Below the pieces are notes generated by a model, which searched no databases, was not told the DNA's origin, and saw nothing but the letters and a program-made list of their open reading frames with translations. A stretch of DNA of 64,000 nt from Vicinamibacteria bacterium. GTDB taxonomy: Bacteria > Acidobacteriota > Vicinamibacteria > Marinacidobacterales > Marinacidobacteraceae. Every line of letters starts with the position of its first letter. The stretch's first letter is position 1. Shown here one piece after another: positions 1-64,000 of the stretch. Location of the stretch: contig OY729431.1 in the NCBI GenBank assembly GCA_963422395.1, positions 692,680-756,679 on the forward strand, read 5' to 3'. A program made the translations under genes and the position numbers.

Positions 1-903
1 CTTCCACAGAAAATTCGCGTAGGCTTCAAGAGTGCCTGTATTCTGGAGTGTCACAGATTCCACGGGAAGGCGGAAATGAGCATGGAAGAACTTTTCCAGA
101 TATTTTTTAGAATTCTGGACTCCGTACTGCATCGTTACTATCTGTTCCAATTGTTTTCTATTCGTGACCAGAACGAAGCAGATATTTTCGACATCGAAGA
201 CATGCTTCAGATTTTCCAACAGCGAGAGCGCATAGGTCGGGCGGCACCGGTCCAGCTCATCGATGATGACGACGAGTGGTCTCGGCGAATCCTTGGGGAT
301 TCCTTCCGATGCACTTTCTTTCGCTTCGGCACTCATGGCATCGGCTAGTGCGGTCAACGCCTGCCGGAATTCATCCAGCGTCTTCCTCTGCTCTTGAGCG
401 TTTTCGAGGCGCTTTTGAAATTCCGAATCCAGGTCGACAGATGGATCTCTCTTGACCTTCGACAGGCCATCGACCAGCTTTTGGCCGGTCTCCTCGGACA
501 GGATTCCTCCGGTCACAATTCGAAGTCCGAGACCTGCGAGAGATGGCAGGAGGTGTTTTCCCAGGCTCGTGACCTTCCTGAGGAAGACTTTCCTTTCTTC
601 GCCGTTAGGAGCCCGATCGAAGATCTGGCTCGCAATATCGAAGAGCGGGTCTTCCCCGTTGTCCGCGGAAAACGCATCGAAATAGACGACCGCCGAGCCT
701 CGCTTCCGAAGCAGGCCGGCCCATTGTCTGGCGAATACAGTTTTCCCCGACCCCCACTCGCCATCCAGAGCGATCACTGACGGCCCTTCAAGGGATTCGA
801 CGACGCGCGCGACGGATTCCCCGAACCTCTGGTAACCGAAGATGTCGGTTCCCTCGAACCCATCACGATCCCCGATCTCTGGGGGTTTCGGTGTCAATCG
901 CAT
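1..903 (-). CDS. KAP-family P-loop NTPase, 5' portion only (gene continues beyond window start)
   Basis: Manual minus-strand translation from ATG at 903 gives MRLTPKPPEIGDRDGF...GPSVIALDGEWGSGKTVFARQWAGLL. The G-x-WGSGKT Walker A is typical of KAP NTPases, and VVIIDELDRCRP is Walker-B-like. The ORF track omits it because there is no stop inside the window. It starts 14 bp after the stop of the HEPN-like gene on the same strand. Bases 1-400 are much AT-richer than the rest of the window. Confidence 0.6.
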   Translation of the reverse strand, partial: MRLTPKPPEIGDRDGFEGTDIFGYQRFGESVARVVESLEGPSVIALDGEWGSGKTVFARQWAGLLRKRGSAVVYFDAFSADNGEDPLFDIASQIFDRAPNGEERKVFLRKVTSLGKHLLPSLAGLGLRIVTGGILSEETGQKLVDGLSKVKRDPSVDLDSEFQKRLENAQEQRKTLDEFRQALTALADAMSAEAKESASEGIPKDSPRPLVVIIDELDRCRPTYALSLLENLKHVFDVENICFVLVTNRKQLEQIVTMQYGVQNSKKYLEKFFHAHFRLPVESVTLQNTGTLEAYANFLWK

Positions 904-916
904 GGCTTTTTCTCCT

Positions 917-1444
917 TCAGTTCGTTCTCGAAGTGGGCCTGTGCGGGTTGATTTTTGCGGTCACGCCCATGAGAGCGTGCATTTTCCGGGTGAAACGGCG
1001 TGCATCTTCGAAGTAGCTGCGAACACTGTGGACGGTGACGCGCGCCGGGCGGCCGTGCGCCAGCGCGTGCCGGTCGGTCACGATGCTGTCGATGCTGGCC
1101 GCGATCTGCCCTTCGGACAGCGTCTCGAGTTCGTCGGCGGCTCGTTGATCGAACCAGCCTACGAGACGGATCATCTCTTTCGTGCGCGGGCTGCGGAAAT
1201 ACTGTAACTGGTGGTCCACATATTTCAGGACACCGGGGGCGGACCGTGTCTTCGCGTACGCCAGCATCGTTTCTCTGCAGGATGTCTCGAGATAGGCGGA
1301 TGTCCAGATCGTCATGAGCTGCGCCAGCCAGGAAAGCTGTTCGATGGAAAGAGGAGGGCTTTTCGATGTCTCCTTCGCCGAATCCAGGGCGCCCTCGATC
1401 ATCTGCTCGAGCCGCTGACTGTCTTCCATCATGACACTTTTCAT
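917..1444 (-). CDS. HEPN-like putative RNase, partner of the adjacent DUF262 gene (MAE_28990/MAE_18760-family-like)
   Basis: 175 aa, MKSVMMEDSQRLEQMIEG.... Contains an R-x4-H motif (IVTDRHALAHGR) typical of HEPN nucleases. Its ATG at 1442-1444 overlaps the DUF262 stop at 1441-1443, forming ATGA. The 216-aa track ORF has an implausible Arg/Pro-rich N-extension. Confidence 0.45.
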   Translation of the reverse strand: MKSVMMEDSQRLEQMIEGALDSAKETSKSPPLSIEQLSWLAQLMTIWTSAYLETSCRETMLAYAKTRSAPGVLKYVDHQLQYFRSPRTKEMIRLVGWFDQRAADELETLSEGQIAASIDSIVTDRHALAHGRPARVTVHSVRSYFEDARRFTRKMHALMGVTAKINPHRPTSRTN

Positions 1445-2529
1445 AGCACGGATCGGTAAGCATCTACCGCGTGCTGGATTCGAGCTCGGACGCGGCTCTC
1501 GTCCGTCGTTCCCTCGGTATGCAGACGCTCGGTTCGCAGGATTTCGAGAAGATGGAGATGTGCACACTCTAGACCGGCACCGTCCGTGATCGGCCCGTTG
1601 TCGAGACGCTTTGCGATGCCCACGAATACTGCATCCAGCACCGCGACATTCAGTGCCTTGTCGGGCCGCAGCGCTTTCGGTCCGAGCATCTCGTCAACGG
1701 CCCGCGCGGCTCCAGAAAACCTCTCCAAGAATTCTCTGATTTTCGTCTCTTCCGGTTTTCGGTGCTTCTCCATGAATCTGTCGAGAAATCTCTTCATCGG
1801 CCGTCGATAGGACTCGAGCGAGTAGTAGAGTGCTAGGAACCGAAGGATGATCTCCTCTTCCTTTCTTCTCTTGTTCCTGGGTCCGTAGAGGTTCCGCCAA
1901 TGGCCGTCGCCGGCGAGCTCCGAGAGAAGACGACGGAGCGGCCCCTGGTACACACAGTCCCGGATTTCCTGAGGCGTGAGAGGGGTTCCCGCGGTATTCA
2001 GGCGCTCGAAGACGATGCGCATGGAACTCCGGTCTCCGCTCGGTTCGTCCTGCTGGAATATCGTCGCGTGTACAACGGCGTCGTCGAGATGGCGGCGATC
2101 CGGCCCTTCGAGCGTCTCATATGTCTTGTCCTGTAAATCCGAGGATACTCCGACGAGCGAGAACTCTCGATCCTCGAGGAGTCCCAAGTGGAACGCCTGC
2201 AGGGTACGGAGTCGCTGCTGGCCATCGACGACGATGAGTTTGTTGTTCTCCGGATCCCTGAAGAGAAAGATTTCCGGAACCGGAATGCCGAGGATCAGGG
2301 ATTCGATGAAGCGCGACGACTGTGCTCTCGACCAGACGAATCCTCGCTGGAATTCCGGGATGACGATGTCCTCACGATTCAACCGGCTCACGATCCCGTC
2401 CACCGGCATGTCTGCACCGTAGCTGGTCACTGCGTAGCGAATCGGTTCTCCCACGGGATCGTCTTCGATGGACGAACTGTCGATCACCCCGAGTTCCTTT
2501 TCGTTTTCCTGCATTTCGATTCTCCTCAT
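1441..2529 (-). CDS. DUF262 (ParB-like/GmrSD N-terminal nuclease domain) protein
   Basis: 362 aa with the DUF262 signature block IPEFQRGFVW...FLFRDPENNKLIVVDGQQRLRTL. Start may be the internal Met (MQENEKEL, 2514) instead of 2529. Confidence 0.7.
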   Translation of the reverse strand: MRRIEMQENEKELGVIDSSSIEDDPVGEPIRYAVTSYGADMPVDGIVSRLNREDIVIPEFQRGFVWSRAQSSRFIESLILGIPVPEIFLFRDPENNKLIVVDGQQRLRTLQAFHLGLLEDREFSLVGVSSDLQDKTYETLEGPDRRHLDDAVVHATIFQQDEPSGDRSSMRIVFERLNTAGTPLTPQEIRDCVYQGPLRRLLSELAGDGHWRNLYGPRNKRRKEEEIILRFLALYYSLESYRRPMKRFLDRFMEKHRKPEETKIREFLERFSGAARAVDEMLGPKALRPDKALNVAVLDAVFVGIAKRLDNGPITDGAGLECAHLHLLEILRTERLHTEGTTDESRVRARIQHAVDAYRSVL

Positions 2530-2619
2530 GTTCTCGATGTGGGCTCTGTGGACCAGGGTCTCGAATTCTGAAGCCTTTTCGGGATCTTCGATCGATTTTT
2601 CCGCATTCCGGGAGCGCGG

Positions 2620-4530
2620 CTAATCGCTGTGTTTCTCTGGTCGGAGACCCATATCGGCGAGGAATCGAGACGGCTTTTTCGGCCGCCCGTAATAGGACCG
2701 GGCTCGGGTGAGGGTGAGCGTCTCGCTGGCGCGGGTCATCCCCACGAAACAGACGCGGCGCTCTTCTTCGATCCGAGGATCGGCTTCGCCGTTCGCTTTC
2801 GCGAAGTATGAGGGCAGCTGGTCCTCGGCGAGCCCCAGCAGATAGACATGCTCGAAGGTCTTCCCCTTCGCCTGGTGGATGGTGAGACACTGCACCTCCT
2901 CCCGCTTCGGCTCCGGCACGATGGGGCGCAGGTCGAGTTCGTGGAGGAACTGTTCGAGCCTCATCGAGTCTCCGCCCTGCCGGTGGATCTTCGCCGCGAT
3001 CTGACGCCAGACATCGCTTTCCTCATTCGCTTCGGTTCGTTCCGCCGGGTCCGTCGCGCGCGCTATATCGGAAGCCATGATTTCAAGCGCCTGACGGCTG
3101 AATCTCCGGTGATCCGGGCACAGCACGAGATGTTCCCGTGCGGCGGCGATCAGCGCCTTCGCGGGAGCAGCGTTGGACTCTTCCGCGGCTTTCGCCACGA
3201 ATGCGGCGAGCAGTGCACCGTTTTCGACATCCGCCCGCGATTCGGCGGATGCCGGCGAAACCTCCACTCCCCCGAGTTCGGAGAACGCCTTGACGAGGAG
3301 CCGCAGCTGCGCCCCGTCGCCCGGCGTGTTCGCCAGTCGAAGTGCGGCGAGCAGGAATCGGATGCCCGGAGACACGAACTCGTCTCTGGGTCTCCGGCGC
3401 CAGGCGGGGACGCCGGCCGTCCGCAACGCTTCGTACGCGGCTTCCACGAGCCTGCCGTTGCGCGCCAGAACGGCGATCTCGCCCGACGCGATCTGTCGAT
3501 CACGAAGATCCCGGCTCACCCACGACACTTCCTCGGCTTCGGTGGGAAAGCATCGAAGCCGGACGGATTCGGTCTCTGAGCGGTGACCGGCGGCGACGAT
3601 CGGAGGTTTCTCGGCCGTCTCGTTCGGACCCGCCTCCATGAGCCGATTCGCCCGCTCGACGACGGCCGGCGGGCAGCGAAAGCTCTCCGGCAGGTGGAGC
3701 ACGGCCATCCGGTAGTCGGTCTGGAGATCAGCGATCCGCTCCGGGCTCGCGCCGTTCCACTGGAAGATCATCTGGTCGTCGTCCGCGACGATGAACAGTT
3801 CGCTGCTGCCGGGCGGCCAGAGCGTTCGGAGCAGCCGATCCTGAATCGCGTTCGTATCCTGATACTCGTCCACGAGGACATGCGGATAGGCAATCGGAAA
3901 GTCCGCAGCGATCCGCGGCTCGCTATCGATCAGGCGAAAGCAGCACCAGAGCAGCGATCCATAGTCCATGCAGTTCTTCTGTATGAGCCGGGCGACATAC
4001 TCGTCGAGCAGTTCTCGCTTCCATCCGCTCGCTGCGCCCGGACCCGGAGCGAACGCGGACCGGGCGGCTGGGTCTGCGCGGAACAGGGCGTCCAGGTTGC
4101 GTGCGATTCGTTCGGCGGGCGGCGGCTGGCTTCCCCACGGGGCGCTGGGCCCGAGGGCGTCGGCCAGCACCACCGCGCGATCCGCATTCAGCGTCAGGAT
4201 GCGAAAGTCTGGGCGCAACCCGAGGTGGCTCCCGTGCTGCCGTAGTACACCGGCACAAAGCGAATGAAAAGTAGCAATCCGAACCCGATCCGAATCCCGA
4301 CCCAGCCGAATCGCCACCCGCTGTTTCATCTCGCTAGCGGCGAAGTTCGTGAAAGTCATCCCGAGCACGCGAAACCGTCTCTTCGGGGTGGCCTGGATGA
4401 TGCGAACGGCCCGTTCGGCGAGGACTTCCGTCTTGCCGGCTCCGGGCCCGGCGAGAACCAGGAGCGGCCCTCCCTCCCACGCGACGGCCCGACTTTGTGC
4501 CTCGCTGAGGACGACTTCGGAAGTGCTCAT
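2620..4530 (-). CDS. gajB: UvrD/Rep-family SF1 helicase, Gabija GajB-like
   Basis: Real start is MSTSEVVLSEAQSRAVAWEGGPLLVLAGPGAGKTEVLAERA. This carries Walker A of UvrD helicases, and TFHSLC is a motif-III-like element. The upstream 112 aa of the 748-aa track ORF are low-complexity. ATG at 4528-4530 overlaps the stop of the upstream OLD-family gene (ATGA). Confidence 0.7.
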   Translation of the reverse strand: MSTSEVVLSEAQSRAVAWEGGPLLVLAGPGAGKTEVLAERAVRIIQATPKRRFRVLGMTFTNFAASEMKQRVAIRLGRDSDRVRIATFHSLCAGVLRQHGSHLGLRPDFRILTLNADRAVVLADALGPSAPWGSQPPPAERIARNLDALFRADPAARSAFAPGPGAASGWKRELLDEYVARLIQKNCMDYGSLLWCCFRLIDSEPRIAADFPIAYPHVLVDEYQDTNAIQDRLLRTLWPPGSSELFIVADDDQMIFQWNGASPERIADLQTDYRMAVLHLPESFRCPPAVVERANRLMEAGPNETAEKPPIVAAGHRSETESVRLRCFPTEAEEVSWVSRDLRDRQIASGEIAVLARNGRLVEAAYEALRTAGVPAWRRRPRDEFVSPGIRFLLAALRLANTPGDGAQLRLLVKAFSELGGVEVSPASAESRADVENGALLAAFVAKAAEESNAAPAKALIAAAREHLVLCPDHRRFSRQALEIMASDIARATDPAERTEANEESDVWRQIAAKIHRQGGDSMRLEQFLHELDLRPIVPEPKREEVQCLTIHQAKGKTFEHVYLLGLAEDQLPSYFAKANGEADPRIEEERRVCFVGMTRASETLTLTRARSYYGRPKKPSRFLADMGLRPEKHSD

Positions 4531-6248
4531 GCCGCTGCCAGGGAGACCGTCTTCTCGAGGATGCGTTTCAATGCTTCGGGAACGGTTGCGGGTTCCTCGA
4601 GCATTCTTTTCGTAGCTCGCGTCGCAGTGGTGACCTTGTTGAAGTCTTTCTTGTTGTAGAGATCGTCGAAACCGTTCTCCTTGAGGAATTCCTCGATGTT
4701 CGGATATGGGCAGAGGTATCTGTCCTCTTCCGCCGCGCCTTCCAGATTCTCCATGGCGGCCCTTTCGTATTTGTTCCGCCCCTTGTCGCCATCGTAAACG
4801 AGATACCAGGGGATGCCGAACTGGTTGGCGATGCGGATCAGCGAAGCCAGATTGATATCGCTGCATTGCATATGGGCGATGCCGTGCCGGTCGAGGTCGA
4901 TCCCGAGTGCTTCGGCGACTCCGGAGAACAGTACTGCCTCGGTTTCCCCCTCGTACACCAGCCAGCAGCGGGCGAAGAGAAGGTCTCCGCGGCCGCGGCG
5001 GATCTTGCGCTGGAAGGTCTGACGATTCTTCTCGTCCAGGGATCCCAGCTCGGCGCGGTAGGTGCGTACGGCGCTGTCCCGATAGACGAGTCGCCGTACC
5101 GATTCGGGGTCGAGTCCGCAGAGCAAATCGCCGCTGTGCGTCGAAAGGATCTTCTGTCCGGGGAAGCGCTGCACGGCGTCCAGAAGCAGCCGAACCGCCG
5201 CCGGATGGAGGTGGGCCTCCGGTTCTTCCAGGATCGTGATCGGGACGACTGCATCGCCTCCCTCGCCGAGTCGACGCCGCAGGTACGCGTCGAAGAGGAG
5301 CAGTACCGCAAGGCTCTGCGCGCCCTCTCCCTGTCGGTCGAGAGGGATCTTCGCTCCCTGCCGGGAGGCCATGTTCACCCGCGCCTGCGACAGCAGCATC
5401 GACGCCCGCGCCGGAAGGGCATCCACCGTGACCGGGTCGCCGGCCCCGAACACGATCACTTCCTGGGCGCGTTTCAGGTGGTCCCGCACCTCGCTCAGCG
5501 GCGGGTGCGCTTCGATCAGTCTCTGATTCAGCTCTCCGAGCTCCTTCTCGAAGTCCTCGCGGTCCGCCTGGGAAAGATCTTTGGCAGCCAGGAATTCGCG
5601 CCAGAACGGGCCGCGCGACGCAAAGTGTTTCCCGGCGTCTCGAAGCGCCGATAGAAAGTGCACCGGCGCGGTCCGGCGAAGGGCGGCCATGTGCACTGCC
5701 GCGGCTGGCTTCATGGGGTTTTCCGCATCATCGAGGAACACGCCTTCCGTGATGAACTCCGTTCGATCTGCGTCGTAGGCCGAAGTCACCTGCAGAGTCG
5801 TTTCCCGCCTGCCGTCCTCCCGTAGCACGAGGACATCGGCGAGCTCCTCCCGAAGCTCGACGGGCAGGGTGTCCGGTGCGGTCTCGCCGAGCCGCAACTC
5901 GATCTCGATGGGATTCGCCTTCTCCGCCGACGCTGCCTCATCCACCAGGTGGTAGTCGTATTCCTCGAACACGCGGCTGCTCGGACCTCGCAACCGGTCG
6001 AGACATAGTTCGATCGCTTTCAGGACGGCCGTCTTGCCGGAGTTGTTCTCGCCGATCAGGACGGTCGTCTCCCCCAGGTCCAGTGTCAACTCTTTGATAC
6101 ACCGAAAGTTCCGGATTCGCACGCTCGTGAGTCGAAAGCCCGGTCCGGCGGTTTCTGGAGTGCGGCCCTCTCTTCGAGAAGCGTTCTGCTCCGTTGCCGA
6201 GTACGCAGCGGAGCCCCCGCGGTCGGCGGGTTCGTCCAGGGTTTCCAT
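4527..6248 (-). CDS. gajA: OLD-family ATP-dependent endonuclease (ABC ATPase plus C-terminal Toprim), Gabija GajA-like / class 2 OLD
   Basis: From METLDEP...RLTSVRIRNFRCIKELTLDLGETTVLIGENNSGKTAVLKAIELCL (Walker A). ILEEPEAHLHPAAVRLL is Walker B/D-loop. C-terminal Toprim: LVYEGETEAVLF ... WYLVYDGDKGRN. The 967-aa track ORF has a spurious ~390-aa Arg/Pro/Gly N-extension. Start 20 bp downstream of the helicase stop at 6269. Confidence 0.7.
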   Translation of the reverse strand: METLDEPADRGGSAAYSATEQNASRREGRTPETAGPGFRLTSVRIRNFRCIKELTLDLGETTVLIGENNSGKTAVLKAIELCLDRLRGPSSRVFEEYDYHLVDEAASAEKANPIEIELRLGETAPDTLPVELREELADVLVLREDGRRETTLQVTSAYDADRTEFITEGVFLDDAENPMKPAAAVHMAALRRTAPVHFLSALRDAGKHFASRGPFWREFLAAKDLSQADREDFEKELGELNQRLIEAHPPLSEVRDHLKRAQEVIVFGAGDPVTVDALPARASMLLSQARVNMASRQGAKIPLDRQGEGAQSLAVLLLFDAYLRRRLGEGGDAVVPITILEEPEAHLHPAAVRLLLDAVQRFPGQKILSTHSGDLLCGLDPESVRRLVYRDSAVRTYRAELGSLDEKNRQTFQRKIRRGRGDLLFARCWLVYEGETEAVLFSGVAEALGIDLDRHGIAHMQCSDINLASLIRIANQFGIPWYLVYDGDKGRNKYERAAMENLEGAAEEDRYLCPYPNIEEFLKENGFDDLYNKKDFNKVTTATRATKRMLEEPATVPEALKRILEKTVSLAAA

Positions 6249-6268
6249 GGTGTGATGCTCCTCGGGTC

Positions 6269-9200
6269 TCACGGGTCGGGTTCCGCGGCTTCCCGGAGGG
6301 CGCCGGCGGAGAGGGAGAACGCCTCGGAGGAATGGTGCGAGGTGAGCAGGCGAAAGGGGTTCTGGATCCGCTTCAGCTCGGGTCTCGGACGGCCGCAGTC
6401 GAACACCACATACAGCCAGTAGGCCTCGCCGAAGTGGCACGCCTGCTTCCACTCGTTCGGCTCGATCGAGACGCCGCCGCGCCCCGCCCGGCCCTTGACC
6501 TCGATGCGCCGCTGCTCTCCGTCGGGGCGGATCGAGAGGAGATCGAACCCGGGCCAGTCGGCGAGCCCGGCAGCCCGCGCCTTCTCGGGCTTCGAAACGT
6601 CTTGCAAGCGGCCGTGGTGTGCCCGCTCCCACTCCGAGGCGATGCGAACTGCCATCGCCTCCACGGTCTCGTCGTAGCCTTCGAGTTCGTCGGAATCGGG
6701 GGCGGGGATGACGAGTGCGTGGGCCAGCAGCAGGACCTCGCCGGGATGGATCCGGTCCGGCGCCTCCCGAAGATTTTGGAGTTCGCTCGTCCGCCGGGAA
6801 GCGAGCGCCGCCTGCTCTTCGCGCACCTCCCGCATCGCCTCCTCGTCGGGCGCTGCCCGATCGGAAGACTGGTTGGAAAGCCGATCGGGAAGCCGATCGC
6901 GCAGGCGTTTGCGCTGTTCGGCGAGCTCCGCAGCGCGCAGATCGAATCCGGCGGTCAGCTGCCGGCGCCGCTCCTCGCTGCTCCGGCGGGCTCTTGCGCG
7001 ATGTTCCCCGACCAGCCGTTCGGCGATCTCCTGTGCCTGGGCGGCGGCTTCGGCGCGCCTTCCGAGAGAGCGGCTCGCCAGCGGGATCGCCCCCGGCACC
7101 GCATTCGGCGCACCGTGGAGCAACAGCATCCGTTCGACCGGTTCTTCGATGAGCATTCCGTCTTCTTCCTGGCGGAGTCCGATCAGCCGGCGTTCGATGA
7201 TCCGGCGCGCCGGAGAGGGCACACGAAGACTGCCGTGGGGGAGGAGTGCCGGTGGAGCCGCTGCCGGCGGCGGAACCTCCGCTTCGACGCCAACGAGGCC
7301 CAGGTGGAAGAAGTACGGCCCGTCGGCGCGGGGGTCGGCGAAGATCGCGCCGCGCTGGGCATCCCGGGAGAAGAGGTTTCGGACGGCTTCGGAAAGCGCG
7401 TCGAAGACCGGCTCTCCGGGATGGAGCCATACCCCGGGTTTTCCCGGTGCGATCCGTCTCGCCGAGAGCAGCTCCCGATCTTCCGGGGCGAGGGTGTCGA
7501 GTGCCGGGAGGAGGGGGTCGAGCGCCCCCGCTCGCCCGGGCAGCAGCGTGAAGAACCCGTCGAGGTCCCCGCTGATGGTCAAACCCAGGAGCGGTGCGCT
7601 CCTTTCGACGAACCGGAGCACATACGCAGGGAGAAGGCGCAGGGATTCCTCGCGATCCCGTTCGCGGTTCAGCCGGGTGAGACGGGCGGCGACTTCTCCT
7701 GGCTTTTCGGGTCCATCGCCGTAGCGCCGGGTCTCCTCGTCTCGGATTTTGCGCACCCGTTCGCTGCGGAGCGCATCCTTCAGTTCTGCCAGATCGGCCC
7801 GCTCGGCGTCGGTCTTCTCTTCACCGCCTTCCCAAAGTGTCGAGCGCAGGTATTTCTTCAGCGAGCGGCCCTCGAACAGCCGGCCGATGACATCGAAGAC
7901 CTTGTCCGATTCGAGCTCTTCCCGGATGGCGTCGAGTTTTTCCAGCAGCACGGCCAGCACCCGCCCCTCGCGGGTGTCTTTCGAGATGAGGTTGACGATG
8001 CGGACCTCGTGCTTTTGTCCGTAGCGGTGGATGCGTCCCATTCGCTGCTCGAGTCGGGCCGGGTTCCAGGGGATGTCGTAGTTCACCATCAGCCGACAGA
8101 ACTGGAGGTTGATCCCTTCGCCGGCGGCGTCGGTCGCGATCAGGAACCGGGCTCCGGCGGGATCGCGGAACCGCTCGACCTGTTCCTCGCGTTCGGGCCA
8201 GTCCATGCCGCCGTGGATCTCGGCCACCTGCCCCGAGTAACCGAGCCCTTCGAGCCGCCGGATCAGGGAATCCACGGTGTCTCGGTGCTCGCTGAAGATC
8301 AGCCACTTCTCCCGGGGCTCGACTTCGGCGCCGCCCTCGAGAACTTCGCGTAGCCGTTGGAACTTGGACTCCTGCCCGGACTCGTGGAGACGCCGCGCCC
8401 GGTCGCGCAGGCCTTCGAGCACGCCGATTTCGCGCTGGACTTCCTCTTCGGTCACCACTGCGAGCGCGCCGAGCATCTCGTCTTCCCAGGTTTCGATCTC
8501 CTCCCGATCTCGATTCGTGGGGCTTCCCGCGTCGTCATCGGCAGCCCGGATCTCGAAGAGATCGCCCTTGGCTGCCTTTCGGTCCAGTAGCAGTGTCTCG
8601 GGCTCGATCCCATCGCTCCGGATGTCCTGGACGACCTGCCGGAGTTTTTCGATGCGGCGTTCGAACGACCGCAACAGCGCCCAGGTGGAGCTGGCGAGTC
8701 GGCGCTGGAAGACGGTCAGGGCCAGCTCGACCGCCGGCCGGTTCTTCAGTCGGTTCGTCAGCGCCCGGCCGTAGAACTCGTGGAGATATTCGGTCGTCCT
8801 CTCGTAGAGGTCGCGCTCGCCGTCCGGGCCTTCGCTCAGCTGGTAGCTGAAGGTGTTGCAGCGGCGCGGCAGGAAGAGGGGTGCGCCGTCGAAGCCCACC
8901 AGCTCTTCCTTCGTCCGGCGGAGAAAGTGGCGGCGGCGCACGGCCGGCGACAGCCTCGTCACTGCCGCACCCGTCGAGAACGATTGCGGATCGAGCAGCC
9001 GCCAGAGAAAGTGGTAGGGCCGCTCCCGACCCATGTGCGGGGTGGCGGTGAGCAGCAGGAGGTGCCGGGCCGACCAGCCGAGCCCCGAGAACGGGCCGCT
9101 CGGCGCGGCGCCCCCGGAAAGCGCCTCGGCGAGCTGGTAGCGCTTCGTCTTGTCCACCCGGTCCCCTTCTCCGCCGACGCTCAGCTTGTGCGCCTCGTCG

Positions 9201-9919
9201 AAGACCACCAGGTCGTAGGGAGCGACCTCGGGGTCGCCGAGCTCCTGAAAAGTTCGCTCCTGCCGCAGGGTGTCCAGCGACACGATCTGCTGGTCTTCGA
9301 GAAACGGATTCCCGGATTCCGTCCGCCTGCGCCCAAGGATTCCGAACTGCAAGTGGAAGAGGGTCCGCAGCTCGCGCTCCCAGTTCCCGACGAGCCCGGC
9401 CGGGGGCACGATGAGCACCCTTCGGATGCGACGGCGCGAGAGAAGCTCACGCACCAGGAGGCCGGTCATGATCGTTTTGCCGGCTCCGGCGTCGTCAGCG
9501 AGCAGGAACCGCAGCGGGTCCTGCGCCAGCATCCTTTCGTATACCGCGATCCGCTGGTGCGGCAATGGATCGATCCGTGCCGTCTCGATGGCGAAGGCGG
9601 GGTTGAACTCGTGGCCGTGAGCGAGGCAAAGCGCTTCGGTGAATGCGGAAACGCCGCGCGGATCCCCGGCGAAGTCCAGCGGGGGAGGGCCGGGTTCCAC
9701 CGGAGGCGCGGGGCTGGAGGCGGCGACCGCGGCTTCGAGCTCGGCGAGCCGGCGAAGCGAGCCCGGTTGCGGTGCTGCTTTTCCTGCCTCCCAGCGGTGG
9801 ATGGTGATCAGGGTTACCCCGAGTTCCTCGGCGAGCCGGCCCTGGCTGAAACCGAGAGCTCGCCGGACCTCGTGCACCCTCCCGCCGAAGTCGTCACCGT
9901 CGGAGCTCGCGGAAGGCAT
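6269..9919 (-). CDS. Multidomain SNF2/SF2 helicase with N-terminal XRE-type HTH and C-terminal DUF3883-like (restriction-endonuclease-fold) domain
   Basis: 1216 aa. N-terminal HTH: [29 protein letters not shown]. SNF2 helicase motifs: [21 protein letters not shown], a HELICc block ([13 protein letters not shown]...[23 protein letters not shown]). C-terminal ...[47 protein letters not shown] matches DUF3883. Preceded by an AT-rich promoter region. Confidence 0.7.
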   Translation of the reverse strand: [1216 protein letters not shown]

Positions 9920-10209
9920 GGCAGCGGTCAGTATAGCACAGGTAACATGAGGCTTATAAAGATATTTATCATTTGATAAAAATCATGAAAAAGAAGCAAC
10001 GGATGCCGTGTCGCGGCGGCGGTGGAAGGGGCTAGAGCGTCTGCCGTCCCGCCGCGTCCACAGGCTGGTCCGGAGCGGCTCGCCGTGATCCACCTCCTGT
10101 TGGGTCGACATCGAACCGCACGGCTCGCCGTGACGCACCGCCCCCGCCGAGAATACGCCTTCCACTGCGGTGCGGCGCTTCCTCGCGGATGTGCTACGTT
10201 GTGCGTCGT
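9920..10209. promoter_or_regulatory. Divergent intergenic region with sharply AT-rich core (approx 9940-10010); likely promoters for the minus-strand defence operon and plus-strand toxin-antitoxin genes
   Basis: Sequence ggtaacatgaggcttataaagatatttatcatttgataaaaatcatgaaaaagaagc is less than 30% GC in a ~70% GC context. It is flanked by the start of the 6-gene minus-strand cluster and the start of the Phd/YefM gene. Confidence 0.35.
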
Positions 10210-10503
10210 ATGTCGCGAAGTGCTGCCCGGACCCGGCGGGTCGGCGTCCGGGAGTTGCGGCAGAACCTGAGCGTCTATCTGCGCCGGATCCATGACGGCG
10301 AACGGTTCGAAGTGACGGACCGGGGTGTCCCGGTGGCCCTGCTGACCCCACTGGGCGAGAACCTCTCTCCCCTCGAACGACTGATCGCCGAGGGAAGGGT
10401 GAAGCGGCCGGTCGGGAAGCTGTCAGATCTCCCGCCGCCCGCCGGAGAGCCGACCACTACGGGGAGCGGCGCCCTCCTGACCGGCCGCGAAGACCGCTTC
10501 TGA
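10210..10503 (+). CDS. Type II antitoxin, Phd/YefM family
   Basis: MSRSAARTRRVGVRELRQNLSVYLRRIHDGERFEVTDRGVPVALLTP is the classic Phd/YefM N-terminal fold. Immediately upstream of a PIN-domain gene. Confidence 0.7.
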   Translation: MSRSAARTRRVGVRELRQNLSVYLRRIHDGERFEVTDRGVPVALLTPLGENLSPLERLIAEGRVKRPVGKLSDLPPPAGEPTTTGSGALLTGREDRF

Positions 10504-10537
10504 ACCGGCTGCCGACCGCTTCTTCGCGCGTTCTCTC

Positions 10538-10927
10538 ATGGTTTATGTGGATTCGTCGGCGCTCGTGAAGCTCCTGGTCTCCGAGCCGGAGTCGCGGGCG
10601 CTTCGGGAGTACTTGATCGGCCGCGAGGAACTCGTGTCGAGCGCCCTGGCGGAAGTCGAGCTGCTTCGCGCCCTGAGCCGGATCGACGGTTCGGAGGAGA
10701 TCCGCCGCCGCGCTCGCCTCCTGCTGGACGGTCTGGCGCTCCTTCCGCTCGACTCGACCGTTCTGAAGGAAGCGGCGAGCTTCCCGGTGCCCGGCCTGCG
10801 TACGCTCGACGCGCTCCACCTCGCGGCGGCGCTTTCGCTAGCCGATCTCGATGCCTTCGTCACCTACGACCGGCGGCTCGCCGAGGCTGCCGCCGCCGCG
10901 GGCCTGCCCGTGGCGTCCCCGGGGTGA
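10538..10927 (+). CDS. vapC: PIN-domain toxin VapC
   Basis: MVYVDSSALVKLLVSEPES...ALAEVELLRAL...TLDALHLAAAL...FVTYDRRL shows the PIN acidic residues. 35 bp after the antitoxin. Confidence 0.75.
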   Translation: MVYVDSSALVKLLVSEPESRALREYLIGREELVSSALAEVELLRALSRIDGSEEIRRRARLLLDGLALLPLDSTVLKEAASFPVPGLRTLDALHLAAALSLADLDAFVTYDRRLAEAAAAAGLPVASPG

Positions 10928-11042
10928 CCGACCTCCCGGTGCTTCTGGTGCGGATCCCCGAGAGCGGCTCCGACTCCGAGGATGACGGTGGGTTCGTTCT
11001 TCCAAATGGACCATGGTCTCAGACCATATTAAGGTGGAGGTC

Positions 11043-11390
11043 ATGCAGGAAATTCGTATCTCGAAGTTCAAGGCGACCTGTCTCGAGGTCCTCGACCGGG
11101 TAGCGACGAGCGGCCGCCCGGTGTTGGTGACCCGGTTCGGCAGGCCGATCGCCCGGATCGTTCCGCCGCCGCCTGTTCCGCGGGCCGGATGGTTCGGCGC
11201 CATGAAGGGCACGGGCAGGATGAACGACGACCTGATCGCCCCGGCTGCCGACCCGGCGGAATGGGAAGGGCGGCAGACTCGCTCGACTTTCTGCGAACCG
11301 CGGCGGCGGGCATCGAGAGAGGCCGAAGCCGAAGCGGACGGAACCCGGGAGAGAGGCGAGAGACGCTCCCGCCGGCGGGTGCCGGAATAG
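11043..11390 (+). CDS. Second Phd/YefM-family antitoxin, apparently orphan (no toxin gene follows)
   Basis: MQEIRISKFKATCLEVLDRVATSGRPVLVTRFGRPIARIVPPPP...DDLIAPAADPAEWEGRQ. The C-terminal Arg/Glu-rich tail to 11390 may be read-through. True stop uncertain. Confidence 0.5.
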   Translation: MQEIRISKFKATCLEVLDRVATSGRPVLVTRFGRPIARIVPPPPVPRAGWFGAMKGTGRMNDDLIAPAADPAEWEGRQTRSTFCEPRRRASREAEAEADGTRERGERRSRRRVPE

Positions 11391-11445
11391 ACTCACCGAG
11401 AACCTCGCCCCTGAGAACCTCGCTCCTGACGGTCGGAGGGCTTGC

Positions 11446-13971
11446 GTGTCCCGGTTCTCGAAAGCCCTGCTCGAAAAATCCGATCCCCGAAGCTCTGGTC
11501 TCGGAGGCTCTCTTCGGGTCTCCGGCTGGCTGTTCGGTCGGTGCCTCGGTCGGTTGTCCGGCCGGTCGGCTGGCTGGTCGGCTGCCGCGGCGGTCGCGGG
11601 CACCGCGGCGAGCTTCGGGGCGGGTGCCGCCTTCGCGCAGGCCGCCGAGGCAGAACCAACTATAGAAAGGGTGGAGGACTCCTCGGTTTCCGCTTCGAGG
11701 CGGCGAAATTCCGAGGGGGATGCAGTTTCCGCCGACCGGGGTTCGGGGCGGCTCGCCGAGGGACAGCCGGCGCCCCTGAGCCCGGCCCTGACCGGGCGGA
11801 TCCTCGGCCCCCCCGCTCCGGCGGCGAACGAGGCGATCCGCCGGGCGGGCGACGGGGGCGTCACCCTGCGCGCCTTCCGGCTCGCCGAGCCGCTCACCGT
11901 GGATGGAGCCCTCGACGACCCGGTGTACGAGCAGGTTCCCGGGGCGGAAGGCTTCTTGCAGCAGGAGCCCGACGAAGGGGCGCCCGTTTCGGAGTCCACC
12001 CGCGTCTGGGTGTTCTACGACACGGGCAGCCTCTACATCGCCGCCCATCTGGAAGAGAACCATCCGGCCGAGTTCATGACCAACGAGATGCGCCGCGACC
12101 AGCGGAACATCGGCTGGGGCGACAGCTTCTCCGTAGTCCTCGACCCGTTCTACGACCGCCGGAACGGTTTCCTGTTCCACACGAACGCGCTGGGCGCCCT
12201 CTACGACGCCCAGATAACCGACGAGCGGAACACCAACAGCGACTGGAACACCGTGTGGTGGGTGAAGACCGAGCGCCTACAGGACGCCTGGACCGTAGAG
12301 ATGCGGATCCCCTTCCGTTCGCTGCGCTACGCCGCGGGCGGACCCCAGCTCTGGGGGATCAACTTCCGCCGGCTCATCAAGCACGCGAACGAACGGGCGT
12401 TCCTCACTCCCACTCCCCAGGCGTATAGCCGGGACGGACTGATCCGGCTCTCCAACGCGGCGACCCTCGTCGGCCTCGAAGCGCCGGCAGGATCGAGGCG
12501 GATGGAGCTGAAGCCGTATCTGATCGGGTCTCAGAGCCACGTTCCCCTGAACGACGTTTGGAACGAATGGTCCGGCGATCTCGGCGCCGACTTCAAGTTC
12601 GGAGTCACCGACGGACTGACAGCCGATGTCACCTGGAACACCGACTTCGCGCAGGTGGAGGACGACGAGACCCAGATCAACCTGAGCCGTTTCAGCCTGT
12701 TCTACCCGGAAAAGCGCGAGTTCTTCCTCGAAGGGCAGGGAGTCTTCGACTTCGGCGGCCGCGAAACCCGATTCTTCGGAGGGGCGACGGACGTCCCCAT
12801 CCCGTTCTTCAGCCGCTCCATCGGAATCGAGGACGGCGACGCGGTGCCGATTCTCGGCGGCGCGCGGCTCCACGGCCGCGCCGGCGCCTACCAACTGGGA
12901 CTCCTGAACATCCAGACCGGCGGCGTGTCCGCACTCGATGCGGCGAGCACGAACTTCAGCGCCTTCCGGGTGAAGCGGGATCTCTTCTCCCGGTCCAACA
13001 TCGGGGTCATCGTCACCCACCGGAACCTGAGCGCCGGCGGCGCCGGAGCGAACTCGCTCTACGGAGTGGACGGGAACTTCAACCCGACCGAGAACATCCG
13101 GATCAACACCTTCTACATGGGGACCCGCGAGCCCGGCGTCGAAAGCGGGCACCGGGCCGCCAGCTACTTCGGCCAATTCCGCTACGACACCGACCTGATC
13201 GATCTCACCGCCGAGCGTCTCTATCTGGGCGAGGACTTCGACCCGGGCATGGGCTTCGTGCGCCGCCGGGACTTCACGAAGAACGGGGGCAGCCTCCAGT
13301 TCTCCCCGCGCCCCCGGAGCATCAAAGCGGTCCGGCAGTTCGAGTTCGAGGCAGAGGCCAGCAACTACGACCGCCCCGACGGCGAGCTGGAGACGCGCGA
13401 GTACCAGTTCGGCGCCCGAGCCGTCTTCGAGAGCAGCGACCGCCTCATGTTCGACCACACCGTGACCGAAGAGCGGCTCCTCGATGGTTTCGACCTCTCG
13501 GACACGGTCGGGGTTCCCGCCGGGAACTATCGGTTCTCCCGCACCGGGGTACGGGTGCGGATGGGATCCCACCGCGCGCTCTCGGGAATGTTTCGCTACG
13601 AGTTCGGAGACTTCTTCGGCGGCTCCCGCCGGGAAGTGAGTTACTGGGGGCGGGCCGAGGTGAACCAGCGCTTCTCGCTCGAGCCCAACATCAGTTTCAA
13701 CTGGATCGAGGTGCCGGAGGGCGAAGTGGAGGCGCAGGTGAGCCGCCTGCGCGCGACCTGGACCGTCTCGCCCCGCAGCTTCGCGGGCGTGCTCGTCCAG
13801 TACAATTCGGCGGCTCGATCGATTTCGGCGAACGTCCGCTTTCGCTGGGAGTACTCCCCGGGCAGCGATCTGTTCGTGGTCTTCAGCACGAACCGCAATG
13901 GGGACGACGGACTCTCCGGGCTCAGCGACCGGACGCTCGTGGTGAAGTTCACTCGGTTGTTCCGGTTCTGA
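11446..13971 (+). CDS. DUF5916 / CBM9-like domain outer-membrane protein, paralog 1 of 3
   Basis: N-terminal CBM9-like block LRAFRLAEPLTVDGALDDPVYEQVPG...VWVFYDTGSLYIAAHLEE...DSFSVVLDPFYDRRNGFLFHTNALGALYDAQ. Middle DVTWNTDFAQVEDDETQINLSRFSLFYPEKREFFLEG. C-terminal VVKFTRLFRF is the beta-barrel OMP C-terminal Phe. GTG start at 11446 is doubtful. A TTG near 11551 gives a cleaner signal peptide (SGRSAGWSAAAAVAGTAASFGAGAAFAQA). Confidence 0.65.
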   Translation: MSRFSKALLEKSDPRSSGLGGSLRVSGWLFGRCLGRLSGRSAGWSAAAAVAGTAASFGAGAAFAQAAEAEPTIERVEDSSVSASRRRNSEGDAVSADRGSGRLAEGQPAPLSPALTGRILGPPAPAANEAIRRAGDGGVTLRAFRLAEPLTVDGALDDPVYEQVPGAEGFLQQEPDEGAPVSESTRVWVFYDTGSLYIAAHLEENHPAEFMTNEMRRDQRNIGWGDSFSVVLDPFYDRRNGFLFHTNALGALYDAQITDERNTNSDWNTVWWVKTERLQDAWTVEMRIPFRSLRYAAGGPQLWGINFRRLIKHANERAFLTPTPQAYSRDGLIRLSNAATLVGLEAPAGSRRMELKPYLIGSQSHVPLNDVWNEWSGDLGADFKFGVTDGLTADVTWNTDFAQVEDDETQINLSRFSLFYPEKREFFLEGQGVFDFGGRETRFFGGATDVPIPFFSRSIGIEDGDAVPILGGARLHGRAGAYQLGLLNIQTGGVSALDAASTNFSAFRVKRDLFSRSNIGVIVTHRNLSAGGAGANSLYGVDGNFNPTENIRINTFYMGTREPGVESGHRAASYFGQFRYDTDLIDLTAERLYLGEDFDPGMGFVRRRDFTKNGGSLQFSPRPRSIKAVRQFEFEAEASNYDRPDGELETREYQFGARAVFESSDRLMFDHTVTEERLLDGFDLSDTVGVPAGNYRFSRTGVRVRMGSHRALSGMFRYEFGDFFGGSRREVSYWGRAEVNQRFSLEPNISFNWIEVPEGEVEAQVSRLRATWTVSPRSFAGVLVQYNSAARSISANVRFRWEYSPGSDLFVVFSTNRNGDDGLSGLSDRTLVVKFTRLFRF

Positions 13972-14069
13972 CACGAACGCGGGAGCCCGGCGCCAACTGA
14001 CGCCAAAGCTAGACTGAGCGAGCGTCTTCGACCGCCCAATCCGGGAACCGGGTTCCCAGGTGCCGCCTC

Positions 14070-16511
14070 TTGCCGACTCCCCGTTTCGTGTGGCGGGGCG
14101 TTGCCGCAGTTTGGTTTTCGGGCCTGTTGGCCGGTGCCGCGCCCGCTCCGTCAGGACCCGCTCCGCCGCCCGATGACCGCCGGGACCGACGAATCCAGGG
14201 ACGAATCCAGGACGGACAACAGGACGGACGAGACGAGCAGGGCGGCCACGACCGCCGGGGCGGCTCTTCGTTCGGCCTGCGCGGGGCGGGCAGGCTCGCG
14301 GACCGTCAGCAGGATCCCGGTGCGGCGATGGCCGGCCGTATCCTCGGTCCACCGGCGCCCGTGGCCGGCGAGTCGGTCCGCCGCGGCGCCGGCGGGCGGG
14401 TGACGCTCCGCGCCTTCCGCTTGGCTGAGCCCCTCACCGTGGACGGGGTGCTCGACGATCCGGTGTACGACCAGGCGCCGGCGGCGGACGGATTCGTGCA
14501 GCAGGAGCCCGACGAGGGCGCGCCGGCCTCGGAGTCCACCCGCGTCTGGGTGTTCTACGACGCGGACAGCCTCTACATCGCCGCCGAGCTGGAAGAATTG
14601 CATCCGGGGCGGCTAATGGCCAGAGAGATGCGCCGCGACCACCGGAGCATCGGCTGGAACGACAGCTTCCAGGTCATCCTCGACACCTTCTACGACCGCC
14701 GGAACGGTTTCCTGTTCCATACGAACGCGCTGGGGGCGCTCTACGACGCGCAGGTGACCGACGAACGGAACACCAACAGCGACTGGAACACGGTCTGGTG
14801 GGTCGAGACCGCAACCGGGGAACGGGGCTGGACGGCGGAGATCCGCATCCCCTTCCGCTCACTGCGCTACGCCGCCGGCGGACCCCAGCTCTGGGGGATC
14901 AACTTCCAGCGGAACATCAAGCACCGGAACGAAAAGGTGTTCTTCACCCCCACGCCGCAGGCCTACAACCGGGAGGCGCTGATCCGCCTGTCCAATGCCG
15001 CGACGCTCGTGGGTCTCGAAGCGCCCTCCGGGTCCCGGCGGATGGAGCTGAAGCCGTACCTGATCGGTTCGCAGCAGCACGCTCCCCTGAACGGCGTCGC
15101 GAACGAATGGTCCGGCGACCTCGGCGCCGACTTCAAGTTCGGGGTCACCGACGGGCTGACCGCCGATGTCACCTGGAACACCGACTTCGCGCAGGTGGAA
15201 GACGACGAGACCCAGATCAACCTGAGCCGTTTCAGCCTGTTCTTCCCGGAAAAGCGCGAGTTCTTCCTCGAAGGGCAGGGGGTCTTCGACTTCGGCGGCC
15301 GCCAGACCCGCGCCTTCGGCGGTCCGACGGACGTTCCCATCCCCTTCTTCAGCCGCTCGATCGGCATCTCGGACAGCTCTGTAGTGCCGATTCTCGGCGG
15401 CGCGCGGCTCCACGGCCGCGCCGGCGCCTACCAACTGGGGCTCCTGAACATCCAGGCCGGCGACGTCCCCGGACTCGATGCGGCGAGCACGAACTTCAGC
15501 GCCTTTCGGGTGAAACGCGACCTCTTCGCCCGGTCCAGCATCGGAGTGATCGCCACGCACCGCAACGTCGGCGCCGACGGATCGGGCTCCAACTCCCTCT
15601 ATGGCGCCGACGGGAACTTCAACCCGACCGAGAACATCCGGATCAACACCTTCTACATGGGGACCCGCGAGTCCGGCGTCGAAACCGGACACCGGGCCGC
15701 CAGCTATCTGGGCCAGTTCCGCTACGACACCGACCTGATCGACCTCACCGCCGAGCGTCTCTATCTGGGCGAGGACTTCGACCCGGGCATGGGCTTCGTG
15801 CGCCGCCGGGATTTCACGAAGAACGGAGGCAGCCTCCAGTTCTCCCCGCGTCCCCGGGGGATCGAACGGATCCGGCAGTTCGAGTTCAAGGCGGAGGCGA
15901 ACGACTACCGGCGCCCCGACGGCGGACTCGAAACGCGGGAGTACTCGTTCGAGGGACGCGCCATCTTCGAGAGCAGCGACCGTTTCGTGGTGGACCACAG
16001 CGTGACCGAAGAGCGGCTGCTGGACGGTTTCGACCTCTCGGACACGGTCGGAGTGCCCGCCGGGAACTACCGTTTCGCCCGCACCGGCGTCCGTTTCTGG
16101 ATGGGAACGCACCGCGCGGTCTCCGGATACTTCCGCTACGAGTTCGGGGACTTCTTCGGCGGCTCTCGCCGGGAGGTGAGCTACTGGGGGCGCGCCGAGG
16201 TGAACCGCCGCTTCTCCATGGAGCCGAATATCAGCCTCAACTGGATCGAGGTGCCGGAGGGAGAACTCCGGGCGCAGGTCAGCCGGCTGCGCGCGACCTG
16301 GACGGTCTCTCCGCGCAGCTTCGTGGGAGCACTCCTCCAATACAACTCGGCGGCGCAGCTCTTCTCTGCCAACGTCCGTTTCCGCTGGGAGTACTCGCCG
16401 GGCAGCGATGTGTTCATGGTCTTCAGCACGAACCGCGACGGCGGCGACGGGCTCTCCGGACTCACCGACCGGGCGCTGGTCGTCAAGTTCACCCGGCTGT
16501 TCCGGTTCTGA
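14070..16511 (+). CDS. DUF5916 / CBM9-like domain outer-membrane protein, paralog 2 of 3
   Basis: About 85% identical to paralog 1 over the conserved domains. Same motifs and the LFRF C-terminus. TTG start with signal-like VAAVWFSGLLAGAAPAP. This is followed by a low-complexity linker DRRDRRIQGRIQDGQQDGRDEQ encoded by short tandem repeats. Confidence 0.65.
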   Translation: MPTPRFVWRGVAAVWFSGLLAGAAPAPSGPAPPPDDRRDRRIQGRIQDGQQDGRDEQGGHDRRGGSSFGLRGAGRLADRQQDPGAAMAGRILGPPAPVAGESVRRGAGGRVTLRAFRLAEPLTVDGVLDDPVYDQAPAADGFVQQEPDEGAPASESTRVWVFYDADSLYIAAELEELHPGRLMAREMRRDHRSIGWNDSFQVILDTFYDRRNGFLFHTNALGALYDAQVTDERNTNSDWNTVWWVETATGERGWTAEIRIPFRSLRYAAGGPQLWGINFQRNIKHRNEKVFFTPTPQAYNREALIRLSNAATLVGLEAPSGSRRMELKPYLIGSQQHAPLNGVANEWSGDLGADFKFGVTDGLTADVTWNTDFAQVEDDETQINLSRFSLFFPEKREFFLEGQGVFDFGGRQTRAFGGPTDVPIPFFSRSIGISDSSVVPILGGARLHGRAGAYQLGLLNIQAGDVPGLDAASTNFSAFRVKRDLFARSSIGVIATHRNVGADGSGSNSLYGADGNFNPTENIRINTFYMGTRESGVETGHRAASYLGQFRYDTDLIDLTAERLYLGEDFDPGMGFVRRRDFTKNGGSLQFSPRPRGIERIRQFEFKAEANDYRRPDGGLETREYSFEGRAIFESSDRFVVDHSVTEERLLDGFDLSDTVGVPAGNYRFARTGVRFWMGTHRAVSGYFRYEFGDFFGGSRREVSYWGRAEVNRRFSMEPNISLNWIEVPEGELRAQVSRLRATWTVSPRSFVGALLQYNSAAQLFSANVRFRWEYSPGSDVFMVFSTNRDGGDGLSGLTDRALVVKFTRLFRF
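14160..14260 (+). repeat. Short tandem/low-complexity repeats (gacgaatccagg x2, acggac/acgagc units) in the N-terminal linker of DUF5916 paralog 2
   Basis: gaccgacgaatccagggacgaatccaggacggacaacaggacggacgagacgagcagg, read directly. Encodes DRRIQGRIQDGQQDGRDEQ. Confidence 0.6.
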
Positions 16512-16542
16512 CGCGCGGGCCGTCAGGCCACCACTCCCCTTC

Positions 16543-19032
16543 GTGCTCTCATCCCGCCCGCGATTCGACCGCCCGCGATTCGACCGGCCGCGATTCGACC
16601 GGCCCCGATCCGGCCCGTCATCCTTCGGCCCATCGCGATCCGGGTGCTTCTCCCCGTTCGCGCTGGCCCTGGGCAGCCTGCTCTGCCCCTCCGCCCTCTT
16701 CGCGCAGGGGGATCCCGAGCAGCGCGGATCGAACGGACGAAAAGCCGCCGAACAGGAGACCGCTGGGCAGGAGGTCGTCGGGCAGGGGACCGATTCCCCG
16801 GAGGAACTAGGCTTCGTGGTACGGGGTCCGGCAGCACCCGAGCTCCCCGAGATGGTGCGCCGCGACGACCTCGGCGGCGCCACCATGCGCGCCGCCCGGC
16901 TCGAAGAGCCGCTCGATTTCGACGGCCGCCTCGACGATGCGGTCTACGACCGAGTGCCGGGGGTTTCGGGGTTCCTACAGGCGCTGCCGCTCGAAGGGGA
17001 GCCGGCGACCGAGGATACCGAGGTCTGGGTCTTCTTCGACGACGATGCGGTGTATGTCGCCGGCCGCGCCTGGGATTCTCAGCCCGAGCGGATGGTGGCC
17101 ACCGAGATGCGGCGCGACAACTTCGGCATCTTCAACAACGAGAATCTGGCCGTCATCTTCGACACCTTCTACGACCGCCGGAACGCTTTCTTCTTCTACA
17201 TGAATCCCATCGGCGGGTTCTTCGACGGGCTCATCGTGGACGAACGGAATGTCAACCGCGACTGGACCGCAGTCTGGGATTCCCGCGCCGCCCGTTTCGA
17301 GGGCGGCTGGACGATGGAGATGCGGATTCCGTTCAAGACGCTGCGCTACGCCAGCGGCGGCCCGCAGGTCTGGGGCATCAACTTCCGCCGGGTGGTCCGC
17401 TGGAAGAACGAGATCTCCTACCTGACCCGCGTGCCCGCCGCGCTCGGCCCGCGGGCGATCACCAAGGTCAGTTCCGCCGGCACCCTCGTCGGTCTCGTCG
17501 CGCCGGCCAGCTCGCGGACGGTCGAGGTGAAGCCGTACGGAATCGGGAGCGCCGCTGGAGCGCGGGGAGACAGCGCCGGTGCCCTCGACCGGGAATTCAG
17601 CGGCGATGTCGGCGTGGACGCGAAGGTCGGGATCACCAGCGGGCTCACCGCCGATCTCACCTGGAACACCGACTTCGCCCAGGTGGAGGCCGACGCGCAG
17701 CAGATCAACCTCACTCGGTTCAGCCTCTTCTTCCCCGAAAAGCGCGAGTTCTTCCTCGAGGGGCAGGGAATCTTCGGCTTCGGAACCTCGACCAGAGCCC
17801 CGCCGGCGGGCTCGACCCGCAGCTTCGGGCCGCCGAGCAGTACCCCGGTGCTCTTCTTCAGCCGGAAGATCGGCATCGCCGACGGCCAGGCGGTGCCGAT
17901 CCTCGGCGGCGGGCGGGTGACCGGGAAGCTGGGCGGTTACCACCTCGGGGCGCTCGCCATCCGCAGCGGGGGAAGCGCCGCCGCCGGCGCTCCGGCGACC
18001 GATTTCTCCGTCCTCCGGCTGAAACGGGATGTGCTGAGCCGCAGCACCGTGGGGGTCATCGGGACCTACCGCTCGCACACCGAGAGCACTTCCAACGCGA
18101 GCGGCTGGGGCCGGAACTTCGCCTACGGGATGGATGCCCGCTTCGGGTTCTTCGAGCACCTCGACATCCGCAGCTACGCCGCCTGGACGCAGAACGAGCG
18201 CGAAGACCGGACCGGGATGAGTTATCTCGGCCAACTCGAGTACGGCGGCGACCGCTACGGGCTGCAGCTGGAGCGGCTCGTCGTCGGCGAGGGCTTCGAC
18301 CCCGGAATCGGGTTTCTGCGCCGCCGCGATTTCCAGCGCAACTACGCCGAGGCCCGCTTCAGCCCCCGGCCGTACTCGATTCCCTGGCTGCGCAAGATCG
18401 GCTGGACCGGCAGCATCGACTACACCACCGACAACGAGGGTGTCCTGGAGACCCGGATCTTTTCGCTGCGCCAGGAAATGGAGTTCGAGAACGGCGACAG
18501 CTTCCGCGTGAACGCGGCGCGCAATCGGGAAGTGCTCGGCGAGGACTTCCAGCTCGGCGACGACCTCGGAGTGGCGGCGGGGGCGTACGACTTCGGCTTC
18601 GCCCGCCTCAGCTACCAGGCAGGCCCCCAGCGTGCGGTCTCGGGCAACTTCGCCTACCAGCAGGGCGGTTTCTTTTCGGGAACCCGGCGGGAACTCGCCT
18701 GGCGCGGCCGGGTCGAGGTCATGCCGCGGCTCACCCTCGAGCCCTCGTTCTCGCTGAACTGGATCGCGCTCCCCGAGGGGGACTACGACACCCGGCTGGT
18801 CGCCTCTCGGGTCAACTACACCCTTTCGCCGCGGAGCTTCCTCGCCGCCTTCCTCCAGTACAACAGCGCCGCGAACAGCCTCTCCACGAATGTCCGCTTT
18901 CGCTGGGAGTACCAGCCGGGCAGCGACTTCTATGTCGTGTACAACTCGGTCCGCGACTCCCTGGTCCCCGGCTATCCCGAGCTCGAAACCCAGACCCTCA
19001 TCGTGAAGTTCACCCGCCTCTTCCGCTTCTGA
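16543..19032 (+). CDS. DUF5916 / CBM9-like domain outer-membrane protein, paralog 3 of 3 (more divergent)
   Basis: Same architecture: CBM9-like N-domain, DLTWNTDFAQVEADAQQINLTRFSLFFPEKREFFLEG, C-terminal IVKFTRLFRF. Signal peptide CFSPFALALGSLLCPSALFAQG. No ATG sits between the previous stop (16511) and the signal peptide. Start assigned to GTG near 16543, uncertain. Confidence 0.6.
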   Translation: MLSSRPRFDRPRFDRPRFDRPRSGPSSFGPSRSGCFSPFALALGSLLCPSALFAQGDPEQRGSNGRKAAEQETAGQEVVGQGTDSPEELGFVVRGPAAPELPEMVRRDDLGGATMRAARLEEPLDFDGRLDDAVYDRVPGVSGFLQALPLEGEPATEDTEVWVFFDDDAVYVAGRAWDSQPERMVATEMRRDNFGIFNNENLAVIFDTFYDRRNAFFFYMNPIGGFFDGLIVDERNVNRDWTAVWDSRAARFEGGWTMEMRIPFKTLRYASGGPQVWGINFRRVVRWKNEISYLTRVPAALGPRAITKVSSAGTLVGLVAPASSRTVEVKPYGIGSAAGARGDSAGALDREFSGDVGVDAKVGITSGLTADLTWNTDFAQVEADAQQINLTRFSLFFPEKREFFLEGQGIFGFGTSTRAPPAGSTRSFGPPSSTPVLFFSRKIGIADGQAVPILGGGRVTGKLGGYHLGALAIRSGGSAAAGAPATDFSVLRLKRDVLSRSTVGVIGTYRSHTESTSNASGWGRNFAYGMDARFGFFEHLDIRSYAAWTQNEREDRTGMSYLGQLEYGGDRYGLQLERLVVGEGFDPGIGFLRRRDFQRNYAEARFSPRPYSIPWLRKIGWTGSIDYTTDNEGVLETRIFSLRQEMEFENGDSFRVNAARNREVLGEDFQLGDDLGVAAGAYDFGFARLSYQAGPQRAVSGNFAYQQGGFFSGTRRELAWRGRVEVMPRLTLEPSFSLNWIALPEGDYDTRLVASRVNYTLSPRSFLAAFLQYNSAANSLSTNVRFRWEYQPGSDFYVVYNSVRDSLVPGYPELETQTLIVKFTRLFRF
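16553..16600. repeat. Three tandem copies of a 13-bp unit (cgcgattcgaccg + 1-2 variable bases)
   Basis: ccgcccgcgattcgaccgcccgcgattcgaccggccgcgattcgaccggcc, read directly. Lies in the 5' leader/N-terminus of paralog 3, where it encodes PRFDRPRFDRPRFDRP. Confidence 0.8.
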
Positions 19033-19158
19033 CCGCGGGGGCGGGGGGTCGGTTCGCTCGTTCCGCCGGCAGGGGAGGGAACGACGAGGCGGTAGTCAGG
19101 CGGCCCGCCCGCAGGCGCCGGGGCGGCCGCGCGCGCGGCACCCGGACCGCAGGCCGCG

Positions 19159-19740
19159 CTACCAGACGGAGAGGGAGACCCGCGTCTCGGCGTCCTGCAC
19201 CTCGACTTCCGCGCCGCGGGCGAGGGCGATCAGCGAAAGCGCCAGCTCCCGGGCATCGCAACGGATCCGGGAGGAGCCTTCGACTTCCTCACAGGCGCCG
19301 GCGGCTTCGTCGAGCGCCCGAAGCGGGGTCCGGACGAAAACCCGGCTGCCGGCTTCCCCGCCTTCGCGCACTCGGATCACCAGGTCTTCGTCCGCTTTGG
19401 CGACCCGCAAGAGGAGGTCCTCGCCATCGGTGATCTCGACGAGTACCGCATCGGGGGCGGCCTTCAGCGCTTCGAGGGTCGCATTGAGAGCCGCGAGCGC
19501 CGGCGCCCCGAACTCGTCCAGCTCTTCCTCCCCGAGGTAGTGCGGAAGGAGATGGTCGGGAGCGAAACGGAGGGCGGCCAGGGGAAGCAGCAGCGGGACC
19601 GGCGCGGTGAAGCGCGTCGCCTCGGGCGAGCCTTCGGCCACGACCGAGACGAGCGCGACGCCGCAGGCCGAGACGCAGGCGCCGAAGAGCAGCGCGGCGA
19701 TCAGCGCCGCCGCCAGCAGGATTCCGAGAACGCGAAGCAT
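19159..19740 (-). CDS. Hypothetical membrane-anchored protein
   Basis: 193 aa. N-terminal TM helix MLRVLGILLAAALIAALLFGACVSACGV. No recognisable domain. Confidence 0.4.
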   Translation of the reverse strand: MLRVLGILLAAALIAALLFGACVSACGVALVSVVAEGSPEATRFTAPVPLLLPLAALRFAPDHLLPHYLGEEELDEFGAPALAALNATLEALKAAPDAVLVEITDGEDLLLRVAKADEDLVIRVREGGEAGSRVFVRTPLRALDEAAGACEEVEGSSRIRCDARELALSLIALARGAEVEVQDAETRVSLSVW

Positions 19741-19752
19741 GACGAGGAGCGG

Positions 19753-20343
19753 CTACTGCGGTCCGATCCAGACGCGAACCTGGCCGTCCTCGCCTCGCAT
19801 CGAGACGAGGTCCCCCTCGTGGCTGCCGAGGCTGCGGATGGCCCGGCGGAAGTCCGGTTCCTCTCCGGCCCCGCTGAAGAGCGCGTCGAGCACTGCCACC
19901 GGGAAGCGGATTTCGAGCGAACCGTCGTCACCGGAGCCTTCGATCCGGACTTCATCGCCGGTGATCCACCCGTCGAGGCCGCCGCCGTCCTCTGCCGCGA
20001 GCTGCACCCGGGCGCCCGGCTCAGCGCGAAGCGCCTCCCAGAAGGCGCGGAGATCTTCCATCTTCAGCTCCACGCCGTCTTCCGAGCGGCGGGTCGCTTC
20101 CTCGAGCATCCGCTCCCCCATGGAGTCGCCGAGCGCTTCCACGGCGGCGAGCGGCAGGTTGACCTCGACTTTCGTCTCGTCGGAGTCGTCCTGGACCTGC
20201 ACATGGAGCCAGGGTTTCGCGGGCTGGCCGAGCGCCGGCGCGGCGGCGAGCGCAAAGACTCCGACCGCGGCGGCGAAGCCGGCGAACCGACTTCGAAGCG
20301 CGGTGCGGGGCAGTTGGGATGGAATACGCGGGAGAGTGAGCAT
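19753..20343 (-). CDS. Hypothetical secreted protein
   Basis: 196 aa. Signal-like FAGFAAAVGVFALAAAPALGQ after a long n-region. Acidic two-domain body loosely resembling the downstream neighbour. Start codon CAT at 20341-20343 overlaps ATG of the divergent CitE-like gene (CATG). Confidence 0.4.
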   Translation of the reverse strand: MLTLPRIPSQLPRTALRSRFAGFAAAVGVFALAAAPALGQPAKPWLHVQVQDDSDETKVEVNLPLAAVEALGDSMGERMLEEATRRSEDGVELKMEDLRAFWEALRAEPGARVQLAAEDGGGLDGWITGDEVRIEGSGDDGSLEIRFPVAVLDALFSGAGEEPDFRRAIRSLGSHEGDLVSMRGEDGQVRVWIGPQ

Positions 20344-21205
20344 GTCCGTTCCTAACGAGAGCGCCTCGGCGGAAGTTCCAGCGCCCCCGCAGCGCCGCCG
20401 CTCGCTGCTCTATGTCCCCGCTTCCAGCGAGCGGATGCTGGCGAAGGCGGCCTCGCGCGGCGCGGGAGTGCTGGTTCTCGACCTCGAAGACGGCGTCCAC
20501 CCGGAGCACAAGGAGGCGGCCCGCCGCCGCCTGCCGCGTTCGCGGGCGGAACTGGCCGCGGGAGGTGCATCGGTCGTGGTGCGGGTCAACCCTCCGCTCG
20601 GCCCCGGAGGGGGCGCCGATATCGAGGCCGCCGCCGCGGCCGGGTTCGATGCGGTGCTGTTGCCGAAGGCGGAGACCGCCGCTGCGGTTCGGGCGGCGCG
20701 GCGTCTCCTGGGAGCGCAGGCTCCGCTGTGGCTCATGATCGAAACCGCCCGGGGAGCCGCTGCGGTGTTTCCGCTCGCCGCGGAGGCGGGGGTGGAAGGG
20801 TTGGTGTTCGGCTCCGCTGACTTCCGGCTGAGCATGGGGTCCTGCGCGACCCCCGGCGAATCGGAACTCGACCATGTCCGCCAGCGCATCCTGCTCGCGG
20901 CACGGGCCGCGGGCGTCTGCTGCTTCGATGCTCCGTGGTTCGCCTTCCGCGACCTCGACGGGCTTCGCCGCAGCGCCCGGCGCGCCTTCGAGCTCGGTTT
21001 CGACGGCAAGTCGGCGATCCATCCGGGGCAGCTGCCGGTGATCCACGAGGCGTTCGCTCCTTCACCCGCCCAGCGCTCCTGGGCGGAACGGGTCGTCCGG
21101 GTGATGGAAGCCGCCGCGGCCCAGGGACGGGCGGTCGCCGAGCTCGAGGGAGAGCTCCTCGAGGAGCTCCACCTGCGGCAGGCGAAACGGCTGCTCGGGC
21201 GGTAG
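20342..21205 (+). CDS. citE: HpcH/HpaI aldolase / citrate lyase beta-subunit (CitE)-like lyase
   Basis: MSVPNESASAEVPAPPQRRRSLLYVPASSERMLAKAASRGAGVLVLDLEDGV...VRVNP...LLPKAET...LWLMIETARG...FGSADF. The 5' part of the 532-aa track ORF is an antisense artefact. Confidence 0.7.
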   Translation: MSVPNESASAEVPAPPQRRRSLLYVPASSERMLAKAASRGAGVLVLDLEDGVHPEHKEAARRRLPRSRAELAAGGASVVVRVNPPLGPGGGADIEAAAAAGFDAVLLPKAETAAAVRAARRLLGAQAPLWLMIETARGAAAVFPLAAEAGVEGLVFGSADFRLSMGSCATPGESELDHVRQRILLAARAAGVCCFDAPWFAFRDLDGLRRSARRAFELGFDGKSAIHPGQLPVIHEAFAPSPAQRSWAERVVRVMEAAAAQGRAVAELEGELLEELHLRQAKRLLGR

Positions 21206-21233
21206 TGCGGTCTGTTGCGCGGATGGAACCGGC

Positions 21234-22439
21234 TCAGCGCGCCGCGGCGACCACCCGGCCGAGCGCGATGCCGGCCAATTCCGAAAGATCCAGTCTGTCC
21301 CCGCTTACATTCCGGAGGAGGATCACCGCGGCGTCGGTCTCCGGCTCGATCCAGGCGGCGGCTCGGTATCCGGCGACGCTGCCTCCATGCCCGTAAGCAG
21401 TGAACCCGCTTCCCGTCGGATCTTCGAGCCGCCGCGCCATGAATCCGAAGCCGTAGCCGCTCGACAGGTCTCCGGCAGCGAACACCTTCGTCAGGTTCTC
21501 TCTGCGGACCGCGGCCGGGATCACGGCCTCGAAGGGCTCTCCGCCGACTCCGGCGAGAAACCGCAGGAACACCGAGAGATCGGCCAGCGTCGAATAGAGC
21601 GCCCCGTTCGGCACCTTGTAGCCGCGTCCGGCGTGTTCGCGTGCCGGGGTGTCCCCATCGAGCGCGCCGTCGTCCCCGACCGAGACTCCCGCAGCGATCC
21701 GCGCGGAGAGTTCCTCCGTCGGATAGAAGACCGTCGAGTCCATTCCCAGCGGTGCGAGCAGCTTTGCCGCCGCCTCGGCCATGAAGGGTTCGCCGGCGGC
21801 GCGCGCAACCGCCGCGCCGAGCATCGCGTAGCCGATGTTGGAGTACTGGTATCGGGTTCCCGGCTCGTACTCGAAGGAGGTCGCTTCGAGCGCGCGGAAC
21901 GCCGTCTCGAGCCACTGGTCGGGCGCGCCGACCAGGTACTCCGGCAGATTCTCCGGCTCGCGGGCGAGCCCGCCGGTCATCGTCCCGAGCTGGTAGAGGC
22001 TGGGCCCGGGGGTCCAGGAAAAGGGATTCCGCACTCGTTCGAGTTCGGGCACGAAGGCCCGCACCGGGTCCCCGAGCCGCGCTTTCCCCTCGTGGACGAG
22101 GCGCAGCATGGACATCGCGGTGACCGGCTTCGTGATCGAGCCGATGCGGAACAGATGGTCGGCGCGGACCGGGACCCGGTGTTCGAGGTCGGCGAAACCG
22201 AATCCGCCCGCATACGCGGGCTCCCCGCCGACGAAGACGCCGAACGCCGCTCCGCCGCGGCCGTCTGCTTCGAAGACCCGGCGGAGGTCTTCGGCAGCGA
22301 GGGCCGCCGCTTCGGGAACCGACGGAGCGGAGGCCGGTACCGGCTGCGGGCCGCAGGCGGCGGACGCCGCCCCGAGCAGGCACCAAGCGAGCGCCGCCCG
22401 TCCGGCCGCAGCGAAGAACGAGGGAACCGCAGGAGACAT
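21234..22439 (-). CDS. Beta-lactamase-family serine hydrolase (class C / PBP4-like), lipoprotein-type signal
   Basis: S-x-x-K motif FRIGSITKPVTAMSM; Y-S-N motif RYQYSNIGYAMLG; C-terminal YGHGGSVAGY. Signal peptide ends LGAASAACG. Confidence 0.7.
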   Translation of the reverse strand: MSPAVPSFFAAAGRAALAWCLLGAASAACGPQPVPASAPSVPEAAALAAEDLRRVFEADGRGGAAFGVFVGGEPAYAGGFGFADLEHRVPVRADHLFRIGSITKPVTAMSMLRLVHEGKARLGDPVRAFVPELERVRNPFSWTPGPSLYQLGTMTGGLAREPENLPEYLVGAPDQWLETAFRALEATSFEYEPGTRYQYSNIGYAMLGAAVARAAGEPFMAEAAAKLLAPLGMDSTVFYPTEELSARIAAGVSVGDDGALDGDTPAREHAGRGYKVPNGALYSTLADLSVFLRFLAGVGGEPFEAVIPAAVRRENLTKVFAAGDLSSGYGFGFMARRLEDPTGSGFTAYGHGGSVAGYRAAAWIEPETDAAVILLRNVSGDRLDLSELAGIALGRVVAAAR

Positions 22440-22546
22440 GGCGGCCCCGAACGATACCCGGACGCTGCCCGAGATGTGTCGCCGCTCGGACGCCGAGCGG
22501 CTTCGTCCACCGGCTGCCGAGACGCCGAAGCGGTAGCATCGGGGCG

Positions 22547-25500
22547 ATGCGGCGGCTGACGGCCTTCCTCGGGCTTTTACTCGGTGCAGCGGCGGCAGTC
22601 TCGGCGGCAGCAGTCTTGGCTGCAGGGCCCGAGGAAGGGACGGCCGCCCGCGCGCAGGAGGAAGGCGCCTCGCTCCCGGTCCGGGTCAGCGAGGGGACCA
22701 ACTTCGCGGCCGCCGTCTCTCCGGAGGGCGCGGCGATCGTCCTGGACCTGCAGGGAACGCTCTGGCGGCTCGCCGCGGCCGGCGGCGAAGCGACGGCGCT
22801 CACCGACGGCCTCGGCGACGATCGGCTTCCCGATTTCCACCCCGACGGCCGCAGCGTCGCCTACCAGTCGTTTCGCGCCGGAACCTGGGACATCTGGCAG
22901 CTCGCCCTACCCGAAGAGCTGCCCTCCGGGGAGCTGCCGTTCGGGGAGCCGGAGCCGCTCACCGCGACGAACTTCGACGACCGGGAGCCCGCCTGGTCCC
23001 CCGACGGCTCGCGGCTCGCGTTTTCCTCGGACCGCTCCGGCACCTACGACATCTGGGTGCTGGAACTCGCCAGCGGCGAGGCGTCTCCGGTGACCAGCGC
23101 TCTCGGAAACGAATCGCAGCCCGCCTGGACCCCCGACGGCGCCGGCCTCGTCTTCGTCGCCGCACCCGAGGGCGAAGCCGAGAGCGTCCTGATGCTGCTC
23201 TCCCTCGAAGGCGGCGATCCGACCCCCGTTCCCGGAACCTCCGGCAGGGTCGCGGCTCCCTCGGTCAGCCCCGACGGTGGCCGCGTCGTCTTCCACCGCC
23301 TCCACTATGAGGGGCTGACCCTGATGGGAAGCCGTTTCGACATCGGAGTCTCGAGCGAATGGGTGCTCGCGCCGCTTTCTCCGGCCGCCGCGCCGGCCGC
23401 GAGCGGGGCCCGGACGCTCCCGGCGGTCCTCACCGCCGCCGGAGAAGACCTCTTCCCGTTCCGCCCGCAGTGGCTCGACGCCGACACCCTGCTCTATACC
23501 GCGGACGGAGGAATCCGCCGCCTCGGGATCGGATCCGCGGGCGTTTCCGGCGGGGAACCCGAAGCGCCCGAGCGGGTCCCGATGTCCCTCACCCTCGCCG
23601 TCCGCCGGGCCCCGGAGCGCCGGGGGAAGATCCGCACCGGGTCCACCGAAGCGATGCCGGTCCGGGGAATCCTCCGGCCGAGCGTCAGCCCCGACGGGAC
23701 CCGGCTCCTCTACGCCGCGCTCGGCGACCTCTGGACCGCTCCGCTGGATGGGTCTGCGGCGCCGCAGCCGCTCACCCGCGACAGCTGGCTGGACACCGAT
23801 CCGGTGTGGCTGCCCGATGGGCAGAGCGTCCTGTTCGCGAGCGATCGGGGCGGAACGATGGACCTCTGGGAAAAGCGGCTCGACTCGGGGCCGGGTGCGG
23901 GGTTGACCCGGCATACCGGCCGGCTCGGCGCCGAGGTGAGCCCAGCGGTGAGCGCCGACGGTTCGAGGATCGCCTGGCTCGACGAGGCCGGGAACCTGCG
24001 GATCACGCCGCGCGGGCCGGACGCCGGCCCGGCCTCCGGCGAGGGAGAGACCCTCTACCGGGCGCGGCGGGGCGCGGGAATGCCGAGCTGGTCTCCCGAC
24101 GGCGACACGATCGCGCTTTCGAGCCTGAGCCCCTTCTCTTCCCGTTTCCGCGAGGGTCGGAACCGGGTGGTTCTGGTGTCGGCGGCGACCGGCGAGGCGC
24201 GCGTCCTCGACGAGCCGGCGGCGAGCTTCGGAACCCGCGATTCCGACGGTCCGGTCTTCTCTCCCGATGGAAGCCGGCTCGCCTTCGCCCTCGACGGCGG
24301 GCTCGCGCTGCTCGCGTTGGCCGACGACGGTTCGCCCGCCGGGCCGCCGCAGCGGATCTTCGAGGGACCGGTGGACTTCCCCGCCTGGACCCCCGACGGG
24401 CAGAGCCTGACTGCGGTTTCCGGCGCCGGGCTGGTGCGCATCGCGGCGGACGGCAGCGGCTCGGAGCCGATCCGCCTGCGCCACGAATTCGTGGTTCCCG
24501 AACCCTCGGGGAAATTGTTGTTCCACGATGTCGCGGTCCTCGATGTCGAGCGGGGGGAGACTCTGCCCGGCCGGGATGTCCTGGTGGATGGGGGCCGCAT
24601 CGTCTCCATCGCGCCCACCGGCGAGCCTTCCGACGACGGCACGCGGGTGGTTCGCGGGGAGGGTTCCACGCTGGTTCCCGGCCTCATCGAGATGCATACC
24701 CACCCGCTGGGGCCCGCCTTCGGGAATCGCTTCGGACGGACGCACCTCGCCTACGGGGTGACCTCGGTGCGGATCCCCGCCGCCGCCACCTACCGCGTTC
24801 TCGAAGAGCGGGAGTCCATCCTTTCCGGGCGGCGGGTGGGCCCGCGCCTGTTCCTGACCGGGACCACGCTCGATGGGAGCCGTATCTACTACCCGGGGGC
24901 GGCGGCTCTCACGAGCGAGCGGGCGGTCGCGGCGGTGCTCGGCCTGGCCCGCGACCTCGATTACGACCTGGTCAAGACCTATGTGCGGCTCGACGACGCC
25001 TCCCAGCGGGACGCCATTCGGCGTGCCCACCGCTTTCGCGCCTTCGTGACCTCGCACGAGCTGTACCCCGCGGTGCGTCATGGAGTGGACGGGATCGAAC
25101 ATCTCAAGGGGACTTCGCGCCGCGGCTTTTCCCCCAAGGTGACCGACCTCGGACGCTCCTATCAGGATGTCCGCGCGCTCATCGCCGAGTCCGGCGTCTT
25201 CTTCACTCCGACGCTGCTGATCTACGGCGGCTGGGATCTCGCCCTCGCGCGGGAGCCCGGGCTGCTCGCCGCCGACCGCCGCATCCGCGCCTTCCCCGCC
25301 TGGCTGGCTGCCCGCCTGACCGCTCCGCCGGACGAAGCCGCAGACCCGGCTGCCCGGCTGGCTCTGATGCAGCCCATGTGGGAGACCATCGCCTCGATCG
25401 CTGCCGCCGGAGGGCGGATCATCGCCGGCACCGACACTCCGATCGTGCCCTACGGGCTGGGACTCCTCCTCGAGATCGAACAGCTGGCGGAAGCGGGGCT

Positions 25501-25711
25501 CGGCCCCGCGGGGGCGATCCGCGCTGCGACCGTGACCGCCGCGGAAGCGCTCGGACTCTCGGGAGAGCTCGGGGTGATCGCACCCGGCGCCCTCGCCGAT
25601 CTGGTGCTCCTCGAAGGGGATCCGCTCGAGGACATCCGCAACCTCCGTCGGGTCCGGGCGGTCGTGTCCGATGGACGGCTCGCGACGCTCGACCAGCTGC
25701 TCGCCTTTTGA
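22547..25711 (+). CDS. Secreted TolB-like beta-propeller (WD40-like/PD40 repeats) fused to C-terminal metal-dependent amidohydrolase domain
   Basis: Signal peptide MRRLTAFLGLLLGAAAAVSAAAVLAAG. Repeated PD40-like units (FHPDGRSVAYQS, PAWSPDGSRLAFSSDRSGTYDIWV, PAWTPDGAGLVF, etc). C-terminal amidohydrolase signature LVPGLIEMHTHP ... GTDTPIVPYG. Confidence 0.65.
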   Translation: MRRLTAFLGLLLGAAAAVSAAAVLAAGPEEGTAARAQEEGASLPVRVSEGTNFAAAVSPEGAAIVLDLQGTLWRLAAAGGEATALTDGLGDDRLPDFHPDGRSVAYQSFRAGTWDIWQLALPEELPSGELPFGEPEPLTATNFDDREPAWSPDGSRLAFSSDRSGTYDIWVLELASGEASPVTSALGNESQPAWTPDGAGLVFVAAPEGEAESVLMLLSLEGGDPTPVPGTSGRVAAPSVSPDGGRVVFHRLHYEGLTLMGSRFDIGVSSEWVLAPLSPAAAPAASGARTLPAVLTAAGEDLFPFRPQWLDADTLLYTADGGIRRLGIGSAGVSGGEPEAPERVPMSLTLAVRRAPERRGKIRTGSTEAMPVRGILRPSVSPDGTRLLYAALGDLWTAPLDGSAAPQPLTRDSWLDTDPVWLPDGQSVLFASDRGGTMDLWEKRLDSGPGAGLTRHTGRLGAEVSPAVSADGSRIAWLDEAGNLRITPRGPDAGPASGEGETLYRARRGAGMPSWSPDGDTIALSSLSPFSSRFREGRNRVVLVSAATGEARVLDEPAASFGTRDSDGPVFSPDGSRLAFALDGGLALLALADDGSPAGPPQRIFEGPVDFPAWTPDGQSLTAVSGAGLVRIAADGSGSEPIRLRHEFVVPEPSGKLLFHDVAVLDVERGETLPGRDVLVDGGRIVSIAPTGEPSDDGTRVVRGEGSTLVPGLIEMHTHPLGPAFGNRFGRTHLAYGVTSVRIPAAATYRVLEERESILSGRRVGPRLFLTGTTLDGSRIYYPGAAALTSERAVAAVLGLARDLDYDLVKTYVRLDDASQRDAIRRAHRFRAFVTSHELYPAVRHGVDGIEHLKGTSRRGFSPKVTDLGRSYQDVRALIAESGVFFTPTLLIYGGWDLALAREPGLLAADRRIRAFPAWLAARLTAPPDEAADPAARLALMQPMWETIASIAAAGGRIIAGTDTPIVPYGLGLLLEIEQLAEAGLGPAGAIRAATVTAAEALGLSGELGVIAPGALADLVLLEGDPLEDIRNLRRVRAVVSDGRLATLDQLLAF

Positions 25712-25862
25712 CCAGGCTGCTGGCAGACGGGTTGCGCCGATCGAAAAGCGATTTCGGGGCATACTTCGAGATTCGGCGCCTGCGCGTTGTTTCTTCAGGG
25801 GAACGCACGGCGTTTACGGGTCTGGCACGGCTCGCTCTAGCGAGCCTCGATAAGGAAATGAC

Positions 25863-26138
25863 ATGACCAAAGTCGAACTCATTCGAACCCTGGCCGACGC
25901 GGCCGGGATCAGTCGCCGGGAAGGCGCAGCGGTCCTCGACGGGCTCCGCGATCTCGCCGTGGAGGAACTTCGTAGCGGGAACGACTTTCTGTTGCCCGGG
26001 ATGGTGAAGCTCTCCGTGGTGCACCGCGAGGCCCGCATGGGCCGCAATGTGCGGACCGGCGAGGCGATCGAAGTCCCGGCCCGGGATGTGGTCCGGTGCA
26101 AGGTCTCTCGCCCGTTCCAGGCCGACTGCTGCGACTGA
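25863..26138 (+). CDS. hup: Nucleoid-associated DNA-binding protein HU
   Basis: 91 aa. MTKVELIRTLADAAGISRREGAAVLDGLRDLAVEELRSGNDFLLPGMVKLSVVHREARMGRNVRTGEAIEVPARDVVRCKVS. AAGGA RBS 7 bp upstream. Confidence 0.8.
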   Translation: MTKVELIRTLADAAGISRREGAAVLDGLRDLAVEELRSGNDFLLPGMVKLSVVHREARMGRNVRTGEAIEVPARDVVRCKVSRPFQADCCD

Positions 26139-26205
26139 CCGCCCGCGTCAGAGGCGGCCGGCACTGCCGGACGGGCCCTCGCTGCCGCTGGCTGGGCCGC
26201 GTTCG

Positions 26206-27852
26206 GTGAGCCCTTCGGGGGAGGCGGCCGGGCGTTCCGGCGCCCACCCGGCGGCCGCCGCTTCGAGGCGCCCGGCTTCGGCCGGCGGCCTCTATCCGGC
26301 CGTCGATCTGTCCTCCTACCGGGACGATGCGGCGCTTTGGCGCCGCGTTCCGATGGAGCTGGTGCGGCGCTACCGGTTCGTTCCGCTGCGAGAAGACGGC
26401 GAGCGCCTCTGGATCGCCGTCGCCGCTCCGGTGCCCGAAGCCGACATGGATCGGCTCGAGCTCTTGCTCCGGCGTCCGCTCGTCGTCCAGGCGGCGGATG
26501 AGGACCGGATCCGGGAGATCATCGAGCGAAACACGAATTCCAGCTTCCTGCTCGACCGGGCGTCCGAGGACCTTCGCATCGAACGGCTCGGAAGAGATGA
26601 GGAAGGGGTGGGGCCGCCGCTGATCTCGCTCGACGCCCTCGAGAACGATCCGGGCGGCAGCCCGGTGGTCCGCCTGGTGGACTCGCTGCTCGTGAACGCG
26701 ATCGAGAGGCGCGCGACGGACATCCATATCGAAACGAAGGCCAGCGAGGTCGTCCTCAAGTACCGGGTGGACGGGGTTCTCTACCCGGCGATGGATCCCG
26801 TGGACGCAGCCCATCATCAGACCATCGCGGCCCGGCTGAAAGTGATGGCGGACCTCGATGTCGCGGAGCGGCGGGTGCCGCAGGACGGCCGGTTCCGGGC
26901 GGCGCTCCCCGCTGGCCCCGAAAGCGGATTGCGCACCGTGGATTTCCGCGTCTCGGTCATGCCGAGCGTCCACGGCGAAGATGTGGTCATCCGGGTGCTC
27001 GACAAACAGAGCCTCGGGTCCCGGTTCGAGGCCCTTTCGCTTCCGGCGCTCGGTTTCGCCGGCCGTGAACTCGAGCTGCTGCGCGCCCACATCCGCCGGC
27101 CCTTCGGGATGTTCCTGGCGACCGGCCCCACCGGCAGCGGCAAGACGACGACCCTCTACGCGGCGCTCTCGGAAGTCGCCTCTGCGGAGGAGAAGATCGT
27201 GACCGTCGAGGATCCGGTGGAGTACGAAATCGCCGGGGTGACCCAGGTCCCGGTGAACGAAAAGAAGGGGCTCACCTTCGCGCGCGGCTTGCGCTCGATC
27301 CTCCGGCACGACCCCGACACCATCATGGTGGGTGAGGTGCGGGACCCGGAGACCGCCTCGATCGCCGTCCAGGCGGCGCTGACCGGCCACCTCGTGCTCA
27401 CCACGGTGCACGCCAACCACGCCCTCGATGTCATCGGACGGTTCCTCCACATGGGTTCCGATCCGTACAACTTCGTCTCGGCGCTCCACTGCATCGTGGC
27501 CCAGCGCCTCGTCCGCCTGCTCTGCGCCGCCTGCCGGCGGACCGCGGCGCCGGACGCTGCCGAGCGGGAGGCGCTCGAAGCGGTCTCCGAACTCCCGGAG
27601 CAGGTCTATCGTCCGGAGGGCTGCCGGAAGTGCCAGGGAGCCGGATTTCGCGGACGGACCGCCATCGCCGAGGTTCTGCCGCTCAGTCCGACCCTGCGGG
27701 AGATGATCCTCGAACGGCGCGGCGCCCAGGAGGTGCGGCAGCAGGCGGACCGCGAGGGAATGGTCTCGCTGCGGCGGAATGCGCTCGCTGCGGTGGCGCG
27801 CGGTCTGACCACCCTCTCCGAGGTGAATCGGGTGACCTCCGATGACCTCTGA
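26206..27852 (+). CDS. GspE/PilB-family secretion ATPase (type II secretion / type IV pilus)
   Basis: N1 domain LVRRYRFVPLREDGERLWIAVAAP. N2: PVVRLVDSLLVNAIERRATDIHIE. Walker A: GPTGSGKTTTLYAAL. Also VEDPVEYEI, GEVRD. C-terminal Cys cluster CAACRR...CRKCQG. The 26047 track start overlaps hup. GTG 26206 is chosen as a plausible start but is uncertain. Confidence 0.6.
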   Translation: MSPSGEAAGRSGAHPAAAASRRPASAGGLYPAVDLSSYRDDAALWRRVPMELVRRYRFVPLREDGERLWIAVAAPVPEADMDRLELLLRRPLVVQAADEDRIREIIERNTNSSFLLDRASEDLRIERLGRDEEGVGPPLISLDALENDPGGSPVVRLVDSLLVNAIERRATDIHIETKASEVVLKYRVDGVLYPAMDPVDAAHHQTIAARLKVMADLDVAERRVPQDGRFRAALPAGPESGLRTVDFRVSVMPSVHGEDVVIRVLDKQSLGSRFEALSLPALGFAGRELELLRAHIRRPFGMFLATGPTGSGKTTTLYAALSEVASAEEKIVTVEDPVEYEIAGVTQVPVNEKKGLTFARGLRSILRHDPDTIMVGEVRDPETASIAVQAALTGHLVLTTVHANHALDVIGRFLHMGSDPYNFVSALHCIVAQRLVRLLCAACRRTAAPDAAEREALEAVSELPEQVYRPEGCRKCQGAGFRGRTAIAEVLPLSPTLREMILERRGAQEVRQQADREGMVSLRRNALAAVARGLTTLSEVNRVTSDDL

Positions 27853-27933
27853 CCGCCCGGACGCCGGATCGGGCTCGGCGCGGACTACCGCAGGCCGCCC
27901 CGGCTCGTTTCCGCGGGGGCCGGCGGCGGGCTG

Positions 27934-28809
27934 GTGACGGCGAGCCTCGAACCTCCGGCCGGCGGCTCCGGCTCCGGAGTGGGGCCGGGGGGGGCCGGCA
28001 GCGCGTGGCGGCCGCAAGACCTCGAAGCGCGGCTCGCCCAGCGGGATCGACTCTCCCGGGACGCCCAGCTGCTCCACTTCGACAGCGGCGTGCCTGCCGG
28101 GGTCCGGCCCGGCCAGTTCACCATGGTGCGCCTCGCCGGCGGCGGGCTGCTGCGCCGGCCGTACTCGTTTTGCGATCTCGCCGGAGACCGCGGCTTCAGC
28201 CTGCTGGTCAAGGAAGCGGGCGTCGGCACCCGGGCGCTCCTGAACCTGCCCGTCGGCGAGGTCCTGTTCGGTCTCGGCCCCCTCGGGACTGCATTCGACC
28301 CGCCGCCGCCGGACCGCACCCCGGTCGTGGTCGCGGGCGGAGTGGGCATCGCCCCGTTCGTGCTGTTCTGCCGCCGTCTCGCCGAGACCGGTCGGCGGGG
28401 CATCGTGCTTCTCGGGGGGAGGAGCGAACCGGACCTCTACCTTCGGGAGAACTTCGCGGAGCTGGGGATGGAGGTGCGCACCGCGACCGAGGACGGAACC
28501 CTGGGCCGGCGGGGCTTCGTGACCGAATTACTCGAAGCGGCTCTCGCCGACGCCGGCGCGCCCCAGCTCTATTCGTGCGGCCCCACCGGAATGCTCCGGC
28601 GGCTGGCCGAGGTTTCGGAGACGGCGGGTGTTCCGCACCAGGTGTCCATCGAGCGGCGGATGGGTTGCGGGATGGGCTGCTGTCTCGGTTGCGTGGTCTG
28701 GGCGGCGCCTTCGCCCGGGCGCCCGCCGGAGTACCTGCGAAGCTGTACCGAGGGTCCGGTGTTCGACGCCGGGCGGATCGTCTGGGACCGGGATCCGCAT
28801 CCGCTTTGA
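27934..28809 (+). CDS. pyrK: Dihydroorotate dehydrogenase electron-transfer subunit PyrK
   Basis: FAD/NAD-binding fold (PGQFTMVRL, RPYSF, VAGGVGIAP). C-terminal 2Fe-2S ligands RRMGCGMGCCLGCV. Immediately upstream of pyrD. Confidence 0.7.
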   Translation: MTASLEPPAGGSGSGVGPGGAGSAWRPQDLEARLAQRDRLSRDAQLLHFDSGVPAGVRPGQFTMVRLAGGGLLRRPYSFCDLAGDRGFSLLVKEAGVGTRALLNLPVGEVLFGLGPLGTAFDPPPPDRTPVVVAGGVGIAPFVLFCRRLAETGRRGIVLLGGRSEPDLYLRENFAELGMEVRTATEDGTLGRRGFVTELLEAALADAGAPQLYSCGPTGMLRRLAEVSETAGVPHQVSIERRMGCGMGCCLGCVVWAAPSPGRPPEYLRSCTEGPVFDAGRIVWDRDPHPL

Positions 28810-29771
28810 TGGCTTCCGACGCGGCCGCGCCCGTCGCCATGGGCGTCGAGGTAGCGGGTCTTTCGCTGCCCACGCCGCTGATCGCCGCGAGCGGCACCTT
28901 CGGCTACGGCGACGAGTATCAGGGGGTCGCCGACTACGACTGCATCGGCGCGGTGTCGGTGAAGGGGCTCTACCTCGAACCCCGCGGGGGGTGCCCGCCG
29001 CCGCGCATCTGGGAGACGCCTTCCGGGATGCTGAACGCCATCGGCCTCCAGGAGGTCGGCATCCGGCGCTTCCTCGCCGACAAGCTGCCGGCGGTCCGCG
29101 CCCTCGGCAAGATCGTGCTGGCCAACATCTGCGGCAGTTCGCTCGCCGAGTACGGCGAACTTGCACGGATTCTCGACCAGGCCGAGGGCGTTTGCGGGAT
29201 CGAGGTGAACATCTCCTGCCCCAATGTCGCGGCGGGCGGGATCGAATTCGGATGCGATCCGGACCTGGCGGCGCGGGCCACCGAAGTCGTCCGCCAGGGG
29301 ACCGGGCTGCCGGTGATCCCCAAGCTGAGCCCGAGCGCCAGCGATCTGGCGGCGGTGGCGCGGCGGGTCGAGGAGGCGGGAGCGGACGCGGTGTCGCTCA
29401 TCAACACCATCCCCGCGATGGCGGTGGATGTGGAAACCCGCCGCCCGCGGCTCGCCAACATCGTGGGAGGGCTCTCGGGGCCGGCGATTCGCCCCATCGC
29501 CGTCCGCATGGTGTGGGAAGTCGCCCGCGGCTGCCGGCTGCCGGTGATCGGGATCGGCGGCATCGCCTCCGCCGAGGACGCGGTGGAATTCCTGCTCGCC
29601 GGAGCGGCCGCGGTGCAGATCGGCACGATGAACTTCGTGGAGCCCGGAGTCTGGCGGCGCACTTTCGACGGTCTCGAGGCCTATTGCCGGCGCCATCGCG
29701 TCGCCGCGGTGAACGAGCTCACCGGGGCGCTGCTGCCGTTTCCAGATCCGGGGTCGGAGGCCGGCCGGTGA
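28809..29771 (+). CDS. pyrD: Dihydroorotate dehydrogenase catalytic subunit PyrD (class 1B)
   Basis: MASDAAAPVAMGVEVAGLSLPTPLIAASGTFGYG...GAVSVKG...NISCPN...GIGGIASAEDAVEFLLAGAAAVQIGT. ATG overlaps pyrK stop (TGATG). The 588-aa track ORF has a spurious N-terminal part. Confidence 0.75.
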   Translation: MASDAAAPVAMGVEVAGLSLPTPLIAASGTFGYGDEYQGVADYDCIGAVSVKGLYLEPRGGCPPPRIWETPSGMLNAIGLQEVGIRRFLADKLPAVRALGKIVLANICGSSLAEYGELARILDQAEGVCGIEVNISCPNVAAGGIEFGCDPDLAARATEVVRQGTGLPVIPKLSPSASDLAAVARRVEEAGADAVSLINTIPAMAVDVETRRPRLANIVGGLSGPAIRPIAVRMVWEVARGCRLPVIGIGGIASAEDAVEFLLAGAAAVQIGTMNFVEPGVWRRTFDGLEAYCRRHRVAAVNELTGALLPFPDPGSEAGR

Positions 29772-30868
29772 TGTCCCCCGGCGCCGGAGCTATTGGCGGT
29801 GCGGCGCCGCTTCTTCCGCCTTGGGCCGCTCCGGCAGGCCGCGGAGAACTCGTGGCTGCCGTGGACACCGGATCCCTCGACAGCGCCCTGCGTCTGCGCG
29901 ACCGTCTCGCCGGGGCGGTGTCCTTCTTCAAGATCGGCAAGGAACTCTTCACCGCCGCCGGACCGCCGGTCGTGCGCGAATTCGCCGCGGTGGGCCGGGT
30001 CTTCCTCGATCTGAAGTACCACGACATTCCCGCTACCGTCCGGGGAGCCGTCCGCTCGGCGGCGGCGCTCGGCGCCAGCATCGTGGATGTGCACGCCTCG
30101 GGAGGGCTCCCCATGCTGGAAGCGGCCGTCGGCGCGGTCCGGGGGGCCCCGCGCCCGCCGCTGCTCCTCGCTGTGACCGTGCTGACCCACCTCGATCCGC
30201 GGGCGGCCGCCGAGGTCTTCGGAACCGGGGACATTCCCGGCCAGGCGCTCCGCCTCGCCCGCCTCGCCCGCGGCGCCGGCCTCGGCGGAGTCGTCGCTTC
30301 GGCGGCGGAGGTCGAACCCCTCCGGGAGGCGTTCGGGGAGGGCTTCGTCCTGTTGGTTCCGGGGGTCCGCCCGAGGTGGGCGCCGGAGGCGCACGATCAG
30401 CGCCGGGTGGCCTCGCCCGGCGAGGCGGCGCGCCGGGGCGCGAACTATCTGGTGGTGGGGCGGGCGATCACGACGAGCCGCGACCCCCGTTCGGCGGCGC
30501 TCCGGATCCGGGACGAAGTCGCCGCTCGACCCCGGTCGAGCCGCCGGGAGGAAGCGGTGCGGGCAGCGCTCCTGCATCGCCCCCGCGACGGCTCTTGGGG
30601 CGCTTCGAGCCGAGCAGCGACCGAGCGGCCTTCTCGAAGAACAGCGCGTCGCTGCGTTGGGGCATCCATACCGACCGCCATCCCATCCGGGTCGTGCGGC
30701 GGAAGGAGACGGCGAGGAGCAGGAGGCGGAAGGTCATGCCGACGGTCATCGCCCAGGCCGCTCCCCGAACCCCGAGCAGTGGGTACAGCACCAGCAGAAC
30801 GCCGAGATTGCCGAGCAGGCCCACTCCCACTGCCCAGGAGCAGATCTCCGGGCGGTCGATGCCCCTGA
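29771..30868 (+). CDS. pyrF: Orotidine-5'-phosphate decarboxylase PyrF (long form), 3' end uncertain
   Basis: MSPGAGAIGGAAPLLP...AVDTGSLDSALRLRDRLAGAVSFFKIGKELF...LDLKYHDIPATV...ANYLVVGRAIT. ATG overlaps pyrD stop (TGATG). The frame stays open about 300 nt past the expected domain end, into the convergent flippase gene. Confidence 0.55.
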   Translation: MSPGAGAIGGAAPLLPPWAAPAGRGELVAAVDTGSLDSALRLRDRLAGAVSFFKIGKELFTAAGPPVVREFAAVGRVFLDLKYHDIPATVRGAVRSAAALGASIVDVHASGGLPMLEAAVGAVRGAPRPPLLLAVTVLTHLDPRAAAEVFGTGDIPGQALRLARLARGAGLGGVVASAAEVEPLREAFGEGFVLLVPGVRPRWAPEAHDQRRVASPGEAARRGANYLVVGRAITTSRDPRSAALRIRDEVAARPRSSRREEAVRAALLHRPRDGSWGASSRAATERPSRRTARRCVGASIPTAIPSGSCGGRRRRGAGGGRSCRRSSPRPLPEPRAVGTAPAERRDCRAGPLPLPRSRSPGGRCP

Positions 30869-31940
30869 AGTGGGTCATGAAAATGCCCATGCAGGCGGCG
30901 GCGAGGATGCCGGGTCCCAGGATCCATAGGAGCGGAACCGCCGGCAGGAAAGCGTCCGAGAACACGAGCCGCACGACCGGAGTGCTGAGTGCCAGCAGCG
31001 CGGCGAGGGCGACCGCGGTGACGGCACCCACCACGCGCACGCAGCGCGCAACCAGCAGGGGCTGCTCGTTGTCGGCGATGCGCGGGAGCAGCGCGTTGCC
31101 GACGGCCGAGGAGAAATGGGTGAGTCCCGCCATGAGTGCGCTGGCAGCGGCGAACAACCCGATATCGGCCGGGCGCCCGATCAGTCCGAGAACCAGGATG
31201 CCGAGGTGCAGTTCGATTCCCTGGCCGACCCGCGCGACATGGAACTTCAGGCCGTAGCCGAGGATTCGGGCGAGAGCAGCCCGCGTCGGGATGCCCAGCG
31301 ACAATCCGCAATGCCGCCGCAGATCCCGGACGCAGAGAGCTGCCATGACGAGCTGGGCGGCGGCGAAGGAAAGCAGGGCGCCGAAAATTCCGAGTCCCAG
31401 GACCCAGACCAGCAGCACGATGGCGAGCCCCTGCCCCGCGGCGCGAAGCAGGACGAAGATCCCGACGCGGGCGAAGCGCCGGACTGCGAGGAGGAGGTGC
31501 TCGATCGCAGCCGAAAACGCGATGAGCGGAACCAGCATCGCCGCCAGTCGAAACTCAGCAGCAGCCGCCTTCTGGAAGAAAGGGATGCCGCTTCCGATCA
31601 GGGGGATCGCGAGCGCGATGGCCGCTCCGCCTCCGGCGAGGGCGATCGCGAGCGCAGAGGACACCGCCTGCGAAACACTCAGCTGTCTCGCGGCGAGGAA
31701 GTACTGCGCGCCCTGTTCGGCGCCGGGGGTGAAGAGGAGCACGAACAGCGAGGCGAACACCAGACAGACGGCGTAGCTCCCCCTGCCTTCGGGAAGGAGC
31801 ATCCAGGCGAGCATCCCCTGGACCAGGAGTCCGAACACCATGAGGCCGATCTGGGTTGCGAGCGCGACTGCGGCGTCTTGCCCGCCGGTGGTGTTCGGGA
31901 GGCGCACCGCATCGCCGGCGGCCGGTTTCGAAGCGGGCAT
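30468..31940 (-). CDS. Polysaccharide/oligosaccharide flippase (MOP superfamily, Wzx-like)
   Basis: 490 aa. About 12 predicted TM helices with the MOP N-terminal pattern LLPEGRGSYAVCLVFASLF...GAEQGAQYFLAARQ. A long C-terminal tail overlaps the pyrF tail on the other strand. Confidence 0.6.
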   Translation of the reverse strand: MPASKPAAGDAVRLPNTTGGQDAAVALATQIGLMVFGLLVQGMLAWMLLPEGRGSYAVCLVFASLFVLLFTPGAEQGAQYFLAARQLSVSQAVSSALAIALAGGGAAIALAIPLIGSGIPFFQKAAAAEFRLAAMLVPLIAFSAAIEHLLLAVRRFARVGIFVLLRAAGQGLAIVLLVWVLGLGIFGALLSFAAAQLVMAALCVRDLRRHCGLSLGIPTRAALARILGYGLKFHVARVGQGIELHLGILVLGLIGRPADIGLFAAASALMAGLTHFSSAVGNALLPRIADNEQPLLVARCVRVVGAVTAVALAALLALSTPVVRLVFSDAFLPAVPLLWILGPGILAAACMGIFMTHFRGIDRPEICSWAVGVGLLGNLGVLLVLYPLLGVRGAAWAMTVGMTFRLLLLAVSFRRTTRMGWRSVWMPQRSDALFFEKAARSLLGSKRPKSRRGGDAGALPAPLPPGGSTGVERRLRPGSGAPPNGGRGSS

Positions 31941-32121
31941 GGTCGGCGCGTCGTTCTGCGGCGCAGGCTGCTCGGGGCGCCGCGGGAGACGAAACGCCCA
32001 AGGAAAACGTCCGGGGAACGAGCGGCGCGGGCGGCGGTGCGACCGAGAGTCGCAGACGAACGCGGGACTCTACCCGCCGCCGTTCGCTCCGGCCGATCGG
32101 CCCCGAGGCTTCTATCCGTCA

Positions 32122-32151
32122 TTGACTTCGGCGAGAGGGTTCCGCTACTCT
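32122..32151 (+). promoter_or_regulatory. Possible sigma70-like promoter upstream of pal (TTGACT-18nt-TACTCT)
   Basis: ttgact at 32122-32127 and tactct at 32146-32151, about 40 bp upstream of the pal start. Pattern match only. Confidence 0.3.
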
Positions 32152-32192
32152 GCCCCCCGGGCTTGTCATCGCTCCGCATCTGGAGGTTCCTC

Positions 32193-32759
32193 GTGAGAAA
32201 AGCCATCGCCACTCTTCTTCTGCTGACTTTCGCGACGGTCGGCGTTGGGTTTGCGGTGTCGGCGTGCTCGAAGCCGCCTCCCCCGCCCCCACCGCCGCCC
32301 GAAGAGCCGCCGCCGCCGCCTCCTCCGCCGCCGCCGCCGCCTCCTCCGCCGCCAGCGCCGCCGCTGCCGCCGCCCACCGAGCGCGACCTGTATCTCGATG
32401 CGGAGATGATGGAACTGCAGAACAATCTGTCCGACATCTATTTCGCGTACGATGAGTCCGAGCTGACGGACGCCTCCATGAGCACGCTGCGATCGAATTC
32501 CGACTGGCTCCAGCGTCCCTATGTGTCGGCCATGATCCAGATCGAGGGCCACTGCGACGAGCGCGGCACCGTGGAGTACAACCAGGCGCTCGGCGAGCGG
32601 CGTGCGCGCGCCGCCCATGACTATCTGGTGTCGCTCGGAGTTCCGGAGAGTCGGCTCGAAATGGTGAGCTACGGCAAGGAACGCCCGCAGTGCACCGAGA
32701 GCAATGAGGACTGCTGGCAGCAGAACCGCCGCGCGTACTTCCGGATCACCACGAAGTAG
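32193..32759 (+). CDS. pal: Peptidoglycan-associated lipoprotein Pal (OmpA-like C-domain) with long polyproline linker
   Basis: GTG start 6 bp after GGAGGT. Lipoprotein signal MRKAIATLLLLTFATVGVGFAVSAC. Then more than 40 consecutive Pro/Glu residues (SKPPPPPPPPPEEPPPPPPPPPPPPPPPPAPPLPPP). OmpA-like domain: YFAYDESELTD...IEGHCDERGTVEYNQALGERRARAAHDYLVSLGV...VSYGKERP. Confidence 0.75.
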   Translation: MRKAIATLLLLTFATVGVGFAVSACSKPPPPPPPPPEEPPPPPPPPPPPPPPPPAPPLPPPTERDLYLDAEMMELQNNLSDIYFAYDESELTDASMSTLRSNSDWLQRPYVSAMIQIEGHCDERGTVEYNQALGERRARAAHDYLVSLGVPESRLEMVSYGKERPQCTESNEDCWQQNRRAYFRITTK

Positions 32760-32787
32760 CGCGAAGCAGCAAGTCGTTCACCGCGCC

Positions 32788-32826
32788 GCGCCGGCGCCCC
32801 TCCGGGAGGGAGCCGCCGGCGCCGGC
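32788..32826 (+). terminator. GC-rich inverted repeat downstream of pal, possible intrinsic terminator (no U-tract)
   Basis: gccggcgcc cctccgggagg gagccgcc ggcgccggc has outer arms gccggcgcc/ggcgccggc and an inner cctcc-g-ggagg hairpin. Lies 30 bp after the pal stop. Confidence 0.3.
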
Positions 32827-32947
32827 CCTGCTTATCGCAGTGGGGTGCGTATCTCGACGGGGTTTTCCGGGGTTGTGTTCCCGCCCGGGCGGAGTGCCGG
32901 ATTTCGGACTCGATCTTGGCGGGCGAATCGGGTTTTTCGGGTCTTCT

Positions 32948-34012
32948 CTACGGATCTCCGGCTCTTCCCCGCAAGGCGGGGGAGGGAAGGCGGGTGAGTT
33001 CGTCGGTCTCGAAGCGCGGGAGGTCGCGGCGTACCGATCCCCGGAGCAGCCGGAGTCCCTCGGAAGCGCGAACGAATCGTCCGATCGGATAGGCGGGGAT
33101 TCCGGCCTCGCGCAGTCGGTCCAGCAGGTCCCCGGTCCCCGATTCGCTGCAGGCGATCAGCAGCGCTCCCGATCCGATGGCGCCGAGGATGTCGAGTCCG
33201 TAGTGCGCGAGCAGGCGCTTCGATTCGAAAAACCGCGGAATCTCCGCCTCTGCGACGATCACGCCGAGCCCGGCAGCTTCGGCCATCTCCCGGATCGCTG
33301 TCGCCACTCCGCCTTCGGTGACATCGTGCATCGCGTGAACTTCCACCGAGCCGGCGGCGATGCGGGCCTCGGGAAGCACGCTGATGCCGGGTTCTTCGAG
33401 GAACCCGAGGCAGCGATCCCGCAATTCCGCTCCGAATTCCCGGGCGATCTCGTCGCTGCGTTCCGCGCCGATCACCGCGGTGGCCTCGATTGCGATTCCC
33501 TTCGTGATGAGGAGCATGTCGCCTTCCTCGGCGCCGCCGCTCGGTTTGATCCGCTCGGCGGTCGCGTCGCCGACCATGGCGCCCGCAACGATCTCACGCC
33601 GTACCGCCGAGGAGATTTCAGTATGCCCGCCGACGGGAACGGCCCCCACTTCGCAGCAGCCCCGGGCGATGCCGGCGGCGATTTCGGCGAGGCGCGTCTC
33701 CCCGGTTCCCCGAGGCACGACGACCGAGGAAAGGAACCAGCGCGGCTCCCCGCCGGTGGCCGCGACATCGTTTGCGTTCACGATCACCGAGTGCCAACCG
33801 GGATCAGCGCTCGGAAAGGTGATCGGGTCGGCCGCCAGCACCAGTCGGGGCGCCCCTCCGGCTCTTGCTACCGCGGCGTCCTCGCCGGGCGCCGGTCCCA
33901 AATCGAGGCCGGCTCCCCCGCCTGGATCCGGGACCAGTGAATCCAGAAAACGCCGGAGGACCCGCGGGGGAAGCTTGCCCTCGCGGAGTTCTTCGAGTTC
34001 TTCGTTCGACAT
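32948..34012 (-). CDS. AIR-synthase-related (PurM-like superfamily; HypE/ThiL-like) protein
   Basis: From MSNEELEELREGKLPPRVLRRF...EDAAVA...LVLAADPITFP...SVIVNANDVAATGGEPRWFLSSVVVP...GIARGCCEVGAVPVGGHTEI matches the PurM-like N-domain pattern. The upstream 159 aa of the 513-aa track ORF are low-complexity. Confidence 0.55.
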   Translation of the reverse strand: MSNEELEELREGKLPPRVLRRFLDSLVPDPGGGAGLDLGPAPGEDAAVARAGGAPRLVLAADPITFPSADPGWHSVIVNANDVAATGGEPRWFLSSVVVPRGTGETRLAEIAAGIARGCCEVGAVPVGGHTEISSAVRREIVAGAMVGDATAERIKPSGGAEEGDMLLITKGIAIEATAVIGAERSDEIAREFGAELRDRCLGFLEEPGISVLPEARIAAGSVEVHAMHDVTEGGVATAIREMAEAAGLGVIVAEAEIPRFFESKRLLAHYGLDILGAIGSGALLIACSESGTGDLLDRLREAGIPAYPIGRFVRASEGLRLLRGSVRRDLPRFETDELTRLPSPALRGRAGDP

Positions 34013-34076
34013 CCGGTTAGGGTACGGCGCCGCCCGGCGTAGCCCGCCGCGGCCCCGAAACTCTCCCCGGTTCCCC

Positions 34077-35453
34077 ATGCGTCTCGTCGTCCTCGGCGCC
34101 GGCCAGATGGGGGCGCATCTGCTGCGGCAGTTGAGCCGTCTCCCCGACGACCACGACATAACTCTGGTGGAGAAGGATTCGGTAGTCGGCTCCCACTTGC
34201 TCCGCAAGTTCGACATCGGGATCATCGAGGGAGACGCCCGGGTTCCCGCAGTGCTGCACCAGCACTGCGCCGGCGCCGATGTGCTCTTCGCCCTCACGAA
34301 CGACGATGCCACGAACCTGCTCGCGGCGCTCACCGCCACCGACCCCTCGATCGGCGTACAGCGGGCGGTCGTCCGCCTGAGCGATCCCCGCCATGAACAG
34401 AGCCCGCTGCTCGGCGAAGACAGCCGCCGCTGGAAGATCGAGACGATCCTGCCGGAGGCGCTGGTGGCGCAGGAGATCCTGGGGCTCATCCGCTATCCGG
34501 GTGCCCGCTCGGTCCGCTCCTTCGGCGACGGGGTCCTCGTGCTGCTGCGCGCGGTTCCGCAAGAGCCGTCGGTCTTCGATCGGCCGCTCGAAGAAATAGA
34601 GACCGCACCGCGGGGCTGGATCCTCACCGGGATCCTGCGCCGGCGCGGCGGGCACCTGGTGATTCCGCGGGGGGCGACCGAGGTACACGATGGGGATGAG
34701 GTCTTCGCGGTCGGACCCGCCGCCGAGGCTTCGAACTTCCTGCGGGCCGTGGGGCTCGACTGGCGGCCCACCAAGCGGGTGGTGATCGCCGGGCTCGGAC
34801 AGGTCGGCCGGCGCCTGGGGGAGCTGCTGCTGGATTCGGGAGTGGACATCACGATCATCCGCCACCGGCAAAGCGGCGAGCCCTCGCTTCCCGCCCACAC
34901 CATCGTCGGCGATGCGACGGAAGAGGACATCCTGCGGGAGGCCGAAGTGGGCGGTGCCGACTTCTTCGTCGCGGCCACCGCTGCCGACGAAGTCAACTTC
35001 ATGTCCGCGCACCTCGCCAAGAAAGCGGGCGCCCGGCGGACGATCGCCCTCCACAACCGCGACGACCTGCGCGAGGTGATGCAGGATCTCGGCGTGGACC
35101 ATCCGATATCTCCGGGAGTGATCACTGCCGGAGCGCTCCTGAAACTCCTGCATTCCCGGGCGATGCTGCGGCTCGACTGGATCGAGGGCGGCGGCGAACT
35201 CGTGGAGATCGAAGTGGCGAAGAACAGCCCCGCCACCAAAGCGCCCCTGCGCGAGCTCGGAGTCCCCCATAGCTGCATCGTGGGCGAGGTGGTGAGAGCG
35301 AAGTCGGCCCCCTTCGTCCCCGACGGCAACACCGAGTTCATCCCCGGTGACCGGGTGGCGCTCTTCATGAGTCAGGGCGCTCGAGGAGAGTCGGGAGAGC
35401 CGGAGTCGCTGCTTTGCGAGCTCGAGCGCCTCTTCGGCAGTTCGGGCCGATGA
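34077..35453 (+). CDS. trkA: Trk potassium-uptake system NAD-binding subunit TrkA (two RCK domains)
   Basis: MRLVVLGAGQMGAHLLRQL (Rossmann GxGxxG). Second RCK: RVVIAGLGQVGRRLGELL. RCK_C segments present. Confidence 0.75.
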   Translation: MRLVVLGAGQMGAHLLRQLSRLPDDHDITLVEKDSVVGSHLLRKFDIGIIEGDARVPAVLHQHCAGADVLFALTNDDATNLLAALTATDPSIGVQRAVVRLSDPRHEQSPLLGEDSRRWKIETILPEALVAQEILGLIRYPGARSVRSFGDGVLVLLRAVPQEPSVFDRPLEEIETAPRGWILTGILRRRGGHLVIPRGATEVHDGDEVFAVGPAAEASNFLRAVGLDWRPTKRVVIAGLGQVGRRLGELLLDSGVDITIIRHRQSGEPSLPAHTIVGDATEEDILREAEVGGADFFVAATAADEVNFMSAHLAKKAGARRTIALHNRDDLREVMQDLGVDHPISPGVITAGALLKLLHSRAMLRLDWIEGGGELVEIEVAKNSPATKAPLRELGVPHSCIVGEVVRAKSAPFVPDGNTEFIPGDRVALFMSQGARGESGEPESLLCELERLFGSSGR

Positions 35454-35484
35454 ATCGGAGCCGGTCCCGGTCTCTCCGCCGCCG

Positions 35485-37026
35485 GTGAACCGCGTCGAAA
35501 TCGCCGCCCTTCTCGGTCGCCTGGCCGGAGTGCTGGGAGCGGCGATGCTCGCTCCCCTCGGACTCGCGGTCGCTCTCGGCGAGCCGGCCTGGCCGGCTTT
35601 CGCCGTTCCGGCCCTGCTCGGGCTCGGGCTGAGCCGGCTCAGCCGGCGGCTGCCCCTCGACCCTGACGGCCCCGCTTCCGGCAGCGGCGGCTCGCGGGTC
35701 TATCTCTTCGTGGTGCTGGCCTGGGGTCTCGCCGCCGGATTCGGCGCCGTGCCCTACCTCGGCCTCTTCGGTCCCGGTTTTTTCGCCGACGCTCTCTTCG
35801 AGTCGGCTTCGGGGTTTTCGACCACCGGCGCCACCATCTTCTCCGAGGTGGAGTCGCTGCCCCGTTCGCTGCTCCTGTGGCGGTCGCTCACCCAGTGGCT
35901 CGGCGGGCTCGGCATCGTGATCGTCTTCGTCTGGCTGCTCGGCCGGCGGCAGTGGGGCGTGGAAGTGCTGTCGGCGGAGGCGCCGGGCCCGACCCCGGAA
36001 AAGACCGAGCCGAAGATGAGCGAGACCGCTCGGGACACGGTGATCGTCGGGATCGTGCTGACCGCGGTGCTCGCCGCGATCCTGCTCGCCCTGGATGTGC
36101 CGGCGTTCGATGCGGTCTGCCATGCCCTGACCACTCTGGCGACCGGCGGGTTTTCGACCCGCAACGACAGCCTCGCCGCCTTCGATCCCGTCGTCCAGTG
36201 GGTGGTCTGCTTCTTCATGTTCCTCGGCGGCGTCCGATTCGCGATCCACACCTACGAAGGGAAGCGCGTCTGGGCGCGGATCATCGGGGCGGTTCGGCGC
36301 CTCGGGAACCGCCGCTGGCGCCGGCGGGTGTCGGCGCCGCCGACCGCGAGCTACCTGGACGATCCCGAGCTGCGGCTCTACGGGAGCGTGGTCGCGGCCG
36401 CCGCGGCACTGCTGTTCCTCGGCCGGATCTCGGCGGGGGAGGGTTGGGCCGAGGGTCTCCGCCACGCCATGTTCCAGGCGGTGGCGGTGATCACCACCAC
36501 GGGCTATTCGACCGCAGACTACGACCAGTGGTCCCACTTCAGCCGCCTCCTCATCCTCCTCCTGATGTTCTCCGGGGGGTGCGTGGGTTCGACGGCCGGT
36601 TCGGTCAAGGTGCTCCGCTGGCTGATCCTGTTCAAGAAGATGCCGCTCGCCGTCCGGGTGGTGACCCAGCCCCACACCGAACTCCGCGTCCATGTCGGCC
36701 GCAGCGTCGTGCGCTCTTCGGTGAGCTCCACCATCGGCGAGTCCATCCTGCTGTTCTTCGGGGTCGCGGCGGCCGGCGGCCTGGCGGTCTGTGCGATGGG
36801 GGTGGATCCGGTCACTGCGTTCAGCGCCTCGGCGGCCAGCGTGACGAATGTGGGTCCCGGCCTCGCCGCAGTCGGTCCCGCCGCCGACTACTCCTCCCTC
36901 CCGGCTGCGGCGAAGCTGCTGCTCGCGGCGCTGATGATCGCCGGCCGCCTCGAGATCGTGACCGTCGCCGTCTTGCTGTTCAGCCCGCTGAGAGCCCTGC
37001 GCGCCCGCCTTCGCTCGGCGCTTTGA
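35485..37026 (+). CDS. trkH: Trk/Ktr potassium-uptake membrane subunit TrkH
   Basis: 513 aa polytopic membrane protein with repeated pore-loop-like GFSTTGAT / TGGFSTRN / TTTGYST segments. Directly follows trkA. Confidence 0.7.
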   Translation: MNRVEIAALLGRLAGVLGAAMLAPLGLAVALGEPAWPAFAVPALLGLGLSRLSRRLPLDPDGPASGSGGSRVYLFVVLAWGLAAGFGAVPYLGLFGPGFFADALFESASGFSTTGATIFSEVESLPRSLLLWRSLTQWLGGLGIVIVFVWLLGRRQWGVEVLSAEAPGPTPEKTEPKMSETARDTVIVGIVLTAVLAAILLALDVPAFDAVCHALTTLATGGFSTRNDSLAAFDPVVQWVVCFFMFLGGVRFAIHTYEGKRVWARIIGAVRRLGNRRWRRRVSAPPTASYLDDPELRLYGSVVAAAAALLFLGRISAGEGWAEGLRHAMFQAVAVITTTGYSTADYDQWSHFSRLLILLLMFSGGCVGSTAGSVKVLRWLILFKKMPLAVRVVTQPHTELRVHVGRSVVRSSVSSTIGESILLFFGVAAAGGLAVCAMGVDPVTAFSASAASVTNVGPGLAAVGPAADYSSLPAAAKLLLAALMIAGRLEIVTVAVLLFSPLRALRARLRSAL

Positions 37027-37126
37027 GGACGCAGCGTGCCGCTCGCCGCGCCGCCTCCCCGCTCTCGGGGCTCACGCCACTTCATCCACAGCCTGCTAGA
37101 GGATCGGAGCCTCCTACAATCGGTGG

Positions 37127-39106
37127 ATGCCTGAGCGACCGAACCCGGAAACCCCGAACCCGGAGATCCCGGAACAGGAAATCGAGGTCCTGCTCGAGGA
37201 ACAGCGTTCCTACCCGCCGCCGGAGGGATTCCGCCGGACGGCCCGGTTCCGCGACGAATCCATCTACCGCGAGGCGGAGCGGGACCCGGAGGCGTTTTGG
37301 GCCGCGGCGGCGGCGAAGCTGGAGTGGAGTCGGAGCTGGGACCGGGTGCTCGACTGGAAGCCGCCCTTCGCCCGCTGGTTCGTCGGGGGAAAGCTGAACG
37401 CCAGCGTCAACTGCCTCGACCGGCATCTGGCGCGGGGTCTCGCCGACCGACCGGCATTCCTCTGGGAAGGCGAGCCGGGCGACTGCCGAACGCTCCGTTA
37501 CGGCGAACTCCACCGGGAGGTCTGCCGCTTCGCGGGCGTTCTGCGGGGCCTCGGGGTGAGAAAGGGTGACCGGGTGGCGATCTATCTGCCGATGATCCCG
37601 GAGCTGCCCATCGCGATGCTCGCCTGCGCCCGGATCGGGGCGCCGCACAGCGTGGTGTTCGCCGGCTTTTCGGCGCAGTCGCTGCGCGACCGGATCAACG
37701 ATGCCGAGGCGAAAGTACTCGTCACTGCCGACGGCGGCTACCGGCGCGGCGGGATCGTTCCGTTGAAATCCATCGCCGACGAGGCGCTCACCGACACGCC
37801 TTCGATCACTTCCGTCGTCGTGGTGCGCCGTACCGGCGAAGAGGTTCCGATGCGGCCGGGCCGGGACCGGGATTGGTCCGAGCTGATGGACGGCGCGCCG
37901 GACTTCGCCGAACCCGAGGAGATGGACGCCGAAGACATCCTCTACATCCTCTACACCTCCGGCACGACCGGAAAACCGAAGGGGATCGTGCACACCACCG
38001 GCGGCTATCTCACCGGAGTCACGGCGACGGCGAGGGCGGTGTTCGATCTTCGGGATTCGGACATCTGGTGGGCCGCTGCCGACATCGGCTGGGTGACCGG
38101 GCATTCCTACATCGTCTATGGTCCGCTCGCGCTGGGGATCACCCAGGTCCTCTACGAGGGGGCGCCGGACTGGCCGGACCGCTCCCGGATCTGGTCCATC
38201 ATCGAGCGATACCGGGTCAGTTGTTTCTACACCGCCCCGACCGCCATCCGCGCGTTCATGAAGTGGGGCGCTTCGCACCCGGCCGGCCGCGACCTCGCTT
38301 CGCTCCGCCTGCTCGGGACGGTGGGAGAGCCGATCAATCCGGAAGCATGGGTCTGGTACCACCGGGAGATCGGCGGCGGCCGCTGTCCGGTGGTGGATAC
38401 CTGGTGGCAGACCGAGACCGGGATGATCCTCGCCGCTCCGCTCCCGGGAATCACCACCCTGAAACCGGGATCGGCGACCCGCGCGTTTCCGGGGATCGTT
38501 CTCGACATCCTCGACCGCGGGGGCAACCGGGTCGAGGTCGGCGGAGGCTTGCTCGCGGTCACCCGCCCCTGGCCGGCGATGCTGCGCGGCATCTGGGGGG
38601 ACGAGGAGCGGTTCCGCAAGACCTACTGGAGCCAGTGGAAGGACATCTATTTCCCCGCCGACGGTGCGCGGCGCGACGAGGACGGCGACTTCTGGATCAT
38701 GGGGCGGGTGGACGATGTGCTGAATGTCTCGGGCCACCGGCTGGGAGCGGCGGAGATCGAGAGCGCCCTCGTCGAGCACGAAGCGGTCGCGGAAGCGGCG
38801 GTGGTCGGGCGTCCGCACGACATCAAGGGCGAGGGGATCGCTGCGTTCGTGGTTCTCCGGGAGGCGGCACCGGGCCGCGAGGATCTCGCCGCCGAGTTGA
38901 AGGCCCATGTCGCGGCGGCGATCGGGGCCATCGCCCGTCCCGACGACATCGTGTTCGCCGCCGATGTGCCGAAGACCCGCTCGGGCAAGATCATGCGCCG
39001 CCTGCTGCGCGACATCGCGGCGGGCAAGGCCATCGGCGACACGACTACCCTCGCCGACCCCGCGGTCGTCGAGAAGCTGCGAGAGGAGTACGGTGATGAA
39101 GACTGA
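37127..39106 (+). CDS. acs: Acetyl-CoA synthetase (AMP-forming)
   Basis: 659 aa. [23 protein letters not shown] (AMP-binding P-loop), [31 protein letters not shown] are all hallmark Acs motifs. Confidence 0.8.
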
Positions 39107-40571
39107 AACCCCGACGGTTCGGGTGATGGAGGATGCTTCGGCCCGGGAGGGCGTCCTGGTGGCGTACCTCCTCGACGATGCGATGCACTTCGCGGCGCCG
39201 GCCTCCCTGGAAGATGGCGAGTTCCTGGCAAGGGCGCATCGGATCTTCGGGGATCCGAGCGTGAAGCGGGAGATCGCCGACCACGGAGGCCCGCAGAGCG
39301 CCTCGACCCTGGCTCTCCACACCCGCTCCCGCGAGCACGAAGCGGCGCCCGATGCGGTCCGCGTCCTCGCCGCCCGCGCGGTCGGGCACGCCCGTGACTT
39401 CGGCCTTTCCGAAGTGGTCTTCCCGCTGCTCGGGGTCGACGGTCCTCGATTCGCGGGCACGGTCGCCGAAGGCGCCGTCCTCGGCGCCTACCGCTTCGCC
39501 CGTTACCTGAAAACCCCCGGCGACCCCGCGTCCCCCAGCGTGCGGATCGCGGTCTCCGCAGAAGCGCTCCCCGAAGTTCGCCGGAGCGTGGGCCGGGCGG
39601 TCCGGCTCGCCGCCGAAGTGAATCGAGCCCGCGATCTGGTGAACGAACCGGGAGAGGCGGTCACTCCGGAATCCCTGGCCGGGGAAGCGCGCGCGGTGGC
39701 CGCCGAGACCGGCCTCGAGGTGCAGGTCTGGACAGAAGCAGCCCTCCGCACGGAGGGCTATCCGGGACTGCTCTCGGTGGGGCAGGGCAGCAATCGGCCG
39801 CCGCGGCTCATCGTCCTTCGCCACCGGCCGCCGGCGCCGGGCGCCGCCCACCTCGCGCTCGTCGGGAAGGGGATCACCTTCGACACCGGCGGGATTTCGC
39901 TCAAGCCCCCTTCGGGGATGTGGACCATGAAGGGCGACATGTCGGGCGCCGCCGCCGTGCTCCGGGCGATGTCGGCGGTGGCGCGGGAGGAGGTTCCGGC
40001 AACGGTCACCGGCATCGTCGCGGCGGCCGAGAACTACCCCGGCCCGGCGGCGACTCGGCCTGGAGACATCTTCCGCGCCCGGAACGGCAAGTCGGTGATG
40101 GTGGACAACACCGATGCCGAAGGGCGGCTGGTGCTCACCGACGCGCTGGCGCGGGCCGGGGAGGAAGGCGCCACCCACATCGTCGACATCGCCACCCTCA
40201 CCGGCGCCGCGGTCCGCGCGCTCGGAACCGGAGTGGCGGGAATCCTCGGGAACGACCCCGACTGGGTGCGTGCGGTCATCGCTGCGGGCGAGCCGCACGG
40301 CGAGGTCTTCTGGGAGTTGCCCCTGGTGAAGGAGTACCGCGACGAGCTGCGCTGCGACTCCGCCGACCTCAAGAACATCGGCGGAGTGAACGCAGGGGCG
40401 ATCACGGCGGGGCTCTTCCTCGAGGAGTTCGTTCCGGAGGGGGCCGCCTGGGCGCACCTCGACATCGCCGGGCCCTTCCTCGTGGAAAAGCCCTGGAAGT
40501 ACTACCCGAAGGGCGCGACCGGCTTCGGGGTCCGCACGCTGTTCGAGACCGCCGCCCGGTTCGCCGGGTAG
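39096..40571 (+). CDS. pepA: Leucyl aminopeptidase (M17 family, PepA)
   Basis: [12 protein letters not shown].... M17 signatures [32 protein letters not shown]. Overlaps acs by 11 bp. The 5' part of the 554-aa track ORF is spurious. Confidence 0.75.
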
Positions 40572-40600
40572 CCCAGGCGGGCGAACGCCGGCCGATCCCG

Positions 40601-41923
40601 ATGGAACTCCGAAGCCTCACCCTCGAGCGGTACAAGGGCTACGCCGAGCGTGTCACCCTCGACCTCGCGCCCCTGACCATCCTGGTGGGTCCGAACGACT
40701 CCGGCAAGAGCGCCCTGGCCCAGGCGATCCAGTTACTCGCCGGGGGGCTCGCGCCGGCGGATGACGAGGCGCGCGAGCCGCTTCCCCTCGCATCCGGCGG
40801 CATCCGGCACGGAAAGACCTTCGAGGATCTGGTGACCGGCCGCTCTGCGCACGGGTGGATCGGCGTGGGGAGTGTCTTTGCCCCCGCCGCCGGCCGCGAG
40901 ATCTCTCTCGACGCCACGGTGCAGAACGTGGTCGCTCCGGGCCAGCCTGCCGAGCGTCAGATCTCGAAGTGGCGGTTGAGCAGCGCGGAAGGCGAAGTGG
41001 CGGTGGAACGGCTCTCGCTGGCCGAAGGTGCCGAATACGGAGTGTCTCTGTCCAGGATGCCGCTGTCGGGCGAGACCTCCGATATCCAGCCGATCGTCTG
41101 GCGCGGGCTGCTCCCTGCTGAACCCAATGCGGTCGCGGCGTCGCTGGCCGAACCCGTGGAGTTGCTCTGGAAGTGGGCGCGCGGCGTCCGGCACCTGCGG
41201 TGCCCGCGCACTCTCGTTCCGTCACCATTTCGGACCGAACAGGCGCCCGCATACTTCGGCTTCCACGGAAGCGGCGGGGTCGGGTTCAACCAGGGGCCGT
41301 TCAACACAGTGCATCGGAGCGCACCCGCACTCGGCCCGTACGGACGGGATGCGCCGCTCGCCCTGGCTTCCGACGACCACCTCCTCGATTCCGTTCGCGG
41401 TTGGTACCGCAGCGCCTTCGGCGTGAGCCTCGACCTGCGCGTCCATGGGCCGCATCGGGACCTCGTGGTTCGACAGTCGAACGGCGCCGCCGACGTCCTT
41501 CTCGAACAGTCCGGGGCGGGTTTGTCCCAGGTGCTCCCCGTGGCGGTTGCCGTGCTGACCGCGCCGAACGCGGGTCCCGGCGTGGAGATCATCGAGCACC
41601 CGGAGGCGGAACTCCATCCAGCGGCGCACGCTCACGTCGCGGAGCTGCTGCTCGCGAACCTCCCCGGGCCGGCGCGGCCGGTGATCGTGGAGACGCACTC
41701 CGAGATGCTGCTGCTCCGGGCTAGACGCTGGATCGCGGAGAGGCGGCTCACCCCGGATCAGGTGCTCGTCTATTGGGTTTCGCGCGAACCGGACCGGGGT
41801 TCCACCCTGCAAAAGATCCGCATCACCGAGCACGGGGATATGGACAGCTGGCCCCAGGATGTCTTCATCGAGGACTACGAGGAGATCCTGGCGATCCGCC
41901 GCGCGGCGCGGGCGAAAGCGTAG
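40601..41923 (+). CDS. ariA: AAA15/AAA21-type ABC ATPase, PARIS AriA-like
   Basis: 441 aa. MELRSLTLERYKGYAERVTLDLAPLTILVGPNDSGKSALAQAIQLL is the N-terminal SMC-like Walker A of AAA15 ATPases. GVEIIEHPEAELHPAAHAHVAELL is Walker B/D-loop. C-terminal tail (VLVYWVSREPD...WPQDVFIEDYEEI) resembles the DUF3696-type end of these ATPases. Starts 30 bp after pepA. Confidence 0.6.
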   Translation: MELRSLTLERYKGYAERVTLDLAPLTILVGPNDSGKSALAQAIQLLAGGLAPADDEAREPLPLASGGIRHGKTFEDLVTGRSAHGWIGVGSVFAPAAGREISLDATVQNVVAPGQPAERQISKWRLSSAEGEVAVERLSLAEGAEYGVSLSRMPLSGETSDIQPIVWRGLLPAEPNAVAASLAEPVELLWKWARGVRHLRCPRTLVPSPFRTEQAPAYFGFHGSGGVGFNQGPFNTVHRSAPALGPYGRDAPLALASDDHLLDSVRGWYRSAFGVSLDLRVHGPHRDLVVRQSNGAADVLLEQSGAGLSQVLPVAVAVLTAPNAGPGVEIIEHPEAELHPAAHAHVAELLLANLPGPARPVIVETHSEMLLLRARRWIAERRLTPDQVLVYWVSREPDRGSTLQKIRITEHGDMDSWPQDVFIEDYEEILAIRRAARAKA

Positions 41924-41931
41924 AGCTGCGG

Positions 41932-42915
41932 ATGCGCATCACGATCACGGTGGAGGCCGCGAACGATGCTGCAGCGCACTCCTGGCTGGACCGGATCGTG
42001 CATCGGATCGAGGACGGCTGGCATGTCTGGGACCTGACCGACCTGGCCGAGCCGGCCTCCATGGAGGCCACCTCGTGGTTTCGGGATCCTGGCCGTCAGG
42101 GCCAGCGGCTGCGGGAGCTGCTGCGGGAGCTGCTGCGCACCTCCATACGGCGCGAGGCATGGTCTCCGTCTCTGGCGACGCACGGGAGGCGCTTGCGAGT
42201 GACGCCGCATCCGGCTGCAGAAGGGGAGTCGAAACCGGAGGACGCCTTCCGGCTCGCCGACAAGCCCCTGGTCCTCCTGGTGGAGAACCGGCAGAGCGAC
42301 GGCTCGTTCCTCAGGCGAGTCGTCGGGGAGCTGGACCGGACCCTCGGTAAGCTGTGGAAGAAGGACGGCGAACCGATCCGGGTGGACAGTGTGGGCGGCA
42401 GCGGCCAGATGCAGCAGGAGGTGCAGCGCCGAGCCGAGAAATCGGCCCGACCTTGCCGGCTCGTGGTGGTCGTGGACAGCGACCGCGAGGGTCCGGAGGC
42501 CCCCCCGAGTTCTGTTGCGCGAAAACTCGGCGGAGTGTGTGAGGAACACGGCGTTCCGTGCTGGATCCTCGCCAAGCGGGAGGCGGAGAACTACCTGCCT
42601 CGAGCTCTTCTCGAGGCACGGCCCGACACCGGTCCTGCGGATGCCGAGCGGGTGGAGGCGTGGGACCGCCTCGATGAGGACCAGAAGGACTTCTTCGACA
42701 TGAAGGACGGTTTGTCGAATCAGCCGTCAGCGACAGAGGAATCCGCGTTCCGCGGGATTTCGCCTGCCGACCGCCAGATCCTCAGCGAGGGGTTCGGGGA
42801 GCAGTTGCATACCTGCTGGTGCCTGGGTGGTACCGCCGAGGTTCGGAGAGAACTCATCGCCCGGAGCCGCGGCGATCTGGAACGCGGTTTGGAGATGATC
42901 CGAAGTCAGGTGTAG
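41932..42915 (+). CDS. ariB: Toprim-like protein, DUF4435/PARIS AriB-like (tentative)
   Basis: 328 aa from MRITITVEAANDAAAHSWLDR. Toprim-like acidic motifs KPLVLLVENRQSDGSFL and CRLVVVVDSDREG, plus ILAKREAENYLP. 8-bp gap after the ATPase gene. The 41773 track start overlaps the ATPase 3' end and is low-complexity. Family call is by motif pattern only. Confidence 0.4.
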   Translation: MRITITVEAANDAAAHSWLDRIVHRIEDGWHVWDLTDLAEPASMEATSWFRDPGRQGQRLRELLRELLRTSIRREAWSPSLATHGRRLRVTPHPAAEGESKPEDAFRLADKPLVLLVENRQSDGSFLRRVVGELDRTLGKLWKKDGEPIRVDSVGGSGQMQQEVQRRAEKSARPCRLVVVVDSDREGPEAPPSSVARKLGGVCEEHGVPCWILAKREAENYLPRALLEARPDTGPADAERVEAWDRLDEDQKDFFDMKDGLSNQPSATEESAFRGISPADRQILSEGFGEQLHTCWCLGGTAEVRRELIARSRGDLERGLEMIRSQV

Positions 42916-42919
42916 CGAA

Positions 42920-44581
42920 GTGGCGTCCCCCTTCTCCCGGCGAACCGAGGTCGTCTCCGAAGTCGTGTTCCTCGGGAAACTCGTCGAGCGGATCGTCTCC
43001 GGGAAGATTCGGGTCCCGAGGTTCCAGCGCGCCTTCGTCTGGAGACAGCAAGACATTCACAGACTTCTCGGCAGCGTCTTTCGCGGGTTCCCGATCGGGT
43101 CCATCCTGGTCTGGGACACGGACCTGAAGATCGCATCCAGCGACCGGATCGGGCCGGTCGATACGGCGCCTCGTCCCGACGGGACCGTGGGGTACCTGCT
43201 CGATGGCCAGCAGCGCGTCTCGACCCTGGTGGGGACGCTGCGCCTCGGTACCGGCCCAGCCATCGAGGATGAACTCGACTGGCGGGTTTACTGCGATCTC
43301 GAAACCGGCGAGTTCGTGCGAGCGCCGAAGGCCGGACCCGGGCCGCAGCATTTCCCGGTGCGGAGCCTGCTCGACACCGCCGGCTTCTTCGGCGCCTGCC
43401 GCCGAATTCAGGAGGAAGTGCAGGATACACGGAGGGCGAGGGAATGGCTCGGCGAGGCCGATCGCCTGGCGAACGCGTTCCGCGACTACCAGCTTCCCCT
43501 GATCCACATCAAGGAGGCGGATCTCGGTAGCGCGGTCACCGTGTTCGCCCGTCTGAACCGGACCGGGCGGAAGATGACGGCGGATGCGATGGTGTCGGCG
43601 CTGACCTACGACGAGGGCGGCTTCGACCTCGCCGCAAAGATCACGGAGTTCAAGGCCGAACTGAACCAACGGGGGTTCGGAAATCTCGACCGCGTGCTGC
43701 TCCTCCGGGCGGTGCTCGCCGCCCTGAAGCTCGACATCTACGCGCAGGACTGGGCGAATCTGATCCGGAAGCAGGAAGTTCACCCCAAGCTTCCGGGCGC
43801 TTTCGAATCGGCCGCCGACGGCTTGCGACGGGCGCTGGATTTCCTCCGGGAACTCGGGGTGACCTCGGACCGATTGCTGCCGTACGGCCTGCAGCTCGTC
43901 CTCCTCACCGAGTTCTTCCGGCGGTGCCCGGATCCGGCACCGGAGGCGAAGCGAACACTGAGTCGTTGGTTCTGGGTGACCTCCTTCAGCGTTTGGTTCG
44001 GCAGCGGCGGCAGTGCGAGAGTGAGACTCGCACTCCAGGAATTGCGGAATCTGGCGATGGACGCAGGGGCGGACCTCGAGGTCGTGGATCTCGATTCTCC
44101 GGCGGCGCCGTTTCCGGAACGGTTCGACGGACGCAGTTCGCGCGTCCGGGCCTTCCTGCTCTACCTCGGATCGCTCGAGCCGCGATCGCTGCGGGGCACT
44201 GGCGCCCTCGATCCGGGTGATTTGCTGGCTTCGCGAGGTACCGGAGCGTTGGGGTATGTGGTGGCGAATCCCGCGCGGGGCGACCAGTGGCTCTCGAGCC
44301 CGGCGAACCGGATGTTCGTGGACGCGGACCATATCGGGCAAGCCTTCGGATCGCTCGGGGCGCGAACGGACGAAGAGCTGGCCGTGCTGCTGCCCACACA
44401 TGGGTTTGGACCCGAAGCCATCGGGTCGATTCGAAGCAACGACCGGGAGGAATTGATCCGCGAGCGGCGCGAGACCCTCATCGAGGGTGAGCGCAAATTC
44501 ATGGAACAAAAGGAAGTTGCGCTGCCGATGGCGCGCACGGCGGCGACCGTGGCAGACAGCGAAGCGTCGGACGACGAGTAG
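42920..44581 (+). CDS. DUF262 (ParB-like/GmrSD N-domain) protein, second copy in window
   Basis: 553 aa. VPRFQRAFVWRQQDIHRLLGSVFRGFPIGSILVWDT...GYLLDGQQRVSTLVGTL is the DUF262 signature including DGQQR. 4-bp gap after the Toprim-like gene. Confidence 0.65.
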   Translation: MASPFSRRTEVVSEVVFLGKLVERIVSGKIRVPRFQRAFVWRQQDIHRLLGSVFRGFPIGSILVWDTDLKIASSDRIGPVDTAPRPDGTVGYLLDGQQRVSTLVGTLRLGTGPAIEDELDWRVYCDLETGEFVRAPKAGPGPQHFPVRSLLDTAGFFGACRRIQEEVQDTRRAREWLGEADRLANAFRDYQLPLIHIKEADLGSAVTVFARLNRTGRKMTADAMVSALTYDEGGFDLAAKITEFKAELNQRGFGNLDRVLLLRAVLAALKLDIYAQDWANLIRKQEVHPKLPGAFESAADGLRRALDFLRELGVTSDRLLPYGLQLVLLTEFFRRCPDPAPEAKRTLSRWFWVTSFSVWFGSGGSARVRLALQELRNLAMDAGADLEVVDLDSPAAPFPERFDGRSSRVRAFLLYLGSLEPRSLRGTGALDPGDLLASRGTGALGYVVANPARGDQWLSSPANRMFVDADHIGQAFGSLGARTDEELAVLLPTHGFGPEAIGSIRSNDREELIRERRETLIEGERKFMEQKEVALPMARTAATVADSEASDDE

Positions 44582-44752
44582 GTCGGGGGAATGACCGACA
44601 TTCGAGGGTAGTAGCGGGCGTTTGCGCAAAGCCCCGGCGCGGCCTCTCGCTCTCGCCGAGCGCTATCCACGGGAGGCTCGCCTTCGTTCCGGCGGCGCCC
44701 TCGGGTCGGGAGCGCTGGCAGGCGGGATCGAGTCTTCTCGACCCCTGCTGAT

Positions 44753-45970
44753 TCAGTCGTCCTCGCTGCTGTCGTCGGTGTCTCGCAGCCCGGGCGGGGG
44801 AGCGGGGCGCCGCCGCAGATCGGCGATCAGCAGACGGACGACGGCGCCGTAGCTCTGGGCGCCGTCGGGGATGCGCATGGTGCGGAGGTAGGAGTCGTTC
44901 ACCCGCCGTGCGGCGCCGCGCGCCAGGCCGCGATGCCGGGCCCAGAAGGTATCGAGCGCGTCGAGATCGCGCCGCGGGCCGGGTCCGAGGGCCGCCCAAA
45001 CTCGCTCCCGGTCGCGGGGGGCCGCATGTCGGGCGGCAGCGAGCAGGTGCCGTGCGGCGAAGAAGGATGCGGCGTAGCGGAGATACGGGTGGCGGCGTTG
45101 CTGCGAGAGAGCCAGATAGGCCGCGAAGCTGGCTTCGCCCTCGTGGGTCACGGCGCGCTGGTGCGCCTTCTCGTGAGCCGCGGTGAAGACGACCGCGACA
45201 TCGGGCGGACCGGTGTTCACCGTCGGCTCTCCGGTGAACGGGACGAAGATGCCGCTGATCCCCAACTTCGACATGAGTCCGGAAAACACCGCCGCCTTCA
45301 CGGGCGCCGCCCCGCTCGAACCCGGGTCGCCGGGGAGATCGAGCGCGTCGAAGGCGTCATCGATCGCGGCACTCAGATCGCCGAAATCCAGGGGGCTGCG
45401 AGAAGCGGTCTCCACCGGAAGACCGGCGAGTCCATGGGCCCGGGTGGTCTCGGCGGAGATTCGGGCGGCGAGCTGGAGGAGTTCGCGCTCTCCGATCTCC
45501 CCCGTCGGGAGGCCCAGGCGGTGTTCGAGCCGGGGCCTCGCGTAGTTGAGGCCCCATACCCCCAGGAAGACAGCGTAGAGCGCTCCGGCTCCGGCGAGAG
45601 CGAAGAGCCCGAGCTGGGCCGCTCGGCGCCAGCTGCCGCGGCTCCGGAGAACGGCCGTCCCGGCGGCCTCCTCCGCTCGCTGCGGGCTGGCGGCGCGGCG
45701 GCGCAGCGCCTCCCGGGGGATCCTCCAGAGAAGCCGGCCCAGTACCAAGAGGGCTGCAATCCCGGTGAACAGCTCGGCCAGTGAAAAGGGCAGGAAGCCG
45801 CTGATCCAGGAGAAGGCGCGCACCACCAGCGGATAGAAGCCGGTGGTGTAGATCGCTTCGACCCGCTCCGGCTCGAGGAGCGCGAGCCGGAAGATCGCGA
45901 CCGCCAGCACTCCTGCGGAAAGCCCGGCGGCGACGAACCCCCTTCTCCGGCTGCGTCCCGCCCACCGCAT
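44753..45970 (-). CDS. DUF3810-like membrane protein (putative zinc-dependent)
   Basis: 405 aa. N-terminal TM helices. Motif VVFTAAHEKAHQRAVTHEGEASFAAYL matches the AHExAHQ...EGEA signature of DUF3810 proteins. Confidence 0.5.
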   Translation of the reverse strand: MRWAGRSRRRGFVAAGLSAGVLAVAIFRLALLEPERVEAIYTTGFYPLVVRAFSWISGFLPFSLAELFTGIAALLVLGRLLWRIPREALRRRAASPQRAEEAAGTAVLRSRGSWRRAAQLGLFALAGAGALYAVFLGVWGLNYARPRLEHRLGLPTGEIGERELLQLAARISAETTRAHGLAGLPVETASRSPLDFGDLSAAIDDAFDALDLPGDPGSSGAAPVKAAVFSGLMSKLGISGIFVPFTGEPTVNTGPPDVAVVFTAAHEKAHQRAVTHEGEASFAAYLALSQQRRHPYLRYAASFFAARHLLAAARHAAPRDRERVWAALGPGPRRDLDALDTFWARHRGLARGAARRVNDSYLRTMRIPDGAQSYGAVVRLLIADLRRRPAPPPGLRDTDDSSEDD

Positions 45971-45979
45971 CGGCGAATT

Positions 45980-46756
45980 CTAACGGGCTCCCCGCGGCTC
46001 TCCGTTCGGCGGCCGGGCAGACGCCTGCCCCGGGTGAGGTTCGCCCGAGTTCGTTCCTGCCAGCAGGCCTCTCGCCGCCGAAACCGAAGGCGTGCGCGCG
46101 AAAGCGGTCCCGCGCAGATGCCGGGCGGCGAGTTCGTCGAAGGCGGCTTCGGGCGCGGTGAGCGTTCTTCGAGAGAGCCGGGCTGCCATCAGCCCGGTGC
46201 GGGTGTGGGGACAGTCCGGCGCGATCGAGTGGGTGAGTTCGTGGGCGAGCACCCGTCCCAGGGCGATGCCGAGCTGCCGGACGCCCGCGGCGGTCTTCGC
46301 TCGGCTCGGGGCGCTGCGAGAGTCCCCGGACCGCCGCCAGCCGATCGCCCGTTCCGCTGCCCCGCGGGAGAGGAACACCGAACGGCGCTTCCCTTCGGCG
46401 CCGATCGCCACCCCGATCGTTGCCGCGGGCGTCCCCCAGTGCTCGGGAAGCTCCGGATAGATCGTTGCCGGGATCACTTCGGGCCCTCCGGCCCGGACGA
46501 AGCGGATCCCCACTCCGCTCCGTGCGAAGGCGGCCGTCGTCTCTCCCTGGATCCACTTCCGCATCTCCCCTTCCAGGAGCCGGTACGGGTCGTAGAGGCA
46601 CACCCGGAGCGGGCGGGTGCGGAGTGGGGCCGGCTCCCGAGCCTGCCGCGAGAGCGAGGCGTCCGCGGCGGAGAGCGAGGCGTCTGCGGCAGAGCCGGCG
46701 CCGGCGAAGAGGGACAAAATCCCGGCGAGGGGGAGGAGCAGGAATCGAACACGCAT
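45980..46756 (-). CDS. Secreted putative zinc metalloprotease (HExxH)
   Basis: Signal peptide MRVRFLLLPLAGILSLFAGAGSA. HELTH motif in VLAHELTHSIAPDCPHT. Tandem-repeat-encoded ASLSAADASLS near the N-terminus. Confidence 0.4.
   Translation of the reverse strand: MRVRFLLLPLAGILSLFAGAGSAADASLSAADASLSRQAREPAPLRTRPLRVCLYDPYRLLEGEMRKWIQGETTAAFARSGVGIRFVRAGGPEVIPATIYPELPEHWGTPAATIGVAIGAEGKRRSVFLSRGAAERAIGWRRSGDSRSAPSRAKTAAGVRQLGIALGRVLAHELTHSIAPDCPHTRTGLMAARLSRRTLTAPEAAFDELAARHLRGTAFARTPSVSAARGLLAGTNSGEPHPGQASARPPNGEPRGAR
46640..46700. repeat. Two tandem copies of a ~21-bp unit (gagagcgaggcgtcYgcggcR)
   Basis: gagagcgaggcgtccgcggcggagagcgaggcgtctgcggcagag. Encodes ASLSAADASLSAAD in the minus-strand HExxH protein. 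Confidence 0.6.
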
Positions 46757-48098
46757 GACTCCGCTGACGCAGTACTCCGCGACGGGTTCGGAATCCGCCC
46801 CGAGTTCAACGAATTCGCGGGATCCGTTGAATCCGGGTCCAAATCCTCGATCGGAGCGGCGCCGTGAGCCGCGCCCGGAACCGCCGGATCTGGCGGTCCG
46901 CAGCCCGCTTCGTTTCGACTGCGCCGTCGTCGGCGGCGGAATCGTCGGCCTCGCCGTCGCTCGGCGGCTCCAAGGTCCCCGCGGCGCCGGTTCGGTGGTG
47001 GTGATCGAGAAGGAGTCGGAGATCGCTCGTCACCAGACGGGACGGAACAGCGGCGTCATCCATTCCGGCATCTACTACCGGCCGGGCTCGCTCCGAGCCC
47101 GGAACTGCCGTAGGGGAGTGGAGCTCCTGCTGCGGTTCTGCCGCGATCACGGCGTGCCCTTCGCGCTCTCGGGGAAGGTCATCGTGGCCGCGAATCCGGC
47201 GGAGCGGGAACGGCTCGGAGAACTCCTGCGGCGCGGCGAACGAAACGGCGTTCCCGGCCTCCGCCTGCTCGACCGGCGGGGGCTCCGGGAGATCGAGCCG
47301 CATGCGGAGGGAACGGCGGCGATCCATTCGCCCGGCACCGGCGTCGTCCGTTTCCGCGAAGTCGCGAGGGCGCTCCGGCGCCGGTTCGAGTCCGCGGGAG
47401 GGGTCGTCATGACCGGCGCCCGGGTGCTCGGCGTGGTCGTTTCCGCCGACGGGACCCGGGTCCTCACGAGCGCGGGCGAGGTCGAATGCGCACGGCTGGT
47501 GAACTGCGCCGGCCTCCACGCCGATCGGGTCGCGCGGCTCGCCGGGGACGAGCCGGGCGTTTCCATCGTGCCCTTCCGCGGCGAGTACTACCGGGTGCGC
47601 CCCGAGCGGTCGGGGCTCGTCCGGAGCCTCGTCTATCCAACCCCGGACCCGCGCTTTCCGTTCCTGGGGGTCCACCTGCACCGGAACCTCGACGGGCGAG
47701 TGGGCGCGGGGCCGAACGCGGTGCTCGCCGCAGCGCGCGAGGGATACCGGCGGCGCGATCTGAACTTCCGGGATCTGGGCGAGATGGTGAGGGATCCCGG
47801 GTTCCGGCGGCTCGCGCGGCGCGAATGGCGGACCGCCCTCGCCGAGATCCGGCGGTCGCTTTCCAAACCGGCGTTCGCCGCGGAGCTGCAGCGGCTGGTT
47901 CCCGAACTCGAAGAGGACGATCTCGAGCCCGGCCCGTCCGGGGTCCGGGCGATCGCCGTGTCCGCCGACGGCAGGATCGTCGACGACTTTCGCATCGTCC
48001 GCCGCGAGAATCGGACCCATGTGCTGAACGCGCCTTCTCCGGCGGCCACCGCCTGTCTCGCGATCGCCGAACAGGTCGCATCGCTCGTCCTGCAGTGA
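46755..48098 (+). CDS. FAD-dependent oxidoreductase, L-2-hydroxyglutarate oxidase (LhgO)-like
   Basis: FDCAVVGGGIVGLAVARRL (FAD Rossmann), SGVIHSGIYY, and a C-terminal LhgO-like region. ATG at 46755 overlaps the divergent neighbour start (CATG). A downstream alternative start is possible. Confidence 0.6.
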   Translation: MTPLTQYSATGSESAPSSTNSRDPLNPGPNPRSERRREPRPEPPDLAVRSPLRFDCAVVGGGIVGLAVARRLQGPRGAGSVVVIEKESEIARHQTGRNSGVIHSGIYYRPGSLRARNCRRGVELLLRFCRDHGVPFALSGKVIVAANPAERERLGELLRRGERNGVPGLRLLDRRGLREIEPHAEGTAAIHSPGTGVVRFREVARALRRRFESAGGVVMTGARVLGVVVSADGTRVLTSAGEVECARLVNCAGLHADRVARLAGDEPGVSIVPFRGEYYRVRPERSGLVRSLVYPTPDPRFPFLGVHLHRNLDGRVGAGPNAVLAAAREGYRRRDLNFRDLGEMVRDPGFRRLARREWRTALAEIRRSLSKPAFAAELQRLVPELEEDDLEPGPSGVRAIAVSADGRIVDDFRIVRRENRTHVLNAPSPAATACLAIAEQVASLVLQ

Positions 48099-48207
48099 GC
48101 CGCTGCCGTCCCACACACTGCCTTGCAGGAACCGCGCCGTGGCTGGAGAGCTGGTTCCGGGTAGGATCGAACCCCGTTCCCTGCCCGTTCCCTGGAGGAG
48201 TTTCTCG

Positions 48208-49533
48208 ATGCGCCTGCTGTATCCCCGACTGCCGATCCGGGTCACCGGCGGAATTCTCGCCGCCGGCGGAATCCTCGCCGCCTCCACCGCAGCGGCCCTG
48301 CCGGCGGAGAGATCGCTGGTGATCCGCGCCGACCGGCTCATCGTCGGCACCGACGCTCCGGTGATCCTCGCTCCGGTGGTGGTCATCGAGGGTGAGCGGA
48401 TCGTGGCGGTGGGCCCGGACGGCGCCGTTTCGGTGCCTGCGGATGCCGAGCTGCTCGATCTCTCCGGGCACACGATCCTCCCCGGGCTGTTCGATTGCCA
48501 TGTCCACCTGGGCGGGATTCCGGGTGACGGCGGCGACACCCAGAAGATGCGGGAGACCGTGGCGCACGAGGCGATCTATGGAGTGGCGCACGCGAAGATC
48601 ACCCTGGAGCAGGGTTTCACCAGCGTTCGCAACATCGGGGCGGGGAACTACCACGACGCCGCGCTCCGCGACATGATCGAGCGCGGGATCGTTCCCGGGC
48701 CCCGGATCCAGGCGGCCACCTGGGGCGTGGGCGCGACCGGCGGCCATGCGGACATCAACGGCTGGAATCCCGATGTCCCGACCCCCGGGTACGCGATGAT
48801 CGCGGACGGCGCGGATGCGCTCCGCCGCGCGGTGCGCTACCAGGTCAAGTACGGCGCCGATGTCATCAAGGTCACCGCGTCGGGCGGGGTCCTCTCCCAC
48901 GGCGATTCGATCTACGACCAGGCGTACAGTCTCGAAGAGCTCCGGGCCATCGTCGAGACTGCGGACATGCTCGACACGCCGGTCGGAGCGCACGCTCACT
49001 CGCCCGCGGCCATGAACGACGCCATCCGCGCCGGGGTGGCCAGCATCGAACACGGAACCCTGATAGACGACGAAGGCATCCGCCTCGCCAGGGAGCACGG
49101 CACGTTCGTGGTCCCGACGCTCTACACCCTCGACTACCTCATCGAGGAAGGCGCCGAAAACGGCGTCCCCGAATACGCGATCGCCAAGGCCCGGGAGATC
49201 GCAGTGCTGCAGCGCGAGCGGCTGGCCGCCGCTTTCCACGCCGGAGTCAGGTTCGCCTACGGCACCGACGCCGCCGTGTTTCCCCACGGCAGGAACGCGA
49301 GAGACTTCGCGATCATGGTGGAGGCGATGGACATCTCGCCGATGGCGGCGATTCGCACCGCCACCCTGAACGCCGCCGAGCTGCTTCGCTGGGAGAAGGA
49401 TCTCGGCTCTCTCGAGGAGGGAAAGCTCGCCGACATCATCGCGGTCGAGGGAGATCCGCTCGAGAACATCCGGCTGCTCGAGGATGTCCGCTTCGTGATG
49501 AAAGGCGGCGAGGTCGTCGTGAGCCCTCGCTGA
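48208..49533 (+). CDS. Metal-dependent amidohydrolase (imidazolonepropionase/Xaa-Pro dipeptidase-like), secreted
   Basis: GGAGGA RBS then MRLLYPRLPIRVTGGILAAGGILAASTAAAL. LPGLFDCHVHLGG is the HxH metal site. AHAHSPAA and AYGTDA match the amidohydrolase pattern. Confidence 0.7.
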   Translation: MRLLYPRLPIRVTGGILAAGGILAASTAAALPAERSLVIRADRLIVGTDAPVILAPVVVIEGERIVAVGPDGAVSVPADAELLDLSGHTILPGLFDCHVHLGGIPGDGGDTQKMRETVAHEAIYGVAHAKITLEQGFTSVRNIGAGNYHDAALRDMIERGIVPGPRIQAATWGVGATGGHADINGWNPDVPTPGYAMIADGADALRRAVRYQVKYGADVIKVTASGGVLSHGDSIYDQAYSLEELRAIVETADMLDTPVGAHAHSPAAMNDAIRAGVASIEHGTLIDDEGIRLAREHGTFVVPTLYTLDYLIEEGAENGVPEYAIAKAREIAVLQRERLAAAFHAGVRFAYGTDAAVFPHGRNARDFAIMVEAMDISPMAAIRTATLNAAELLRWEKDLGSLEEGKLADIIAVEGDPLENIRLLEDVRFVMKGGEVVVSPR

Positions 49534-49577
49534 CCGGATCGGGTCCGGCCGGGTCGGACCCCGAGCCTGGAATCCGG

Positions 49578-51017
49578 CTAACCGTCTCCGATGAGGGCCC
49601 TCAGGATCTCGAGGAATTCGTCGAGATGTTCCGCGTGGGTGCGGAAGATGCCGATCGAGGGGCGGAGCCAGAAGCGGCCGTGGAGCCAGGTCGCGGTGAT
49701 GAAGATCCGCCCGTCGGCGTGTATCTCGTCGAGCAGCTTCCGGTTCAGAGCGTCCGTCTCTTCCGGAGACTTCCGGGCCGGCCGCCAGCGAAAGCACATC
49801 GTGGACAGTTCCGGGGGCGGTCCGACCTCGATCTCCGGCCAGCCGCTGAGCTCTTCCTGGAGATAGCACGCGAGCCGCCATTTCTCCTCCAGCGCGGCGG
49901 CGAAGGCATCGGTGCCGTGGAGGAGAAGGGGGAGGAACATCCGCAGCCCGCGGAAGTGCCGGGTGAGTTCCACGGAGCGCTCCGAGGGGGACGGCTCCGC
50001 CTGGGGGGCGTCCACCAGGTAGGGAGCGTCGAAGCGAAAGGTGTCGAGGTGCTTCGCTTCCCGGACCACGACGGCCCCGCTGCCGTAGGGGAGAAAAAGG
50101 CTCTTGTGGGGGTCGAGGACGATGGAGTCCGATTCCTCGATGCCGCGGAACAGCTGCCGGCGCGCGGGCACCAGCAGGAAGAACCCGCCGTAGGCCGCGT
50201 CCACATGGTGCCAGAGACCCTCGGCGCGGGCGATCCGGGAGATCGCTTGCAGCGGATCCACGGCGCCGGTGTTCGTCGTGCCGGCGGCGGAGACCACGAG
50301 CCAGGGGAGCAGCCCGCCGCTGCGGTCTTCCAGGACCTGCCGGGCCAGTTCTTCGGGAACCATCCGATAGTGCCGGTCCACCGGGATCCTCCGGCAGGGG
50401 GCTTCCCCGAGCCCGGCCAGATGTACCGCCTTGTGCACCGAATAGTGCTCCTGGTCCGTCACATACACGACCGCCCGCGAGAAATCCCGGGAGCGCAGCC
50501 CGCGGGCGTCCCGAGCGGCGATGATTCCGGTCAGTCCGGCGACGCTTCCCCCCGAAGTCAGGGTTCCCCCGGAGCCTTCGGGGTATCCCGCCAGCTCGGC
50601 GATCCAGCGCACCAGCCGGTTCTCGAGGTGCACGGCGCCGGGTGAGGCGGGGAAATACCCGGCGAACGCGTTGCCCACCGCCGCCAGGTAATCGCCGAGA
50701 GCGCTCGCGAACACGCCGCCGCCAGGAACCCACCCCAGATCCCGCGGCGAGGCGGGGTTCAGGCCCTGCTGCTCGATTTCCCGGCGGATCAGGTCGAGGA
50801 GTTCCGCGAGCGGCCGACCTTCGGCACCGATCGGCAATCCGGTGATTTCGGGAGATCCGGTCGGTGGACGCCAGGCGGGTCCGTCGGGAAGGGAGTCGAG
50901 GAATTCCTCGGCATGGCGAACGGCCGCATCGGTCAGGGCGCGCCGCGCCGTCGATCCCGGTTCGAGTCCTGCCGCCCGTCGGCGAAGCGCCTGGGCCTGT
51001 CGGCGAAGTTCGTTCAT
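49578..51017 (-). CDS. PLP-dependent amino-acid decarboxylase (group II, aromatic-L-amino-acid/glutamate decarboxylase-like)
   Basis: 479 aa. PLP-lysine motif SIVLDPHKSLFLPYGSGAVVV. Group II decarboxylase N-terminal and small-domain patterns present. Confidence 0.7.
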   Translation of the reverse strand: MNELRRQAQALRRRAAGLEPGSTARRALTDAAVRHAEEFLDSLPDGPAWRPPTGSPEITGLPIGAEGRPLAELLDLIRREIEQQGLNPASPRDLGWVPGGGVFASALGDYLAAVGNAFAGYFPASPGAVHLENRLVRWIAELAGYPEGSGGTLTSGGSVAGLTGIIAARDARGLRSRDFSRAVVYVTDQEHYSVHKAVHLAGLGEAPCRRIPVDRHYRMVPEELARQVLEDRSGGLLPWLVVSAAGTTNTGAVDPLQAISRIARAEGLWHHVDAAYGGFFLLVPARRQLFRGIEESDSIVLDPHKSLFLPYGSGAVVVREAKHLDTFRFDAPYLVDAPQAEPSPSERSVELTRHFRGLRMFLPLLLHGTDAFAAALEEKWRLACYLQEELSGWPEIEVGPPPELSTMCFRWRPARKSPEETDALNRKLLDEIHADGRIFITATWLHGRFWLRPSIGIFRTHAEHLDEFLEILRALIGDG

Positions 51018-52450
51018 GAGCTCCTCGTCAGTCTAGGACGCTGCCTTCCGGCGCCGCCGAGGAGGTATCCCAGCGCGCTGGCCGCGGTGAGGCCGAAAGC
51101 GTTCGGAATCAGCACTCCCCGCGGCAACAGCGCCGGGGCGAGAAACCAGTTCCAGTCGAGCGCGGTGTGGAGGAGCCAGAGCCCGGCGCCGGCAGCCATC
51201 GCCGCGAGCGCGGCCCGCGGCCCGCCCCGCTTTCCGAAGAGCCCTGCGGTCAACGGAACGAAGAGTCCCACCAGGGTGAGTTCGTAGGCGTCCTCGAGCA
51301 GCGAGTAGGCGTCGAGACCGCCGAAGGCGTAGAGGAGGCTGGCGGCGCCGACCAGGACGACCGAGATTCTGCTCAGGCGGAGTGTTCCCGCACGGGGCAG
51401 CGGGTGACGCAGGAGATTCTGCGCCAGCACCGACGCCGCCGAGATCAAGGCGCTGTCCACGGTGGAAAGCAGTGCGGAAACGACCACCAGCAGGAGCGCG
51501 AGCACGGCCAGCGGGCTGAAGAGGATCCGACTCAGCGCGGTCAGGAGGTCGCTGCCCGCAGCGGGGAGCAGCAGCCGCGCCGCGAGTCCGAGGACGACCG
51601 GGATCGCTCCCAGAGCGAGGTAGAGCCCGCCGGCGATCAGACAGGCGCGCCGCGCCACCCGTTCGGAGCGGGCGGCGAAGACCCGCTGCATCACATCCTG
51701 TCCGGGGATGTTGCCGAGCGCTCCGGCGAGCAGCAGCCCCGACCAGGCCATGAGAGCCATGGATCCGGAGGGCGCTGCCCGGAGCAGCGGGGGCGGAGTT
51801 TCCTGCCCGAGCCGGGCGATGCCGACGGCCAACGAGCCGCCGCCGAGTTCGGCGAACGCCGACACCGCGAGCGCCGCCAGCCCGACCGCCACGATGACTG
51901 CCTGCGCCGCGTCGGTGAGGGTCACCGACCACATCCCGCCGATCAGGGTGTATCCCACCGAGACCGCAGCGACTGCCAGCAGCGCAGCGCCCAGCGGTAT
52001 CCCGAAGAGCTCCCCCAGGAGCGCTCCGAGGACCGCGAACTGCGCCGCGATCCAGCCGAAGAAACTCGGAACCATGATCGCTGCCGAGACGATTTCGGCG
52101 CGGCGGCCGAAGCGGACGGCGAAGAAGTCGCCGAGGGTGAGGAGTCCGAGGCGCCGCAGCGGTCCGGCGTAGAACAACCCCACCAGCAGGAGGCAGATCC
52201 CCGGTCCGACGGGTTCGAGGGCGGCCGCCGGAAGCCCGGTTTCCCGGACCTCTTCCGCCGCTGCGAGCAGGGGGCCGGCGCCGAACCAGGTCGCCAGCAG
52301 GCTCAGCGCGGCGAGCCGGGTTCCCAGCTGCCGCCCGGCGACCAGATAGTCGGAGAGGGTGTGGATGCGCCGCCCGGCGAACCAGGCGACCCCGAAGAGA
52401 GCCGCGGTGTAGCACGCCAGCGCGGCGCCGAGAAGCGCAGTCGGCGCCAC
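51014..52450 (-). CDS. Sodium:solute symporter (SSS family) transporter
   Basis: 478 aa, about 13 TM helices, SSS N-terminal pattern DYLVAGRQLG. Stop overlaps the decarboxylase start (ATGA). Confidence 0.7.
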   Translation of the reverse strand: MAPTALLGAALACYTAALFGVAWFAGRRIHTLSDYLVAGRQLGTRLAALSLLATWFGAGPLLAAAEEVRETGLPAAALEPVGPGICLLLVGLFYAGPLRRLGLLTLGDFFAVRFGRRAEIVSAAIMVPSFFGWIAAQFAVLGALLGELFGIPLGAALLAVAAVSVGYTLIGGMWSVTLTDAAQAVIVAVGLAALAVSAFAELGGGSLAVGIARLGQETPPPLLRAAPSGSMALMAWSGLLLAGALGNIPGQDVMQRVFAARSERVARRACLIAGGLYLALGAIPVVLGLAARLLLPAAGSDLLTALSRILFSPLAVLALLLVVVSALLSTVDSALISAASVLAQNLLRHPLPRAGTLRLSRISVVLVGAASLLYAFGGLDAYSLLEDAYELTLVGLFVPLTAGLFGKRGGPRAALAAMAAGAGLWLLHTALDWNWFLAPALLPRGVLIPNAFGLTAASALGYLLGGAGRQRPRLTRSS

Positions 52451-52457
52451 CGCAGGG

Positions 52458-53888
52458 TCAATCCGGTCGGTGCAGGCGGAGAACGGCCTGCGTCCGTTCC
52501 GCTGGATCGGAACGGCCGAAGGTCCCGCCGAACACCATGGCGGCCAGGCTCAGCGGCAGCGCTACCAGGATGGGTCCGAGCCCGATCCCGAGCGCCGGAC
52601 CGGCGAACAGGACGAGGGTGTAGGCGAGGATCCCGACGACTAGCGCCGAGACTCCTCCGGCGAGGTTGGCGCGCCGCCACCAGATCCCGAAGACGACCGG
52701 CACGAAGAGGCCCGCCGAGAGCAGGCCGACGCCGGCGGTGTAGAAGCGGGTGAGCAGTTCGGGAGGCGAAAAGGCCCAGTAGAGCGCCGCCGCCCCGACG
52801 AGCCAGGTCGCCCCGAGACGCGCTGCCGCCTGCGTCCGCTTGCCTCTTCGGGACAGCGATCCGCCGAACAGGTCGTGGCAGATCGCCGAACTCACCGCGA
52901 GCAGGAAGGCGTCGGTGGTGGACATGACCGCCGCCAGCACCGCAGCGACCGCGATGCCCCGCAGGATGGGCCCGAAGCGGTCGGCGACGATGCGCAGGAA
53001 CACCTCGTCGGGATCGGTCAGACCGGGGAACTCCACGATTCCCACCGGGGCGACCACGAGGATCGCGGCGAGGATCATCACCCCGTACCCGACGGTGGCG
53101 AGGTTGAGCGAAATCCGCGCGCTCCGGGGGGTCCTCGCGGTGGCCACCCGCATCACGATGTGCGGGATGACCGGGATGGCGGTGGCCCAGATGATGAAGT
53201 AGCTCGGATAGCCGCCGCCGCCCGCGGGCAGCCGTCCGAAAGCCGGAGAAGCGGCGGTGGCTTCCGCGAGCGGGGAGAACGGCGAACCCGCGGCGGCGAT
53301 CACCGCCGTCGTGACCGCTCCCATGAGCAGGAACAACAGCGCCCCCTGCATCACATCGGTGACCGTGACCGCCACCATCCCGCCGAAGGACACATACAGG
53401 ACGAACACCAGTGTGGCGACCGTGATCGCGGTCCGGTAATCCACTCCCAGGAGCGCTTCGGCGGTGATCCCCGCTGCTTTCATCTGGGCCACCATGTACA
53501 CCGTCAGCGACACCACGATGATCGTGGGGACCAGGACCCGCACCACCCGGTGGGGGTAGCGGAAGACCAGGAAGTCGGTGATCGTGAACCGGGCCAGCCG
53601 CCGGAGCGGAGCGGCGACCAGGATGGCGGCGAGCGGAAACCCCACGACCGCCCCGGCGAAGAGCGCGAGCGTCGCCGGAATGCCGCCCGAGTAGGCGAGC
53701 CCGAGCACCCCCACCAGCGATCCGCCGCTCGCGAGGCTGGCCAGGATCGCGAGCGCGTTCACCCCGGCGCCCACCCGCCGCCCGGCCACCCAGTACTCGT
53801 CGGCCGAGCCGAGCACCCGGCGGGTCGCCAGTGCCCCGACGACCACGCAGACCAGCAGGTAGGCGAGGACGAGCCAGCGTTCGATCAT
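52458..53888 (-). CDS. Sodium:solute symporter (SSS family) transporter, second copy
   Basis: Real start MIERWLVLAYLLVCVVVGALATRRVLGSADEYWVAGRRVG. The upstream 55 aa of the track ORF are spurious. Its start lies 3 bp after the stop of the small membrane protein gene. Confidence 0.7.
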   Translation of the reverse strand: MIERWLVLAYLLVCVVVGALATRRVLGSADEYWVAGRRVGAGVNALAILASLASGGSLVGVLGLAYSGGIPATLALFAGAVVGFPLAAILVAAPLRRLARFTITDFLVFRYPHRVVRVLVPTIIVVSLTVYMVAQMKAAGITAEALLGVDYRTAITVATLVFVLYVSFGGMVAVTVTDVMQGALLFLLMGAVTTAVIAAAGSPFSPLAEATAASPAFGRLPAGGGGYPSYFIIWATAIPVIPHIVMRVATARTPRSARISLNLATVGYGVMILAAILVVAPVGIVEFPGLTDPDEVFLRIVADRFGPILRGIAVAAVLAAVMSTTDAFLLAVSSAICHDLFGGSLSRRGKRTQAAARLGATWLVGAAALYWAFSPPELLTRFYTAGVGLLSAGLFVPVVFGIWWRRANLAGGVSALVVGILAYTLVLFAGPALGIGLGPILVALPLSLAAMVFGGTFGRSDPAERTQAVLRLHRPD

Positions 53889-54118
53889 GGATTTTTTCCG
53901 GACCCGGCCCGATCGGCGGGCTCGTCCCGTTCCGCCGGCGGAGCGGCTTCCGACAGGAGAAGCAGCAGCAGGATCGCCGGCGACCCCAGCAACAGGGCCG
54001 CCATGAGCCAGCCGAATGCCGCCACCCCGAGCACCTGGATATCCCGGAACCACGGCAGGAAGGCCAGCGCCGAGAACCCGATCAGCCCGACGAGTGCGGC
54101 GCGCTCCCTCCGGGGCAT
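53885..54118 (-). CDS. Small two-TM membrane protein, DUF4212-like putative symporter accessory subunit
   Basis: 77 aa: MPRRERAALVGLIGFSALAFLPWFRDIQVLGVAAFGWLMAALLLGSPAILLLLLLSEAAPP.... Sits immediately upstream of an SSS transporter, as DUF4212 genes typically do. Derived from the tail of the 53885..55084 track ORF. Confidence 0.45.
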   Translation of the reverse strand: MPRRERAALVGLIGFSALAFLPWFRDIQVLGVAAFGWLMAALLLGSPAILLLLLLSEAAPPAERDEPADRAGSGKNP

Positions 54119-54313
54119 CGGAAAGAAGCGGCGACTCGTGGTTCGGGGGTCTGGCAGCGGCACGATTCGGGAGGGATACCGAGTGTATTCCGATCGAACC
54201 GCAAAGCCGGCCGCTCGCTGCGCGGCCAGCATGGCCCCGCGAACTCGCAGCGGGGCGACTTCGTCCACCCGCTGTCGAAGCTCCCCTATCATGGCCGCCG
54301 CTCCGATCGGAAC

Positions 54314-55114
54314 CGGCCCACCGTGCGCGTCATCACCTGGAACCTCAATTCGATCCGCACCCGCCGGAACCGGCTGTTCCGCCTGCTCGAGCGCCACCGG
54401 CCCGATGTCCTGTGCCTTCAGGAACTTCGCGCCGAGGCCGGAGTTTTTCCCACCGCCGAGGTGCGGGCCGCCGGATACCACGCACTCGTCCACGCGCAAG
54501 CAGCGCGGAACGGGGTGGCGATCCTTTCCCGGGAGCCCGCCCGAGAACGGCGCCGCGGCTTGCCGCCTTGCGCGGCGCGCGGCGAAGCGCGGCTGCTCGA
54601 CGCCTCGGTGGGGGGAGTGCGGGTGGTCTCTGCGTATGTCCCCAACGGCAAGGCGGTCACCCATCCCGACTGGGAGTACAAGCTGGGCTGGTTCACCGGG
54701 CTGCGGGAGCACCTCGATCGGGAAGGGGACGCCGGGGAGGCCCTGATCCTCTGCGGCGACTTCAATGTGGCGCCCAGCGATCGGGACGCGAGCTCGCCGA
54801 GCCGGGAGAGCGTGCTCTGCCATCCTGCGGCCCGGGCCGCGCTCGCCCGCATCCGGACCTGGGGGCTCCTCGACGCCTACCGGCTGGTCTTCGCCGAGGG
54901 CGAAGAACCGAAGAAGGGGATCTACACCTGGTGGGACTACACCCGGATGGCCTTCGCTCGGAACGAGGGGGCGCGGATAGACCACATCTATCTCACCCGG
55001 CCGCTCGCCGGGAAGGTCGAAGCCGTCTTCGTGGACCGCGACGAGCGCCGCCAGAAGAAGGGGCAGGACATCCCCTCGGACCACGCCCCGGTGGTCTGCG
55101 ATCTCGCCCTCTGA
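54314..55114 (+). CDS. xth: Exodeoxyribonuclease III (Xth) / AP endonuclease
   Basis: GTG start gives MRVITWNLNSIRTRRNRLF...DVLCLQELR...NGVAIL...CGDFNVAPSD...IDHIYL...PSDHAPV, the canonical ExoIII motifs. Confidence 0.7.
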   Translation, partial: RPTVRVITWNLNSIRTRRNRLFRLLERHRPDVLCLQELRAEAGVFPTAEVRAAGYHALVHAQAARNGVAILSREPARERRRGLPPCAARGEARLLDASVGGVRVVSAYVPNGKAVTHPDWEYKLGWFTGLREHLDREGDAGEALILCGDFNVAPSDRDASSPSRESVLCHPAARAALARIRTWGLLDAYRLVFAEGEEPKKGIYTWWDYTRMAFARNEGARIDHIYLTRPLAGKVEAVFVDRDERRQKKGQDIPSDHAPVVCDLAL

Positions 55115-55255
55115 CCCGTCAGCGCCGCCCGCTCCGGGAGCGCAGCGCGCGGCGAATGGCTCTTGCGTCGGAAGGGTCTCTTGTCCTACCCTTGTCTGCT
55201 ACTCGCTGCGTCTTCGGAACCGGTTTTCCCTAGCCGCTCTCCAGCGTTCAGAACC

Positions 55256-57802
55256 ATGCGCTTTTTCTTGGGCTTCGCTGCTCTAGTGCTCGCTGCAGGC
55301 AACCACGCCCAGATCTCTCACGCCCGGGCCTTCGAGGCCCGGATCTCCGAAGCCCGGAACCCCGAGGCCCGCTTTTCGCCAGAGAGCCCCGGGCTGTCGG
55401 CGGTGCGTGGGTGGTCGTCGGGGTCGGGGTCGGGGGTGGGGGTTTCAGGAGTTGGGGCTGGGTCGTCGGCGGAGCACAACCGGATGGTTCGGACGTATTG
55501 CGTGGTGTGTCACAACGACCGGATGCGGACGGGGAACATGTCGTTGTCGGGTTTCGATGCGGGGGATGCGTCGTCGAGTCCGGAGTTGTCGGAGAAGGTG
55601 GTATCGAAGCTGCGTTTGGGGATGATGCCGCCGCCAGGGGCGCGTCGTCCGGCGGAGGAGGTATTGGAGGAGGTTGCGGGGTCTTTGGAGGGTCAGTTGG
55701 ATCGGAATGCGGAGGAGCATCCGAATCCGGGGAGGCGTTCGTTTCAGCGTTTGAATCGTGCGGAGTACACGGCGGCGGTTCGGGATTTGCTGGCGTTGCC
55801 GGTGGATGCTGCGGAGTATTTGCCTCAGGACACGATCAGCGCGAACTTCGACAACATCGCGGATGTTCAGTTGTTGTCGGCGACATTGATGGATTCGTAT
55901 TTGCGTGCGGCGGGCGAGATCAGTCGGCTGGCGGTGGGCGATCCGAACGCTGTGCCCGCCGAGACGAGCTACTTCGTTTCCCGCTGGTCTTCGCAGCGCC
56001 TACAGGTCGAGGGCGCTCCGTACGGAACCCGCGGCGGGATCGCGGTGGAGCACACTTTTCCGGCCGACGGACACTATGTGTTCCGGGTTTCGCTGCATCA
56101 TGAGGTCTGCGGCCCGATCGTCGGCACCGCTGCCGGAGCGCTGAACTCGGAGCAGGATCCCGAGCAACTCGAAGTCTCGATCGACGGCGAGCGCGTGGCG
56201 CTGCTCGCGATCGATCCCTGGATGCACACTTCGGACCCGAACGGGGCGACGATGCGGACCGAGCCCATCTTCATCGAAGCCGGGCCGCGCCGGGTGGCCG
56301 CTGCCTTCCTGCGCCAGTTCGATGGCCCCGTTCAGGACTTGATCTCTCCGCACGACTGGTCGCTGGCGAGCACGAACATCGCGCTCACCTACGGCATCCA
56401 CAGCCTGCCGCATCTGCGGGATGTACTGATTCGCGGTCCGTTCGAGGCGACGGGGGTATCGGAGACGCCGAGTCGGAGTCGGATATTCGGTTGTCGTCCA
56501 CTGTCGTCGGAGGAGGCGGTTGGGTGCGCGGAGGAGATCTTGGGACGTTTGGGGCGTTTGGCGTATCGCCGGAGTTTGACGGGGGAGGAGTTGGGAGCGT
56601 TGATGGAGCTGTATGCGTCGGGTTCGGAGAGTGTGGGTTTCGAGGAGGGGATTCGGATGGGGATCGAGGGGATGCTGGCGAGTCCGAACTTCGTATTTCG
56701 GATCGAGGAGCCGGTGGATCCCCGTGAGGCGGCGTTCGGGTATCGGCTGAGCGACACGGACCTGGCGTCTCGTTTGTCGTTTTATCTTTGGGGGACGATA
56801 CCGGACGAGGAGTTGCTGGATTCGGCGGAGTCGGGGCGTTTGTCGGATGCGGAGGAGTATGAGGGTCAGGTGCGTCGGATGCTGTCGGATCCGCGTTCGC
56901 TGGCGTTGTCGAAGCGTTTTGCGAGCCAGTGGTTTCGGTTACAGGATTTGGAGAAGATCAACCCGAACGTGCGTTTGTTTCCGGATTTCCATCAGCAGCT
57001 GAAGGAGGCGATGGTGGAGGAGACGGAGCGTTTTTTCCATCATTTGGTATTGGAGGACCGGAGCGTATTGGAGTTGTTCACGGCGGACTACACATTCGTG
57101 AATGAGCGATTGGCGAAGCACTACGGGATGACGGGGGTAGCGGGGCCGGAGCACCGTTTGGTGCGGTATGGGGATGCGGGCCGGCGTGGGATATTCGGTC
57201 ACGGGAGCATTTTGACATTGACTTCGCATCCGTATCGGACATCGGCGGTGCTGCGGGGCAAGTGGGTGATGGAGGTATTGCTGGGGAGCCCGCCGCCGCC
57301 GCCGCCGCCGAATGTTCCGGACCTGGACGCGACGGCGGCGACGGCGGATGGGCGTGAGCTGACGGCGCGGGAGCGTTTGGAGATCCATCGGGACAACCCG
57401 GCGTGCCGTTCGTGCCACCGGATGATGGACCCGATCGGGTTGGCGCTGGAGCACTACGATGTGACGGGTCGGGAGCGGGTGAAGGACTCGGGGCAGCCGA
57501 TCGATGCGTCGGGAGAGTTCTACGACGGGACGGCGATTCGGGATGTGGGTGATCTGCGGGCGGCGCTGCTGCTGCGGCCGACGCCGCTGCTGCGGACGTT
57601 CACGGAGAACCTGATGGCGTATGCGTTGGGGAGGCGGGTGGAGTATTACGATCAGCCGCGGGTGCGAGAGATCGTGCGCGAGGCGGCGGAGTCGGACTAT
57701 CGGATGTCGGCGTTCTTGTTGGGCGTGGCGCGGAGTCCGGCGTTCCAGAGGAAGGGAGTTTCGGAGCCGTCGCCGGTGGCGACGGAGCTGGGCGAGCCCT
57801 GA
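55256..57802 (+). CDS. DUF1592/DUF1587/DUF1595-family di-heme cytochrome-like protein (Planctomycete-type PSCyt/PSD domains), copy 1
   Basis: Signal peptide MRFFLGFAALVLAAGNHAQ. Alternative TTG start at 55163. Two CxxCH haem motifs: YCVVCHND and ACRSCHRMMDPIG. Also a PPPPPPP tract. Followed by a DUF1552 gene, as is typical for this family. Confidence 0.65.
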   Translation: MRFFLGFAALVLAAGNHAQISHARAFEARISEARNPEARFSPESPGLSAVRGWSSGSGSGVGVSGVGAGSSAEHNRMVRTYCVVCHNDRMRTGNMSLSGFDAGDASSSPELSEKVVSKLRLGMMPPPGARRPAEEVLEEVAGSLEGQLDRNAEEHPNPGRRSFQRLNRAEYTAAVRDLLALPVDAAEYLPQDTISANFDNIADVQLLSATLMDSYLRAAGEISRLAVGDPNAVPAETSYFVSRWSSQRLQVEGAPYGTRGGIAVEHTFPADGHYVFRVSLHHEVCGPIVGTAAGALNSEQDPEQLEVSIDGERVALLAIDPWMHTSDPNGATMRTEPIFIEAGPRRVAAAFLRQFDGPVQDLISPHDWSLASTNIALTYGIHSLPHLRDVLIRGPFEATGVSETPSRSRIFGCRPLSSEEAVGCAEEILGRLGRLAYRRSLTGEELGALMELYASGSESVGFEEGIRMGIEGMLASPNFVFRIEEPVDPREAAFGYRLSDTDLASRLSFYLWGTIPDEELLDSAESGRLSDAEEYEGQVRRMLSDPRSLALSKRFASQWFRLQDLEKINPNVRLFPDFHQQLKEAMVEETERFFHHLVLEDRSVLELFTADYTFVNERLAKHYGMTGVAGPEHRLVRYGDAGRRGIFGHGSILTLTSHPYRTSAVLRGKWVMEVLLGSPPPPPPPNVPDLDATAATADGRELTARERLEIHRDNPACRSCHRMMDPIGLALEHYDVTGRERVKDSGQPIDASGEFYDGTAIRDVGDLRAALLLRPTPLLRTFTENLMAYALGRRVEYYDQPRVREIVREAAESDYRMSAFLLGVARSPAFQRKGVSEPSPVATELGEP

Positions 57803-57902
57803 GCTAGGAGAGAGCGATGCACTATCTGACAGGGAAGAGAGTTCCGCGGCGGAGTTTTCTGCGGGGAGCGGGTGCGGCGGTGGCGCTGCCGTTTCTGGAT
57901 GC
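55394..57902 (+). repeat. Copy A of a 6098-bp-spaced direct duplication (partner 61492-64000)
   Basis: Direct comparison: 55394-55920 versus 61492-62018 differ at only a few positions. 55920-56440 versus 62018-62538 are only about 80% identical. 56440-57902 versus 62538-64000 are identical at every position checked. The offset is constant at 6098. Confidence 0.85.
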
Positions 57903-59199
57903 GATGGTTCCGGCGAGCGTGATTGCGAAGCCGGGGGCGTCGGAGCGAACGCGGCTGGTGGCGATCGAGATCGTGCACGGCGCGGCGGGGAGCAACGAGT
58001 ATGGGCGGGAGCAGAACCTGTGGTCGCCGGCTGCGGAGGGTGCGGAGTTCGATCTGTCCGAGGGTGCGTTGAGCCCGCTTGCGCCGTATCGGGACCATGT
58101 GACGATCGTGAGCGATTGTGATGTGGAGCCGGCAGAGGCGGAGACGGCGCGTGAGATCGGAGGGGACCACTTCCGTTCGAGCGCGGCGTTCCTGACGCAG
58201 TCGCATCCGAAGCAGACGGAGGGTTCGGATGTGCACGCGGGGACTTCGCTGGACCAGCTGTATGCGGCGCGCTTCGGCCAGGAGACGCCGATTCCTTCGA
58301 TGCAGCTGTGCATCGAGACGGTGGACCAAGCGGGAGGGTGCGCGTACGGGTATGCGTGCGTGTACACGGACACGATCAGCTGGGCGTCGCCGACGCAGCC
58401 GCTGCCGATGACGCGGGACCCGCGGATCGTGTTCGATCAGCTGTTCGGCGCGGGGGGGACGCCGGAGGGCCGAGTGGCGCGTCAGCAGGCGCGCAAGAGC
58501 GTGCTGGACTTCATCGGAGAGGAAGTCCGGCGGCTCCAGGGGGCGCTGGACCCGGAGGATGTGCGGCGGATGGACCGGTATCTGACGGACATCCGTGAGA
58601 TGGAGCGTCGGATCGAGCGGATCGTGGAGCGGAACACGAGCGGAGAGCTGCGTGACCTGCCGGAGGCGCCGTCGGGAGTCCCGGACTCGTTCGACGAGCA
58701 TGTGAAGATCATGTTCGACCTGCAGGCGCTGGCGTTCCAGTCGGACATGACGCGGGTGTTCAGCTTCAAGCTGGGACGGGATGCGTCGAGCCGGGTGTAT
58801 CCGGAGAGCGGAGAAGCGACGGCGTTCCACCCGGCATCGCACCACGGGAACGACCCGGAGCGGGTGGAGGTTCTGGGACGGATCAATCGGTACCATGTGG
58901 GCTTGGTCCCGTATTTCATGGAGCGGCTCGCGGGGATCGAGGAGGGAGACCGCTCGCTGCTGGACAAGACGATGATCCTGTATGGGTCCCCGATGGGAGA
59001 CCCGAACATCCACAACCACAAGCGGGTTCCGTTCTTCGTCGCAGGCGGTGCGAACGGGGCGCTGGAGCATGGCCTGCATTTGCGGGCGGCGGCGGGTACG
59101 CCGCTGGCGAACGTGATGCTGACGCTGTTGCACGAGCTGGGTCTGGACGACCTCCCGCGCTTCGGAAACAGCACCGGAGAGTTCTCCCTTTCGGCGTGA
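57817..59199 (+). CDS. DUF1552-domain protein with twin-arginine (Tat) signal, copy 1
   Basis: AGGAGAG RBS. MHYLTGKRVPRRSFLRGAGAAVALPFL is the Tat motif RRSFLRG. 460 aa. Standard partner of DUF1592 proteins. Confidence 0.65.
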   Translation: MHYLTGKRVPRRSFLRGAGAAVALPFLDAMVPASVIAKPGASERTRLVAIEIVHGAAGSNEYGREQNLWSPAAEGAEFDLSEGALSPLAPYRDHVTIVSDCDVEPAEAETAREIGGDHFRSSAAFLTQSHPKQTEGSDVHAGTSLDQLYAARFGQETPIPSMQLCIETVDQAGGCAYGYACVYTDTISWASPTQPLPMTRDPRIVFDQLFGAGGTPEGRVARQQARKSVLDFIGEEVRRLQGALDPEDVRRMDRYLTDIREMERRIERIVERNTSGELRDLPEAPSGVPDSFDEHVKIMFDLQALAFQSDMTRVFSFKLGRDASSRVYPESGEATAFHPASHHGNDPERVEVLGRINRYHVGLVPYFMERLAGIEEGDRSLLDKTMILYGSPMGDPNIHNHKRVPFFVAGGANGALEHGLHLRAAAGTPLANVMLTLLHELGLDDLPRFGNSTGEFSLSA

Positions 59200-59231
59200 G
59201 CCGGGGGCGCGCCGGGGAGGAGATCTGGAAA

Positions 59232-61298
59232 ATGGAGATGGAGAGGAACGGAGAGAAGCGGAAGGCGGGGCTGTTGCTGTGCCTCGCGGCGGGGCTCGCG
59301 GCGGCGTGCCTATCGCTGGCGGGGGCCTCGTTCGCGGCGCGGGTGCCGCCGGTTCTGGAGGCGGCGAAGCGTGGAGATGTCGAGGCGCTGCGGTCGGAGC
59401 TGCGGTCGGGGGGAGATGTGAACACGGCGCAGGGGGACGGTTTCACCGCGCTGCACTGGGCGGCGAAGACGGGGAGCCGCGAGGTGGCGGAGGTGTTGAT
59501 CGCGGCGGGAGCGGACCTGCGGGCGACGACGCGGCTGGGAAGCCACATGCCGTTGCATGTGGCGGCGGCAGCGGGGCAGCCGGGGGTTGCGGAAGCGCTG
59601 CTCGAGGCCGGCGCTCCGGTCGCTGCAACCACCGGAACCGGCGCTCGGCCCATCCACTTCGCCGCCGCCTCCGGGAACCCCTCCCTGATCGAAGTGCTCG
59701 CGGGGAAGGGCGCTGACCTGAATGTGGTCGAACCGCAGTGGGGGCAGACCCCGCTCATGTTCGCCGCCGCCACCGGCCGCGCCGCGGCGGTCGAGGCGCT
59801 GCTGGTTCGAGGGGCGGATCCCTCCGCGACGGCCTCGGTCCTCGATGTGGCGGCGCGGGCAGAAGCCGACCTGCTGGCCCGCCGGGCCCGTCAGGCGCGG
59901 GTAGATCGCGAGCGGGGCGGGGCCGGCGTGATCTACGACCCTCGGGAACGGGACAAGCAGCGCAAGGAAGCGCAGCGGCGGGCGAAGGCGGCCGCTGCCG
60001 CCAAGGCGGAGCGCGAGAAAGGGCGCACCGAAGAAACGCCCGCAGCCTCCGGTTCCGGAAAGAGCGGCTCTGCGGATCTCGCCGACCTGAAGCTGGAGGG
60101 AAAGAAGCCAGCGGAGGACGGGGAGGGCGCAGCCGATGCGGAAGCGTCCGAAGCCGAAAAGGACGAACACGCGGAGGCTCACGGCCACCCCGAAGACGAA
60201 CTCGTCCGGGAAGAAGAGAAGACCCGGAAAGAAGACGAGCAGAAGGCCGCCGCCCGGAAGGGTGGTGACTCCGGGAAGGAAAACCGGCAGCCGCTGCGGT
60301 ATGCCGAACTCGTGGGCACCCACGGCGGTCTGACGGCGCTGCTGCTCGCTGCCCGCGACGGCCATCTCGAAGCGGCGGCGGCTCTGCTGGACGGAGGCGC
60401 CGCTGTCGATCAGCGAGCTGAAGGACACCGGACGACCCCGCTTCTGATGGCCGCCATCAACGGCCACTACGACCTCGGCATGGAGCTGCTCGCCCGCGGT
60501 GCCGACCCGAACCTCAGGAACATCTCCGGTGCCGCTCCGCTCTATGCAGCCATCAACGCCCGCTGGATTTCCCAACCCTTCCACCCGCAGCCGGCAGACC
60601 ACCTGCAGCAGCAGAACTCGCATGTCGAGTTCATGGAAGCGCTGATCGAGGCCGGCGCCGATATCGATGCTCGGCTCGAGCGGAAGCAGTGGTACAGCAC
60701 CTACAACACCGACCAGCTCGGAGTGAACCGGGCCGGGGCGACCGCCTTCTGGCGCGCTGCGTACGCGCTGGACATTCCGGCGATGGAACTGCTCGTTGCG
60801 CACGGTGCGGACCCTTCGATTCCCACCATGAAGGTCCCCGAACGGACGCTGCGCCGGCTGACGGACCTGGTCTCCGAAGATCCGGAGGAGGATCCTTCGG
60901 GGCTGCCCGAGGTGCCCTACGGAGGGCCTGGCGTCTATCCGATCCACGCTGCCGCCGGGGTGGGCTACGGGCTGGGTCTCGCGGCGAACTCGCATCGCCA
61001 CGCTCCCGACGCCTGGCTGCCGGCGGTGCAGTACCTGGTGGAGGAACACGGCGCCGATCCGGACGCCCGAGACCACAATGGATACAGCGTCATCCACCAC
61101 GCCGCTTCGCGCGGGGACAACGAGATGATCGAGTATCTGATCGGGAAGGGCGCCGATCCGTTGGCGGTCGCCCGGACCGGCCAGACGACGATCGATCTCG
61201 CGAACGGTCCGGTGCAGCGGATCAGCCCCTTCCCGGAAACCATCGCGCTACTCGAAGGTTACGGCGCCAAGAACAACAACCGCTGCGTCGGGTGCTGA
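59232..61298 (+). CDS. Secreted ankyrin-repeat protein with charged low-complexity central linker
   Basis: GGAGGAG RBS 9 nt upstream. Signal peptide MEMERNGEKRKAGLLLCLAAGLAAACLSLAGASFA. ANK repeats (GFTALHWAAKTGSREVAEVLIAAGADL, MPLHVAAAAGQPGVAEALLEAGA, TPLLMAAINGHYDLGMELLARGADPN, YSVIHHAASRGDNEMIEYLIGKGADP). A ~130-aa K/E/A-rich linker sits in the middle. Confidence 0.65.
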   Translation: MEMERNGEKRKAGLLLCLAAGLAAACLSLAGASFAARVPPVLEAAKRGDVEALRSELRSGGDVNTAQGDGFTALHWAAKTGSREVAEVLIAAGADLRATTRLGSHMPLHVAAAAGQPGVAEALLEAGAPVAATTGTGARPIHFAAASGNPSLIEVLAGKGADLNVVEPQWGQTPLMFAAATGRAAAVEALLVRGADPSATASVLDVAARAEADLLARRARQARVDRERGGAGVIYDPRERDKQRKEAQRRAKAAAAAKAEREKGRTEETPAASGSGKSGSADLADLKLEGKKPAEDGEGAADAEASEAEKDEHAEAHGHPEDELVREEEKTRKEDEQKAAARKGGDSGKENRQPLRYAELVGTHGGLTALLLAARDGHLEAAAALLDGGAAVDQRAEGHRTTPLLMAAINGHYDLGMELLARGADPNLRNISGAAPLYAAINARWISQPFHPQPADHLQQQNSHVEFMEALIEAGADIDARLERKQWYSTYNTDQLGVNRAGATAFWRAAYALDIPAMELLVAHGADPSIPTMKVPERTLRRLTDLVSEDPEEDPSGLPEVPYGGPGVYPIHAAAGVGYGLGLAANSHRHAPDAWLPAVQYLVEEHGADPDARDHNGYSVIHHAASRGDNEMIEYLIGKGADPLAVARTGQTTIDLANGPVQRISPFPETIALLEGYGAKNNNRCVGC

Positions 61299-61305
61299 CA
61301 AGAGG

Positions 61306-63900
61306 ATGCGGCGTTTGACTTTCGATGGCGAGGCGAGGGTCGGCCGCGTTCCCTTTGCGATTTCCGTTTTCCTGATTTCCCTGCTGCCGATTGCCGCCGG
61401 GGCCTCTTCGGCTGCGGCAGCACCGTCTCTCCCACCGTCCTCGCCGCAGGCGTCAGCGGTCGAAGGATCGCCGCCGCTTTCCGCTTCTGCGCTGTCGGCG
61501 GTGCGTGGGTGGTCGTCGGGGTCGGGGTCGGGGGTGGGGGTTTCAGGAGTTGGGGCTGGGTCGTCGGCGGAGCACAACCGGATGGTTCGGATGTATTGCG
61601 TGGTGTGTCACAACGACCGGATGCGGACGGGGAACATGTCGTTGTCGGGTTTCGATGCGGGGGATGCGTCGTCGAGTCCGGAGTTGTCGGAGAAGGTGGT
61701 GTCGAAGCTGCGTTTGGGGATGATGCCGCCGCCAGGGGCGCGTCGTCCGGCGGAGGAGGTATTGGAGGAGGTTGCGGGGTCTTTGGAGGGTCAGTTGGAT
61801 CGGAATGCGGAGGAGCATCCGAATCCGGGGAGGCGTTCGTTTCAGCGTTTGAATCGTGCGGAGTACACGGCGGCGGTTCGGGATTTGCTGGCGTTGCCGG
61901 TGGATGCTGCGGAGTATTTGCCTCAGGACACGATCAGCGCGAACTTCGACAACATCGCGGATGTTCAGTTGTTGTCGGCGACATTGATGGATTCGTATTT
62001 GCGTGCGGCGGGCGAGATCAGTCGGCTGGCCGTGGGCGATCCGAACGCTGCGCCCGCCGAGACCGGCTACCATGTGTCGCGTTGGGCGTCCCAGCTGGAC
62101 CAGGTCGAGGGCGCTCCGTACGGAACCCGCGGCGGGATCGCGGTGGAGCATGTCTTTCCCGCTGACGGTGCATACCGATTCCGAGTGGCGTTCCACCATG
62201 AGACGACCGGCGCGATCGTGGGTTCGGGATCGAGTTCGCTCCATACCCTGGACGCTCCGGAACGAGTGGAGATCTCGATCGACGGCGAGCGGGTGGCGCT
62301 GCTCACGGTCGACCGCTGGATGCATGTCTCCGATCCCGACGGGGTCAACTTGCGGACCGAGCCCATCTTCGTCCGCGGGGGGCCGCGCCGGGTTGCTGCT
62401 GCCTTCCTGAAACATTACGAGGGTCCGGTCCTCGACTTGATCTCTCCGCACGACTGGTCGCTGGCGAGCACCGCGACCTCGAGGACCTACGGCATCCACA
62501 ATGTCCCCCACCTGCGGGATTTCTTCATCACCGGTCCGTTCGAGGCGACGGGGGTATCGGAGACGCCGAGTCGGAGTCGGATATTCGGTTGTCGTCCACT
62601 GTCGTCGGAGGAGGCGGTTGGGTGCGCGGAGGAGATCTTGGGACGTTTGGGGCGTTTGGCGTATCGCCGGAGTTTGACGGGGGAGGAGTTGGGAGCGTTG
62701 ATGGAGCTGTATGCGTCGGGTTCGGAGAGTGTGGGTTTCGAGGAGGGGATTCGGATGGGGATCGAGGGGATGCTGGCGAGTCCGAACTTCGTATTTCGGA
62801 TCGAGGAGCCGGTGGATCCCCGTGAGGCGGCGTTCGGGTATCGGCTGAGCGACACGGACCTGGCGTCTCGTTTGTCGTTTTATCTTTGGGGGACGATACC
62901 GGACGAGGAGTTGCTGGATTCGGCGGAGTCGGGGCGTTTGTCGGATGCGGAGGAGTATGAGGGTCAGGTGCGTCGGATGCTGTCGGATCCGCGTTCGCTG
63001 GCGTTGTCGAAGCGTTTTGCGAGCCAGTGGTTTCGGTTACAGGATTTGGAGAAGATCAACCCGAACGTGCGTTTGTTTCCGGATTTCCATCAGCAGCTGA
63101 AGGAGGCGATGGTGGAGGAGACGGAGCGTTTTTTCCATCATTTGGTATTGGAGGACCGGAGCGTATTGGAGTTGTTCACGGCGGACTACACATTCGTGAA
63201 TGAGCGATTGGCGAAGCACTACGGGATGACGGGGGTAGCGGGGCCGGAGCACCGTTTGGTGCGGTATGGGGATGCGGGCCGGCGTGGGATATTCGGTCAC
63301 GGGAGCATTTTGACATTGACTTCGCATCCGTATCGGACATCGGCGGTGCTGCGGGGCAAGTGGGTGATGGAGGTATTGCTGGGGAGCCCGCCGCCGCCGC
63401 CGCCGCCGAATGTTCCGGACCTGGACGCGACGGCGGCGACGGCGGATGGGCGTGAGCTGACGGCGCGGGAGCGTTTGGAGATCCATCGGGACAACCCGGC
63501 GTGCCGTTCGTGCCACCGGATGATGGACCCGATCGGGTTGGCGCTGGAGCACTACGATGTGACGGGTCGGGAGCGGGTGAAGGACTCGGGGCAGCCGATC
63601 GATGCGTCGGGAGAGTTCTACGACGGGACGGCGATTCGGGATGTGGGTGATCTGCGGGCGGCGCTGCTGCTGCGGCCGACGCCGCTGCTGCGGACGTTCA
63701 CGGAGAACCTGATGGCGTATGCGTTGGGGAGGCGGGTGGAGTATTACGATCAGCCGCGGGTGCGAGAGATCGTGCGCGAGGCGGCGGAGTCGGACTATCG
63801 GATGTCGGCGTTCTTGTTGGGCGTGGCGCGGAGTCCGGCGTTCCAGAGGAAGGGAGTTTCGGAGCCGTCGCCGGTGGCGACGGAGCTGGGCGAGCCCTGA
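61306..63900 (+). CDS. DUF1592/DUF1587/DUF1595-family di-heme cytochrome-like protein, copy 2
   Basis: Different N-terminus from copy 1 (MRRLTFDGEARVGRVPFAISVFLISLLPIAAGASSAAAA). From 61492 onward it is near-identical to copy 1, apart from a ~520-bp diverged patch. Same CVVCH and CRSCH motifs. Confidence 0.65.
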   Translation: MRRLTFDGEARVGRVPFAISVFLISLLPIAAGASSAAAAPSLPPSSPQASAVEGSPPLSASALSAVRGWSSGSGSGVGVSGVGAGSSAEHNRMVRMYCVVCHNDRMRTGNMSLSGFDAGDASSSPELSEKVVSKLRLGMMPPPGARRPAEEVLEEVAGSLEGQLDRNAEEHPNPGRRSFQRLNRAEYTAAVRDLLALPVDAAEYLPQDTISANFDNIADVQLLSATLMDSYLRAAGEISRLAVGDPNAAPAETGYHVSRWASQLDQVEGAPYGTRGGIAVEHVFPADGAYRFRVAFHHETTGAIVGSGSSSLHTLDAPERVEISIDGERVALLTVDRWMHVSDPDGVNLRTEPIFVRGGPRRVAAAFLKHYEGPVLDLISPHDWSLASTATSRTYGIHNVPHLRDFFITGPFEATGVSETPSRSRIFGCRPLSSEEAVGCAEEILGRLGRLAYRRSLTGEELGALMELYASGSESVGFEEGIRMGIEGMLASPNFVFRIEEPVDPREAAFGYRLSDTDLASRLSFYLWGTIPDEELLDSAESGRLSDAEEYEGQVRRMLSDPRSLALSKRFASQWFRLQDLEKINPNVRLFPDFHQQLKEAMVEETERFFHHLVLEDRSVLELFTADYTFVNERLAKHYGMTGVAGPEHRLVRYGDAGRRGIFGHGSILTLTSHPYRTSAVLRGKWVMEVLLGSPPPPPPPNVPDLDATAATADGRELTARERLEIHRDNPACRSCHRMMDPIGLALEHYDVTGRERVKDSGQPIDASGEFYDGTAIRDVGDLRAALLLRPTPLLRTFTENLMAYALGRRVEYYDQPRVREIVREAAESDYRMSAFLLGVARSPAFQRKGVSEPSPVATELGEP

Positions 63901-64000
63901 GCTAGGAGAGAGCGATGCACTATCTGACAGGGAAGAGAGTTCCGCGGCGGAGTTTTCTGCGGGGAGCGGGTGCGGCGGTGGCGCTGCCGTTTCTGGATGC
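61492..64000 (+). repeat. Copy B of the duplication (partner 55394-57902); extends to window end
   Basis: See copy A. Identity continues to the last base of the window, so the repeat may be longer. Confidence 0.85.
63916..64000 (+). CDS. DUF1552-domain Tat-signal protein, copy 2 (5' end only, runs off window)
   Basis: Identical over 85 nt to the start of the 57817 gene (MHYLTGKRVPRRSFLRGAGAAVALPFLD). Confidence 0.5.

Follow-up and report, generated by a model that had tools for sequence, protein, structure and literature searches.

The window (the whole stretch of DNA analysed, 64,000 nucleotides long) contains two tandem modules of three genes, each comprising a DUF1592/PSCyt3 gene, a DUF1552 gene and an ankyrin-repeat gene. 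The same gene order, SSF-SSF followed by two successive DUF1592-DUF1552-ANK triplets, is found in 14 of 14 close relatives, which are marine Vicinamibacteria, and both modules occupy the same genomic position in every one of them. The presence of both copies at the same locus in related species makes the duplication older than speciation, and what the initial annotation took for a duplication around an ankyrin gene is thus an old, not a recent, tandem pair of three-gene modules. The features of the region, all on the plus strand, are as follows.

55256-57802, plus strand: DUF1592-type gene, copy A (open reading frame list; Pfam, E = 2e-47 to 2e-18; sequence)
55393-55932, plus strand: putative converted tract 1 of copy A, in G-ending codon style (identity and change points)
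55933-56433, plus strand: patch A, a native-style cassette specific to its copy (identity limits, relatives' orthologues, Pfam)
56434-59603, plus strand: putative converted tract 2 of copy A, in G-ending style (identity, codon style, change point, relatives' contig ends)
57817-59199, plus strand: DUF1552 (HXXSHH) gene, copy A (Pfam, E = 4e-82)
59196-61298, plus strand: ankyrin-repeat gene A, whose start is uncertain (GTG at 59196 or ATG at 59232; Pfam, sequence, relatives)
59604-61298, plus strand: distal ankyrin region in native codon style (third-position G/(G+C) 0.47, versus 0.81 upstream)
61306-63900, plus strand: DUF1592-type gene, copy B (open reading frame list; Pfam)
61491-62030, plus strand: putative converted tract 1 of copy B (identity to copy A)
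62031-62531, plus strand: patch B, in native style (orthologous to the relatives' copy-1 patch)
62532-64000, plus strand: putative converted tract 2 of copy B (identity to copy A), continuing past the window end

The open reading frame of DUF1592 copy A begins with a TTG at 55163, and its earliest ATG is at 55256. Pfam identifies the domains PSD3, PSD5, PSD4, PSCyt3 and PSD2 in its product, patch A lying between PSD3 and PSD5, and a CxxCH motif (YCVVCHN) is encoded at approximately 55504-55524. The DUF1552A gene follows after 14 nt. Tract 2 of copy A takes in the 3′ 1.37 kb of DUF1592A and the whole of DUF1552A and ends ~400 nt into the ankyrin gene, whose product has a hydrophobic, signal-like N-terminus and a C-terminal part of the relatives' ANK-1 type (87% versus 71% amino acid identity). 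Copy B of the DUF1592-type gene has an N-terminus of its own (61306-61490), unrelated to that of copy A, and the DUF1552 gene of copy B starts at 63915, within tract 2. The DUF1592 N-termini of the two copies are too short and divergent to be sorted into type 1 or type 2. Long open reading frames antisense to the module, such as 57697-59133 (minus strand), were rejected as genes by reasoning from the frames; they arise because A is rare at sense third positions.

In Planctomycetes and Verrucomicrobia, PSCyt3/PSD genes stand next to a gene whose family is unknown (PMC5615132). Our modules resemble these pairs in having the same domain set (PSD3, PSD5, PSD4, PSCyt3, PSD2) and then an adjoining DUF1552-type gene; the Pfam domains, the adjacency and the CxxCH motif are all present here. 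They differ from them in having a third gene, for an ankyrin-repeat protein with a signal-like N-terminus, and in that the triplet occurs as a tandem duplicate in marine Vicinamibacteria and some Gemmatimonadota. DUF1592 and DUF1552 are scarcely named in the literature that we searched, and the PSCyt3/PSD, DUF1552 and ankyrin module deserves attention as one that is kept in duplicate across marine Vicinamibacteria, many of which are apparently host-associated.

The two copies had been described as near-identical from 55394 on, at an offset of 6098, and the identity indeed starts exactly at 55393 in copy A and 61491 in copy B. Comparison of 55393-55932 and 56434-57902 with 61491-62030 and 62532-64000 yielded 2 differences in 2,009 nt, both in tract 1 (A/B: C/T at 55494 and A/G at 55603). 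The second pair of intervals, which runs to the end of the window, is free of differences over its 1,469 nt. Copy B is readable only to 64000, so the identity of tract 2 can be followed directly to 57902; we infer that it probably extends further, given that the style changes at 59603 and relatives' contigs end at 59650. The central patch that the initial annotation noted between the identical blocks, and put at ~520 bp and ~80% identity, is real: it covers 55933-56433, i.e. 501 nt, and the patches of the two copies differ at 130 of these, corresponding to 74% nucleotide and 69% amino acid identity. The codon differences between them are 51 nonsynonymous and 34 synonymous.

The identical blocks had also been reported to use G- or T-ending codons and to be C-poor, in contrast to C-ending codons elsewhere, and counts at four-fold degenerate sites bear this out. 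When the identical tracts are pooled with DUF1552 and with the opening ~400 nt of the ankyrin gene, these sites hold 48 A, 39 C, 536 G and 76 T (C 6%, G 77%), whereas in the patches and the distal ankyrin region they hold 29 A, 218 C, 230 G and 55 T (C 41%, G 43%; Fisher test of C versus G between the sets, p = 2e-55). DUF1552 copy A has the G style throughout (four-fold C 0.08, G 0.76). Within the tracts, GCG makes up 93% of Ala codons, CCG 92% of Pro, ACG 83% of Thr, GAG 97% of Glu and TTG 38% of Leu, while the shift to T at two-fold pyrimidine sites is only partial. Amino acid composition and the base composition of the first two codon positions are essentially unaltered; the effect is almost purely synonymous. 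In the other called genes of the window, four-fold C is 0.39-0.55, and the G style is therefore a strong local outlier, restricted to the module and not spread over many native genes.

The style switches had been placed at about 55394, 55920, 56440 and 59600. Maximum-likelihood change points on third-position G/(G+C) fall at 55393, ~55939, 56407 and 59603, the last of them inside the ankyrin gene, as had been observed, and the style is likewise switched off and on again inside the DUF1592 gene. The first three lie within ~25 nt of the limits of identity (55393 versus 55393, ~55939 versus 55933, and 56407 versus 56433). No G-quadruplex motif occurs in 56434-59600, and enrichment of such motifs as a driver of recombination was ruled out on that ground.

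The identity profile between paralogues is alike in all 14 relatives with both DUF1592 copies, with 62-78% identity in the patch and 80-100% in the flanks, and the window is the extreme case of this profile. In all relatives, the orthologue of patch A is the copy-2 patch (86-89% amino acid identity) and that of patch B the copy-1 patch (84-89%), while each is 61-69% identical to the other type. That these two copy-specific cassettes are each well conserved suggests two distinct specificities. A tree of DUF1552 sequences groups paralogues by genome in all G-style lineages and by copy in weak-style lineages. Because the same landscape of conserved flanks around a copy-specific central patch is found in every relative, we conclude that the modules are very probably ancient tandem paralogues evolving in concert by recurrent gene conversion. 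Homogenising gene conversion had been among the explanations first offered, and it is supported by the fact that all relatives with both copies have the same identity landscape and leave out the same patch. The homogenised length would be 0.54 kb plus at least 1.47 kb, the second tract probably reaching ~3.2 kb. The parts left out are the N-termini, the 501-bp DUF1592 cassette and the distal ankyrin domain; either their divergence is too great for recombination, or selection keeps them distinct, or both apply.

Identical multi-kilobase repeats are hard to assemble, and we considered an assembly artefact: a chimera or a collapsed repeat, as was also proposed initially, or a repeat traversed along the wrong path. 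The relatives' short-read contigs break exactly at the repeat limits, one of them (L083) probably jumps between modules, and the order of the patches in the window is the reverse of that in the 14 relatives. However, a codon-conserving style with an intact protein cannot come from assembly, and the same style with the same limits is seen in independent short-read contigs (ENA and Logan) and in several long-read MAGs, across several species. Moreover, the source contig is 2.9 Mb long, and the type-2 patch beside xth also occurs in L082 and L083. We thus regard an assembly artefact as extremely improbable.

The nearest relatives carry the mosaic as well. L083 has G-style tracts, a native patch, a switch ~400 nt into the ankyrin gene and native downstream genes, and L079 and L082 have the same mosaic in the parts they cover; the short contigs of these relatives begin at the window equivalent of 56432 and end at 59650. 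Within the window the tracts are 100% identical, versus ~81% nucleotide identity to the nearest relative, and the presence of the same mosaic in a sister lineage at only this level implies that it is old and has been maintained. Synonymous identity between the window and L083 is ~0.60 in the native patch, and four-fold C in the tracts is 0.02-0.08 in both. The G style thus looks actively maintained and not like a decaying relic.

These observations bear on a foreign origin, for which the initial annotation had considered a differently composed donor and a recently acquired cassette recombining into native paralogues. In such a scenario, the conserved parts would have been replaced by introgression from an unsampled G-ending donor and the incoming alleles copied to both modules, skipping the divergent patch. 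A local codon outlier with sharp limits and identical copies does look recent, and a G-style IS1182 element adjoins the module in L001 (the only genome with an adjacent IS), so G-style mobile DNA circulates in these genomes. However, the protein distances of the G tracts to the relatives are those that patch and flanks predict, and the amino acid identities of tracts and patch follow the ratios among native lineages, as fits vertical descent. No G-style patch or flank was found among 78 genome loci, the nearest matches among 5.8 billion proteins and 34 metagenome DUF1552 loci, nor any similar sequence in plasmid or phage records. The sister lineage at ~81% nucleotide identity has the same limits, and the style persists among lineages with nearly saturated synonymous sites, so that introgression would need repeated imports with identical limits. 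There is likewise no phylogenetic incongruence and no patchy presence, the module being at the same site in all relatives. We therefore consider introgression unlikely, and a recent acquisition is not supported by the data.

The G style occurs in DUF1552 of three further lineages, where it coincides with paralogue identity of 97-100%. This is so in L011 and L012, and the extent of the style follows the homogenised tract, covering DUF1552 only in L012 and in addition part of DUF1592 in L011. Along the module, identity and third-position skew are positively correlated in 11 of 11 genomes (p < 0.05 in 7). On the other hand, L002, L004 and L007 have some tracts of 94-99% identity without the G style, and codon style is normal in another tandem family of the window, whose tracts reach 96% identity; conversion alone is therefore insufficient. 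Nor is the G style a family-wide trait of DUF1552, as 34 metagenome DUF1552 loci (best match 68% amino acid identity) are balanced.

We also considered selection on synonymous sites in the mRNA, for example through tRNAs decoding NNG codons, slower or faster translation of domains, or a weakly structured, C-poor RNA. The almost purely synonymous nature of the effect, with unaltered amino acid composition, speaks for such selection, as does the fixation bias to which young variants point (see below). In addition, the RNA structure predicted for 1 kb of G tract (-418.6 kcal/mol) is ~20% weaker than the one predicted for an orthologue in native style (-522.5 kcal/mol). Selection on the mRNA does not readily explain, however, why the style stops inside a gene within ~25 nt of the end of identity and resumes on the other side, or why its extent differs by lineage and follows the homogenised tract in L011 and L012. 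DUF1552 genes elsewhere are balanced, and so in C and G are the EF-G, rpoA, L17 and S4 genes of a relative; a mirror-image IS element in the same genome (see below) is not explicable by tRNA-based preference. Such selection is, in our view, an improbable cause. The style is also not that of highly expressed genes, which was rejected because EF-G, L17, rpoA and S4 have four-fold C of 0.40-0.50 and G of 0.26-0.43 in OZ244986, the relative in which this comparison was made in place of the source genome.

In the relative OZ244986, two families of IS elements are each present in at least 10 copies that encode identical transposases. IS1182 has the G style (four-fold C 0.12, G 0.79), whereas IS1634 is its mirror image (C 0.83, G 0.06), with GAA commoner than GAG. 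The pair suggests a DNA-level, strand-specific process behind the style. The copies are identical within the gene, which is due to recent transposition and not demonstrably to conversion. The IS1182 gene that adjoins the module in L001 is on the minus strand, yet it is its own sense strand that has the G style, and replication-strand skew was ruled out as the sole cause on this ground.

The sense strand has an excess of G over C and of T over A, as is classically seen on an exposed strand, and a mutation bias associated with transcription (R-loops or an exposed non-template strand) could leave it in a heavily transcribed operon independently of conversion. Against this, native style prevails in the patch, in the N-termini and in the distal part of the ankyrin gene although all of them are in the same transcription units, IS1634 is opposite in sign relative to its own coding strand, and the main tract is not enriched in G-quadruplexes. 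Young variants are also unbalanced, contrary to mutational equilibrium. We therefore judge a transcription-associated bias very improbable.

Among four close haplotypes, young third-position variants comprise 17 changes from G to another nucleotide and 6 in the opposite direction (p = 0.035 against 1:1). Variants running away from G in this way fit a fixation bias more than a pure mutation bias. A McDonald-Kreitman-like comparison of derived alleles in a single copy versus both copies gave, in the strong-style clade, 38:2 versus 44:8, which is in the expected direction but not significant (p = 0.18), with a polarisation biased against detecting G gains. In the direct test, in weak-style clades, ancestral paralogue differences that were later homogenised had no bias of G over C (15:17 and 33:30), which counts against a conversion-linked bias.

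We know of no mechanism that accounts for the G-ending, C-avoiding style of the converted tracts, and the literature that we searched does not describe the pattern. A conversion-linked cause seems to us a serious possibility, though on balance still doubtful: a strand-polar bias tied to copying would make and keep the style inside conversion tracts. We prefer a transmission (fixation) bias as its form. In one specific model, the heteroduplex would always be formed by the antisense strand, this strand polarity being an assumption of the model, and mismatch repair would reject the well-recognised G:T and G:G mismatches, while the poorly recognised C:C (and, less so, A:C) would pass. On the sense strand, G would then beat C and A, and T would beat C, which are the directions observed. 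This particular filter is a speculative and rather improbable version; alternatively, strand-specific mutagenesis could act on a single-stranded recombination intermediate. A blind DNA-level force of such strength might be expected to shift amino acid composition more, which counts against a conversion-linked bias. Taken as a whole, concerted evolution combined with a conversion-linked, strand-polar G style is a reading that falls just short of being probable.

More generally, marine Vicinamibacteria might have an undescribed strand-polar bias of conversion or copy repair that drives synonymous sites of any repeatedly copied DNA towards G on one strand and towards C on the opposite strand. We consider this conceivable but rather unlikely. 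If true, it would cover both the tandem-operon tracts and the mirror extremes of IS1182 and IS1634, as a strand-asymmetric counterpart of GC-biased gene conversion. A recombination-linked force could then override genome-wide codon usage in bacteria, would be visible in ordinary assemblies, and could mislead the detection of horizontal transfer, binning and the inference of gene age. Whatever its cause, the codon outlier matches the gene-conversion tracts with a precision of tens of bases, and converted tracts and an unconverted cassette within one gene, in several species, provide a natural internal control. Local codon outliers are routinely taken for horizontal transfer; here the outlier appears to be vertical, old and maintained.

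The tufA and tufB genes of Salmonella and E. coli are a known example of bacterial paralogues that evolve in concert through gene conversion. As with these genes, old duplicates are here near-identical over tracts, and paralogues group by genome; in the known system, conversion depends on RecA. Unlike tufA/tufB, the present case involves tandem three-gene units, each with a copy-specific cassette inside it that conversion always passes over, and the converted tracts are strand-asymmetric in codon style instead of having a high-expression style.

GC-biased gene conversion, known from mammalian histone and Hsp70 genes and also in bacteria, raises G+C equally on both strands. The module resembles it in that the synonymous shift is confined to converting sequences and plausibly acts via fixation bias. 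However, four-fold G+C here falls slightly, being ~0.80 in the tracts as against ~0.87 in native style, and it is on a single strand that G takes the place of C (C 2-8%, G 76-86%).

Islands gained by horizontal transfer, when atypical in codon usage, are similarly local outliers with sharp limits. The module differs from them in its orthologous position in all relatives, its vertical protein distances and its within-gene mosaic, and in that the G style is kept, with no drift back to native composition.

Finally, strand compositional asymmetry is familiar from the GC skew of leading and lagging strands and from the heavy and light strands of vertebrate mitochondria. There too, G is far above C, and T above A, at the four-fold sites of one strand, and the magnitude of skew in our tracts is matched only by mitochondrial genomes. 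Unlike these cases, however, the asymmetry here occurs in tracts of 0.5-3 kb inside genes, with limits that are those of conversion, and the IS elements of one genome differ in sign.

The repeated module of the window and its upstream neighbours are made up as follows.

Features of the module and its surroundings
upstream of module A: two sodium:solute symporter (SSF) genes
54332-55114, + strand: exonuclease III / AP endonuclease family gene (xth; Exo_endo_phos E = 3e-32), directly upstream of module A
from 55256 (copy A) and 61306 (copy B): DUF1592-type genes, both with PSD3, PSD5, PSD4 (DUF1592), PSCyt3 and PSD2 domains by domain matches
second gene of the module: DUF1552 (HXXSHH) gene
third gene of the module: ankyrin-repeat protein gene with a hydrophobic, signal-like N-terminus

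Also encoded is a CxxCH motif, YCVVCHN. In Planctomycetes and Verrucomicrobia, PSCyt3 and PSD-domain genes of unknown function are found next to a gene of unknown family (PMC5615132). The exonuclease III family gene is kept upstream of the module also in L082 and L083 (L-numbers denote loci or contigs of relatives). Elsewhere in the window, a 1237-aa protein with HTH, SNF2/DEAD helicase and NOV_C domains (6272-9982, minus strand) may be defence- or restriction-related, and positions 1-3000 are a compositional outlier (G+C 0.54-0.59 versus 0.65-0.73 elsewhere).

The initial annotation described two essentially identical module copies at a 6098-nt offset, interrupted by a central patch of about 520 bp at about 80% identity. 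Exact counting confirms the offset, which is constant from 55393/61491 onwards, and the near-identity outside the patch: 55393-55932 differs from copy B at two positions (55494 C/T, 55603 A/G), and 56434-57902 has zero differences from 62532-64000, copy B being readable up to the window end. The patch exists too, but it is smaller and more diverged than described, with 130 differences over 501 bp (55933-56433; 74% nucleotide and 69% amino acid identity), so that 51 codons differ nonsynonymously and 34 synonymously.

As had been claimed, codon style alternates with these identity blocks. At four-fold sites, the identical tracts, the DUF1552 gene and the first ~400 nt of the ankyrin gene have A48 C39 G536 T76 (G style), and both patches plus the distal ankyrin gene have A29 C218 G230 T55 (Fisher p = 2e-55); the remaining called genes in the window have a four-fold C of 0.39-0.55. 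G-style codon usage reaches 93% for GCG, 92% for CCG, 83% for ACG, 97% for GAG and 95% for AAG, with TTG at 38% of Leu and CGT at 28% of Arg, and the shift to T at two-fold pyrimidine sites is only partial. Third-position G/(G+C) changes at 55393, about 55939 and 56407, and again within the ankyrin gene at 59603; style change points and identity limits agree within about 25 nt.

Such a mosaic could have been an assembly chimera or collapsed repeat, a possibility made very unlikely by the recurrence of the same style and mosaic in short-read contigs of a sister lineage. Besides the source protein itself (P0001; 100% identity, 2.9-Mb contig), a protein search returned a set of matches at 88-89%, for two of which the contigs derive from short-read metagenomes. 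The entire window mosaic is repeated in L083, as it is in L079 and L082 for the parts covered. On sister-lineage contigs, G tracts flank a native patch on both sides, DUF1552 is wholly G style (C 0.04), and the ankyrin gene has ~400 nt of G style at its start, with the remainder and the downstream genes native. Short-read contigs of this lineage start at window-equivalent 56432 (L079, L081, L085) and end at 59650 (L084, L085), which are the repeat limits, where a short-read assembler must break; these breaks suggest that the identical tract in the window reaches about 59600 plus 6098. L083 joins xth, a type-2 patch (orthologous to that of copy 2 in relatives), an ankyrin gene of the relatives' ANK-2 type and then a Lactamase_B gene, so its assembly probably crosses between the two modules. 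Further lineages have G-style DUF1552 genes (four-fold C 0.04-0.09, G 0.73-0.86: L005, both copies of L011 and L012, and L013); L001, L006 and L009 take a middle position (C about 0.22), and the L002 group shows the style only weakly (C about 0.37). The flanks are native in every case.

An old tandem operon pair undergoing ordinary concerted evolution accounts for the duplication and its mosaic; the codon style that follows the conversion tracts is out of the ordinary. A scan with one genome per species gave 78 related loci, none of them from the source itself, the closest being marine Vicinamibacteria (76-84% aa), including Candidatus Marinacidobacterium. All 14 of 14 close relatives have two symporter genes followed by two DUF1592-DUF1552-ankyrin triplets, and the triplet is present also in some Gemmatimonadota. 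The paralogue identity profile has one shape in every two-copy relative: 62-78% in the central patch, 57-83% in the distal ankyrin gene, and mostly 80-100% in the rest of DUF1592 and in DUF1552, with scattered tracts of 94-100%. A DUF1552 tree separates copy 1 from copy 2, each as an orthologous group of its own, in the clade of L002, L004, L007, L008 and L010, and likewise in that of L001, L006 and L009; outside those two clades, paralogues group by genome. The shared profile and this grouping uphold homogenising gene conversion, one of the explanations originally offered, and the window is the extreme case of a family-wide conversion pattern in which this one cassette is left out every time. 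L012 carries a ~1.3-kb insertion (15283-16574) between DUF1592-2 and DUF1552-2, with an AT skew of -0.38 at 15700-16099.

The copy-2 patch of each relative matches patch A at 86-89% identity, the copy-1 patch at 61-66%; for patch B (62031-62531) the match is 84-89% with the copy-1 patch and 65-69% with that of copy 2. Each patch thus has its own orthologue and, between species, is more conserved within its type than the flanks are, so the two cassettes are old, distinct and under purifying selection. Their order in the window is reversed relative to 14/14 relatives: the type-2 patch lies in the module that adjoins xth and the SSF genes and has an ANK-1-type ankyrin gene, the type-1 patch in the second module. 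In L082 and L083, xth is also followed by a type-2 patch. The reversal suggests either exchange through identical flanks in the window clade or a wrong repeat path in the assemblies.

Four observations tie the G style to homogenised tracts. Besides the coinciding limits in the window, G style in L011 spans the 3′ end of DUF1592 and DUF1552, where the paralogues are 97-100% identical, and in L012 it is confined to DUF1552 (99-100% identical), the DUF1592 genes (65-88% across alignment windows) being native. Identity and third-position skew along the module correlate positively in 11/11 genomes (p < 0.05 in 7). Neither transcription-linked mutation nor translational selection would leave out a 501-bp stretch in mid-gene.

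A differently composed donor or a recent horizontal cassette had also been considered. When G-style blocks were compared separately from the patch, both followed the identity ratios between native lineages (73-86% aa to relatives for the G tracts, 84-89% for the patch). No match was found in the plasmid and phage records searched, which together with these distances argues against such an origin. A metagenome scan returned nothing closer than 68% aa, and all 34 of the 34 DUF1552 genes checked in it were balanced. In no locus examined did we see a DUF1592 gene with a G-style patch, or a G-style flank. Lineages of G style and of native style are essentially alike in DUF1552 amino acid composition and in base composition at codon positions 1 and 2 (position 2: C 0.24-0.26 in all; position 1: G rising only from 0.36 to 0.38-0.40). 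We rejected a high-expression style on the basis of a relative, OZ244986 (the L001 genome), whose EF-G, rpoA and ribosomal protein L17 and S4 genes are balanced.

The style also looks actively maintained. Synonymous identity between the window and L083 is only about 0.60 in the native patch, implying much synonymous change since their split. If G style were a neutral relic, C would by our own estimate have relaxed to at least about 0.2, but four-fold C in G tracts is 0.02-0.08 in both lineages. Among polarised young third-position changes in four close sister-lineage haplotypes, losses of G outnumber gains 17 to 6 (p = 0.035 against 1:1). This is the pattern of roughly unbiased mutation on G-rich sequence, contrary to mutational equilibrium, so some fixation bias probably restores G in the tracts. 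The G style is extreme, strand-specific, synonymous and conserved across species; neither horizontal transfer nor expression level nor assembly accounts for it.

Of the 712 genes called across the window and the first 78 loci, just one more has the G style, an IS1182-family transposase gene adjoining the module in L001. OZ244986 holds at least 10 copies of this element with identical transposase (L086-L095, 4001-5323; four-fold C 0.12, G 0.79), and at least 10 of an IS1634-family element, again with identical transposase (L176-L185, 2001-3788), whose style is the exact mirror image (C 0.83, G 0.06; CTC 65 versus CTG 5; GAA commoner than GAG). Relatives of both families in other genomes keep their own style. 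These opposite styles point to a strand-specific, DNA-level process in repeatedly copied DNA rather than a tRNA-based preference. Short skewed stretches are present in loci of Longimicrobiales and other Gemmatimonadota: the GC skew at third positions is +0.64 to +0.71 in L034 (18001-18600) and L040 (1-900 and 18001-18600), and -0.60 in L063 (15301-15750).

We rate the style's following of conversion tracts as a conversion-linked composition bias, the source of which would be a strand-polar bias coupled to conversion. Four results speak against it: homogenised ancestral differences in weak-style clades lack a G-over-C bias (15:17 and 33:30); a single-copy versus both-copy test was not significant (38:2 versus 44:8, p = 0.18); some near-identical tracts in relatives are without G style; and three tandem DUF5916 paralogues with weak CBM9 matches (11236-19032, plus strand; period about 2.5 kb), although partially homogenised (tracts of 71-96% nucleotide identity), show no G/C skew and are normal in codon style. 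The bias may perhaps act only between already near-identical paralogues, where each new mismatch is judged singly. In an alternative form, it would stem from damage suffered by the displaced single strand of recombination intermediates. In the mismatch-based form, the bias would draw on the discrimination of MutS and pneumococcal Hex, for which G:T is the best-recognised mismatch, while A:C and G:G are recognised well and C:C scarcely at all, recognised mismatches aborting or reversing heteroduplex formation. If the transferred strand were always the antisense one, as could happen if the nascent strand switched template at a fork with a fixed direction, a sense-G donor would form C:C and pass, and a sense-C donor would form G:G and be rejected; by the same filter G would win over A and T over C, which are the directions observed.
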